Shown here in pieces: positions 1 through 64,000 of a stretch of DNA of 64,000 nt. The stretch comes from Macrostomum lignano. Taxonomy: Eukaryota. The stretch is from NCBI GenBank assembly GCA_002269645.1, contig NIVC01001037.1, forward strand, positions 310,001 to 374,000. Reading direction: 5' to 3'. Both the position numbers and the translations under genes were made by a program. Under the pieces are notes generated by a model that had not been told where the DNA came from, did not search any database, and saw nothing but the letters and a program-made list of their open reading frames with translations. Within the stretch, counting starts at the first letter, position 1, and the number at the start of each line of letters is the position of its first letter.

Positions 1-1126
1 GGATAGGATCATAACTTTCAATAGCTTAGGATCATAAGCACAGGCTATAGTCATTCCGGCGCACACTGTGCCACCTTTCTGACTATGGGTAATACACAGC
101 AACCTACGGGCAGAGGTTGGGGTACAAACCAACTGCCAACCCTTTTACTGGAAAGACAGAAGGGCCAAAGAAGGTTAAAAGCTGTTTTTTGCTTTTTAAG
201 CATGTTAAAATATGAAAATAAAAAAATAAAAATAGCCTTAAACCTAACCCAGAAAATTTGCAATTTTCTCATATAAGTTACAATGCTGATTTGCCAGTAG
301 TCTAGGAGAAAAATTGCAACACACATACAAACATTATACCAAATTTTTATATAAAAAGTATATTTCCAAATAATATTATTTTCATTAAAATATAAAGAAT
401 TATCATTAATAATTAAAAATTATTAATTACGAACTAGCTTTTACAATAGAGTACTGCAGCTTAGTAATATTAGTAACTTAATATATTGACTATAAACAAT
501 TGATATCTTCATTATTCAATAATATATATATAAGCAATCAGCAATAAAAAAATAAATGTATTGAAAAACAGTGTTTAACTTATCTTTATATTTATTTTGG
601 CTGAAACTCTTACATTATAAATCAAATAAGAAGCTCAAGACAAGAAAAACTCATAATTTACATATTACTGCATTTAAAATGAATTTTTTATATTTCATAA
701 ATTGGTTGAGATAGCCTGGTCGACACTGTATTCTGATCTAAGAGAGAAAAGCATTCTGATTTAAAAATGCTTCTGCTGGAAGCTACAGTAATAATTCCTT
801 CATGATCAGCATGATCATCAGAGTTAACGAATTAAGGAAGAATTAGAAGAATTGAATCTTTGGGTTTCCTATAAATTTCTATTATTAAAGGTCTTAATGT
901 AAAAAGGATTATATTTATAGATGTATTTTAGTTATTAACTTTTTTATGTAATTTTTTTTAACTAGATATTTTAGATAGTTAAGTTTTACAATAATTTTAT
1001 AAGCTTTTTTGTTTTACTTTTTTACTCTCTAATCTTGAAAATTTTTGTCCCGGGCTTCGCGGGGCCCACAACTTTGGGTCGATCAAATGTAAAAACAGTC
1101 TAGATTTTATTCTAATAAATAATTTA

Positions 1127-1336
1127 CCTGTCTTTGTCATATTCAAATGTGGGCGCTGGCGTCGAAACATTCAAAGCAAAAATGCCTTCTGTCTTGCGAA
1201 ACGAATATGCTGGAACTGGTGATGCTGTGGGACGTGGGTACAGCTGCTGCTGATGATGATGATGCTGATGCTGCCGCGCCTCTGCTTTCAGCTCTGCGTC
1301 AGCCTCGGTTTTGGATGGAGTGATATTCCATAACAT
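1127..1336 (-). CDS. Possible first coding exon of an unidentified gene (poly-Q/H stretch)
   Basis: ATG-initiated ORF MLWNITPSK...QHQHHHHQQQ...YDKD ending at a GTAAAT donor-like site. No in-frame downstream exon could be found. Confidence 0.3.
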
Positions 1337-1719
1337 GATGGATGTTCTTTACATGTTAATGTAATATAATGTCAGCATTTAATTTTATCTACTTTTTAGC
1401 TCAAAATAATCCTAAACTATAGAAGTCGTTGCGCTAAATGAAGTCGTTGTCTTACGCGCGTTCATTTACATATGATGTCAATTTTTTCCAAATTAAATTG
1501 TGTCGCTATTTAGGAGTAAATTTGGCTGTCTATGGCTTTGCATACGCTCAAAGCTTTTAATGAATTAAAAAGAATAAATGGAGGACAATCGCAAATTTTA
1601 TTCGACTTATATTTTACAATAATCCTTGCAATATGTCCGGGAAAGTGATCGATTAAATCCTGCAAAATAAAATCTATGTCAATAACCTCCCTGAAAGTGA
1701 GCTTTAAAGTGGTTTATGG

Positions 1720-2600
<881 letters not shown>

Positions 2601-2960
2601 TCTTTTACGCCGAGGTGCGTAGCGCCTCGTGTATTAAAGTGTATTAAAGCCCAAGAAAAGCATAGAGGCCGTCTCTAAAGCAAGTAAAAGACAGTCCTAA
2701 AATTTTGTTCTTTTGGTCTAAAGGCTGGATCGATTTTATATGGTGCTTTAACCATAGGCAAAAAATTAGTTATTTTTATCACGAGAAAGGCCCCATGTTT
2801 ATAATACCAAAATCGTTGATGGTTTTCACTTGTCACTTGTCATTTGTCACTTGTCACTTGTCATTCGTCAGCTTGTCACTTGTATTATTAATGAAATAGG
2901 CCCCAGGTATTTTTTAAGCAGTGATCTATAAAATCTAGTGTTTTATGCATGTCCACTTAC

Positions 2961-3078
2961 ATGCCATACGCTCCTGACCGCTATGATAAACTCTACTTAC
3001 ATGTCATGCGCTCCTGACCGCTATGATAAACTCTACTTACATGTCATGCGCTCCTGACCGCTATGATAAACTCTACTT
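2961..3078 (+). repeat. 40-bp tandem repeat (3 units; resumes in diverged form at 4301-4350)
   Basis: Unit atgtcatgcgctcctgaccgctatgataaactctacttac starts at 2961, 3001 and 3041. Confidence 0.9.
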
Positions 3079-4300
3079 GTTTTTGTTTGTTAAACGAAAG
3101 GGTCCTAAGGGGGACCCGCGGATCAGCCACATGGAAGGGCTCTGCCGCGAGGGGCACTGCCAGGGGCACAGCAATAGCTGTTTATAGAGCCCGAGATACC
3201 CCGAGAGAGATGGAGATTGGGCCCGGCATAAAGCGCGGGAGGGCGAAGTTGACCCAAGCCTACGGTACAAGACACCGCCAAACCAACAGTGGAATCAGGG
3301 ACGGTGCTAGGACCGAATCCACCCAGGCTACCCCCCCCCCAGTCCAAGAGCGGGGAAACCCAGAAGTCTTGGAAAGGGCTAACTATTGGAGCGAGTCTGG
3401 AAGGCTTGTATCCGAGGGGGAGACTCTAGGCGGACTCGGAACACCTCTATTGCTGCCAACCCAAGGGCATCGCCTATCCAGCTCATTATTGGGGGCCAGG
3501 CCAAGGGGTCGGGAAGAGGCACCAGGGGCAAGAGGACACCAGACTCAGCCGGTTGTCCCCGGTACGGGACGAACATCCTTCCCAGGACACCAATCCACTG
3601 TCAGGATGAGAGCCAGAGACACTCAAGCAGGGACCGTCAGCAGGAGCCAGTAGATGGACCCAAGGACAGAGCAGGGTGGACCGGGCAGTGGGCAGAGCTC
3701 ATTACTCCGAAAGATTGGATGGCTACATAGGCCGGGGTTAGATAAAACCAATACTGTAAAAGGACTAAAACATAACTGGAGGAGCACCTGAACCCACGCA
3801 AAAAACCTGCAAAAAACCTGATGGTGGTTGCTAACCTTTTCGACGATGTGACTTTTCGAGCTTATGATGGTGGTTGCTTGACTTTTCGACGATGTGATTT
3901 TCGAGCTTGTGAGTTTTCGAGCTTGTGATGGTGGTTGCTAAATCAGTTTTCGACGATGTGAGTTTTCGAGCTTGTGAGTTTTCGAGCTTGTGAGTTTTCG
4001 AGCTTGTAATGGTGGTTGCTAAACTTTTCGACGATATGATTTTTCGAGCTTGTGACGGTGGATGCTTTTCGACGATGTGATTTTTCGAGCTTGTGATGGG
4101 CCCCCCAGGGCCGATGGCCAAATTATTGGAGTACGAAAAAGAATAGGGTTTATTTTTAGACTGGGCACAGCCCCTCCGGGGCGGACCCTTAGTTATTGGG
4201 CTAGCCGAAGCTAGGCCAATCGGATTGCGCAAACCCTTAGACAAGCTACCAGAGAGGCAACCAGGGTAAAAACAGTCAGAGACCGTCTTTACGGCCTTAA
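3079..4300 (-). mobile_element. 1.2-kb non-autonomous insertion with 13-bp target-site duplication (retroposon-like)
   Basis: ATAAACTCTACTT at 3066-3078 and 4301-4313 flanks a GC-richer block that interrupts the 40-bp array. On the minus strand it ends in a GGGTCC/GGACCC stem-loop followed by AACAAACAAAAAC. Internal degenerate tandem repeats at about 3830-4100. No RT ORF recognised. Confidence 0.6.
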
Positions 4301-4470
4301 ATAAACTCTACTTACATGTCATACGCTATTGACCGCCATAATAAGCTCCGCTTACCATGGCAAATCAAGACCCGTGAAGAAAGCCATTTCTTCATATTCA
4401 CTGTACTGTCACTACTCAGTAGTCAGTAGTAGCACTCTGGTTTTTTAGTCCGAAATCAAAGAGACCGCAC

Positions 4471-4516
4471 AAGGACTACTTAACAACTGAGCGTCCTAAG
4501 TTGTTAAGTAGTCCTT
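4471..4516. repeat. Perfect 18-bp inverted repeat (10-nt loop) flanked by a 10-bp direct repeat
   Basis: aaggactacttaacaact / agttgttaagtagtcctt; flanks gagaccgcac (4461-4470) and gagactgcac (4517-4526). Confidence 0.9.
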
Positions 4517-4924
4517 GAGACTGCACAGGCTCACATCACAGAGTGTAACATACTGTAATATGTGTAACCACACGGTCAATATTTAAGATCTTCTCTGGGT
4601 CTGCATACATGTATTTATAGCATTTGCTGTTATACTAATTTTCTCGTTATAATATGCTTTCCGTTTGACAGTGTCTACATACACCATTCAAATTATGATT
4701 TTTGAAAATCCAAAAAGACTCAGATCCATGCTTTCATAGGTTTGAAATCGAAAATTTTTATTTTCAACTAAGCTGCCGAATACGGGTTCACAGCACGAAT
4801 GCAATCATTTATTACCAGAAAGGATTAAGTGGGTCAAAAATGAACTTCTATCCGCCCACGCAAAATTTACCTATAAAATTTGTCCAACAGCCAAAAAACT
4901 AGCGCGCAAGGTAGAATCTGAAAA

Positions 4925-5600
4925 ATGGCGGCCACCACTCACAGAAAAACGCTCAACGAATTCGAAATGGAAGGCGTCGTGTGGAACAACTTTAAATTCC
5001 GACCGAGCGATGTTGCGATATTTGCGTGTGTACTTTTCCCAGGTGCGGCACAACGCTTACTCAGGAAATTGTGTGGCAGCTTGTTCACCGAGACACCATC
5101 AAGCAAGGGGGCAAGTACGCTCCCATTGACCAACGGTTCCCGTTCCTGGAGTTCAACTACGGTTGGGGAGTCTGGTCCCGTAAAGTGGGGCATCGACAGG
5201 TTGGAGTCGGCTAGCGAGGATGAGCAGCGCCTCATCAAGACGCACGTCCCGTACGCGTTAATTTCGCACAGGTTAAACGAAGTGAAGCCTCGAGTGATTG
5301 CCGTGCTGCGCAACCCCAAAGACTGCTGCAATTCGCTCTACCACTTCTACAAAGGCCTCGAGATGTACGGGCCCTGGTCGGGAACCTGAGACGAATTTGT
5401 TGACATATTCCTGAGCGGCAAGACAATGTGCGGCGACTACTTTCAGGTTAGTTTTGTGAGGCTTTAACCTGTACAGATGCAAACTTTGATACCGTATTTA
5501 TTTAATTGCAAACTCCGCGTAATTAGGTCTCTGCGGACTGGTGGCAGCTCCGGAATGAGCCGAACGTGCTGCTCCTGAAGTACAAAGATCTGGTCAGCGA
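4925..5600 (+). pseudogene. Cytosolic sulfotransferase (SULT1-like), disrupted and 3'-truncated
   Basis: Motifs across three frames: FKFRPSDV, CTFPRCGTTLTQEIVW (5'-PAPS-binding loop), QRFPFLE, RLIKTH, VLRNPKD (3'-PAPS-binding), and WWQLRNEPNVLLLKYKDL after a GT-AG intron. Frameshifts near 5020 and 5180 and a TGA at 5387-5389 where Trp is expected. Confidence 0.85.
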
Positions 5601-5782
5601 ACCTGGCAACCACCTGGAAATCAACATGTATTTAAAATTAGCCAGCATATTCGCGAATGATCGCTGCTTTTACCTACGTTTATAGCTGTCAACGCCTATA
5701 TAAGTTTTGCGCGCTATGGCCCACGGTTCGATACGAGTTATTTCGTGTTACTTCACAAATCATAAAAGTCATTTCAACACTG

Positions 5783-7192
5783 TCATGCTGTAAATTCGAT
5801 CAGCGGTGTTTCTTCGTTAATCTCCCGATCCGATGGCTCGTCGTCGATGCAGTCTTCCTGGTCAGAGATGTCGCCTGACAGGAACAGCATTACAGCCATT
5901 GGATAAGCCACGAATCGATAGTACGCCGAGCCAACGATTAGGAATGCAACAATAATCAAATGGTAGACATAGAACAGGGGCGCCCGGCCCTGCGCCGGTT
6001 GCAGAACCGGGTTGTCCGCCGGCACGGCGATAAGAATCGCTACTAGAGACTGACCGGCCAGAGTAGCGAGGCCCCATACGGTGAAGCCGATTCCCATCAC
6101 GAACAGCTTGCAGTGGTTTGGCGCAACGCCGTTCAGTATCTCCAAGGCGGCGATCACGGTCAGCAACTCGGCCGCACCGTCCACTGCGGAGGCGGCCCAG
6201 AACACGGCCTGCACAGACAGGGCACGCTGAGGTGGGGACCGCGAAACTAATATTAAGACGATTTCCACCAGGGCTTTGACAATGATTCCTCCCTGAAGCC
6301 GGAGCTCAATGGATATATGCTTGGACGAGCGGTAGGCAACCAGCATTAGCAGCAGACTCCACGCGATCTGACAACTGACTTTCATTAACTCAGGTGAAAC
6401 TAAACACTCGTTAGATTGGCCATTAGTGGTGTTAGTCGAATCAATTGATTCGATGTAGTGACGCATCTCAATAGTGTACACCAAACTTCGACTTCCAGCA
6501 ACCGAAATTACAAACGGAATCATTGGAGAAAATATCTTGAAGTATCGAATCAAACGACCTGTCGTTGGAAATGTGAAACGGGCGCGCCGAGCCAGGTCGT
6601 CAGTATTGATGTAGCCCGACATAGCCATGAACGATATGCTGGCTACAATGCCAACCAGGGTGTAATAGTTCCCGACTAGCTCCTCAGACATGGGCAGCAC
6701 AATGCCGATGAACTGGCCAAGCTTCACGGACAAAAAGTAGGCACCGCTGAGTATTGTCCAAATCCTGGGCTGAGGGTACCAGCGGTAGATGCAGTACACA
6801 ATGCATGGCTGCATCAGGCCGTATAGAAGTGGAATAGGCGACCAGGCTGCCGTAACTAAAGCGCTTGAACTGCAGATAAAATTTAAAAAGATTGCAGCCA
6901 CAAGAAGGATAGAGGACAGAAGCATCAGGTGACCGCAGATGTGAATTACAACCAAGTATCCCATGCAGGCATTAGCTAGCAGCCCGCCAAGCACTGGAAG
7001 AAGATACCTGGTGGAATAAATCCAAAAGATTGCTGTGCCTCGGGAGTCAAAGCACTGATCGCTCAGCCGGCACGTACCGTTTACAGACAAAAAATTCTCT
7101 GGGGACAGTATGCCAAGCTGATTGTCCACGACCTTGCTGCACATCTTCATAAACAGCACCACCAGAATGTCGACTGTGCTTTCGCGAAGCAT
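5783..7192 (-). CDS. Divergent POT/PTR (SLC15-like) MFS transporter, single exon, about 469 aa from ATG 7192
   Basis: Long hydrophobic multi-TM ORF. YLLPVLGGLLANACMG resembles the PTR2 YxxPLLGGxxAD motif, ALEILNGVAPNHCKLFVMG resembles LEFxYSxAPxxMKS, and it ends in an acidic tail with ETPLI. Confidence 0.7.
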   Translation of the reverse strand: MLRESTVDILVVLFMKMCSKVVDNQLGILSPENFLSVNGTCRLSDQCFDSRGTAIFWIYSTRYLLPVLGGLLANACMGYLVVIHICGHLMLLSSILLVAAIFLNFICSSSALVTAAWSPIPLLYGLMQPCIVYCIYRWYPQPRIWTILSGAYFLSVKLGQFIGIVLPMSEELVGNYYTLVGIVASISFMAMSGYINTDDLARRARFTFPTTGRLIRYFKIFSPMIPFVISVAGSRSLVYTIEMRHYIESIDSTNTTNGQSNECLVSPELMKVSCQIAWSLLLMLVAYRSSKHISIELRLQGGIIVKALVEIVLILVSRSPPQRALSVQAVFWAASAVDGAAELLTVIAALEILNGVAPNHCKLFVMGIGFTVWGLATLAGQSLVAILIAVPADNPVLQPAQGRAPLFYVYHLIIVAFLIVGSAYYRFVAYPMAVMLFLSGDISDQEDCIDDEPSDREINEETPLIEFTA

Positions 7193-10100
7193 CGCAAATA
7201 AAAAATCAAACTGTAAAGACTTCAATTTAGATTGTAGAACGATATACGCTTGATACCAGGCAAGCGACTGAGATTTATATTTTAAACATTGACCACGATA
7301 CATTGGGTGGATGAGGCTTTAGGGTGGAGAGCAAGAGCGGCCAGAATGCAGAGCGTACATGAGTAAGAATGTACAGTGAAATATTGTAGAAAGGCGCACG
7401 CAACGAAACAGGTAACGAGTAAAACACCACTCCAAAATTCTGAATAAAAAACAAGCTAACAAAAGTAACAAAAATTTGCCCAGCCAAGTCACCACACAAA
7501 CGATACAGCTTTGTGTTCGAGCAGGCGTTTTAAAGCAGGCAAATTAAGGTTAACTATGCAAGGCAGCAAATATATGGACGTTAAAGACGGCATCTATTTT
7601 TTGAAAGCAAAATTAGCATCCGAAATGCTATAAAGCAGACAATTGGTTTTACAGAACAAATAGCTTGTGCAGAAGCTCACGATGCCGTATTGTCCTTCAC
7701 GCAAGACTCAGTCTAGCAATAGCCTACCAGTACAGCTCATTGTCTAAAAAAGTGTAGAAATGTACAAATCTGCTCTAGCTATACTAGATTAGATAGATTA
7801 CTCGGAGAATCTAGAGTAGATTCCTATGTACCTCTAAGGTGCCTAAGGCAGACCCAAATAACTAGCAGATTCGAAGGCTTACCAGCCGCGATTTTTGGTA
7901 GTTCGAACCCCAAACGGCGCCGACAGGGCAGCGGAATTCTTCCCGTATTTGTATTTCTTCTGGTATTTCGTTTTACACACGGTACTCAGCGGCAGGGGCG
8001 CGCAATTCAATGGGCACACAACGCTACAGTACAAGTCACCGGGGAGCCACGAGCACGACGAGAATAGGGTGAAGAGTTTATTGGGTGGTGATCAGTCACT
8101 CAATAACTCCCACTTCTAGACACTGGGGAACAAGTGCCTAGGTATGTACAAATTCAAATAACTCTTACTGGAGCGGCTCCTCTTGTAGTTTGTAGACGTC
8201 TGGTTCTTGTAGTAGGCAGCGCTGTCTGACTTGGCTGAGCTGGGCGGCGGCCGGTTCCGGTGAGCAGCTGTGGTCTCTTGGAGTCTTTACTTTATCTGTG
8301 GGTCGACCAACACGAGAGCGAATCAGAATTCTTGACGGTCCTCGAGCTCGGAATGAACAATAGAACGTGCACGTGCGCCCTTATGAACAATTGAATTCTC
8401 TAACTTTCTGTAATAGGTCCTCCTGAAGGGCGTCTTCTTCGTTACGTCCGAAACGTAACGGATAACTTAATTCAAATCAATAAATCCTCTAGGAATGTAT
8501 CCTAGGAAACAAGGAGGCCTTTCTCAAATGTGTCGACAATAAGTGGCTCTCGTAAAATCAACTTATTAGCGCTAGTAACAATTAACTAAATCGGGTAAAC
8601 GCTTACCAATCTATCCGGATTTCTTCTCTCAGAGATGAGTCTTCTTTGGTTAACGTATTCCAAAGTCTTCCTTGAGACCGCTCCGAGTCTGAATTTTTGA
8701 CTCGGATTTTCGCTTATATTTATAGTAAAATTTGGGTGAAAAACTGGTTTAAAACCGGTTATTTACTTAGGTCACGTATGTTTGATTAGGAGGTCATGAA
8801 TGTTTGATCATTACCATATATGGAATTAAGCAAATAAAATTCCCGAGAACCGGTTTCTTGATCAAATAAACGTCGGTCCTACGTAGGGCTCTGAGTCACT
8901 TCTGTTTGCACATGACTCATTAGACTCATAGAATTTCTAAAAATAGATATGACTCATCATGACTCATTCTAAAAATAGATTGCGAGTTTAAATTAATTTT
9001 ATTAGAACATTACTTTAAGTAGTGCGTTCTGATATAATTTACAGTTCTCTACAAGGGGTCTCACGGGCTCTGAATAAATAGACAGCAAACTGGGGTCGAG
9101 GTTGCGGGAGAAAGACGGCTGAGACAGTTCATGGGACCAAGATGAGAGGTGCCAGCCAATCACCGAGAGCGCAGCACGGCAGACTGGGACTGGCAGCCAA
9201 TCAAAACTACTGGGACGGACGCGGCAGCTTGACTTACATACAAGAAAAATGGGTGCACTGTGCTACTGAAAAAATGAGTTCATTCAATTCTGTACGCCAG
9301 TGGGGAAAGAATACTTGCTAGAAATATGACTCGCACTGTACTTCGAATATTTTTGATTCCATCACATCTGAAACTTCAGTTCCACTAGGGACAAAAGCTT
9401 TGTGTGGGATCTGTGAAAAGTGAGTAGTCGATATCATTGGCGGGTCATTGCACAGATTTTTCACAAGTGACAAGTACGAGATAACGATAACGAGGCGCAA
9501 GCAATTCCCCAAAGGCTCATTCACACCGCCATCAAATGCGTTATCGAGCTGTTTGAAACTTCACTTTTAGCTTGTCACTCACTCGACTCCTAGTCATTGA
9601 TGGATTCGAGTGCTTTGGTCACAACCGCAGATACGAGCTAATAAATTAACTAGATATGCCACTTAGGCATTTACGAGCGTGTACTTGGAAAACAGCTTTC
9701 TACTTTCAGTTAAGTTTGCAGGCGTACACAACTTGCTAATTGGTTCAGCAATAATGTACATTAGCCAGTCCACTAAAAAGTACATGACAGCTTCAAGGAC
9801 TTCTCAAGTAACATGTATGCAGGACGCTACACTCGAAGTCTATGGTAAATGTCTTGAAGGCAACTTTTCGCCGAAAAATACACTACAGAGATAGGAGGTT
9901 TGAATTTTTTTCAGCACAAAAATTGTTATTGCTTTTGATAGGAGGCAGATATAGTGTTCATCTTTTGATATGTTGTGCCTTTCTTATTGCTCTATCGATA
10001 TTCTTAAAGCTTTTCGTTCAGAATTAGTTTTAAAGGCAGGTTTCACCAGAAAAAATACACTACGGAGATAGGAAATTTCACGATTTTCAACACTAAAACA

Positions 10101-10704
10101 GTGATTGGGTCTGTTAACAGTGTCAGAGAAAGTTCTAATCACACTATTTTGTGCCTCACATGCTGCTCTAACGACTCATTAATCGATTTTTAATGTTAAA
10201 TTGGTCTTATTGGAAAAAACGTTTAAAATAATGACAAGACCATGAGCCTTGCCCTTGGTTTTAAAAATGTCGCTCCATAAAAATGTGAGCCCCATGTCGC
10301 TCACCCTCCTGCGAATATCAATCTGGCTATGCAACACTCAGCAAGAAGAACAATGCTAATGCCACAATTACAGGTTTAATTATTACTCAAGAATGGGTCC
10401 ATCAATTCCGCAAACTAACAAGCCTGCAAAAATACTTCTGACTCGTATGCAAATTCGTACTTACAAAAATTACTTTTACCTTTAATTCAAGCACTCACTG
10501 AACCCCTCCTGGCCCGTCTGTCTGTGCACTCGTGCTGGATCAGTCACGGCACAGTTGAATACTTTGTAAATGAAAATAATATGACATCAATTTCTCAAGC
10601 CAAAAGCTATCAAAGCTCGCTTCATATAATCTTCGATGTTTGTTTTAAAAGTTTCTGAGAATTTCATACCTTCATTTTAGCTTCAGGCACTCTATAGAAA
10701 AACT

Positions 10705-11155
10705 CATCTCAAACTCCGGATGTCTCAAATGTCCATCTCAAACTCCGGATGTCTCAAATGTCCATCTCAAACTCCGGATGTCTCAAATGTCCATCTCAAA
10801 CTCCGGAAATCTCAAATGTCCATCTCAAACTCCGGAAATCTCAAATGTCCATCTCAAACTCCGGAAATCTCAAATGTCCATCTCAAACTCCGGATGTCTC
10901 AAATGTCCATCTCAAGCTCCGGAAATCTCAAATGTCCATCTCAAACTCCGGATGTCTCAAATGTCCATCTCAAACTCCGGATGTCTCAAATGTCCATTTC
11001 AAACTCCGGAAATCTCAAATGTCCATCCCAAACTCCGGAAATCTCAAATGTCCATCTCACACTCCGGAAATCTCAAATGTCCACCTCAAACTCAGGAAAT
11101 CTCAAATGTCCATCTCAAACTCCGGAAATCTCAAATGTCCATCTCAAACTTCAGA
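10705..11155 (+). repeat. 29-bp minisatellite, about 15 copies
   Basis: Unit tccatctcaaactccggaaatctcaaatg. The three overlapping ORFs start exactly 29 bp apart. Confidence 0.97.
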
Positions 11156-11245
11156 GTTAGCGTTCATGAATCTCATTCTTAATTCATTCTATCTTAATCA
11201 TAGACCATGAAGTTCAACCCATGGAGGAGGAGAATTCTTTCCTCC

Positions 11246-11773
11246 ATGGTTGAACCAAAGAGTATTGAGGTCGCCTAGTATAGAGTGCCAATAAGGATGA
11301 AAATCTGAAGCCGACTTTTAGAATCCACCCACCCCTTCCGGTCACCAAGCTTTTTAGTCTATGGCACAAGTTGTGGCTAGAATGGTGTACAAAGCCGATG
11401 CTTAAGATTAATACAGATGCATCAGAAACGCAGTTATTGCAATTAGCTACCGCGCACTTTAGTGGCAAGGCTGTTGTTTTTCAGACGTAAGGGCTATATG
11501 GCATGGCTGTTACGGAGTTGTGTATCGACGACGGCAACTGAGTCTGGTGACTGAGCGATGTTGTCTTGCTTATTTGATACATGCATTTTCTAAGTGTGAA
11601 ATGTCTTATATTTCTGAGCATCGGCCTTGTACACCATTCTAGCCACAACTTGTGCCATAGACTAAAAAGCTTGGTGACCGGAGGGGGTGGGTGGATTCTA
11701 AAAATCGGCTTCAGATTTTCAACCTTATTGGCACTCTCTACTAGGCGACCTCAATACTCTTTGGTTCAACCAT
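11246..11773 (-). mobile_element. Foldback/MITE with about 160-bp TIRs and a possible THAP-domain start inside
   Basis: 11246-11408 is the reverse complement of about 11612-11773 (atggttgaacc...ggttcaaccat). Internal minus ORF from 11468 begins MPLKCAVANCNN, like THAP MPxxCxVxxCxN. Confidence 0.75.
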
Positions 11774-12042
11774 ACACTGTAGACAAAATCAATCGTGCAC
11801 TTTATTTTTGTTGTCTTTTCAATTTATAAAAATAAATTTCAATCCTGCACCTATGCTGCATTAGACTTCAAGGAGATTTTGCCATAGACAAAATCAGTTC
11901 TGCGCGCTAGAGCGTGCAAGATCAGCAATTCTGCACGCAGAATCAAATAAGAATGGATGAGTTGACAATCTGATACATATATTAGCGAATTATTTCACAC
12001 TGAAAATCATTATAAGTTTAATTGGCTTTAAAAACTGAAGAC

Positions 12043-12235
12043 ATGGAGCTCTCAGACGAATGCCGAGACTGCGCCAAGGACAGCACGGATCCGGAGATCA
12101 CGAAACGCCGCTATCGTTGCATCAATCCGGAATGGTTCGCACCCAACATTCGGCTTCGACTGCCGTGCTTCCTGCCCAGGGGATTCTTTCTGATTACACA
12201 CGAGTGAGTATTGTCTTACAGACAAACAGACAGGC

Positions 12236-12316
<81 letters not shown>

Positions 12317-12319
12317 CTA

Positions 12320-12356
<37 letters not shown>

Positions 12357-13794
12357 GGCAGGCAGGCAGAATGTACTCCCTTAAGAAATCATATACCAAG
12401 CGATGCGCCAACCACGTGCCACCGCTGCAGCGTGGAGGTGAACATGCTGTTTCAGACGCAGACCGACAAGATTGAGGTTTTCACATTCGTGAAGCGCCTG
12501 TTCCAGGAGCACAACGCTCTGATTAGGGGCAGCAGGAGTCGGGCTCTGTTCATTGAGACAGCCTACCTGTTCTGCATGGATGTGAGTGCCTCATAGTTGG
12601 CTATGCTAAAAATATCCTTGCTTCCTTGTAAAACAGCCTTGCGATTAAATTTCACCCAGGTAGCCGAGAGCGCCATCTCGTCGAACTTCTTCATGTACAT
12701 ACCGAAGTCGCACTACAGGCGCTATTTGGAAGATGTGCCAATTTTGATGAAAGCAAAAGTCTGCATCATCATCGACTATCACAGGAGCCTGGCTTATCGA
12801 TTTGGTAATTTTTTATCGAGATTGTTGATCTTAACTAAGTGTAAAATGACAAAACAAATGACCCCAACATCACCAGGCATTCGCGTCAGCAAGCTCACGG
12901 ATGAGTCCGACCGCGGCACCGAGAGCACCAGGAACTCCCAGGTCGAGTCCACCATGGACCGACCGACCGTCCGCTTCCACCGGAACCGCGCCGCGGTGGA
13001 ATTCATCCAGGAGGGCCGGGCCTGCACCATCGCTGGTGAGTCAGCTGCTATGGAATTTGCTGAAGCTGAGCTGCCCTTCAAATCCGCAAAATGACCGGAA
13101 ATGCCTATTGGGGTCTGAAAAAATTAAAGTATTACACTCACAGGCAGTATTACACTCACAGGTAGTATTACATTCACAGGCAGTATTACACTCACAGGCA
13201 GTATTACACTCACAGGCAGTATTACACTCGCAGGCAGTATTACACTCACAGGCAGTATTACATTCACAGGCAGTATTACACTCACAGGTAGTATTACATT
13301 CACAGGCAGTATTACACTCACAGGTAGTATTACATTCACAGGCAGTATTACACTCACAGGCAGTATTACACTCACAGGCAGTATTACACTCACAGGCAGT
13401 ATTACACTCACAGGCAGTATTACATTCACAGGCAGTATTACACTCACAGGCAGTATTACACTCACAGGCAGTATTACACTCGCAGGCAGTATTACACTCA
13501 CAGGCAGTATTACACTCGCAGGCAGTATTACACTCACAGGCAGTAATAAACTCACAGGTAGTATTACATTCACAGGCAGTATTACACTCACAGGCAGTAT
13601 TACACTCACAGGCAGTTTTACACTCACAGGCAGTATTACACTCACAGGCAGTAATACACTCACAGGCAGTATTACACTCACAAGCAGTATTACATCTCAC
13701 AGGCAGTATTACATTCGTACACATTGCAGACATTATCGCCACAAACAGGGCCATCCAGTCCAAAAGGAACACGGACCCGTTGCGGCACCCGTGA
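12043..13794 (+). CDS. Uncharacterised 5-exon gene, about 250 aa
   Basis: Proposed exons 12043-12203, 12362-12581, 12660-12804, 12877-13035, 13730-13794 with GT-AG boundaries and a continuous frame (MELSDECRDC...DPLRHP). Comparison with the duplicate shows synonymous changes (cga ctg vs aga ttg) in this frame. Confidence 0.65.
12216..12369 (+). repeat. (GACA)n/(GGCA)n microsatellite filling intron 1
   Basis: Direct reading; interrupted by CACTAAG at about 12315-12321. Confidence 0.97.
13130..13710 (+). repeat. 18-bp minisatellite in intron 4, about 32 copies
   Basis: Unit cactcacaggcagtatta; explains the spurious VLHSQA / CECNTA ORFs. Confidence 0.97.
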
Positions 13795-14079
13795 CTCGGA
13801 CCAGTCAGTGTGGTTCATCTGTCAATGACAAGCAAAGCGATTCTGACTGTCTACTGAGCAGCTTTTCAATTAGCAAGCTGCAGGTGAATTCTAGCCTCGA
13901 CAACTTTTTATGCCAAGAGCTAGGGAGACAGTTTAATACTCTGAGTCTAATTGTTTTGCATTGATTACCATCGTATTGCAGCATGCAAAATAGTTGCCGA
14001 AATTCTATAATTCTCAGAAGCTACAAATACGTACATTGATAAAAATTATTAGCGTTTCATGGCGGATAAAAAACCTTTG

Positions 14080-14700
14080 CTGAGAGGTGGTTTTTGAGAG
14101 GATGGGTTCTGAGAGGGTGGGTTCTGAGAGGGTGGGTTCTGAGAGGGTGGGTTCTGAGAGGTTGGGTTATGAAAGGGTGGGTTCTGAGTGGATGGGTTCT
14201 GAGAAGGTGGGTTCTGAGAGGGTGAGTTCTGAGAGGTTGAGTTCTGAGAGGGTGGGTTCTGAGAGAATGGATTCTGAGAAGGTGGGTTCTGAGAGGGTGG
14301 GTTCTGAGAGGATGGGTTCTGAGAGGGTGGGTTCTGAGAGGGTGGGTTCTGAGAGGGTGGGTTCTGAGAGGGGGGGTTCTGAGAGGGTGGGTTCTGAGAG
14401 GGTGGATTCTGAGAGGGTGGGTTCTGAGAGGATGGGTTCTGAGAGGGTGGGTTCTGAGAGGATGGGTTCTGAGAGGGTGGGTTCTGAGAGGGTGGATTCT
14501 GAGAGGGTGGGTTCTGAGAGGGTGGGTTCTGAGAGGGTGGGTTCTGAGAGGGTGAGTTCTGAGAGGGTGGATTCTGAGAGGGTGGGTTCTGAGAGGGTGA
14601 GTTCTGAGAGGGTGGATTCTGAGAGGGTGGGTTCTGAGAGGGTGGGTTCTGAGAGGGTGAGTTCTGAGAGGGTGAGTTCTGAGAGCTGGTGGGTTCTGAA
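14080..14700 (+). repeat. 15-bp G-rich minisatellite, about 40 copies
   Basis: Unit tctgagagggtgggt. Confidence 0.97.
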
Positions 14701-15148
14701 AGGAAGGGTTACAAAAGGTTTGAATCCGAGATACAAAACATGAACGAGTACGGGACAACACAGATACTTGTTGTTGAATTCAACCAAATCACTGCAAAAA
14801 AGTTTTCTATTTTTTTAGCCTTGACACTGCAGGATGCGCTGCAATGCAAATATTGTTTTGAAAAAACAAATCGACTTAAAATGTGTAGTGAAGGGAATTA
14901 GTACGATTCGGATTGGCAATGAATAAAAAGACGCTAAAATTTGCAGAGGGGCTACAAGAATCAATTAGAAAATAGTCCAGCTCAGCCGTTTCTGCAGAGC
15001 TCACTGGTACAATATTTCTGATATTCGCGGCAACCATAAACAAAGGTAGACTCAAATAGCAAAGATACTTTCAAAGCATTCGTTAAATATAACATAGAAA
15101 GCCATGAGCGCTTGAATAAGCCTTGAACAAAGTTGCCGAAGGCACATT

Positions 15149-15182
<34 letters not shown>
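15149..15182 (+). repeat. (TG)n microsatellite
   Basis: Direct reading. Confidence 0.95.
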
Positions 15183-15184
<2 letters not shown>

Positions 15185-15540
15185 GTGTTGGCAGTAGTTG
15201 ATGTACGTATGGGCATCCCAATATTTGACACGTGTTGCCAATCCGTTAATTAGCTGTCATGTTAGTAGTTTACAACAAAAATTAGTTTGTACTTCAATTT
15301 AAGGTGCTCATAGCGCTGTGAAATGTCGTTTGTGTCACACCGAGAGGGACAACTAACTGACCAAAAACGGTAAAGCAACAAAAAGACTGTGATACACGTG
15401 CATGCAATATTGCACAAGCTTGTGCCATACATTTTCGAGAGTATCTATTCATATCGAAATGTTCAGTAAATAGATAGAACTGTGCTGAAAACTGAGGATT
15501 TTCAAAAAAAGGCTGAGGATCTGAGGCCTGAGCTTAGATA

Positions 15541-18500
15541 TCAGTTCTGAGACTGGGGCGTGTGAGGTTCAATCACTCCCAAACCGCTGATTTGGCGAAC
15601 TTGCGAAGAATCTCTGAAAAAGAATGTGAAACAAGTTGAATAGTGTAAGGTATAATGACACAGGTTTGCAGATTCTTTGTAAACCTGTCCTTACCTAGCA
15701 GAAACAGGGCTATTGCTGCTGAAGTCTGCGCAAGCCCCTAAATAAGGCCTTGCTTGAAAGTGATCCTGGACCTGGAGACTTTCCGGTGTAAGATAAGCCG
15801 ACAGATCGCCTACTGATAGCCTAAAATAAAAAAGTAAATGTGCGTTTGTTTACCTTTGCTAATAAACAAATTAAGATTTCATGCATGTGATACAGGATTC
15901 TGTCATACCTGCTACCGGTATTGGGTCCTAGGCCTCGCTCAGCTCTCAGACGCTCTCCGAGTTCCCGAATTTCCCTGTCGCGAGAGCAGCATGAAGTCTA
16001 GCGCGCAATATCCATTGTGGTTAGCGAGCGTCGGGGAGGCTTCCTTGTCCAACAGAGCCTGGACGCACTGAACTGACCGCTGCTGCACAGCAAGCATCAG
16101 TGGTGTCACTCCATCTTTATTCTTTGCGTCGACTGTAGCTCCTTCTGTCAGCAAGCCTCAACTTCAATCTGATTAGATTTGTAAGCAGCCCAGTGAAGAG
16201 CAGTGCTCTGAGTCTCATTCTGATGGCTTGCATTTACATGGCAGTTTTCCAGTAAAAACTTGGCTGCCTCCGTGTTGCCGTGAAGCACAGCCAGCATGAG
16301 GGGTGTGTCGCCGTGCGCGTCAATGGAATCGAAAAATTCTTCATTGGACGAGTGCTGCTTTAAATAGAAAAGAATCTCCTTGTTGCCTCCAATGGCAGCT
16401 AAGTGGGCGGCGTTTCTTCGCAACAAATTTCGATCGTTAAGACTACAACCAAGCTTTCCGTGCAACACCTCCAGTAGCCGGGTCCTTCCCAGAACAATGG
16501 ATTGTAGGAGGGGCGTGTCTCCATTCACATCCGGTTCTTTCGCCCGGACTCCGGGGTCACTAATCAAGTGCAGCAGAATCTGCTCGTGACCAGCTGCAAC
16601 AGCTTCGTGCACGAGCGTATAGCCGCGCTTTGTTTTCACCCCGAGACTGCAGCCGATTTTCTCGAGCTTCCGAAAAATGTGATAATTGCCTACTCTGACG
16701 GCAAGCGTTAGTGCAGTTTCTCCGTTCTGATTTGCTTCATTTAGGAGCCTTTTATTCTCTTCTGTGCTCTGATTGTCCCGGATCAGCATCAGTGAAGCAA
16801 ATATTGACTGCCACTGGCTATCACAGCATCACGAATTTGCCCTGACTGTTTCTTACAAACTCGCGTCGCTGAAGACTCCTGAGCGCTGCTGCCTGACCAG
16901 TAGACGCCAAATGGCAAAATAAGGACTCGCAGACGCTGTCACTGTGATTTCTCAGGTGCATCGTCACGGCGAACCGGCTGTTTCCTGAGCGAGCCGCCAA
17001 TTCCAGCATTGAGCGGCCATCTCTAACCGCAAGTTGTGGGTTCCAGCCCTTTTCAACCAGCAGCTGGTACATCTCTTCGTTGCCTATTCGCGCGGCTAGG
17101 TGCAAGGCGGTTTCTTCATAACAATTTTTGGCATCCTTTAAAAAGTCGAATTCAGACAAAAGCCACCGTAGGGTGCTCAGTTTGGATTCAGAAACCGCCA
17201 CGTGAAGCAAGGTGTTTTTGTTATTGTTCACGTCGTCTTTGATTCCGGGTGCTTCCGCAAAATCTCGCGGGCCAAATCAATTTGGCCAAATCGAATAGCG
17301 GTCAGCAAGGGCGTGTACCCCTTAGCATCTTTGACTGTAACGCTTGCACCTCTGCTGAGCAGTTCATTAATAAGACTACTGCGACAAGTTTCTATGCCAA
17401 GTGGAGTAAATTCCACTGACTTTCGCGCCTGTCTACTGGTACACCCAAATCGAGCAACTCTGTTAAGTTCTTATTCTTTCGAGAGCGAATGTTAGTACGA
17501 AAGACTTCGAAATTCGGAGACAATGTGTCGGCCGATAGACGAGCACCCGTTTGTAAGAGCAAATCGATGATACTCCGACTGCCCCGAAAGAATGCCTCCG
17601 CTAATACAGAGACTCCATCCTTGCTGACCACATTCACGTCTGCACTTTTGGCTAATAAAAGTTGGCAAATTTCAAAGCCTTTAGAAGCCGATAAAGCGCC
17701 AAATATCGGTGTCTTTCCATTTCCATCAATAGCATTCGGATCAGCTCCGTATTCGAGCAGCAACTCAACAATATCAAGCTTTAAATTGCGGCATGCGACA
17801 TGGAGGGGCGTTTCAAAGTCGCCATTTCTGGCATGCAGAAGGGATTCATTCTTCTCAATTAGGCTTTTAGCAATCTTCTTTGAACCTCCTTTACAAGCAA
17901 AGTGAAGGAGAGTGTTCTTCAGTGAGTAGACTTTCACTGAGTCTTCGTCAGTAATTGGCCAGATTTTTGACAAAACATCTTCATCACCGCGCAGGCACGC
18001 AATGGAGACAGCCGAATCACCATCATTGTTTGTGTGTCTTTTTTCCAAGCCAAAATCGATTAGTAGGCCAACTAATTCTGCACTGGCCTTTGCTGCTGCC
18101 AGTGTCAAGCACGAGTCACCTGACTTAGTTACCGTGTCGATAGGGAACTTCTTTTCGATTAAAACCTTCAGAATTTCGAGCTTGTTACACCTGCACGCCA
18201 GGTGAGCAGCACTGAGACCGTCTTCTGTTTCGGTGTCTTTGCTGCACCCGTGGCGATTAATATCTGCACCATGCTATCGGCCGCAGCTTGCCCACCTCTA
18301 TGGCAATCAAGAGAGGTGTCCAACCGTTTGACTTCCGATTGTTCACGTCGCATCCAGCGCTAATTAGATCAGACAGAAGCTCGCTATTCTGGCCAATGAT
18401 TGCATACTCAAGCGCAGTCTTGCCGTAGTTATCTTTAGCTGTCACAAAGTTCAGGTCTGGTACCGTCGTTAAGAGAATTTTCACAGTTTCCCTTGACCCA

Positions 18501-21075
18501 GCCAGCGCCGCCAGCATCAGGCTCGTGATTCCTGCCGAGTCAATGCAGCAAATGGAGACGTTTTTCTCCACCAGCTTCTGTAGAACTTCAAGTCCACCTG
18601 CCTCGCAAGCAAAATGGATGGCTTGTCTGTTTTCTTTAGTGCAGGGTTCAAGCAGAACGTTTCTGGATAGCAGAAAGTCTACAATAGACGAGTCGTTATT
18701 GGAGCATGCTATCATAAGTGGCGTCTTGCCCGTTTTGTCTTCTTGGTCGAGGCAACAGTCCTTCCGTTCTAGCAGCTTCACCATGTCAAAGAATCTCATC
18801 TGCGTTGCCATGTGGACCGCATTTTCACCTTGATTGTTTCTCAAGTTAACATCGGCACCGTAGTCCGCGAGTTTCTTAACCACGTCTTCGTTGCCTTCTC
18901 TAACGGCTAGCAAGAACAGAGTGAGCCCGTATTTGTCTTTTGTATCGAAAACGCACTTTAAATTGTTAACAAGATAGACAATTGCTTCAGGATGCCCCTT
19001 CATGGCAGCGAAATGCACAGCGGTTCTGCCGCACTCGTCTGTAGCGTTTTTATTGTCATTCTCTTCTGGCGAGTCTCGGTGGAGATACCGAATAACATCG
19101 ACTTGGTTTTTTGCTGCAACTTGCATTAGGATAGTCTTACCCTTTCTATTAATGTTCATTATAGGTTTTCCGCTTGCAGCAAAATGTGTCAGTAAGTCCA
19201 CCCTACCCATCTTGGCGGCCATGCTCAAAGCAGAATTTCCTTTGTTATTCTTAACAGTGGAACTACACCCGTACCCAATTAAAGCAATGACAATTTTTCG
19301 AGTCAGGGAGCCGTCCTCAGACTGCGCGGTGATTGCCTTCATGAGAGGGGTATTGCCCTTGTTGTCGGCAATGTCCATGGGGACTTTCTTCTCAATCAAA
19401 AGCTTGATCAGCGGCCAGTTAAGAGCAGAGGTAGCTTGAGAAGCTACTGTATTTCCCTTATTATCGATGACATTAATCTTGCAACCCTGATCTAACAGGA
19501 ATTTGACAGTCTCCAAAGCGTTGTCTTTTGAGCCTGCAGCTACCAATATTGCAGTCTTGCCTTCTGAGTTTGGTACATCGAAGTTTGCTTGATGACTTTT
19601 TAGCACATTCAGCACGCTCAACTGCCCATTGGCGGCAGCCAAAAGTGCCGGAGTATTTCCAGCTCTATCGATGCGATTTACGTCGCAGTTATTTTCGGCA
19701 AGATAGGCGACTGTCTCTGCGGTGCCGGCGTGACACGCTGCCATGACTGCAGTTCGACCGTCCTTCGCTCTCGGAATGTCCAGTGGCATACTAGCTTGAT
19801 GAAGCTGCTTCAGCATTTGGACTCGGCTTAGTTCAGCTGCCAGTTGAATCAGATTTGACTGGGTTTCACATTCGAATTGGTCGGTAGATTTCATTGCGTC
19901 AAGCACGCAATCGAAGATCTCTTGATTTTCAGATTCGATGCAGTAGGCTAGGGGCATTTCCCCATACCATCTTTCAGGTGCACGTTGGCACCAGCTCTAA
20001 GTAGCATCTTCACAAATTCTATATGGCTATTCATTACGGCTGAAAACAATGGTGTTCTACCCAGGTTGCAAACCCGATTTACGTTGCAGCCTTTGCTCAA
20101 TAGAAGCTCTGCAATCTCTTCGCTTCCTTGCTGAGCAGCGTAGAACAACGGGGAGCTGTTGGTATTGTCAATCTTGTCGAAGTTTCCATCTTGTTCTGCA
20201 ACTAGATGGAGAAACTCTGTGGAGCCAATTTGGGAGGCTACATGAGCGATTGTCTGCTCATCCTTGTACTGGAGATCGCACGGCTTTTCGGCGTCTCGTT
20301 TCGGATAATTTTCCAGCCAATAACGGACGCATTCGGTTGCATGGCTCCGTACCAGCTCCGGTATGGTCTCGTTGTGCACCGCCGCGTCAAACTGCAGAGC
20401 CAACTGCTTCTCTTCCAGAATAGCAAGACTCTGCAGGTCGTGAGCAGCAAAGGCCAAGTCAGCGGCTGTGAATCCCTGGCGATTTTTTACGACAAGATCT
20501 GCGCCACGGTCAGTTAGCAGCCGGAGCAGATGTGGTTGCTGATTAACGGTTGCCAGCATTAGAGGCGTGTTGCCGTCTTGGTCCTGAGCGTTGATACTGG
20601 CCCCTTCGGAGAGAAGCCTGCTGGCAATCTCACTTTGTCCGTTTCTAGCTGCGCAGTGAAGCGCAGTCAATCCGTAGGCGTCTTGACAGTCGACACTCGG
20701 AACTCTGCGCAGGGCCATCTGGCAGGACTCTAGGTCGCCAGATTCAGCTGCGCGATGTAGACTACGGGTTGCTCTTAGTAGGGCTTCATCAGGCTCACCG
20801 TCTTCTCTGCTGTCGGCGCGACTTGACAAAGAAGCCGAGTCGTCACGCCATTGCATGAAGCGCCTAATCTGGAGAGCGAGCTCCTCCAATTTAGCATACT
20901 CGAGCTGATCTAATCTTTGAGTGCTCAATTTGGATAGCAGTTCCTTAATACCTTGAGGAAGACGAGTGCCAGTTGATGGTTCATTTGACGAGTTTTTTAT
21001 TCCAAGCTGCAGAAGAAGTTCCTCGACTTCTCTCGCCTTCTTGCGTTTTTTGTTGTTGTCGCTGGGCTTCGGCAT
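15541..21075 (-). CDS. Giant ankyrin-repeat protein, paralogue A (ANK-only; frame broken by about 8 apparent single-base deletions)
   Basis: Consecutive minus ORFs full of TPLxxA / GADVN ankyrin motifs, colinear with paralogue B. One giant exon (about 21077-15909) plus proposed small exons 15820-15695 and 15613-15541. Intact gene versus pseudogene is unresolved. Confidence 0.85.
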
Positions 21076-23374
21076 GTCTGAAAGTCATTGATTGTTATTG
21101 CTTTTGTACAAATCTTCTCTGCAAGAAACGTGGCACCTACACGATTTAACTGTGTGATTCTTTTGTTTGAAAGTTACTGATACAAAGCTAGGGCGGTCAA
21201 AAAACTGGTTTAAAGTCGGAAAAGAGGGTTTCACCTCAATACAGTTTTGATTTAGCTAGGCGAATTCGCGCGAATGACTAGTGACTAGTGATCTGTATTT
21301 CTGACAATTTCTAATGATATTTTTAATAGCTATTTTTAACTTTTAGTATAATGGACTAGCAATCTCCGCCCACACTAGAGAGGCAACAAAGTAAGGAACA
21401 CAACTTTTTAATAAACTGCATGTAGGTTTCGACCTTGTACAGTCACTACTGTTAGTTTCTTAAGGAAAACGAAGTTTAAAGCAGTTTAATCCACCCAGAA
21501 AGCCAGCTATCTAACCTAAGATATCAACAGCTCCTTTGAGCTTTAGCATCAAAGAATCTGAGCAACCCCCATCAGCCACACCATTTCAGCAATTCCCATC
21601 AGCCTTGATATCTCAGAAACTATCCCACGAGTCTGTAAATATCAGTCATCCTGCCTATATGAGCCTTGACAACTCAGCAATTCCCCCCACGAGCCTTTAA
21701 GGTCGACAGAGCGAATCAGTTCAAAAGAACAAAGTGTGTATCTATCCAGATTCAAGATTGTGTGCAATTTTTTCTATTCATGATACATTCTATTCTATTC
21801 ATTTATTTTATTCATGAAGTTTAATGAAAAGCAAATATATTTGTTTTGAATAAGCATTGACATTGAAAAGGTATGAATAAAAAAGAGAAACCTTTTTTAA
21901 TCTTGCAAGAAAGCGAGAATTTCTTGGCTTTTAATGAACAAGAAAATTACTTTTTCTCGCGAGAATTTCTTCTGAAGATTTTCTTATGAGATTTTGAGAC
22001 AAGAGTATCTTTTCTCTTTACCCTTTTCTCAATGTCTGTGTCCGTCAGTTGTGCACCCAGTCTTATTTCTGTCTCTCGAGATTCCACCCAACCTTGCCCA
22101 GGTTGGCCCATAGACGACAATTTGCTTCATAAATTCTTGCGAGAAAGTCTTGAAAGCCAAGAAAAGTTTATTCATGTCTTTTGCAGATTTTCTTAGCTTG
22201 AGAGAATTTCTACGCGCGAAAATCTCGACAGTTGAGAAAATATTTTCCTTTTTATCTTGGCTTACAAGAATTTCCGCCGAGATTTTCTCGATTTTTATTC
22301 ATATACCGCCCATTTATTGCATTTCAATCCTTTCAATCAGATTTCTGAGTACCCCAAAGTTTAGCGACCGGCATTTATACAAGATTTTACCTGGTGATCC
22401 CGATGGTACACCGAAAGCCCATAGAGCTGAAAGCTTCGAAGTGCAAACGGAAGACGGCTGACTCTGTCTTGCTAAAACGTCGTTTTTCCGTATCGCGCTC
22501 ACGCCTAGAAAGAATGAATTTGAGAGCTTAAAACGCATGGCTGGAAAGCTTTTGGAGAGACGAAATTATAGACAGGAAAGAGAAGGCAGGGTGTGTGGCA
22601 GGGTTTCTGTACAGATGACTGTACGGCAAGCATAGAAGAGGGCAGTCTACCACATACATTTAAGTACATGAAATGCGCACAATAAAAACTTTCAGAAGCT
22701 ATACGAGGTACTTTGAGCCAAGTACAAAGTCAAAATAAACAGAACCGACTGGGTTTCGGCTGCAAGTCTTGCCGACAGATTCCCTGACGCTTGGATAACA
22801 CTAGAAACTCGTTGGCTTAGCAAAGAAAAGAAAAAATAAAGTCATCTCCTTAATAAACAAATTTGCACCTGGCTGGCTACTCTGTGTAAATATTGTTTTA
22901 TTTAAAAAGTTAATCATTGATCGTTGGGATATTGAGTGAGAGGCCATGCGTATTTTATTGAAAACTCGGATAAATAATTAGGGAGCTAAAACTAATTTTA
23001 GTAATATGCAATGTAACGATAGTGAGTTCCAGCATGTCCAGCGATGTAAAATTTAGCTTTGGCTGTTAGGAAACTATAAAAATTTCGTTATATTCTGTTA
23101 AATATCAAATTTCTGGAGTAAATATGAAAAAGTCTTTGTTACGCAAGGATACGAGCATATAGTAAAAATAAAAAAGAAGCGATGTTGAAAAAACTCTCAT
23201 GATGCCGCGATTAAGCAAAAAGATTAATTGCCTTTAAAATTTGAAAATAAAATCGTGCAGGATTGTTTGCATGAACGAGTTAAAGGCCTACATGTAATTA
23301 ATAATTTCTATAGAAAAACACCTTGTATTTCCCTATGGCTGGCTAGCTCTATTAGCTAAATAGATGTAGCTATC

Positions 23375-23520
23375 TGAAATTAAGATCGCACTGGATTCAG
23401 TGGTCCTGTGTTCGATTCCAGGTGTGGCGCAATCAGTCTGCCTATAGTCACTAAGCCCCCACCCCTTGTGAGTGGATAGCTGTGGCATTTTACCTGTGCA
23501 TATGCGATGTTTCTGGGGGA
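23375..23520 (+). mobile_element. Possible tRNA-derived SINE head
   Basis: B-box-like GTTCGATTCC at 23410-23419 in a tRNA-like context; no complete cloverleaf. Confidence 0.35.
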
Positions 23521-23657
23521 ATTGCTGGGTATGATGTCACAAACTTGGCATTCCAAGGAGCCCCATTGAGTTCCTCAGCTCTCAGGAGTAAATTGTTGGC
23601 CACTTGGGAAGAAACATACGAAATCTGATTTAATTGGGATTCATAATGATGGTAGTA

Positions 23658-24257
23658 TTGGTTTTTGCATGCTAAGTGAGACACCCCTCAAGCAATCTGA
23701 GACTGAATAGCAAAAGCACTATTGTCTATGGCCACCCCTCGCTGCAGCCCAGCTTTTTAGGATCGCCTTGCAAGTAAAGTGAGAAATTTTTTCAAGCTAA
23801 GTGAGAACCATATTGAAAACAAAGGGGTGGTTTTACGAAAATACAAAATGATGTACTGTCGGAAACTATATATTTAGAAAAGGATACGCAGGAACACAAC
23901 AAAACAAGCGGTACAAAAATTGTTGATAATGTTATAAGCGTTCAAATAAAGGGTTGCATGTTGATACACTGAGCAAACTTTCGAGTGCAGTGGAGCTCCC
24001 AGCCTGCGATCTTGTGCGGAGTAATGACATGCAGCGATTCTCTTCCAAGCTCGTTGCTTGTTAAACGCAGTTGATTTGCCATAGCCCAGCCTTTGTTTTC
24101 AATATGGTTCTCACTCAGCCTGAAAAAATTTCTCACTCTGCTTGCAAGGCGATCCCAAAAAGCCGGGCTGCAGCGAGGGGTGGCCATAGACAATAGTGTT
24201 TTTGCTATTCAGTCTCAGATTGCTTGAAAAATGTCTCACTTAGCATGCAAAAACCAA
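23658..24257. mobile_element. 600-bp foldback element A with about 168-bp TIRs, flanked by TAGTA
   Basis: 23658-23825 is the reverse complement of 24090-24257 (ttggtttttgcat...atgcaaaaaccaa). TAGTA at 23653-23657 and 24258-24262. Confidence 0.9.
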
Positions 24258-24262
24258 TAGTA

Positions 24263-24879
24263 TCGCTTTTGACGCTCTAGATAAGACTTTAGACATTCAA
24301 AATAAGACTGCATAGGATCGCAAGCAAGGCCAGGCTAGCCACGGCCAGAGCATGCCCAGTCTTGGCTGCAGGAATGGCTTGGCCATAGACTTAAAAATGG
24401 AATATCAAAATGAGAATAAGACGCTCAATATGAGACTGAGTGTGAAAGCCTTCAGATATCGCTCTAACCCTCTGACCTTCAGCCAGCTCTCCTTCTTCAC
24501 CCCTTGGGTTGCATCTGACCCCTTGGATTTCACTGTGATGGCACCATCGATTCCTGCAGCAGACCGTCAGCGTCTGATCGACGCAGTAAATAATGGATCA
24601 ACCATCCTAGCTGCCGCTCAAATTCTGCTTCTTGTTTATTGCCTAATTTCTCCTTAGCTGTTTGTATGGTGACTGCCAAAAAGCAAATAAATTACGTTCA
24701 CTCCCGGTCTCATATTGAGCGTCTTATTCTCATTTTGATATTCCATTTTTAGTCTATGGCCAAGCCATTCCTGCAGCCAAGACTGGGCATGCTCTGGCCG
24801 TGGCTAGCCTGGCCTTGCTTGCGATCCTATGCAGTCTTATTTTGAATGTCCAAAGTCCCATCCAGAGCGTCAAAAGCGA
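24263..24879 (+). mobile_element. 617-bp foldback element B with about 185-bp TIRs and a transposase-like HTH start, flanked by TAGTA
   Basis: 24263-24446 is the reverse complement of 24697-24879 (tcgcttttgacgctct...agagcgtcaaaagcga). TAGTA at 24258-24262 and 24880-24884. Internal MAPSIPAADRQRLIDAVNNGSTILAAAQIL from 24538. Confidence 0.9.
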
Positions 24880-25095
24880 TAGTATTGGGCTTCACTGTCA
24901 AAAAACATAGAAAGTTGGTTGTGCAATGATAAATATAATATGTTATTACATAAAAAGCAAAGCAAAGAAACTTGTTATAGCACGAGTATCTGTCGTTACC
25001 ACAGACCAATAATAAGTACAGACTTATTGGTACTTTGACAGACTTATTAGTCTGTGGTCGTTACGCATTCCGACCGAATGCCTCGGAATAACGAA

Positions 25096-28000
25096 TCAAA
25101 ACGGCAAAGAGTTGAGCAGAGGCTGCGCCAACTTTCGGCTTTCCGGATTGTCCAGGTAAACACTTTTGAACACAGTTGCCAATTCTGCAGGAAAGATCCG
25201 CTCGGTGATGAGTAAACTCACCGGCAGTTGCAGCCTCTGAGCGCGACAAAACACGCGCAGCAGGTAGCTTTCAGTAAGGTCGCCCGCTTCGCTCTCTGGT
25301 GGGCAGCCAATCAGCGCCTCGTGCAGAGTGCAGCCGAAGGCCCACATGTCACCCGCCTGCGTTGCCAGCTTTGGATCTTCGCTGCTGACCCGTCGTAGCT
25401 CCGGCGCAGTCCACGGGTCATAGCGCCGGTGACTGTTAGCTACGTGAGCCGCAAGCTGAGACAGCATTCCGTAGTCGCTAAGCTTCAGCACGTGATTGTC
25501 AGTGACGAAAATGCTGGCCAGAGTGAGCCGGCCGTGAGTGATACTGTTTGAGTGCAGATAAGCTAGGCCGCTGAGAACCTGTTTGGCCACCATGTTACCA
25601 AACTCTCTATCCAAGCAGTGATGAATTTGGTCCCGATCTCTGATCCGATCGAGGCATTCGCTAAGCCGTCTTTTCGGCAGACTTATTGACAGTTCCAAAG
25701 TTGGTCGAGGCTCCAGACCGTACTTGATGTCGGCTACTTGGCAGAGATTGGCGGCCTCTGATTCTGAGCTGTCGCTCTTTGGGAACTTGAAACTCTGGAC
25801 CATGGCATCATCTATCAGTTTCTGCCACTTCCGATCAGAGCTTTGAGTTTCTATTTTTAACATAAAATAGCCCATCGAGATGGACCGGTGAGCGGTGAAG
25901 GCTGCCGCGATTTCTTGGGAATCATCGAGGTCTTCAAAATGAACGGAAGATTGTCGCCGGTTTCTACTAAAAAGCGAGAATAAAAGTGCCTCAGATTTAT
26001 ATTGTATTTCTATGCCTTGAATATAGCTCGTGTATTAGAAATGTATGACAGCCAGGAGGTTTGAAATCACCAAAAAGCAATCATCCATAAAATTCAGCAT
26101 GCCCTACCTTGCATGACCCGCCAACTGCTCAAAACCAAACTGCTGTGCCATGGAGGTTAGAGATATGCTCGACTGGTAGCTGATGACTGAGGTTGTCAGC
26201 CGCCTTTGTGTGACACGCCGTGACGCAACTTGTGCGATATCTTCCGGCTCATCCTCTTCTTCGTCTGACTCTTAAGGTCGCTGATCAGGGAAATGGTCAT
26301 AGTAGTGGCAACTTACCTCCGTCAAATGGCCCAGTGACTCAATTGTTGTTAGCCTAAAATGTAATCGATACGTTTGTGCATTTTTGGAAGATTATTATTA
26401 AGTAGCCACAGGATGTTACCTGTTTGTCACATCCATGTGGCTGCCACCATGAAGCTCTCTACCAAGATCCTTCATCTTGCCATCATCCGAGTGGAGCATG
26501 AGAGCTAGCGCACTGTCTCCGTACCTATTTTTCGCCGTCAAAGAAGCTCCACTATCTAGCAGTGCTTTGGCACACTCCGTTGACTTTTCTTGTACCGCCA
26601 GCATTAACGGTGTCACGCCATCTTTGTCCAGCAAGTCCACTGCGGCATTCTTCGATAGCAAACCACAAACTGCAGTCAAATTAGATTTCTGAGCGGCCCA
26701 GTGAAGAGCGCTACTCTTAGTCTCATTCTGATGGTTCACATCCAAAGCGAAGTTTTCCAACAGATAACTGAAGGCATCAGTTTTTTCGTGAAGTACCGAA
26801 AGCATCAGGGGTGTATCACAATGCAAGTCAGAGGCATCAAATAATTCGGCAGGCAAGTTTTGCTTCAAGTATTTTAAATTTTCAAGGTTCCCCGCAATCG
26901 CACCCAAATGGGCAGCATTGCGATTGAGTCTGTTGGTTCTCTTTAGGTCGCATTTGTATTCACTGTGAAGAACTAAGGTAAGCCTTGTTTTTTCTAGATT
27001 CACTGCTTCAAGAAGGGGTGTATCCCCATCATTGTCCGCCTCCTCAAAGGATGCATTTCTCTGAATTAAGTACCGCAGGATAGGCTCATGATTAGCCACT
27101 ACTGCCTTTTGCACTAAGCTGACACCGTGTTTTGTTTTAACTGACAAATCGCATTTAACTTTTTCAATGAGCTCTCGGCAAAGATGGAAATTGCCTCCGA
27201 CAACTGACCGAGAAATTGGTGTCTCACCATCCCTATCTGGGCGATCCAGATCGACTCTCACATTTATCATCCATGTGCACATGGCCTCGTGACCAGTAAA
27301 GAACGCCATGTTTCTGGCACCGAAAAAGTTCTCATCCTCATAGTTTTGGCCCGTTTCGTTGCATAGTTGTTGCAAAACCTTCAGTTGTCCTTCAAAAGCA
27401 AGAATTTCAAAGACTGAGGGTGTCTTCTTAGAAAATTGAATCGACAACTCGCCTTTTGCACGAAGGTGTCTGAGCAAGCTCATGCTGTTCGACATAGCTG
27501 AAATATGGCTTACTCGATATTTATTTTGCTCTTCCTCAAGAATAAGTGCAGAGTCGAATCCCTTCTGGACTAAGAGCTCGTACATTTTCACACTGCCCTT
27601 CGACGCCGCAATGTGAAGAGCAGTTTGTCCTTGTTTGTTTCTCACGTTTTTCTCAAAGTCAAACCTCGTCAGAAGCCAAGTCAAAGTGCTGAGTTTATTC
27701 TCTTTAGCAGCGATGTGCAAAACTGTGTCACCTTTATTGTTAACGTCATTCTTTGTCTCTGGATGCTTTTTCAATATTTGTCTAGCAACGTCAATCCTAC
27801 CGAAAATGACAGCGCTTAGAAGCGGCGTGTTGCCTCGTTCGTCTTTCAAATTAACGCTGGCACCCCGGTTGAGCAGTTCGGTGATGAGCTCGCTGCGACT
27901 CGTCTCAATTCCTAGATGCAGCAGGTGCCAGTCCTTCTCGAGGCGGTCAATCGATAAACCGGCATTCAAAAGTTCATTTAGATTTTTAAACTTCATTTGA

Positions 28001-31000
28001 AGAAGATTTGTTCGAAATACCTCAAATGATGCTGGGAGCTTCTCTGGAAAAAGGGGGGCCTCCTCCGCTTGAAGCAGTCGGATGATTGACGTCTTGCCTT
28101 TGTGATAGGCCTTAGCCATAGCGGACACTCCTTCTGAGTTCAAAAGACTCAAATCAGGTTTTTTGTCCAAAATTGATTTGCAAATCTTAAAATTGCCTGC
28201 AGAAATAGCCATGAATAGAGGTGTCTCGCCCATCTCGTCCACCGAATTAATGTCTGCCCCTTGCTGAAGCAGCAAGTCAACTAATTCAAGCTTTGAGCAG
28301 CGGGATGCCACATGAAGAGGAGTCTCCAACTTGCTGTTCTTGGCTTCCAAAAGAGTTGGATCTCGGTCGAGTAGGCTTTCAATCAGCTTCTTCAAACCTC
28401 CTTCGCATGCCAAGTGCAGCAAAGTGTTTCCGTTGGCATATTTGTTTGAAACATCGGAATCGCTCACCGGCAAAAGTTTGGACAGAACCTCTTCGTTGCC
28501 CCTCTGGTATCCAAGAGAGACCGCCGAGTGGCCTTCACAGTTGATTTGGCTTTTGCTGAGTCCAGCATCCACGAGCAAGCCAATCAGCTCTGCACTTCCT
28601 TTTGGTACGGCTAGCGTCAAGCAAGAATCGCCTGATTTGGTTAGACTCTCAATCGACATGCCTTTTTCTATTAAAACTTTCAAAACTTGCAACTTATTAT
28701 ATTTGCAAGCTACATGAGCAGCATTGAAGCCATCCTCAGTGACGGCGTCCACGCTGCACCCACGCTCAATGAGTGTCTGCACCACCTCATCAGCACTCTT
28801 TGAAGTAGACGCGATTGCTAGCATCAGCGGAGTTCGACCGTCTTTCTGTTGATTGTCTACGTTGCAGCCAGCATCAATCAGCTGTTTGATAACTTTTTCC
28901 CGGTCCCAAACGATAGCGTACTCGAGTGCTGACTTGCCAAAGATATCTTTCATTTCGACTAACTGCTGCTTTCGAGTGATCAAAGCCTCAATGATTTCAC
29001 TGGATCCCGACTGAGCCGCGAGCATCAGCGTTGAGATTCCACTCGAATCAGCGGCATGCACGGGAACACCTAGGTCAATGAACCGCTTTGCAATATGGGC
29101 CTTACCGGATTCGCAGGCTACATGAATCACCTGACGGCCATCTTTGGAGAATGACTTAGGAAAACAGTTTCTCGACAGCAGAAAGTTAATGAGAGCCATC
29201 TTTTTCTTTTCACATGCCAGCATGAGCGGCGTTTTCCCTGACTTGTCTTCTTGATCTAAAAGACATCCTTTCTGATCTAGGAACCTAAGTAGTTCTAGTG
29301 ATTCCGCTTGCACTGCCAAGTGGGCAGCATTTTCGCCCCCGTTGTTTCGAATATTGACATCTGCTCCCAAATCGTAGAGCTTCTCTGCCACCTCTTTATG
29401 CTTTTTTTGAACAGCTAGCATGAATGGTGTATTGCCTTGAAAATCTTTGGCGTCCGTCTCAGCATGCATCTCGTTCGACAGAAAGTCGACAGCTTCAGTG
29501 TGCCCACCGACAGCTGCGTAATGTACCGCTGTTCTCCCTACATCACAAGTTGCTTCCAAGTCGCTCATTGCCTTTTCTGACGCTTTTATAAGACGAAGAA
29601 CAGCGAGTTGGTTTCGTTTCGACGCTTGCATGATGATTGTCTTTCCTTTTTTCGTAATATTCACCAGCTCTTCACCAATCGAGTCCAAGTACTGCAAAAC
29701 ATCCAAGCTTCCTTGCTTCGCAGCGATACTGCAGGCTGTGTTTCCAGCATTGTTTCTAGTCTCTACGTTGCATTTGTTTGTTACAAGTATTTGCAACATC
29801 TTCAAGTTTGCAGGCTTCATTGCTGCGATCATCAGAGGCGTATTTCCTTTTTTGTCCTGGCAGTCGAGGGGTGCGGAGTACCGAATCAGAGCGTGCAGCA
29901 TCTCCATGTTGTCGGTCGTTGCTGCATAGTACGCCAGTGTGTGTCCGTTTTTGTCTATCACATTGATGTCGCAGTGTTTTTTGTACAGATACTCAACCAG
30001 AGGCAGCGACTTCTTCTGCGCAGAAACCAGGATGGCCGTCTCCCCTCTTTTATTTGGCACATCAAGCTGGGCTTTCCGTTTCGCTAAAACCTTCACCGTA
30101 GCAAGGTCGTTGTTGAAGCTGGCTCTCAGGACAGGAGTGATTCCGTTTTTATTTACTACATTCACATTGCACCCATGATCAGCCAGATACTCTACCATCT
30201 CGGGGCAGCGTACCTGACAGGCAGACAGCAGAGCTGTCTCACCATCTTTGTTATTCACAGCGTCCAAGGGCAGCCCACGCTCGTGCAGCTGCCGTAGCAT
30301 TTGGAACCTTTTATAGAGAGCTGAAATAAGAACTAGATCATTGCCGCTTTCATCGATTACGCTGCAGTCAGCTTTCTTCTCGTCGAGCAAATAGTCAAAG
30401 ATCTCCTGGGAGCCGCAAACAATTGAGCAGGCTAGCGGGCACGTTCCTGTCTTGTCCTTGATATTAAAGTTCGCGCCTTCTTCGACGAGAATTTTTACAA
30501 TATTTAAATGACTATTGACGATGGCAGAGAAAAGAGCGGTTCTGCCTGTGTCCCGAACTCTGTTCACGTCGCATTTTTTTGGATCAGCATTCTGACGATG
30601 CTGTCGTAGCCATTCTGAGCTGCGCAGAAAAGTGGAGAGCTGTTCGAATTGTCTGGCAGGTCAAGGTCCGCTTTAAGGCTGTCAACTAGGACCAGAAGCT
30701 CTTCAGATCCGTTAAGGGCGGCCGTGAAAGCGATAGTACGACCGTCTTTATATTGAAGGTCACATGGCTTGACGTCGTCTGTCTGCGGATAGTTGTTCAG
30801 CCAATATTCAATCATCTTCGTCGAGCCTTTCTGCGCAAAGGATAGTATCGATTCGTTGTGAACTTTGCAGTCGAATTGAAGAGATCTTTCTCGCTCTTGT
30901 ATCAGATCTAAGGACTCACGATCTTCAGCAATGAAGGCCAAATCTGCTGCAGTAAAGCCTTTCTTATTCCTCCATTGCAAATTTGTTCCACGTTCAACCA

Positions 31001-31547
31001 GAAGTCGGAGGAGTGGCCTGTGCTTCTTCATTATTGCGAGCATAAGTGGCGTGTCTCCATCGCTGTCAGCGGCATTGACGTCGGCACCTCTGGATAGCAG
31101 CAGGTTAACGACATCAGATTTGTCTTCATACGTGGCCGCGTGAAGTGCGGTAGCGCTTTTCTGACCTCGAGCATTCACATCGACCCCTTTCTGTAGCATC
31201 ATGCTGCAAAATCCCACATTGCCTAGCGCAGCTGCGCCTAAAAATGCACCAATTTCTGCATTCACTTCAGTCTCATCTTCGCTGTCGGAGCTTTCGGATG
31301 ACGAATCCTTCTCGCTACTCCCTTTCTCCGCCATAGCTTTAAACTTTTTAAATTTCGCTTTCATTTTCTTTTGCTCTTCTTTCATTCTTGCTTTTAATTC
31401 CTGAGGGTTATCCGGAAGGTTCAACTCTCTACTCCGCCGTTCCATTTGCTCGACGAATTGTCGGGGAAGTCCTTCGCCAGCCTGCATAGACTGCAGAGCA
31501 GCAAACATGCTGCCCAGCTCCATCAGCATGGGATTGAGCTCCTCCAT
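25096..31547 (-). CDS. Giant ankyrin-repeat protein, paralogue B, with a spliced C-terminal pseudokinase domain (about 2,070 aa predicted)
   Basis: ORFs 31547-30564 and 30567-26416 join if one A is added to an A7 run. Donor AG/GTAAC at 26420; proposed exons 26353-26317, 26270-26108, 25966-25096. The last encodes QVLSGLAYLH, HGRLTLASIFV, KLSDYG, WTAPE and DMWAFG. One further missing base is needed at the 26317/26270 junction. Confidence 0.8.
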
Positions 31548-32969
31548 ATTTGATGGAGTGGGTGCTTCTTTGTCTGAAAGAGAGGAATTTTATTTTAAAT
31601 TCATGGTAGTCGCTATGAAAATAGTCCCAGAATCCTGATAGATACTTAATATCAAGTCGCTACAGTGAGCATTTCTAGTTACAATTAAGACAGGTGACTC
31701 TAAAATCCGTGATTCTGGTGTCTGTTCTGCTTCTAACTTTAATCCATATCTAGCCGTTTGTACATAAGGTGTACGTGTTTAAGTAAAGCGGATATGCAAA
31801 GTTTGGTTCACTATAATTAACTTACCAGAGCAGTTCCTAGTTCTGCTGTGTTATTATTTAAGAAATCAAAAGTTAAAAAATGTAATGCCAAGAGCTGTAA
31901 AATCGCCATCTAGTTTTTAGTTCCATGTTGGCTGTGAATATTAAATAGGCCAGAGAAACGTGTGGTCTGTCTACCTACGTACATTTTAGCTCCTTCTAAC
32001 TCGTAACTGGGGGCTGTACGCATGCGAGAGCGTATGAGCGTACATTCTGTGCAATTACCGGTAGCTATTTCTGGCCAGATGAGAATTCCCTTTCCATACC
32101 AACCCACTACGAGTATAGCACACGGGCAGGATAGTCCGTCTTTTAAAAGCAACTTCTACCTTGTTATTACTCAGCAAGGGTTTCGGAGCGGAATGCTGGC
32201 TAAATTATATCAGAAGACTATAAGAGAATGAGGCATAAGTAAATTTGTTTTGGTAATTACTCTGCGAGAAGTAATTTGCGTTTATTGCCACTAATTTAGG
32301 CGTTTTATTTTCGCTGATCTGATCTGTGCATTTCTGACTAAATTAATGATGCTGTGTCATACTTTTTGAGGCTTTATAAATCCTAAACAAGTCATTTAAC
32401 TTGCTTCTTTCTCGGCCCTAGAGTTTGTGTTTTTATTTGAGTCTAAGCTCGAAATATATTACTGTGTACGTGCGTGGGACTGTCGGTACTACGCTCTGCA
32501 GGAGGGCTGGTGGGAACTGCTGTGATTCAAGACGACCACAAACGAGCGTTACTCAGTCCCCTGAGCACACAAATACGGTACGTATTCAGGTACACAATAA
32601 CATACTCGTAAAATGGGCTGTTTTACTGTCTCTCTTTGTCAGGCAGGTACCCGTTACGAGCTACCTTTGGGCGGCTGATTGCTTTAAAAGCCTCAAATTT
32701 ATCGTCTGCCTGCTGGTCGGCGCTGGTGTTCCTTAAGATTTCTTCTTTATCAAACTTGCTCAACTGAATAATAGTAATAATAATTGATTACACATCAGTT
32801 CTCAGCAGTTCTTGTAGTCCCAGCTGTTTTTTTACACTTGGTTCTTCTCGGTTCTTCTTTTTGTTAGTCTTAAAGCCTTGTGGTCGGGCTTTTCTCTTGT
32901 CTTCCGACGGCCGGGTATCGCGCGGACCAATAGGCCTCCGGTTATAAGTTGTAACTATTTTCTACCCGT

Positions 32970-33065
32970 AGTTCTGTAATTCTACCTCTAACTCTGCAAT
33001 TCTACTTGTAACTCTGTAATTCTACTTGTAACTCTGTAATTCTACCTGTTATTCTGTAATTCTGT
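32970..33065 (+). repeat. 20-bp tandem repeat, about 5 copies
   Basis: Unit actctgtaattctacttgta. Confidence 0.85.
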
Positions 33066-33074
33066 AATCATGTA

Positions 33075-33490
33075 TGATTCTCCCCGGACTGGATGATTAG
33101 TAACTGTCACATCCTGTCTGATTCACCCCGGACTGGATGATTAGTAACTGTCACATCCTGTCTGATTCACCCCGGAGCGGATGATTAGTAACTGTCACAT
33201 CCTGTCTGATTCACCCCGGACCGGATGATTAGTAACTGTCACATCCTGTCTGATTCTCCCCAGACCGGATGATTAGTAACTGTCACATCCTGTCTGATTC
33301 ACCCCGGACCGGATGATTAGTAACTGTCACATTCTGTCTGATTCACCCCGGAGCGGATGATTAGTAACTGTCACATTCTGTCTGATTCTCCCCGGACCGG
33401 ATGATTAGTAACTGTCACATCCTGTCTGATTCACCCCGGAGCGGATGATTAGTAACTGTCACATTCTGTCTGATTCTCCCCGGATAGGAT
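33075..33490 (+). repeat. 44-bp minisatellite, about 9.5 copies
   Basis: Unit tgattcaccccggaccggatgattagtaactgtcacatcctgtc; units start at 33075, 33119 and so on. Confidence 0.97.
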
Positions 33491-34639
33491 GAAGAATAAA
33501 GAAAGTCGCATTTCCATTCGAATATTTGCCTTTGTTGAATGAACTCCGGATTATAAGGCAATATTTTTTGTTTTAATTTTTTTGCAAATTATTTTAAAGT
33601 TTTAAATTTTCTTACCGAAAGGGTTACAATTTTAAATTTAATTTTCAAAAAAGCATTCAAGCTGCTGCTGTTGTTGAATTCAGGTCTGAAAATGAATACA
33701 ATAAAATTTTAAACAAATCATTTTTGACAGGTACGTCGTATTTATTATTTACGTTTCTACTTTTGAAATAAAAAAATACAGTAAGCATGGGATTCCACAG
33801 TGGGATCAAGAGAAGGCAGTGTCGCAGAGAAAAGATATAAAAATATTTTTGTAAAATTTTGAAACTCCTCAGTCGCTAAAAGCCAAACTTAGACAGTTAG
33901 AGTCATCAGCATTCGTCACTTTCTACTGTCAATACAAAGTTGAGAATATTTTGCAGGCCTTTCTGAATTTTATTAGGAAACCAATGAACTTGTACGTTGT
34001 ACTTCAGTTTAATGTTAGCAGCAACATACATGTAACTGAGTTGGTTAAGTATGCATAGTCCAATGTCATAAAACGGTCCTTGCATTATCAGTGTTTAATA
34101 TTCGGCAAGTGACGTTGGCCAGATATTGGTTAGATATAATTTTCTATTCAAGCACTTTAGAACTCAATCTACATACGAGTAAAAACTCTAAGCGGAAGTA
34201 CACGTTATACTTCAAATTCTATACCGAAAACTTGATTTTTACAACGCCCAAGGCTCGTTGCCAATGCAGTCGCATCACACGACTCATGCTACAAAGTGAC
34301 GAAGTCAATGAGCGGTAAAGGGTTTTCTCGATCACGAAAAACTAGTTTCCATTGATAGTGGCGTGAACGAGCCTTAGGTGAAGCAAAAAATAAGATAACT
34401 ACGGGAGAACATTGACACAGAATTCAGAGTTATTATCAGCTGTAAAAAAGTAACTAAGACACGTTCGCATTTTTGAAGGCTTCTAGCAGAAAGAATGCCT
34501 AGCCAAATCTATTGAGGAAAAACAGTTAAAAATAAAAATCAAAACCTGGCACAGTTAAAAGAACAACAGACCGGCCAACAGTAAACTGTATTTTTGTGGT
34601 CAACTCACGCTTTTCATATTATTCAGCTGCTGTCTCCAT

Positions 34640-37600
34640 TCAGAGCAGGCTGCACCCGCCGCTGGGTGGATTTTCAATGTACAGCATGTTCTCGAAGCCG
34701 TACACGAAGAAGGCGCCGAGCCTGCTGTCGTGCTCGTAATGGCACTCGGTCACTGGGACGCCGCGCAGCTGGTGCCGCTGTCGGATCACCCGCTGACCGG
34801 AGAAGTTCTTGTCGTGCGCCGAGATCAGCTTGCGAGACGCTTCGTTGACGGCGCGATAGGGAAAGTTTGTGATCGGCGATACCTGCAAGTCAGGGATTGC
34901 GTTTCACTTTTTAGTCCATATTTGGCCCATCATTCTTTGCGCGAACATCAACACAGAAGCGAACAATAGGCTTACACTTTCGGCCTCTTCCTCGAAAATA
35001 ACCTTTCCCGTGACGTTCCGCACCAGTTCGTCGGGCATGTCAGTCTTCTCCTCGATAAAGTCAACGTCCTTTCGGCGCCATTCGCACTTCATTTTCACGG
35101 TGATGACCAGCCGTTTTTGCCCCTTGCAGGTGCTGCACTGCTCGTCGCCGTTGCCTTGGCACACCGGACAGCTGTATGGGGTGCCGTGGCGAAGGTTGCA
35201 AGTTGAAGTTCCAAATTGATTGGCACAGCTCTGACAATGCAGAGGAAGTTTCTAATTCGGAAATCTCATTCAATTTTCAGTGGGATTCAACGAAGATGAT
35301 TAAAAATAACATAGCAAGATCTTTAAAGGATAAAGATGAAGCAATTATACCTCGAAAGAAGTACAGGTAGCTCGTAGCTGTTTCACTATGGTAGTACAAT
35401 GACACTAGACACGCATAAATCAGAAGTTCTCTAACATTGAATTAAGGACTCAAGGAACATTGTGATCACTATTCAGCATTAAGTTCTCCCTAAGAAGTCC
35501 TGGTTAGCAAGAGTAGCTCAGCGTTCGATTCTCGCACCAAAGTACTCTCGCACCAAAGTACTCTCACACCAAAGTACCAGGTCTAGTGCTCGAAATTCGA
35601 CCTCCTGGACTCGTGCGATATTCTTACCCATGAGGGCCAACTCCAGAGGCAAGAGAGTGTACATGCTTGAGGATGAGAAACTCAGAGCCGCTGTACATCC
35701 TATGCGAGAGTGTACTTGCGTAAGTTTCCATGTGAGTCCAATGGGTTTGACTGTTTGCATCCTCGCTGGTTGCGGTGGCTGTGACCACGACTGTTGCATT
35801 GCATGGTTTTGCGGTTGGGCCCAAAGACCCCTGCAACCTAACCAACTAAGCGATTCTGATTTTTACCGATTTTTATTAGAGGCAGGGGGCTGTGTCTTTA
35901 GAGGCAGGGGGCTGTGTCTTTAGAGGCAGGGGGCTGTGTCTTTAGAGGCAGGGGCTGTGTCTTTAGAGGCAGGGGGCTGTGTCTTTAGAGGCAGGGGGCT
36001 GTGTCTTTAGAGACAGGGGGCTGTGTCTTTAGAGACAGGGGGCTGTGTCTTTAGAGGCAGGGGGCTGTGTCTTTAGAGGCAGGGGGCTGTGTCTTTAGAG
36101 ACAGGGGGCTGTGTCTTTAGAGGCAGGGGGCTGTGTCTTTAGAGGCAGGGGGCTGTGTCTTTAGAGACAGGGGGGCTGTGTCTTTAGAGGCAGGGGCTGT
36201 GTCTTTAGAGGCAGGGGGCTGTGTCTTTAGAGACAGGGGGCTGTGTCTTTAGAGACAGGGGGCTGTGTCTTTAGAGACAGGGGGCTGTGTTTTTAAGCGA
36301 AATTGTCACACAGTCGGTGAGAGGCCGATCACCGACAAGAAGTTAACCGCTATTACAACGGTAACTTCTAGTAGTTCTTGCGAGAGGCAACTCGTTATTT
36401 ACTGCCCATTCTACCGACTCCCCTGAGCAAGCACACAAGCGCGCGGATACGTACGCAGTCGTAAACACAGGTACACACACACGCATACACACACAGGAGT
36501 GTACAGTGGCCCTACATTTATTTATCGTTAGGCATGTACACTTAACTGTGCCTTGGAGGTTGGCCCTCAGGGGTGTTAATAGCACGAGCAGAGCCAAGCC
36601 AAGATTCTAATGTAGCCTCAAATTAATGTGACTGCGCTTGGATTCGAGCCTGGGCCACTGGTACATAAGACCACTGCTGCGCTACGCTCCCCACCGCTCT
36701 TACTGCTTCTTCCCGTGTCCGTCGCAGTCGCCGCACACCACCTTACGCGGCACCGCGCCCTGCGTCTGCATCTTTTTGCCCTGACCGGAGCAGCCGCTGC
36801 AGCTGACCGTCTTCTTGCCGCGGCACTTGCGGCAGGGCACTCGGCCGCTCTGGCTGCAGTGGTGGCACGGCTGCAAGTTGAAATGTGGTTTTTGGATTGG
36901 GAGGTAAATTTTTAAATCGTACGCACAAACAATCACCGTGCTGCAATTTTGGTATCTATGGAACCCTTAAATACTATGGTAAAAAGTGTTCCAGTTTTTC
37001 TCCTTCCGTTATATTTTAGCTTGCGTTAACTTTTTTTAATATCACCTTAACCGATGCCGAGTGAGGTACGGTGATCTCTCTGTCCTCGTCCGCGAACATC
37101 TCTTTCGGGTGCAGCTCGATGTCCCAGGGGCCGGGGGCGCGGCCGTTCTCCCTGCCATCAAACTGCTGGCCCGTGTACGGCTCGTACGACCAGCAGGTGA
37201 AGCGGGACTCAACGAAACTCTCCAGGGAGTACTGGATATTCAAAATGGTGGCTTGTAAATTTGTGAAAAGTCTCCATAGGTGGGGCAGTCACATATAACT
37301 GTGACATACCGTAGCCTTCACAACAAACTACACATCTTAAAGCTTAAAAGCAGGTCAGGTTTATAGCACTCACATGCCAGGCTAGCGTGTTCTCGACCTT
37401 TGTGATTGGCATGGTACGCAAGTGACCCTGGCCGTTGCAGCACTTCTTCGGCGAATGTTCAATGAGAGTCTGCCGAGCGATCTCCTCTGTTACCTTGGGC
37501 AGCCTGCGAGTGAGATTTTTCATGTCTATAAAAGCGTTACGACTCGTTGAAAGCAATTCCTTCCATGTTTTAAGTGCGACTTACTTTTCAAAAGTCTTAG

Positions 37601-38223
37601 CACCGGCTTTGGCATCGAATTCTTGCCTTTTAGCCTTCGGGGCAGGCAGCTGAGCGAGGGCTGAAACGCGGCGGTCAAGGAGGACGCCAATTGAACTTGA
37701 AACTAATACTAGTAGGTTTGGATCTGATCTAGCTTATCTAGGGAAGTGTCATAAAACTTCCTGACAATCTCTGCGTTTATACGTCAATATTACTTTGAAA
37801 TAACGCCCAGGTATTTTTGCAATTATGATGGCAAAGAAAATGGCGGACATACCTGATGTATCTCTTGAAAGTGTCCTGAGAGAAATTTATAAAAAAAACT
37901 ATTCACCAATTTTTACTACGAGCGTACATAAGACAGGGAGGTGTCGTTCGCAAGAGGGCTGGGCAGAAAGCCACTTTAAAACAAAGAATTTTCTTGGGCA
38001 TTCGCCCCTCACCGCCAGGTACGCCGATCTTCTCGTATCCATCCAGCCCGTCCATCTCCTGCAGCTGCTTGTCGGCCGAGGCTCTCTGCTCCGCCAGCAA
38101 CCGCTCGTCCTCGCTGTCGTCCTCGCTGTTCCTGCTGTTGTTCCTGTCGATGCCTCCGTTGTTGCCGCCGAGGCCACTGCCGCTATCGGAGTTGACGAAA
38201 CCGACCTTCGACTTTGATGGCAT
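34640..38223 (-). CDS. SSUH2: Protein SSUH2 homologue (DnaJ-like CxxCxGxG zinc-finger repeats), 7 exons
   Basis: Proposed exons 38223-38013, 37660-37585, 37503-37374, 37231-37046, 36870-36704, 35171-34976, 34882-34640, all GT-AG and in frame. YSLESFVESR...PWDI...VPHSASVK, CxxCxGxG repeats and the C-terminal VSPITNFP...QRHQL...VYG match the SSUH2 pattern as I recall it. Confidence 0.9.
35878..36292 (+). repeat. 22-bp minisatellite in SSUH2 intron 5, about 19 copies
   Basis: Unit tttagaggcagggggctgtgtc. Confidence 0.97.
36630..36692 (-). mobile_element. Degenerate tRNA-like (SINE/pseudo-tRNA) segment in SSUH2 intron 5
   Basis: Minus strand ggagcgtagcgcagcagtggtcttatgtaccagtggcccaggctcgaatcc: A-box-like start, TGGT/ACCA stem with a 7-nt loop, B-box-like GGCTCGAATCC; stems are mismatched. 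Confidence 0.3.
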
Positions 38224-40138
38224 GCTTGGCGTTTCAGTGTTTGTAGTTTGCCGAGTCCTACAACTTGCTATTTACCTGGCTGTGAGTATTCTATTAACCT
38301 CTGGTCAAGCCGGGGGAGATATACCCGAAAATGAGGCGCTCAGGAAATTTTTTAGCAGAAAACAAAAGAAATTCAAATTGCCGGAGTGGCACCTGTAGGC
38401 ACGGAATTAAGGGGAAGGGGAAGCAGCATTTGCGTGGGATTAAGCCGCGGCTTTCTACTCCAACCCGTTGCCAGGCGAGGACGCGAGAGACAAACTGCAG
38501 CGACACCAACCCCAACCCCCTCTCAACCGGTGAGGAGGAACAGGTGAAAAGGAAGGGATGAAGAAATTGAGGAAACCTTCTAGACCGCGTTGCCTACAGA
38601 GTCATGTGAGGTGCAGACACAAGTGGATGCTTAGGCAGGCTCACTCTGCCGTGCCCTTATACTCGCAGCGTCGGAGGGGGACGGGCGGGACACAGCAGCG
38701 CTCTTGGAGACTATTGTCTTTACAGTCAGAAACGCATGCAATGCAACCACTGAACGCCCTGACTGTGAGATGTCACAAGGCGCCAGCAAAACTTCAATAC
38801 AGAGGGAGATCAATAAATACCACCCGTGCCCCCTCCCTCTGGCCTACTCTGGTATGCTATTCACGAGTCAGCTGCATCCCTACCCCCTCTAAAAACCAGC
38901 TTCCTTTGCCGCATCATCTCCATCTCCTGCTCCAGCCTCTCCTTTAATATAGCTAAACTTTTGAATTCATCACGGGTCTTCTGCATGACGACTATTGTGC
39001 CAACCGGCGTCGGGAGCTGAGCGTGGAAAATTCCAGGAAAGTCTCAAAAAATTCCGTACCTGTAGACAGTGGCTGGGCTTGAGTTTCTGCTAAAGCTTTT
39101 TCTTTGTATGAAACGCTGAGACTTGTTAAACAATCGAATCAGGCAGCGTTGTTGTGAGTCCACACAGCTCTGAGTAAGCTGCCATACCTCAAAACTTTCA
39201 AGTTGTGAAGGCTAACATTGTTATAGTTCTTCTCATATATGCATGTGGGCAAAGGTCTTGCTGATTTCTTTCATTTAGACCTTTCGTTGTAAAAGCCTTT
39301 TGTGCATCGATTTTAGCAGTCAAAATCGATTTTAAGTACCGCTAAGTTACCGCTGTATTTCAATTTTAACTACTCATACCTGTCAGCTCTTGTCCAGCAT
39401 ATTTTACTTAGCATCCTGTGTCACCTTTGAATAATGCTTAAATCAACTGGGGACCCATCTAGGCGAGGTCGAAGTAGTCAAAGACCCCTGTAAAATATTA
39501 AAAAATACTTTATACGGCACCGAAGGAGCACTAAAATCTCCCATGTGCACCTAAAATCGTTCCGACACCTCTGCTTTTTGTACTTAAACTCATTAAAGAC
39601 TTTCGTTCAATTTTCTTAAATTGTTAAAGAACTCTACACAACTGCAGCGCTTGAATGCGAACTGAATTTCAGTCAGTTGTCGCAAGTTGCACCATGGAAT
39701 GCGGCAACCCTGTATGCTAGGTCATCTTTATTCTTAATCTTCATTACCTGTATGCGATGGTTTTTTCGCACGCGAAGAAAACATTTCTCACACTCAATTA
39801 GCCAAAACACAATAAACTGGCGTCAATCAAGACTAGTTTAACATTAAATAACCTTTCGGTTCAAACTCTAAATGGAAAGCTTGCAGATTTGTGTAGCAGA
39901 AATTGAGTGGCAGGTGATGATTGATGGCTAGCAGCAACTATGCGTCACAATGCGTCCAAAGGGGTTCTGCATTTGTGTCCAGACATTTTCAGGGCCGCGC
40001 GATGACTGGCTGAAGCCGGGCCTCCCGCGTGCTGCAGGGGTCACTAGTCATACAGGCTACTTAAGTAGCTTTCTGTTCTGGTAGAATTTTTTAAATTTTT
40101 CCTTAGAAAACCAATCTGAGTCCAGCTCTCAGCGAAAC

Positions 40139-41174
40139 ATGACGTCCAGCAGCAGCAGCAGCACAGAGCTCAAGCGCCTCCTAGGCATCGACGGTAGCGT
40201 TGAGATGACTGAAGACGACCTGACGCAGTGCATGGGAGTGTTCAAGCGATTCTCCTCGAACGACAGAATTCCAGTCTCAAAGCTCAAAGAGGCCTTCGAT
40301 GCTCTGCAACTCTACGTGAACGAGGTTTATTTTGAGGTAGTATTAATATTTTTAAATATGTTCTGGGGTGCTTGCTATCTGGGGGATGCTTGCTATCTGG
40401 GGGATGCTTGCTATCTGGGGGATGCTTGCTGTCTGGGGGATGCTTGCTGTCTGGGGGATGCTTGCTGTCTGGGGGATGCTTGCTATCTGGGGGATGCTTG
40501 CTATCTGGAGGATGCTTGCTATCTGGGGGATGCTTGCTATCTGGGGGATGTTTGCTTTCTGGGGGATGCTTGCTATCGGAGGATGCTTGATATTGGGGAG
40601 GCAAGAGGCTTTTTTAGAGGGAATGTCTGCTGTCTTTGTGAAGGCTTTATTTCGCTATCTTTTTGTTACTTGTAGAGAACAGAGATTCTATCCAGATGTC
40701 CCCCATCGGGGGGCGAAGATTGCTAGTAGACATCTAAAACTATAGTTTAAAGCTTTTTATACCCTAGAAATCCCTTTTTATATACACTTACATTCATTAC
40801 AATATGATTAGATATCATCATTGCAGATGCATATCGATTGTTTGATATTTCAGGAAATAGTCGACGCCCACCTTAAACGCGACGTGCAGTCTATGGAATT
40901 CTACGACTTCGCCAGCCTGGTGTGCTCAAAGAAGGCTAAAAAGCGCCGGAGCACTCACGCTGTGCTGTTCTCAATATTTGGCTTCCTGGACAAAGACCAG
41001 GACGGATTCATCGGCGCCCAGGAGCTCAAGGAGACCATGGACATGCTGGGAGAGATAGGCACAGACGAAAAGGTGAACAAGATGATCGGACAACTGGATA
41101 GAGGCGGTACTGGCAAGGTCAGCTATGAGGACTTTGTCATCATGCTCAGAAGGAGCATCGAGGAGCCGCTCTGA
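40139..41174 (+). CDS. Calmodulin-like EF-hand protein 1, 2 exons, 172 aa
   Basis: Exons 40139-40336 and 40854-41174 in frame. EF loops DKDQDGFIGAQE and DRGGTGKVSYED; the N-lobe loops are degenerate. Confidence 0.88.
40355..40726 (+). mobile_element. Helitron-like 3' fragment carrying an 18-bp minisatellite (copy 1)
   Basis: (atgcttgctatctggggg)n, then a shared spacer, a CCCCC/GGGGG hairpin at 40700-40713 and CTAG-T at 40723-40727. A second copy lies at 47745-48058. Confidence 0.6.
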
Positions 41175-42846
41175 CCTCATAGGGAATCCAGGTCTATAGC
41201 CTATCCTCGAAGTTCGAAACTGGCGAAAAAACTCAAGTTACTTACTAAATGTGTGCGAATACTAAACTTGACAAAATAATAATTTTTTCCACTAATAAAT
41301 ATACTATGAGCAAAACAGACGTTTGAGCAACTTGGTGTCATCCAAGTGAGAATGTGCCTCCGCGTTACCTTGATAAAATTATTTTTGATTTTTCTGGTAA
41401 AATACATGGCATCGTTGAGAACATTGAACCCTAACCCATAAGCATCAGAAATCAGAAATATTGTCGCCACAAATACCTCATCCCTTTGTATTTGGAACAG
41501 TAAAAATAGGAAAAACTGTCTTAAGATATGTATAGCCTTTTTATGCAACTGAAAAATATTCTAAGAATAGAAACAAATTTTGTCCTAAGCAGAAAAACAA
41601 TTACAGTCATTGTCATTCAGAATATCACGTCCATAGCTTTTTCATATTCAGTGGAAGTCCTGTACATCTACTTTGCGCTCCTCAAGCCCTGTGCTTAGAC
41701 AATCTCTTGCATCCATCTACGAGTACTTGGAAGTTCGAATGGTTTTGTGCCCGCTGGCATTAGGCCTTCTCCTTCGGATAGCCTTAGCCGTGCTGTAAGG
41801 CAGAGCGATTCGGCTGGTGGGGGGGCAATTTTCATTTGTTACTCACTTGAATTGGTTACGGCCATGCAGAGCAGAGTTAAAGATTGCCGAGACAAACTCG
41901 TTCCATTGTGTTCTTTGCAGCTCGCTACCACTCCAGCTCCTCGCACTGTCGAGTGCACACTCGGTCTGTGCGCACTGGGCAGCACATTCAGATAGAGATG
42001 AGAAAAGCAGAAAATATGTCCAGTCAAAATTGAGGTTGAGAAAGACTGTTCGACTCAAATAAAAACTTTTAGTTTGCCTGTTCCAGCAACCAGGATTCGC
42101 TTTCGATATCAAGTAAGGAGAGCGTCTCGAATACTGACGCAAAGCACAAATAAGTCGTGGAGTTGACGAAATTTTTCGTTCAGAAAGCGATTGACCTTTA
42201 TTAATTACAGGTGAGATTTTCATGCACGGTAGAGGTATAGTATAGTGACTTGTTGGCCTAGAGTAATTCGGTTCTATTAAAAAGCACCGAAATTACATTC
42301 CAATCCGGATCGATCATGGAGGGTACAAGTAAATAACAATGAAGCGGAACTACACGCCTTATCGTAAGACTTCCATTAAAACATTAAAGCATAAGCCTTG
42401 CATGACTAGATTGTACATAAGCTTGGATATGGGATTATAAATACGAGTTTCGCCTCACTGAAATCACCACGTTTGGATCCGATGTTTTAGTTTTAAAACT
42501 CCTCGATTTCTAAAGGACAGCCGGATAAAACCCTTTACGTACGCTAATTCATCCAGGAAATCTTATTGGCACCATCAAGAGACCCAGGAACTTCATCCAG
42601 ACACCCGCGCTAAGCAACCGTAGGAGATACATATAAGTAGACGAATAAACAACGGCATGCCCTATGCATACGTCGTATTTCTCTTTATTTCCTATTGATG
42701 TGAGTTGTACCTTAAGGATATGGGGTAAATAACTAAGGTAAATGAGGTAAATATAAGCCAAGGGAAATCGTACTCATACCAGCTGGTCAATTTGAATCTC
42801 ATGATCTACTTTAGACGATAGCGACTCCGCCTTCGGTTAGCAATTA

Positions 42847-45800
42847 ATGAGCTCGAAATCAGCTGGTTCAAATGGCGGCCAGAGCAACAGCGGCAGTGAG
42901 GACAGCGAGATCGACGACCTACCGGAGGTGCCGCCGATCCGTTCTACTCGACTCCGGCGCCTGAGCCGGCGGCCCAGCAGTCCTACGGCCCTGCGCGGTC
43001 GCTACAAGCCGCTGTCCAGATCGGCCAGCCTGACTGTGGCCGACTTCACTAGCCAATGGTGCGAAGTGTTTCGAATGTTCGACTCCAATCTGGACGGCGT
43101 TCTATCGGCCGACGAGCTCGGCGGAAAGATGCGCAATCTGGGGTACAATGTGACGCAGACCGAGGTTGAGGTAATTAATTATGTTAGTTGAGTTATTGGC
43201 TGTGTGTTCACAGGTGAGGACATTGCTCAGTTTTTAACACCGCAGCTGAAGAGTAAACCCGCCAGTAAATGGTCCTGGCCTTTTGCGAGTTTGAATTTAC
43301 CTTTTGGACACAGATTTGGAAGCTCATATACTTCCAAAATATCTTTATCTCCAGGGGTTTCTCCAAAGGTTTATCTCCAAAGTTTGCTGTCTACATGTGC
43401 ACTTCAAACGTTTCCAGTGGACTAATTGGTGTTTTTGGTAGAGACAAACGGTAAAAGAAACTTGCAATAAAGTGAAAAGTTCAAATGGTTTAGGCCTTTT
43501 GGTTCTAACGGTACGAGCGTATGTCCTAAAGAAATTATTGAAGGAGAAAAGTTTCTTCCTTCCTATATACTAAAAATGAGTTGTCTGTATGTATGTGGGT
43601 AGGTATGCGATAGATTTCAGAAAAAATGGCTCAATTGATTTTCTTCAAACTTGCACCATTCGATCAGAAATTTTCCTGGGACGGTACATGCATCTTGGCT
43701 AAGAAATTGCTCAATGATAAAGGGATTAAATATTCGAAAAACATGCTTTTTTGCAAAGGTCAAGCAGCTCTTTCGACCTGGAATGCATTGTAAGAATGCT
43801 AGAGAAAAAACTGACTGGCTGAATTCCGATTGTGATAAAGATTGCCTCACAACAAGTTGAAAACAGTGTCGAAGAAATGCACACACGACTTGATTAAAAT
43901 TGCGTAACCATATTGCTAACTTAAATTGAGACTGATACTGGCTGACTGAGAAATTGATTATGTCATAACTTTTTACTTCAATTGACTTGCTGTAAGAATT
44001 GAGTTATAAGGGCCACAATTCATGTTCTCCAATTGAAAAGAGATAGCCAAGATGCGAACAGACTGGAATGCTAACGTAGCGACCTGGGTTCGAATCTTAG
44101 TAGGGCAAAAAAGATTTTTTTTATTAAAACACCTTAAAAACACAAAACTTCTAAACATAAAAGAAGCGCAATGTCAAACATAGAAGAGCCACCATGTCGA
44201 ACATAAAAGAGCTAACATATCGAATATTAAAGAGCCACCATGTCAAACCTAAACGAGCCACCATGTCTAATATTTAAGAGGCACCATATAAAACATATAA
44301 GTGACTTTATGTCAAACATAAAAGAGCCACCATTTCGAACATTAAACAGCCACCATTTCGAGATTAAAGAGCCACCATTTCGAAAATAAAAGAGCCACTA
44401 TTTCGAACATTAAAGAGCCACCATTTCGAACATTAATTAAAGAGCCACCATGTCGACCATAAAAGAGCCACTATTTCGAACATCAAAGAGCCACTATGTC
44501 AAACATTTAGGAGCCACTTTTTCGAACATTAAAGAGCCACCATATCGAACATAAAAGAGCCACTATTTTAAACATTAAAGAGCCACCATTTCGAACATAA
44601 AAGAGCCACCATGTCTATCATTAAAGAGCCACCATGTCAAACATTCAAAAGCCACATTGTCAAACATTAAAGAGCCACTATGTCAAACATTTAGGAGCCA
44701 CTTTGTCGAACATTAAAGAGCCACCATGTCAAACATAAAAGAGCCAACATGTCAGACTTTAAAAAAGCCACCGTATCAAATATAAAAGAGTTACCATGTA
44801 GAACAAAAAAGAGCCACCATATTGAACAAAAACGAGCCACCATGTCAAACATAAAAGAGCCAACATATCGAATATTAAAGAGCCACTATTTCGAACAAAA
44901 GCGAGCCACCATGTCAAACATAAAAGAGCCAACATATCGAATATTAAAGAGCCACCATGTCGAACATTAAAGAGCTACCACGTCAAACCTAAACGAGCCA
45001 CCATGTCTAATATTTAAGAGGCACCATGTAAAACATCTAAGTGACTTTATGTCAAACATAAAAGAGCCACCATTTCGAACATTAAACAGCCACCATATCG
45101 AACATTAAAGAGCCACCATGTCGAAAATAAAAGAGCCACTATTTCGAACATCAAAGAGCCACTATGTTAAACATTTAGGAGCCACTTTTTCGAACATTAA
45201 AGAGCCACCATGTCAAACATAAAAGAGCCAACATGTCAAACATAAAAGAGCCAACATGTCAAACATAAAGAGCCACCATGTCAAACATTTAAGAGCCACC
45301 ATGTCAAACATATATGTGACTTTGTGTTAAACATTAAAGAGCTACCATTTCGAACATTAAAGAGCCACCATGTCAAACATGAAAGAGCTATAACATGAAG
45401 AATATTAAAGAGCCACCATGTCGAACATAAAAGAGCTGCCATGTAAAATAACAAAGAGCTACCAAGTTAAACATAAAAGAGCCACCATGTAAAACATTAA
45501 AGAGCCACCATGTGAAACATTAAAGAGCCACCATGTTAAACATTAAAGAGCCACCATGTTAAACATTTAAGAGCCTTCGTGTCAAACCTAGAAGAGCCAC
45601 CATGTCGAACATAACAGAGCTACCATGTCAAACATTAAAGAGCCACCATATCAAACATTCAAAAGCCACATTGTCAAACATTGAAGAGCCACTATGTCAA
45701 ACATTTAGGAGCCACTTTGTCGAACATTAAAGAGCCACCATGTCAAACATAAAAGAGCCAACATGTCAGACATTAAAAAAGCCACCGTATCAAATAAAAA

Positions 45801-48800
45801 AGAGTTAACATGTAGAACAAAAAAGAGCCACCATTTCGAACATAAAAGAGCCAACATGTCAAACATAAAGAGCCACCATGTCAAACATATATGTGACTTT
45901 ATGTCAAACATTAAAGAGCCACCATTTCGGACATAACAGAGCTACCATGTCAAACATTAAAGAGCCACCATGTCGAACATAAAAGAGCAACCATGTAAAA
46001 CATTAAAGAGCCACCATGTCAAACATTAAAGAGCCACCATGTCGAACATTAAAGAGCCACCATGTCGAATATTAAAGAGCCACCATGCCGAACATTAAAG
46101 AGCCACCATGTCGAACATTAAAAGTCACCATGCTAAACATTAAAGAGCCACCATATCAATCATAAAAGAGCCACCATGTCAAACCTAAAAGAGCCACCAT
46201 GTCGAAAATAAAAGAACCACTATTTCGAACACTAAAGAGCCACTATTTCGAAAATTAAAGATCCACCATGTCAAACATAAAAGAGCCAACATGTCAAACA
46301 TAAAAGAGCCAACATTTCAAACATAAAGAGCCACCATGTCAAACATTTAAGAGCCACCATGTCAAACATATATGTGACTTTGTGTCAAACATTAAAGAGC
46401 CACCATTTCGAACATTAAAGAGCCACCATTTCGAACATTAAAGAGCCACCATTTCGAACATTAAAGAGCCACCATGTCAAACATGAAAGAGCTATAACAT
46501 GAAGACTATTAAAGAGCCACCATGTCGAACATTAAAGAGCCACCATGTCGAACATTTAAGAGCCACCATGTTAAACCTAAAAGAGCCACCATGTTAAACC
46601 TAAAAGAGCCACCATGTTAAACCTAAAAGAGCCATCATGTCAAACCTAAAAGAGCCACCATGTCGAACACTTAAGAGCCACAATGTAAAATATTAAAGAG
46701 CCACCATTTTGAACATATAAGTGACTTTATGTCAAACATTAAAGAGCCACCATGTCAAACATTAAAGAGCCACCATGTAAAACAAAAGAGCCACCATTTC
46801 GAACATTAAAGAGCCACCATGTCAAACATTTAAGAGCCACCATGTTAAACATAAAAGAGCCACCATGTAGAATATTAAAGAGCCACTATGTTGAACATTA
46901 AACAGCCATCATGTCAAACCTAAAAGATCCACAATTTCGAACACTTAAGAGCCACAATGTAGAATATTAAAGAGCTACCATGTCAAACATTTAAGAGCCA
47001 CCATGTCAAACATTTAAGAGCCACCATGTAAAACATTAAAGAGCCACCATTTGAAACATTAAAGAGTCACCATGTCAAACATTTAAGAGCCACCATGTCA
47101 AACATTTAAGAGCCACCATGTCAAACCTAAAAGAGCCACCATGTCAAACCTAAAAGAGCCACCATGTCGAACATAAAAGAGCTATACCATGAAAAACATT
47201 AAAGAGCCACTTTCTCGAACATTAAAGAGCCACCATGTCAAACATTTAAGAGCCACCATGTCAAACCTAAAAGAGCCACCATGTCAAACCTAAAAGAGCC
47301 ACCATGTCGAACATAAAAGAGCTATACCATGAAAAACATTAAAGAGCCACTTTCTCGAACATTAAGGAGCCACCATGTCAAACATTTAAAAGCCACCTTG
47401 TCAAACATTAAATAGCCACTTTGTCGAACATTAAAGAGCCACTGTGTCAAACATAAAAGAGCCACTGTTTCAAACATAAAAGAGCCACCAGGTTAAACAT
47501 TAAAGAGCCACCATGTCAAACAATAAAGAGGCACCATGTCAAACATAAAAGAGCCACCATGTAAAACATAAAAGAGCCACCATGTCTGACATTAAAAAGC
47601 CATCGTTTCAAACATAAAACAGTTGCCATGTAGAACTTAAAACAGCCACCATGTCAAACATAAAATTTACACAATTTCAAACATAAAAGTAAGCGAATTT
47701 TAAAGGAGCCACTATAATTCTAAGGAAATTGTCGCACTAGCTACTTATTGTCTGGTGGATGCTTGCTATTTGGGGATGCTATCTATGTAGGGGATGCTTG
47801 CTATCTGGCGGATGCTTGCTATCTGGGGGATGCTTGCTATCTGGGGGATGCTTGCTATCTGGGGGTTGCTTGTAATCTGGAAGATGCTTGCTATCTGGGG
47901 GATGCTTGCTGTCTTGGGATGATTTCTTTTTGCATTGCACTTCCTTTGAGTATTTTGTCTGTTTTCTTTGTGAAGGCTTGTTTTGGCTATCTTTTTGTTA
48001 CTTGTAGAGAACAGAGGTTCTATACAGATGTCCCCCAAGGGGGGGCGAAGATTGCTAGTAAAGATCTGAAATTAAGCGCATATAGTGCTAAAATAAGATT
48101 GCAGCCTGTGAAACAAGCGACAACGGCAACGTGTAACTTTTACGAGATCAAAAAGTTCTAAAAGTAACCTCACAACTGTCTGTCTGAGTGAGGCTGCTGT
48201 CGACGTCGCTCTGCAGCCAAGTTGCATGCGCATAAAGATGTAGAAGCGAACACTGTCTTTTGATGGTTCAATCAGCTTCTGAAAAAACACATGGAAAATA
48301 TATGGCTGTGAAATTTGACTGGAGCACATTTGGAAGCCAAAAATGCATATAAATTAGCAAACAGATGTAGCCGCATAAGTGTAAGTTTTTGGATTTTGCC
48401 GATTCTATGACTAAAAGCTATAACAAGAGGTTGCAGAACTTTTTGACCACCTCTCGTATAGTCTGCGAATAGACTAGCTCGTAGATGAACTGCCACAGCT
48501 GAAGCTCCCATGAACTACAGCAGTAGGAAGTGGGTGTTTTCTATGAACTTCTTGTTTTAATTTTTTTAGCTAATTAGCATCACTGCCTAATAGCGCATCT
48601 GTTGAGAGATCTGAGTTAACAGTACTACTACAGTACTAGTACTGCACTTCTGACAGCCTCCTAAATAATTCAGCTGATGACTATATGGTAATTTATGATC
48701 TGATGAAGTCAAAACTGCACTAGACTGTCAGATTTCATTAAACTGAATCTCTCTGTACTCCCAACGCACCTTTGATACCAGGACCTAATTCATGAGTGGG

Positions 48801-49261
48801 ACAAGGATGATAAAGGCGCGCTGAGCCTCACGGAGTTCACTCTGATGATGAACAGCTCAAGATTTCAAGCGGGTACGGAATCGGCAGCTACGCAGCCGAG
48901 TTTTCTCAGCGACGGTGCTCGGGACACAAAGGAGCTGCTCGAATTGAAGGCCGCCTTCGACCTGTTCGATCGAGATAAAAACGGCTTCCTTGACGCTGGC
49001 GAGGTAAAAATAGCGCTGGAGCTGTTGGGAGAGAATCCCACCGATTCGGAGGTGGACTTCATCATGACGGAGGCTGACTCAGATCGGGACGGCGCCGTGA
49101 GCTTCCGTGAATTCTGCGACATTGTCCTGGGTCGCAGCCTCAGTCCGCGGTCTCCCTTCTACTTTCATAGGAGGGGCGCAAATCTGGCGCGATGGAAAGA
49201 GGAAGAGGACCGGGTTCGACTTGAGTATCAAACTGATCACCTGAGCGCCAGGACTGGGTAG
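42847..49261 (+). CDS. Calmodulin-like EF-hand protein 2, 2 exons, about 267 aa, with a 5.6-kb intron
   Basis: Exons 42847-43170 and 48782-49261 in frame. Four EF loops: DSNLDGVLSADE, DKDDKGALSLTE, DRDKNGFLDAGE, DSDRDGAVSFRE. Ser/Arg-rich N-terminal extension. Confidence 0.88.
43561..43900 (+). mobile_element. Possible Helitron 5' end
   Basis: TCCTATATACTAAAAATGAG followed by gtctgtatgtatgt and ...tgattttcttcaaacttg, a layout I associate with non-autonomous animal Helitron 5' ends. The preceding base is T, not the usual A. Confidence 0.4.
44040..44105 (+). mobile_element. tRNA-derived (Ser-GCT-like) remnant
   Basis: tagccaagatg...tggaatgctaac...gggttcgaatc; B box present, no intact cloverleaf. 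Confidence 0.3.
44160..47690 (+). repeat. 3.5-kb degenerate 23-bp satellite, about 150 units, intronic
   Basis: Unit aaagagccaccatgtc(g/a)aacat(t/a); 23-bp period checked at 46031/46054. Confidence 0.98.
47745..48058 (+). mobile_element. Helitron-like 3' fragment carrying an 18-bp minisatellite (copy 2)
   Basis: Same 18-bp unit and spacer as 40355-40726; hairpin at about 48032-48045, CTAG at 48055-48058 followed by T. Confidence 0.6.
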
Positions 49262-50635
49262 GCTAGGACGATTGTTGGGCCAGCTAGGGTAGGAGGGTAG
49301 CAGGTGTTTTATTTTCAGAGTTAACTATAATATTCATTTCAAGTTTTTCCTCCATCGCGACCAACTGTAAATTGTAAATGGCAGTATATGTACTGAAAGA
49401 GTTATTAAATCATGCGCTTCGAATAAATTACATTGGGTAAAGTGCTCGTAATCTAACATGTATTTTTTATTGCTGCTAGCTCAAATTTTTGTACTGAACA
49501 GGCAGTTGTATGAATTCTAGATTTGATTGCACTTTACTGTCTTTTGGAATATATATGTGGTTATTGCAGAGTATTTGAATACATGAAAATGCGTCTTAAA
49601 AGTATCACCTAAATTTATAGCCCTAATTTAAACCATGCGTGTACTACTAGCGTACTTAAAATCTACGAAGCTCAGAAAGTTTTTTTAGATATTCTCAAAT
49701 GTAGCTACTCTCCATAAGTCATATATAACAAACACTTGGAACATACATACTTCCAAAAATATGCTATGCTTACATGCAACATTGTAGACTACTACATTGT
49801 ATCATACGAGCTACTTGTAAATGCAGCTCACCTATACATGTACGTAAAGTGCATACATGCAAACATCGAGCAAACTGTTTGGAATCTCCTTAGCTTCTTT
49901 CGATCATCTTTATTATATTTCTCAACGGGACTCTCATAATTATTACTAGGCCGAACTACTTCCGAATAGGGCGCAGAAGAGAATTTTAGTAATCTAGTTT
50001 GCCTTTAAAGCCGATTGAGCTTGAAGTTTGGTAGCATGTTTGGTAGAAAGACAGCCATCGATTCAGCTGCAATATCTAATTATCTTCTGACTTTCTAAAC
50101 AATCCGCTGCTTTTAGTTTCTTTTAAAGTTATATCGCAAGCAGATATTAACAAAACTCGGGTAATTTATGAAGCCAGGATGGTTAAAAATGGAAGAACCT
50201 CTGTCGCAGAATGCTAAATACCTTTTTAAATGTTTTACTCGTGGTATTTAAATGACATTTAAATAAATTTTAAACAACTATAAGCGTGCAGTCTTAACAC
50301 TTTAAGCTAGCACGATCAGCATGTTTGTCATGAATGCATTTCACATTCGATTGTACTTTGCTATGATTATATTATTTTTTCAATAATTTGTGTTTTATGT
50401 CACGACTTCGGTAAATTTTAATTTTAATTTAATAAGTTTTAGATTATTTTGTCAGGTTTATATTTTTAAAATGACTATTGCTATTATTAATATAATTTTT
50501 GTGTCTTCGTTTTATTTCTTTTCATTACTTTTATCTGCAGTCTTTGTCATACAAAATGCAGATCTATAAAAGTTTTAAAAGAAAACTACCATTGTGGAAT
50601 TTTTGGCTTCATTTTTGCAAAGCCTAGAAATTTAT

Positions 50636-50811
50636 CAGTGGTAGATTTAGGGGGGGGGGGGCAAAGTGCACACACCCCCACTTAGAATTTTTATATTTTT
50701 ATGGAATATACATTATTTTGTACATATACATGTAAATGATAATATGATATACATATACATGTACCTTAGAAATCTGGACCCCCTGTTCATAATTTTATAG
50801 ATCCACACCTG
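50636..50811. mobile_element. 176-bp hAT-type MITE
   Basis: CAG...CTG termini with imperfect TIRs (cagtggtagatttag / atagatccacacctg); exact 8-bp TSD AAATTTAT at 50628-50635 and 50812-50819. Confidence 0.75.
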
Positions 50812-51299
50812 AAATTTATTGGCATAGCCATAAGCTTTTATGACTAATGATTGACTAATGACTAATGATATTATGTCAGATTTGTTAGATTACTTATTTC
50901 TTTTTTAAACTCTTCCAAAATTATGTTATGTTTGCTACAATTGAAACATATTTTAATTAAATATTAGGCCTCGTTTTTTTAGACAATTTGATTATTAAGA
51001 GTGTTCTACATTGAATTAAAGTTTGATTTTTTTATTTTATAGATTATTTTTTTGTTAGGATACCTTTCTGATTCTGGTTCTTTTACCAATAAGAGTCCCA
51101 TGGAAGTGTGGATCTGATTTTTGAACCATGGTATTCTTTAGAGGTATGGATCTTGGCTGGGGCTCTATAGGAAGTTTGTAAATTTTAGTTGACTCTGGTG
51201 TGCTTCTAGGGTCTAGATGTCTAGTTCTCTAGTGATCTTAGAATATGGGACTTATTGATGATGTGATTCATCAATTCAGCAATCATTGGTGTGTTTCTA

Positions 51300-51525
51300 G
51301 AGTATGGGACTTACTGGTGTGGTTCTGGAGTGTGGGACTTACTGGTGTGGTTCTGGAGTGTGGGACTTACTGGTGTGGTTCTGGAGTGTGGGACTCACTC
51401 GTGTGGTTCTGGAGTGTGGGACTCATTGGTTTGGTTCTTTATTATTGGACTTATTGATGTGGTTCTTTAGTGTGGGACTTATTAGTGTGGTTCTGGAGTG
51501 TGGGACTTACTGGTTTGGTTCTTTA
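51300..51525 (+). repeat. 28-bp minisatellite, about 8 copies
   Basis: Unit ggagtgtgggacttactggtgtggttct. Confidence 0.9.
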
Positions 51526-54500
51526 TTATTTTGCTCAGTAACTGCCCTGTCTACTGTGAGTAGCTAAATAATATTTTGCTCAATTTTTATCAAACCTACA
51601 GCTATCCCAATGCCCACAAGAATAAGTCTTTGTATCACTGAGCATTCATTCGATCTGACGATCTCAAACAATCCATTAACTATTTTTAGGAACATAAATA
51701 TCTCCCAAACTCGATTGTGTTAGCTAATTGGTTTTCTCTAGGATTTACTTCGTTGCAGAAGTTTATTGAATTGGTTTTCATTCTGAACTCTATCTTGGCA
51801 CTATTCGTGTGTGCGGACCCAAGCAGCTCAATCACATCACATGCAATCAATCAAATTAGTTCCGTGGTGGGTGTGGAGAAGAGAGATTTTCGAAGGGATA
51901 AGTTATAGTTGGCTTTTGATGATGCCTGCTTGCGAATGCAGTTAAATATATATGCGCAAATATATATATAATAGAAAACTGATAGAAATCTTAGCCAGAA
52001 GAGAAGATTGGAAGACTTAGCCTTTTCTACTTTTAAGTTACGTAAAAGTACATTCGCTACCGTTTTTGTCTTTACGACTTACGAACATAGTCCATTCGAA
52101 CTGGCCTCCACTTTTCGAGATTCTAAGGTCAAGCTACTTTAGAGTGAGATCAATCCTGTCTCTGCTATATGTACTTCTGTAAATTTACTGAGTAAAATGT
52201 GACGAAAGTTATACAGTAAAATGTGACCTTGAGCTTTTTGACATTTTTCTCTCGTCTCTTTCTTCACTCACTGTCTGTATTTATCCTACATGTATCTTCC
52301 TAGCCCATCTCATGTCTCAGCCAAAAATAGTACATGCAGACCGATTCCTGTTTACCCTATAATTTCATGATCGCATATGGCACAGAGACGCGAATCGTCT
52401 GTCCTCCTTGACAGCTTGTAGGCTCAGGAATTGGGCGTGGGCAACTCACGCATTTAGTGATTTAGTGTATAAAAATGCGAATGCTTTGCCTTTGTCTATT
52501 ACTGTATGGAATGAATTGAATTGCTTCTATAGCCATAGGGTACAAATAACTGTTGAAGGTCGAATTCTTGAATGTCAATTCTCAGTTTCCATAATGTGGA
52601 ATTACAGTTGCAAGATTATCACCCGGATGTCCTTATTGACACAGCAAACAACATGCACAGGGAAGCTTGCTTCAAGTAAAATATTCAGGTTGTCTGAAAA
52701 AACTCGGTTAGCTAAAAGGCTGTGAAACTGCAGCTGCTGAATCACGAGTCCACTTCGTGTTCTGCGTTGTTTAAGTCAAGCAACTGTCGATACTGCCTTT
52801 GGTTGTGCAAAAGAAATATTCATCATCGTGCCAGGTCATGTGCCGCATCGCAAAGCGTGGATGCTGTTTCGTCATATTATTTCATCGCGCCGCACTCTGT
52901 CTGGTATTGGGGGATGCCCTGCATCTACGCTTGCTGTGCAGTGCAGTTTGTTTCTGTCGGGGTGTATTTTCTAGAGCAGCCAGTCCTTCTTTTAGCGATG
53001 CACTGTACATTCATCTGGCTACTGGCTTTTTTCCTTCCCTTTTCTCCACTTTCGTTCTCCTCACCTCACAGTTGTACGCTTCGCTGATACAGAAGTACGC
53101 TTAGGACTGGGGGCAGACAAGGAGGGGATCACGACGGGTTGGACGGAGTGGAAAAACCCCCTTGTTGGCCCCCGGTTTCAACCGGTTCTCCACGCGAGGA
53201 AGGCCAAAACCTTCATCTCTGCATGCCTCTGCGGCCAATGAGAGCGCAAGAGAGAGACACAGATAAGAGAATGCGAGGGATAGAAAATAGAGCGGGGGCC
53301 GTTCATTTTTTACTTGCGTGCGCCTCAAGCCGTGCGTGCGCGCTATTTAGCCTAAAAAACTCCAGAGCAAGAAGTCTGCAAAGCCAGTCATAGTAAAGTA
53401 GGGCCGTGTCCTCGTTTTAACGGCTTCCTAAGCGTCTCTCTGTCCGTCCGACTTCCAAGAGTTAATTTCTGCAACCGACCTTGACCTGTTTTCCTTCTCT
53501 CTCGGTGTTGAGGAAGATTTCCGTGGATCGACCGTCGTTCGAAAATTCAAATTCTATTTGGTAAGTGAGCTCACTTAGTATCGTAATTTGCAGTGTTTAC
53601 TTGAATTGAAATGATACTCAACCGAATTCTTTTCCTTTCTGGTCCTGTCATGTTGCATATCATTAATAAATTATTCGATCATGTTTCTGGCTTGCACTAA
53701 CTACCGGCTATCATTAAATTCTGTTGTTCGGTCTGGCTCCTGACCTGGATCGGTCAAACAGTCTGCTAGCCAAATGCCTTGCAGATGAGATAACAGAATG
53801 GTTGACAGTACAACAAGCTCAAACTAAAAAAACTTCGAAATTTCAATTTTTATAACACCTGATAATACCTGACCTGTAGTATTTTGCTAGAGTGTGAGCT
53901 GGAATGCTTGTGCTTGAGTATATATATGCTATATATAGAGGTGCGTTAATTTGGCTGAGATTTTTATTACGCCAAACGGAAGTCGCGCTGTAATTTTAGT
54001 GTGTATTGTATATGTACATTGTTGTTGCTGACCCGAACTTTAGACTCAGAAGATTTGGTATAATGTGGAAGAGAGTCAGTTTTTAGCTGTGGAATTTAAA
54101 TCGATATGAAAGATTGATAGACCCCCGGTTGGATTTCATGTCCATTTTTAAAAAGCATTTGCTCCAGTCCCAGCGCTCTGTCACGTGCTGTCCGCATTAT
54201 CTAGCTAGATTTGTCTGTCTGTCAGTCGTGGAGCACGTTGGCAGAGCGTGCTGCTTCCTGTACTCAGAGTGCGTGCGTGCGAAGTCTTTGAGAACTCCCG
54301 CGATTACTTTACTTTAGCCTCGAATAGGTTCTCAGTGAGGTAGGTGACAGAGACAGCCCCCTCTTCACCCCTCTGTCCTGAATTCAAGTTCAAAGGAAGC
54401 CCCTGGCTGCTTGAGCTGAGTACTTGGCTTTTCTTGCTTATACCTTATCTTCAAGCTGCAACTCCCAATATCTTTAGACATGCAGGCGTAGTTTAGTAAG

Positions 54501-55427
54501 CGAAAAATAATGCTTTGAAAGTGAATGAAAAGCAAGGCTGCTAGGTTAGGAACTTAGGTATGAAAGCTTGCAGTCAGTTGTAAGAGGAAGCTTTCAAGAG
54601 ATTTTACGGCGAGTTTGAACAGAATAGAATACTTGTAGTGTATCATAGTTTAGAAGAAAAGCTCGGCTCGTATTCTCCCGCAGTCCCGCGCTGCTTTCTC
54701 GGCAAAAGTCAAAGCATCAAAAGTCCACGAATATATTTAGTAAGGCCTCTTTTATCCGACAATCCAAGGCCCAAGTGAGAGCGGAGCGCCCTACGGTGCG
54801 TGATGGGTAGAAACACGACCGTGACTATTGAATCGTAACCGAAAGCTGGATACAAAGGGAGTCGAAAGCAGCCAGCTTCCATAGATCCATAGCTAGCTGT
54901 AAGGAAGAGAGAGAGAGTGAATGTTGCTGGAAAAAAACCAATCAGCCAGAGATTAATGAGCCCTTGGGAGAACTCTTCGTGTCGCGCGCCAGTATAGAGG
55001 AAAATATTCAGGACTGCACTTCTGTTGGCTACCTTAACTAGTGGTCGATCGTTTCTTTTAACAAGCGCTATCGTTTGCCTCTTGGGGTTTCATCATGGTT
55101 TTCCCATCGTCAGTTATTAATCTACGGATATAAAAGCATTTCTATCTGATCTACGAGTACCAAAAGTCAAGTGAACAACTATGACGTATTGGGTAGTTTA
55201 TGTAGCTGCTCGTAAGTCAATCATAACACAATTAAGTCTGCATCAACACCGACGGATTTCTCGTTCATCATCGAATCGGAAGCCTTTTCTTTTCCTTCAA
55301 GTTGTTTAAAATCAAATAGTTGCAGAATGCAGCAAAGATTGAAGCACTTGTTATAATAAAAGCGCTATTTATAACAATTTTAGATTGCGAAAAAAAGACA
55401 TAAACGCGCCAACAAGCTCCATCAGCA

Positions 55428-56930
55428 ATGCCGCTGTGTAAGAAGAAATCTGGTGAGCAGGCCGACTCGGCCGATGCGGCCTCCCCAGTGCAGCTGCAAA
55501 AGAAGATCACTCTAATGAACGGCGTCAGCATCATCGTTGGCTCCATCATCGGTTCGGGGATTTTTGTTAGTCCGACCGGCATCTTCAAGGAGGTGAACAG
55601 CATCGGGGCCTCGCTGCTAGTCTGGGTCTTGTGCGGCGTCTACAGCTTCTTCGGGGCGTACAGCTACGCCGAGCTTGGCACAATGATCCAGCGCTCTGGC
55701 GCTGACTACGCCTACGTCCTGGTGGCCTTTGGGCCCTTCATGGCTTTCCTGCGTATGTGGTGCGAGATCCTCGTCATGCGCCCTTGCTCTCAGACCATCA
55801 TAGCCCTCACCTTTGCCAAGTACATCCTGGAGCCATTTTTCACCGGCTGCCAGGCGCCGATCATCACCGAGAAGTTGCTAGCCGCGCTCTGCTTGACAAT
55901 CTTGACGGCCGCTAACTGCTGGAGCATCCGCGCCTCCACCTGGATTCAGGACATCTGCACCTGGGGCAAAACGCTCGCCCTAATTATCATTATCATCGCC
56001 GGCTGCGTCCAGGTCGGCCGAGGCAAAGTCGAGTTCTTCGAGGAGCCGTTCGCCGACTCGGTGATGGGCGTCGGCAACCTCGTGCGTGCCTTCTACTCTG
56101 GCCTGTTTGCCTACAACGGTTGGAATTACCTGAACTGCGTCACTGGCGAGATGAAGAACCCGCAGCGCGACCTGCCCCTGGCAATCTTCATCTCATGCGC
56201 CATCGTCACTGTGGTGTACGTCCTGGCCAACGCCGCCTACTTCACCACGGTTCCAGTTGCCGAGTTCGTGACCACACCGGCTGTTGCCATCCTGTTTGCT
56301 AAGAAAATCTCCGGCTTCCTGGCCGCCGTCATGCCGATCTTCGTGTCCCTGTCTACATTCGGCGGTGTGAACGGCGTCCTGCTGACCACGTCCCGGATAT
56401 TCTTTGTGGCCGCCGAGGAAGGTCAGATGCCCAGCTTTCTGTGCATGATCCAGCAGCGCCTGCTGACCCCGCTACCCGCTGTGCTGCTGGTGGGTCTCAT
56501 CTCGCTTGTCTATCTCACCATTGACGACATCTACGTGCTGGTGAACTACATGGGCTTCGTAAACTGGCTGGCCATCGGCCTGTCCGTCTCCATCGTGCTG
56601 TACCTGCGCGTCAAGCGGCCTAACGATCCGCGCCCGATTCGCGTGCCAATCATATTCCCGATTGTGTACACCATGTTCACCGTGCTGCTGTGCGCCAACG
56701 CCTTCATTGGAGCCTTCTGGGAGTGCGCCATGGGCGTGGTGATCATCCTGACGGCTGTGCCGGTTTACCTGATCGGCGTGGCCTGGACTAACAAGCCGAA
56801 GTCTCTGCTGCGCTGGACCTCCGATCTCACTCGCCTAGTGCAGAAGGTGTTCCTGGTGCAGCTGCAGGAAGATGGAGGAGCCAAGTCGGAAGCTGAGAAA
56901 TTGGTTGCGGCCGAAGAAAAGGAGGCTTGA
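55428..56930 (+). CDS. L-type amino acid transporter light chain (SLC7 LAT/y+LAT family, APC fold), single exon, 500 aa
   Basis: IIVGSIIGSGIFVSP, YAELGT, FAYNGWNYLN, EMKNPQRDLP, LRVKRPNDPRPIRVP; about 12 hydrophobic segments; high GC3. SLC7A5/6/7/8 orthology cannot be resolved by eye. Confidence 0.95.
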   Translation: MPLCKKKSGEQADSADAASPVQLQKKITLMNGVSIIVGSIIGSGIFVSPTGIFKEVNSIGASLLVWVLCGVYSFFGAYSYAELGTMIQRSGADYAYVLVAFGPFMAFLRMWCEILVMRPCSQTIIALTFAKYILEPFFTGCQAPIITEKLLAALCLTILTAANCWSIRASTWIQDICTWGKTLALIIIIIAGCVQVGRGKVEFFEEPFADSVMGVGNLVRAFYSGLFAYNGWNYLNCVTGEMKNPQRDLPLAIFISCAIVTVVYVLANAAYFTTVPVAEFVTTPAVAILFAKKISGFLAAVMPIFVSLSTFGGVNGVLLTTSRIFFVAAEEGQMPSFLCMIQQRLLTPLPAVLLVGLISLVYLTIDDIYVLVNYMGFVNWLAIGLSVSIVLYLRVKRPNDPRPIRVPIIFPIVYTMFTVLLCANAFIGAFWECAMGVVIILTAVPVYLIGVAWTNKPKSLLRWTSDLTRLVQKVFLVQLQEDGGAKSEAEKLVAAEEKEA

Positions 56931-58089
56931 ATGAGTAGTTTCTTGGAAAATCCTAAAACGCAGCCGGGATGGAAAACCGCCTACAGTGTGTGCAGAAAAA
57001 TAGTTAGAATTATTAATTAAAACTTGAATATGAGTAGCTTTGCGGTTAGAGTTCGTTCACCAGATCATTTTTAAATATCATCTTTTGTTTAAGAAAATTC
57101 GTGTTGTCTCACACAATTGTTTAAAGCATTTTTTTGTTTTGAGAGTTTAATGCAATGATAAAACCTAATTTAGTTATCAGTCAACTAGTTCCAACTATTT
57201 TGTATTTGTAATGCTTATTCGGGTAGATTTAGTAGCGTCTAATTCATAGATTGATTTCTACAGGCCTATCGTTGTGCGAGTTTCAGCTAAGCAGCTTCTC
57301 TTGTCTTTTTGTGTAGACTTTTTGCTTGACGTCCGAGTTTTCAATGCAATGCAGCAGCTGCTGCTCTTGTGCTCACACTACATTTGCCCATGCTTGTCCA
57401 TTATTTTGGCTTCAATAAAAATGCTTGTTGGTTGATGTCCTGGTCCCTGCGAAATGAAATAATCGTCAATATTTTATTGATTAGCTTTAGCTGTTAAAAA
57501 TAAAAAAAAAAATTTGTCAATTTTATTTTAACCAAGCACCAACAGACTTTAAATACTCGACTGCCGTATGGCACTAATAATGCAACTTTTCTCACCTAAT
57601 TATGTTTTTTGCCGGGATCTTGAGATTATAGTCTCAGATGATCGCTGTAAGCAGGCAGGCGGCCAACTTGTACTCAGTCTGTACACATTGCTAAGTATTT
57701 CCCTGCTTTACTGTCTCCCCATCTGTTAATCCAAAACTTTATTTAAAAGCTGTTATTAATGATTGAATCTAGCGAGACTGGTCAGTCGCAGTTCGATTTT
57801 ATGCTATAATATCAAAATTTATTGTTTGTTATCAATATGTGCAATTTTCATTCCAATCTAATTAATTTAATTGTTCAATATTTAGCCTTCAGTCTGATAT
57901 TTTAGCATTATTATTATTAATTATTATTATTATTACCACTATTAAAAAGTACAACGCCGTCGCTTTGAGCTGTTTTTGCCAATAAAATTTCGGAGTCTGT
58001 TGGCTTTTACTAGCAGCTTTTTGTCCTCTGTAGAGAGCTCAGTTACACCTGCTCTTTTATTTCATTCTATTTCTGGAAATAGAGGGCTA

Positions 58090-58670
58090 AACAGATTGGA
58101 AAGAGATGGGAGTGGGGGGAGATGAGAGATAGGAGAGGGGGGAGATGAGAGGAGAGGGGGGATGAGAGATGGGAGAGGAGGGAGATGGGAAAGGAGAGAT
58201 GGGAGAGGAGGGAGATGGGAGAGGAGGGAGATGGGAGATGAGAGGAGGGAGATGGGAAAGGAGAGATGGGAGAGGAGGGAGATGGGAGGTGGGAGAGGAG
58301 GGAGATGGGAGAGGAGGGAGATGAGAGATAGGAGAGGGGGGAGATGAGAGATAGGAGAGGGGGGGTGAGAGATGGGAGAGGAGGGAGATGGGAAAGGAGA
58401 GATGGGAGAGGAGGGAGATGGGAGAGGAGGGAAATGGGAGGGGAGGGAGATGCAGAGAGAGGAGAAAGATGCAGAGAGAGGAGGGAGATGGGAGAGGAGG
58501 GAGATGGGAGAGGAGGGAGATGCAGAGAGAGGAGGGAGATGAGAGAGGAGGGAGATGAGAGAGCGGAGGGAGATGCAGAGAGGAAAGAGATGGGAGAGGA
58601 GGGAGATGGGAGAAGAGGGAGATGGGAGAAGAGGGAGATGCAGAGAGAGGAGGGATATGGGATAGATGAG
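58090..58670 (+). repeat. Purine-rich (GA) degenerate minisatellite
   Basis: Repeated gggagaggagggagat; almost no pyrimidines on the + strand. Confidence 0.95.
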
Positions 58671-59548
58671 GCAGACGCTAAGAGGGATTCGGGAGATACC
58701 GCATAACAGCAGCAAGCTTCCATCTCCAAATCGCGTTTGTTTGTGATCGAAGTAAATCAAGCCTGCATCTTAGTCTTTAATCTAATTTTAGTCTTAGTCT
58801 TCCTGTAGTCTCAGGTGTTTTGATCCGTATACGCAGCTCCGGGCGATCACCCGACAGCTTTGAGCTCAGCTCGCCAGTCAAGGCATTGACGTTTTCTCAA
58901 AAGATGAAACGCCAAGTCGCGTTTATTTGCGTTTGACTTTGAGGAAATTCTTTCCTGCTCTTGCCGAAGAGTTGTTTCCCTAAAGCAGAACCATCTGCTC
59001 CTTTTTCATTAGAAATGTTTAATAAGATTTCAGAATCGAAATGAAAATAAAAAAAAAGATCGGCTTTGAGCCTCGCTTTTTTGTATTGAAGAATTTGCAT
59101 GGTTCCATGTACTTTCCAATATGGGTTTCTCATTAGGTATAGGAGCTCCCGCTGCTCGGGATGCTGCTCTATTCTTTAATCAGTTCCGCCCCGCTGAGCT
59201 CGAAGTCCCCATCCAGCGACATGAAACGGGATTAGACCGATGCGGATATGCAGACTAGAGGGAGAATAGAAGAAAGTCTTTGAAGGCAGCTCATGATCTC
59301 TCAATGTCTTCTGTTCGGGCTGAGTTCCATCCCGGCTTGAGGCTCAAAACAAGTTCACTGAAAGCTCTCGAGCTTAATCTGGGTTTACTTTAGAGATAAG
59401 CAGACTGCCCAGTCCTGCCATTCTCTCTTCACGTCTTGAACACTTCCCGAGTTGCGAATTTCGTGTTCTCATTCTCCTTAATCTCTATGATTGACATGTA
59501 TGATTTATCTGTCCTGTAGTCCTGCTTATACCAATTTTCCAGCGCCTC

Positions 59549-63352
<3,804 letters not shown>

Positions 63353-63479
63353 TAGGGCTTGGAAATGTACTTTAAAGTGTCAGAGTTATTTACATGCATG
63401 TATCAGATAGACCGACTTTTTGTTCTTTTTTAAGCAAAGGAGAACTGAGCCGAAGTCTGGAGGGACAGCTGAGCTGAAT

Positions 63480-63575
63480 GAATAGATCGAATAGATCAGA
63501 TACGTAGATCGTAGATCAGTCAATGGATTGATTGTAGAGATCAGATAGATCAATGTCTGATAGATCAGATAGAAC
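63480..63575 (+). repeat. Degenerate (AGAT)-rich repeat
   Basis: Repeated tagatc/agat units. Confidence 0.7.
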
Positions 63576-64000
63576 GCATTTTTTAGTTTCATTGTTGAAT
63601 AGTTGTTCCTTCAGACTCTGGTCTAAGAACTTCCTGGCCTTGGAATAAAATGAAACAATTATTTTTATATTTATTTAAATTCTAACATTTCTACTTTCAG
63701 TAGTTCAACAAGTAAGGTGGTCGTGCGCATATCCTGTATGAATCATGTTAGTAGGCAATGATCAATTGTGTCAGTCTTTCTTGGCAGCGACCTGCCGCAG
63801 GCAGTCCACGGTCCCGAGTTCGTTCACCGCCGACGCCTGAATGCGGTCCGTCGAGCTCCTCGTCACTGCAATGCGTGAAATCTGATATTTTCATGCCCGA
63901 TCTATACTACTGTACAGTAGAAATATAAACATTTTCTCCTAATAAATACGTTTTCCCCATGAAGGCTTTAACGCACCAGTTGTTCTTAATATTGAGTTGT

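Follow-up and report, generated by a model that had tools for sequence, protein, structure and literature searches.

A predicted three-exon gene joining a giant ankyrin-repeat array to a pseudokinase-like domain in the flatworm Macrostomum lignano

Introduction

Separate ankyrin (ANK) and kinase open reading frames (ORFs) lie close together on the minus strand of contig NIVC01001037.1 of the Macrostomum lignano assembly Mlig_3_7, raising the question of whether they are individual genes or pieces of a single one. The window analyzed is a stretch of 64,000 nucleotides from this contig and all positions are given in window coordinates (record position = window position + 310000). A 327-aa ANK ORF is located at 31547-30564, upstream of a 1383-aa ANK ORF at 30567-26416, and a 259-aa kinase ORF follows downstream of both at 25875-25096. 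The original prediction was of one spliced gene of about 2,070 aa which had stayed hidden in this record. Both parts of the prediction were borne out. The joined product is 2,080 codons long with exon 2 read through and 2,064 codons long with 48 nt spliced out, and it has a collinear paralog. Of this locus GenBank annotates just the N-terminal 327-aa ORF, with no record of the kinase ORF; no exact match was found for the 259-aa kinase ORF or for two spliced ORFs starting MAQQFGF. A single three-exon ANK-pseudokinase gene at 31547-25096 on the minus strand is, taken as a whole, quite probably the best explanation of the sequence.

Gene Structure

The proposed gene model has the following parts.
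31548 to 31572, minus strand: candidate 5' UTR, read from the sequence, after a good acceptor (tctctttcag/ACAAAG)
30574 to 31547, minus strand: exon 1, part 1, with the start codon, an N-terminus of about 100 aa and the first ANK repeats; equals the annotated 327-aa ORF
26420 to 30573, minus strand: exon 1, part 2, with the remaining ANK array and a phase-2 donor (AG/GTAAC) at its end
26354 to 26419, minus strand: intron 1, 66 nt, GT-AG, phase 2; donor and acceptor identical in the sister contig
26108 to 26353, minus strand: exon 2, 246 nt, encoding an acidic/Ser-rich linker; exon 2 of the paralog is 270 nt
25964 to 26107, minus strand: intron 2, phase 2, 144 nt, or 141 nt with use of the first AG in a TAG-TAG pair
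25096 to 25963, minus strand: exon 3, predicted pseudokinase domain; TGA stop at 25098-25096

The model was compared to the paralog PAA83693.1 (BOX15_Mlig016864g1, UniProt A0A267GCE0), a protein of 2054 aa named 'Protein kinase domain-containing protein'. The joined product aligned with it collinearly from Met1 to the C-terminus (46.5% identity, 2003 columns, 1836 bits), which lies far beyond chance. The paralogous gene is made up of a 5.07-kb exon, a phase-2 intron, a 270-nt exon, a second phase-2 intron and the kinase exon. Collinearity, domain order and intron positions and phases place the window gene in a Macrostomum giant ANK-pseudokinase family of which Mlig016864g1 is the type. The source of the PAA83693.1 model is a genome-guided RNA-seq transcriptome (PMC5730564).

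The start codon at 31547 is the first ATG after the candidate acceptor, and both PAA83693.1 and the sister-copy model start at the aligned Met. The acceptor before 31572 could be an SL trans-splice site or a 5'-UTR splice site. The 1383-aa ANK ORF was confirmed to end on the predicted donor after 26420 (AAC AG/GTAAC), and the paralog has a phase-2 intron at the aligned codon (G1692 vs R1710). The paralog counterpart of intron 1 is 87 nt, phase 2 and in the same place. That of intron 2 is 255 nt and phase 2, and lies within about six residues of the same position. Two small exons had been proposed between the ANK and kinase ORFs, as part of a five-exon structure. Homology to the paralog favors one 246-nt exon 2 (26353-26108) and three exons overall. 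In exon 2 the peptide HYYDHFPDQRP aligns to HYNDHFPEEEP of the paralog (tblastn 26337-26281, E = 0.007), and the whole exon is open (81 codons) in the sister contig, the near-identical NIVC01004406.1. The linker that it encodes is probably disordered. The AG proposed as acceptor, at 25967-25966, would enter the kinase ORF in frame. Of the TAG-TAG pair, however, just the second AG is present in the sister contig, and this conserved AG puts the start of the kinase exon three bases further on, at 25963, with no change of frame. Between the two contigs intron 2 differs by three indels and 8% substitutions. Indels were seen in this intron and in the flanks of the gene, with none in exon 2 or in exon 3, the kinase exon.

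An arrangement of two genes was considered, with an ANK gene ending at the TAA after 26420 and a kinase-like gene starting from ATG 25875, maybe as SL-trans-spliced cistrons. The unspliced ANK frame does stop at the donor (AGG TAA) and the kinase ORF has an ATG of its own; an ANK-only paralog exists, and polycistronic precursors make up about 7% of M. lignano transcripts (PMC5730564). However, the kinase-exon frame is open and conserved upstream of ATG 25875 as far as the acceptor, and a start at this ATG would remove the first N-lobe strands. The paralog has no equivalent Met, the first in its kinase exon coming no earlier than about residue 58, so this exon could not be translated alone. Its RNA-based model is a fusion, and the intron positions and phases are conserved. 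Two genes are very unlikely on this evidence, and joining of the ANK and kinase frames in one mRNA would be the best explanation of the locus.

Frame Breaks and Sister Contigs

The copy in the window, as assembled, cannot give a full-length protein because it contains one frameshift and one in-frame stop. Apart from these two lesions the reading frame is intact over 6.2 kb. The sites involved are as follows.
30574 to 30580, minus strand: A7 run lacking one base for the frame to continue; site of the frameshift
26272 to 26274, minus strand: in-frame TAA stop in exon 2, codon 1737 of the three-exon model; CAA (Gln) in NIVC01004406.1
26269 to 26316, minus strand: 48-nt GTAAGT...AG segment, in frame; GTAAG and AG also occur in the sister contig

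A missing base had been predicted at about 30565. One extra base does join the 327-aa and 1383-aa frames, but the site is the A7 run at 30580-30574. The A-run in the sister copy reads GATAAAGGA. The alignment across the site is ATCCA-AAAAAATGCG in the window and ATCGATAAAGGATGCG in the sister contig (I-D-K-G-C), and paralogs are open across it (DKGCDVNRV and SKGCNVNRV). A tiny intron at the A-run was rejected, as every relative reads straight across the site. Most likely the frameshift at the A7 run reflects a long-read consensus error left unpolished. The neighboring gene on the same contig carries seven 1-2-nt deletions in short homopolymers relative to a twin contig, in which the frame is open and which differs by only 9 substitutions in 7.4 kb. 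Because of these seven deletions the frame breaks in the ANK-pseudokinase gene may also be unpolished assembly errors; alternatively, the two breaks may mark a decaying duplicate.

This alternative would make the present copy a genuine, recently disabled duplicate (a pseudogene or null allele), with the full protein made by other copies or by the paralog. The window copy has two independent lesions, and the sister contig is damaged too, by deletions of 1 nt and 25 nt. Substitutions are clustered at the frameshift site, which differs from the sister copy by three substitutions in addition to the deletion and so goes beyond a simple homopolymer slip. The DV1 line has extra chromosome copies and 180 Mb of duplicated blocks of at least 95% identity (PMC5730564), a redundancy that would permit decay. 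Relative to the sister contig dN/dS reached 0.50 for the kinase exon, from 16 changes, and about 1.2 for distal exon 2, the linker, and these raised values make relaxed constraint on the gene pair possible. By contrast, dN/dS was 0.24 for exon 1 part 1 and 0.21 for part 2, or about 0.2 across the 1,700 codons of exon 1, and the 6.2-kb frame is otherwise intact. The seven 1-2-nt deletions against 9 substitutions in the next gene are the signature of consensus error and not of decay. Disablement of this copy is considered possible but on balance doubtful. A third copy, on contig NIVC01001484.1, begins inside the kinase exon (window 25331), short of both the TAA and the A-run.

The in-frame TAA arises from a C-to-T change, which is atypical of long-read error. 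This stop may be real, in which case it would either be bypassed via the 48-nt GT-AG segment or mark a decaying duplicate in a partly duplicated genome. A second missing base had been suggested at the 26317/26270 junction. None is needed, as use of the AG two bases on (exon start 26268) removes 48 nt in frame. Facultative splicing of the 48-nt segment as a micro-intron could take the TAA out of the mRNA. The segment starts with a perfect GTAAGT donor, ends on an AG acceptor, is a multiple of three in length and contains a branch-like CTGAT motif (read by eye). The GTAAG and AG are retained in the sister contig and the substitution rate of the segment, 10%, is intron-like. If 26316-26269 were a true micro-intron, constitutive or facultative, the mRNA would skip the TAA and encode a protein of 2,064 aa. 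This is unlikely given that HYYDHFPDQRP finds its match, HYNDHFPEEEP, inside a continuous RNA-supported exon of the paralog. The segment is also open in the sister contig, and 48 nt is short compared to the other introns of the family (66-255 nt).

Ankyrin Array

The repeats occupy most of exon 1.
26527 to 31154, minus strand: ANK array with 43 units detected, spanning residues 132-1674 in the joined protein

The 1383-aa ORF matched Pfam Ank_2 at 540 bits and the 327-aa ORF at 95 bits, identifying both as ANK proteins. A repeat HMM built from the protein itself detected 43 units, in agreement with the 40-45 predicted, and also detected 43 in PAA83693.1. Two gaps of 38 and 70 aa in the array could have room for 1-3 degenerate units. 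The array is estimated at about 43-47 repeats, unbroken and all in the 5.1-kb first exon. To our knowledge, such an array of at least 43 repeats would be the longest ANK array joined to a kinase fold. The best ANK matches outside Macrostomum had just 23-25% identity.

The product, of about 2,080 residues, would comprise roughly 100 N-terminal helical, acidic and Ser-rich residues, the ANK array, an acidic/Ser-rich linker of about 100 residues encoded by exon 2 and the beginning of exon 3, and a putatively dead kinase fold. This is the domain order originally predicted, namely a helical/acidic N-terminus, an array (of about 43 repeats) in one 5.1-kb exon and a C-terminal pseudokinase.

Pseudokinase Domain

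The Pfam profile Pkinase (PF00069) matched the kinase exon at 62.6 bits (cut-off 31.7) and PK_Tyr_Ser-Thr (PF07714) matched at 55.6 bits (cut-off 23.1), placing the domain among the kinase folds. The Pkinase match covers only positions 92-248 approximately, the C-lobe, and no profile matched the N-lobe (25963 to about 25624).
25135 to 25623, minus strand: profile-detected kinase part, with alpha-E, the catalytic loop HGRLTLAS, DYG, APE and DMWAFGC

The kinase motifs named in the original prediction were recovered by HMMER alignment to PLK3, which set HGR on HRD, LTLAS on LKLGN, DYG on DFG and WTAPE on APE, with DMWAFGC kept. In the window copy HRD has become HGR, the catalytic-loop Lys is replaced by Thr and the catalytic Asn by Ser, and DFG reads DYG. 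The paralog has HGC, keeps the Asn and has QYG, with the DFG Asp lost. The Gly-rich loop (GxGxxG) is absent from both. The set of features expected of a competent kinase (Gly-rich loop, HRD Asp, catalytic-loop Asn, DFG Asp) is thus incomplete. The kinase domains of the two proteins are 39-45% identical, and APE and DMWAFGCTLHE are invariant between them. As the paralogs have lost different catalytic residues yet share these motifs, it is the fold and not the chemistry that appears conserved. The domain is predicted from these residues to be catalytically dead. An atypical active kinase, in the manner of WNK and CASK, might be proposed on the strength of a possible beta-3 Lys (FMLKIE in the window copy, VSIKIV in the paralog) and of the DFG Asp present in the DYG of the window copy. 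Such activity is highly improbable when the Gly-rich loop is missing and the HRD catalytic Asp has been replaced by Arg (window copy) or Cys (paralog), with Ser also standing in for the catalytic Asn in the former and Gln for the DFG Asp in the latter.

AlphaFold2 was run on the kinase exon with a four-sequence alignment and gave a mean pLDDT of 50, with the N-lobe below 50. Foldseek matched this low-confidence model to TK/TKL kinase domains (TM about 0.45). A word-indexed homologue search with the single C-terminal sequence returned only tick NPR1 and one unnamed protein, and a two-sequence profile search returned only weak generic CDK-type kinases. These matches were rejected as a family, as neither set defines one.

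Relatives and Database Status

PAA83693.1 resembles the window gene in its full-length identity (45-46%), 43 ANK units, acidic linker, C-terminal predicted pseudokinase and three exons. It differs in lying on another contig, in its longer linker and in keeping the catalytic-loop Asn while losing the DFG Asp. The protein is uncharacterized and was not mentioned in the literature searched. Two further database entries, A0A1I8GXM6 (1811 aa) and PAA47570.1 (BOX15_Mlig004077g1, 1468 aa), are models of near-identical sister copies and are 91-97% identical to the window gene. Both are fragmentary, either skipping segments or being cut short by indels in their contigs, and neither has a precomputed Pfam kinase match. 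In A0A1I8GXM6 the ANK and kinase exons are already joined, ...DVTNR running straight into NRRQSSVHFED... A related gene lies in tandem just downstream, within the window.
15939 to 22538, minus strand: ANK-only paralog Mlig017318, 45% identical and collinear; the full-length form is 1789 aa (PAA67406.1)
No kinase-like sequence was found downstream of the tandem gene. A hidden kinase exon for it was rejected, as the full-length PAA67406.1 ends without a kinase.

The gene had been proposed to be lineage-specific, and an HMMER scan of 1.84 billion representative proteins agreed, giving one specific relative, from M. lignano, and none outside Macrostomum. The top matches of this exhaustive scan were rejected as they had multiple kinase domains or unrelated architectures (Roc-COR, SH3, FERM); a giant ANK array with a single C-terminal pseudokinase was not among them. 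The implied absence of the architecture from databases did not hold, since PAA83693.1 (A0A267GCE0) has it whole and A0A1I8GXM6 joins the exons. These matches touch the condition that the original prediction had named as refuting it, a routine database match to a described protein with this architecture, although the entries are unstudied 'hypothetical' proteins. Searches of literature and supplements for the locus tags and for ankyrin or pseudokinase in flatworms found nothing relevant. The ANK-pseudokinase family has so far been seen only in Macrostomum, where it includes Mlig016864g1 and the ANK-only Mlig017318.

Proposed Function and Significance

Judged only by its domain content, the best guess is that the window protein would serve as a non-catalytic scaffold. 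The long ANK solenoid could present a large number of docking surfaces or work as an elastic arm, and the pseudokinase tethered to it could bind proteins or sense nucleotides in the manner of ILK, KSR and the kinase-homology domain of receptor guanylyl cyclases. A more speculative idea, to which a low probability is given, is that the Macrostomum giant ANK-pseudokinases are ligand- or force-sensing switches, like RNase L or ILK without known effectors, and not passive adaptors.

The immediate value is in annotation repair, as GenBank lists a 327-aa fragment of a gene of about 2,080 codons on NIVC01001037.1. The sister copies are likewise truncated by indels, and consensus errors together with duplicated contigs fragment large single-exon genes in Mlig_3_7. 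M. lignano, a free-living flatworm, regenerates and is amenable to RNAi and transgenesis. With about 43 repeats joined to an orphan kinase fold, a protein restricted to this animal would make an accessible case for studying the roles of very long ANK solenoids and of tethered pseudokinases. Among ANK-pseudokinase proteins, ILK and RNase L, with 4-10 repeats, serve as important signaling scaffolds. The architecture found here is unusual yet already deposited (PAA83693.1), and its value is moderate because the findings indicate no specific pathway.

Comparison With Known Ankyrin and Kinase Proteins

ILK has N-terminal ANK repeats followed by a scaffold pseudokinase. The order of domains is the same and its functional logic matches the proposed scaffold, but ILK has 4-5 repeats compared to about 43 in the window gene. 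ILK was not among the best 60 PDB sequence matches, whether the single sequence or the family profile was used, and the window protein is not assigned to the ILKs. RNase L has 9 ANK repeats, a pseudokinase that acts as a ligand-regulated dimerization module and a C-terminal KEN ribonuclease. The window protein likewise has ANK repeats followed by a predicted pseudokinase, but it stops right after the kinase fold (25098-25096). No KEN/ribonuclease or other further Pfam match was found after this fold and the protein is not classed as an RNase L.

The kinase-homology domain of NPR1/GC-A shares HG-x-L for HRD, LK(I/L)(T/S)D(F/Y)G and WTAPEL-R with the window protein. NPR1 came out on top in the first homologue search and, among PDB entries, matched over the greatest length (query residues 117-279, E = 1.3e-11). 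Its score was no better than those of PLK3, TYK2, BRAF and ASK1, so the likeness may reflect convergent loss of the same residues. Unlike NPR1/GC-A, the window gene is without extracellular, transmembrane or cyclase domains. Cyclase and ANF-receptor Pfam matches were absent from every exon, and the gene is not placed with the receptor guanylyl cyclases.

TNNI3K and ANKK1/RIPK4 are active kinases with about 10 ANK repeats, the kinase being N-terminal in ANKK1/RIPK4. They resemble the window protein in combining ANK repeats with a TKL-type kinase domain and were not among the top PDB sequence matches. Long ANK arrays can act as multivalent adaptors or springs, with 24 repeats in the ankyrins and 29 in NOMPC/TRPN. 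The window gene has a similarly long, uninterrupted array. It differs from both in having no ZU5, death or channel domain and in carrying a kinase fold at the end of an array about 1.5-2 times longer.

Open reading frames and annotation of the locus

Three long consecutive ORFs make up the window gene:
31547-30564, minus strand, ORF of 327 aa, first of the three
30567-26416, minus strand, ORF of 1383 aa, second of the three
25875-25096, minus strand, ORF of 259 aa, third of the three

Ankyrin (ANK) repeats were the only Pfam matches in the 327-aa and 1383-aa ORFs. The 259-aa ORF, extended upstream to its acceptor, encodes a protein-kinase domain (Pkinase, 62.6 bits against a Pfam cut-off of 31.7). 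The 327-aa and 1383-aa ORFs are in different frames and overlap at a run of seven A residues (30580-30574), where one added base yields a normal ANK repeat (...RMLIQKKCDVNRVRDTGRTALF...). The 1383-aa ORF ends in AAC AG/GTAAC with a donor after 26420, its stop codon being formed by the intron's own GTAA. The original prediction called the gene hidden, and GenBank does list only the 327-aa fragment of it on NIVC01001037.1 (GCA_002269645.1, Mlig_3_7). Positions in that contig record equal window positions plus 310000, and the record locus of the 327-aa product matches window 34547-27564 at 100% identity. The product of the kinase ORF is absent from the record.

Evidence for a single spliced gene

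A joined window protein was constructed from the ANK and kinase exons and used as a search query. When 1.84 billion representative proteins were scanned exhaustively by HMMER with the kinase exon, a single specific relative emerged (E = 8e-31). This was the Macrostomum lignano paralogue P0004 (PAA83693.1, BOX15_Mlig016864g1, UniProt A0A267GCE0), a protein of 2054 aa with the kinase at its extreme C-terminus. The joined protein aligned to it over the whole length, first Met to final residues, repeat for repeat, with 46.5% identity over 2003 columns (1836 bits in the homologue search). A word-indexed homologue search with the kinase part returned neither P0004 nor P0156, the model of the sister copy, despite 39-97% identity to the query. 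Recovering them took the full-length query and the exhaustive scan, and negatives from word-indexed searches need care.

The M. lignano annotation is a genome-guided transcriptome (StringTie/TACO) with boundaries set by trans-splicing and poly(A) reads (PMC5730564), and the ANK-to-kinase join of the paralogue therefore rests on RNA. On its own contig the paralogue has three exons, in order one of 5.07 kb, one of 270 nt and the kinase exon. The introns between them are both phase 2, the first of 87 nt and the second of 255 nt. Intron 1 interrupts the codon aligned to the AG/G codon of the window at 26420, and intron 2 is offset by no more than about six residues from the second phase-2 intron of the window. 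There is no Met in the first ~58 residues of the paralogue's kinase exon, which is therefore not a separate cistron. UniProt A0A1I8GXM6, a near-identical copy, already contains ...DVTNR/NRRQSSVHFED....

Several lines of sequence comparison agree that the ANK and kinase ORFs are one predicted gene. The giant spliced ANK-pseudokinase first proposed is supported by the full-length collinearity with P0004, the matching phase-2 introns and the joined A0A1I8GXM6. The expectation that no described protein would match this architecture held only in part. GenBank/UniProt already include a paralogue of full length and a sister model with the join, but both are unstudied entries.

Exon structure

Sister contig L002 (NIVC01004406.1, same assembly) runs collinear with the window and is 95-98% identical to it. 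Two small middle exons had been proposed, separated by an intron at 26316-26269 (48 nt). Base-by-base comparison showed this segment to be in frame. It is open in L002 (...LTVVSLHYYDHFPDQRPQESDEEE...) and is matched by the continuous, coding exon 2 of the paralogue (...SIHYNDHFPEEEPAEQLDESD...), so the two small exons become one and a three-exon structure follows. A tblastn match of the paralogue's C-terminus at 26337-26281 also spans the segment (E = 0.007). All three exons are homology-supported:
31547-26420, minus strand, exon 1
26353-26108, minus strand, exon 2
25963-25096, minus strand, exon 3 (kinase)

The model has 2,080 codons with an internal stop at codon 1737 and lacks one base at the A-run. 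The sole obstacle in exon 2 of the window is a TAA at 26274-26272, which is CAA in L002. The base originally thought missing at the 26317/26270 junction is unneeded, since an AG two bases downstream of the proposed acceptor removes exactly 48 nt, in frame. With its perfect GTAAGT donor the 48-nt segment could serve as a small facultative intron whose removal would bypass the TAA. The kinase-exon acceptor is a TAG-TAG pair of which the downstream AG alone is kept in L002, so 25963 is the conserved first base of the kinase exon.

Tandem paralogue and surrounding sequence

A second, collinear gene with 45% identity lies directly downstream of the window gene:
22538-15939, minus strand, ANK-only paralogue (Mlig017318 type)

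Its full-length form, PAA67406.1, has 1789 aa and a short kinase-less tail, and no kinase-like sequence was found downstream of it in the window. GenBank annotation on this contig is limited to a 566-aa piece. The window gene and Mlig016864 have a kinase and Mlig017318 is without one; the predicted family is therefore mixed, with kinase-bearing and kinase-less members. At least three contig copies of the tandem pair exist, in agreement with the duplicated karyotype of DV1, the line sequenced (PMC5730564).

Between the two ANK genes are two adjacent MITE-like elements (23653-24262 and 24254-24888). Their terminal inverted repeats are long, 173 nt (93%) and 143 nt (96%). This 1.2-kb block is missing in both sister contigs, L002 and L005. 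A 44-bp satellite (33067-33492, 9.7 copies; also 32960-33063) lies ~1.5 kb upstream of the window gene and is expanded to ~5.9 kb in L002. A "bacterial transferase hexapeptide" Pfam match in ORF 12901-13794 falls on an 18-bp tandem repeat (32 copies) and is most likely a translated-satellite artefact. Repeats in or near this ORF were located at 10705-11150, 12218-12370, 13128-13713 and 14080-14703, and arrays nearby are built of 29-bp, 15-bp and ACAG units. Other coding features were:
55428-56930, plus strand, amino-acid permease, single ORF of 500 aa (AA_permease_2, 198 bits)
62624-63355, plus strand, exon with FANCA helical domain
5783-7303, minus strand, ORF of 506 aa, no Pfam match

Status of the interrupted reading frame

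The A-run sequence is ATCCA-AAAAAATGCG in the window and ATCGATAAAGGATGCG in L002. The window copy may be truly disabled, as three substitutions stand beside the one deletion here and L002 is itself damaged, having lost 1 nt at window 31167 and 25 nt at 26648-26635. These losses leave the annotated L002 protein, PAA47570.1, cut at both ends. That reading is possible but somewhat doubtful given the ANK-only neighbour on the same contig. Compared with twin contig L003 (NIVC01001904.1), the neighbour has 9 substitutions in 7.4 kb and has lost single or double bases at seven sites inside the coding sequence, all on the window side and all in short homopolymers. It is split by them into ~8 ORFs, and L003 retains a long open frame. 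The assembly was made with Canu on PacBio data and polished with Pilon (PMC5730564). The seven deletions resemble unpolished long-read consensus errors, as might be expected if a duplicated contig drew no polishing reads. The frameshift at the A-run is probably technical; the TAA could be either a genuine change or an error.

Elsewhere in the gene, divergence between the window and L002 is 2-3% in exons, against 5-10% in introns and the 5' flank. The dN/dS was 0.24 and 0.21 for the two parts of exon 1; the kinase exon, with 16 changes, gave 0.50 and the distal linker ~1.2. Three indels cluster in 141 nt of intron 2; exon 2 and the kinase exon are free of indels. GCAGT microhomology flanks the 25-nt deletion of L002. 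An uninterrupted copy of the gene was found on none of the contigs examined.

Features of the predicted protein

The N-terminal ~100 residues are helical, and an SSSESSDSEDE stretch comes next. With a repeat HMM derived from the protein's own units, 43 ANK repeats were counted from residue 132 to residue 1674, within the 40-45 roughly estimated before, and the paralogue has the same count. Two gaps in the array (38 and 70 residues) resemble degenerate repeats. The linker after the array is acidic, Ser-rich and fast-evolving.

Only the C-lobe of the kinase domain matches profiles. In the HMMER alignment to PLK3, HGR takes the place of HRD, LTLAS that of LKLGN and DYG that of DFG; APE and DxWxxG are retained, in line with the motifs first read from the sequence. 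The paralogue has HGC, a retained Asn and QYG. A Gly-rich loop was seen in neither protein; a Lys that is possibly the beta-3 Lys is common to both. Different catalytic residues are lost in the two paralogues and the structural motifs are invariant, the pattern of an old pseudokinase selected for fold, not chemistry. The AlphaFold2 model of the domain, from a four-sequence alignment, had a mean pLDDT of 50, and its N-lobe was not modelled with confidence. Foldseek matches to this pLDDT-50 model were generic TK/TKL domains (BTK, BRAF, KSR1, TYK2; TM ~0.45).

Relatives of the kinase domain

PDB searches with a single sequence and with a two-member profile gave alike weak scores (E 1e-10 to 1e-13, C-lobe only) to PLK2/3, JAK/TYK2, the NPR1 kinase-homology domain, GCN2, BRAF and ASK1. 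NPR1 was the top match in the first homologue search, with a score not significantly above the other PDB matches. It shares HG-x-L, LK(I/L)xD(F/Y)G and WTAPEL-R with the window domain, but the window protein has no cyclase domain. ILK, RNase L and TNNI3K were not among the best 60 PDB matches. Long proteins with a C-terminal kinase in the exhaustive scan had other architectures, and the representative-protein scan and homologue searches returned no member of the family outside M. lignano. By these comparisons the domain is an orphan in the TK/TKL-like part of the kinase superfamily.

Proposed role

Judged by domain content and by analogy with ILK, KSR, JAK JH2, RNase L and the guanylyl-cyclase kinase-homology domain, the role of the ANK-pseudokinase is most likely non-catalytic. 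The long ANK solenoid may be a multivalent docking platform or elastic arm, to which the pseudokinase would be tethered as a partner-binding or nucleotide-sensing module, through a flexible, acidic linker with many potential phosphorylation sites. Intramolecular contact with the ANK groove occurs in ankyrins, and contact by the linker or pseudokinase is conceivable here. A scaffold or adaptor is the favored role by the same analogy. A nucleotide- or ligand-regulated switch would be unlikely, and an atypical active kinase very improbable. The outcome is a sound annotation correction; compared with known systems the gene is not a new kind of system but an unusual variant of a known architecture.
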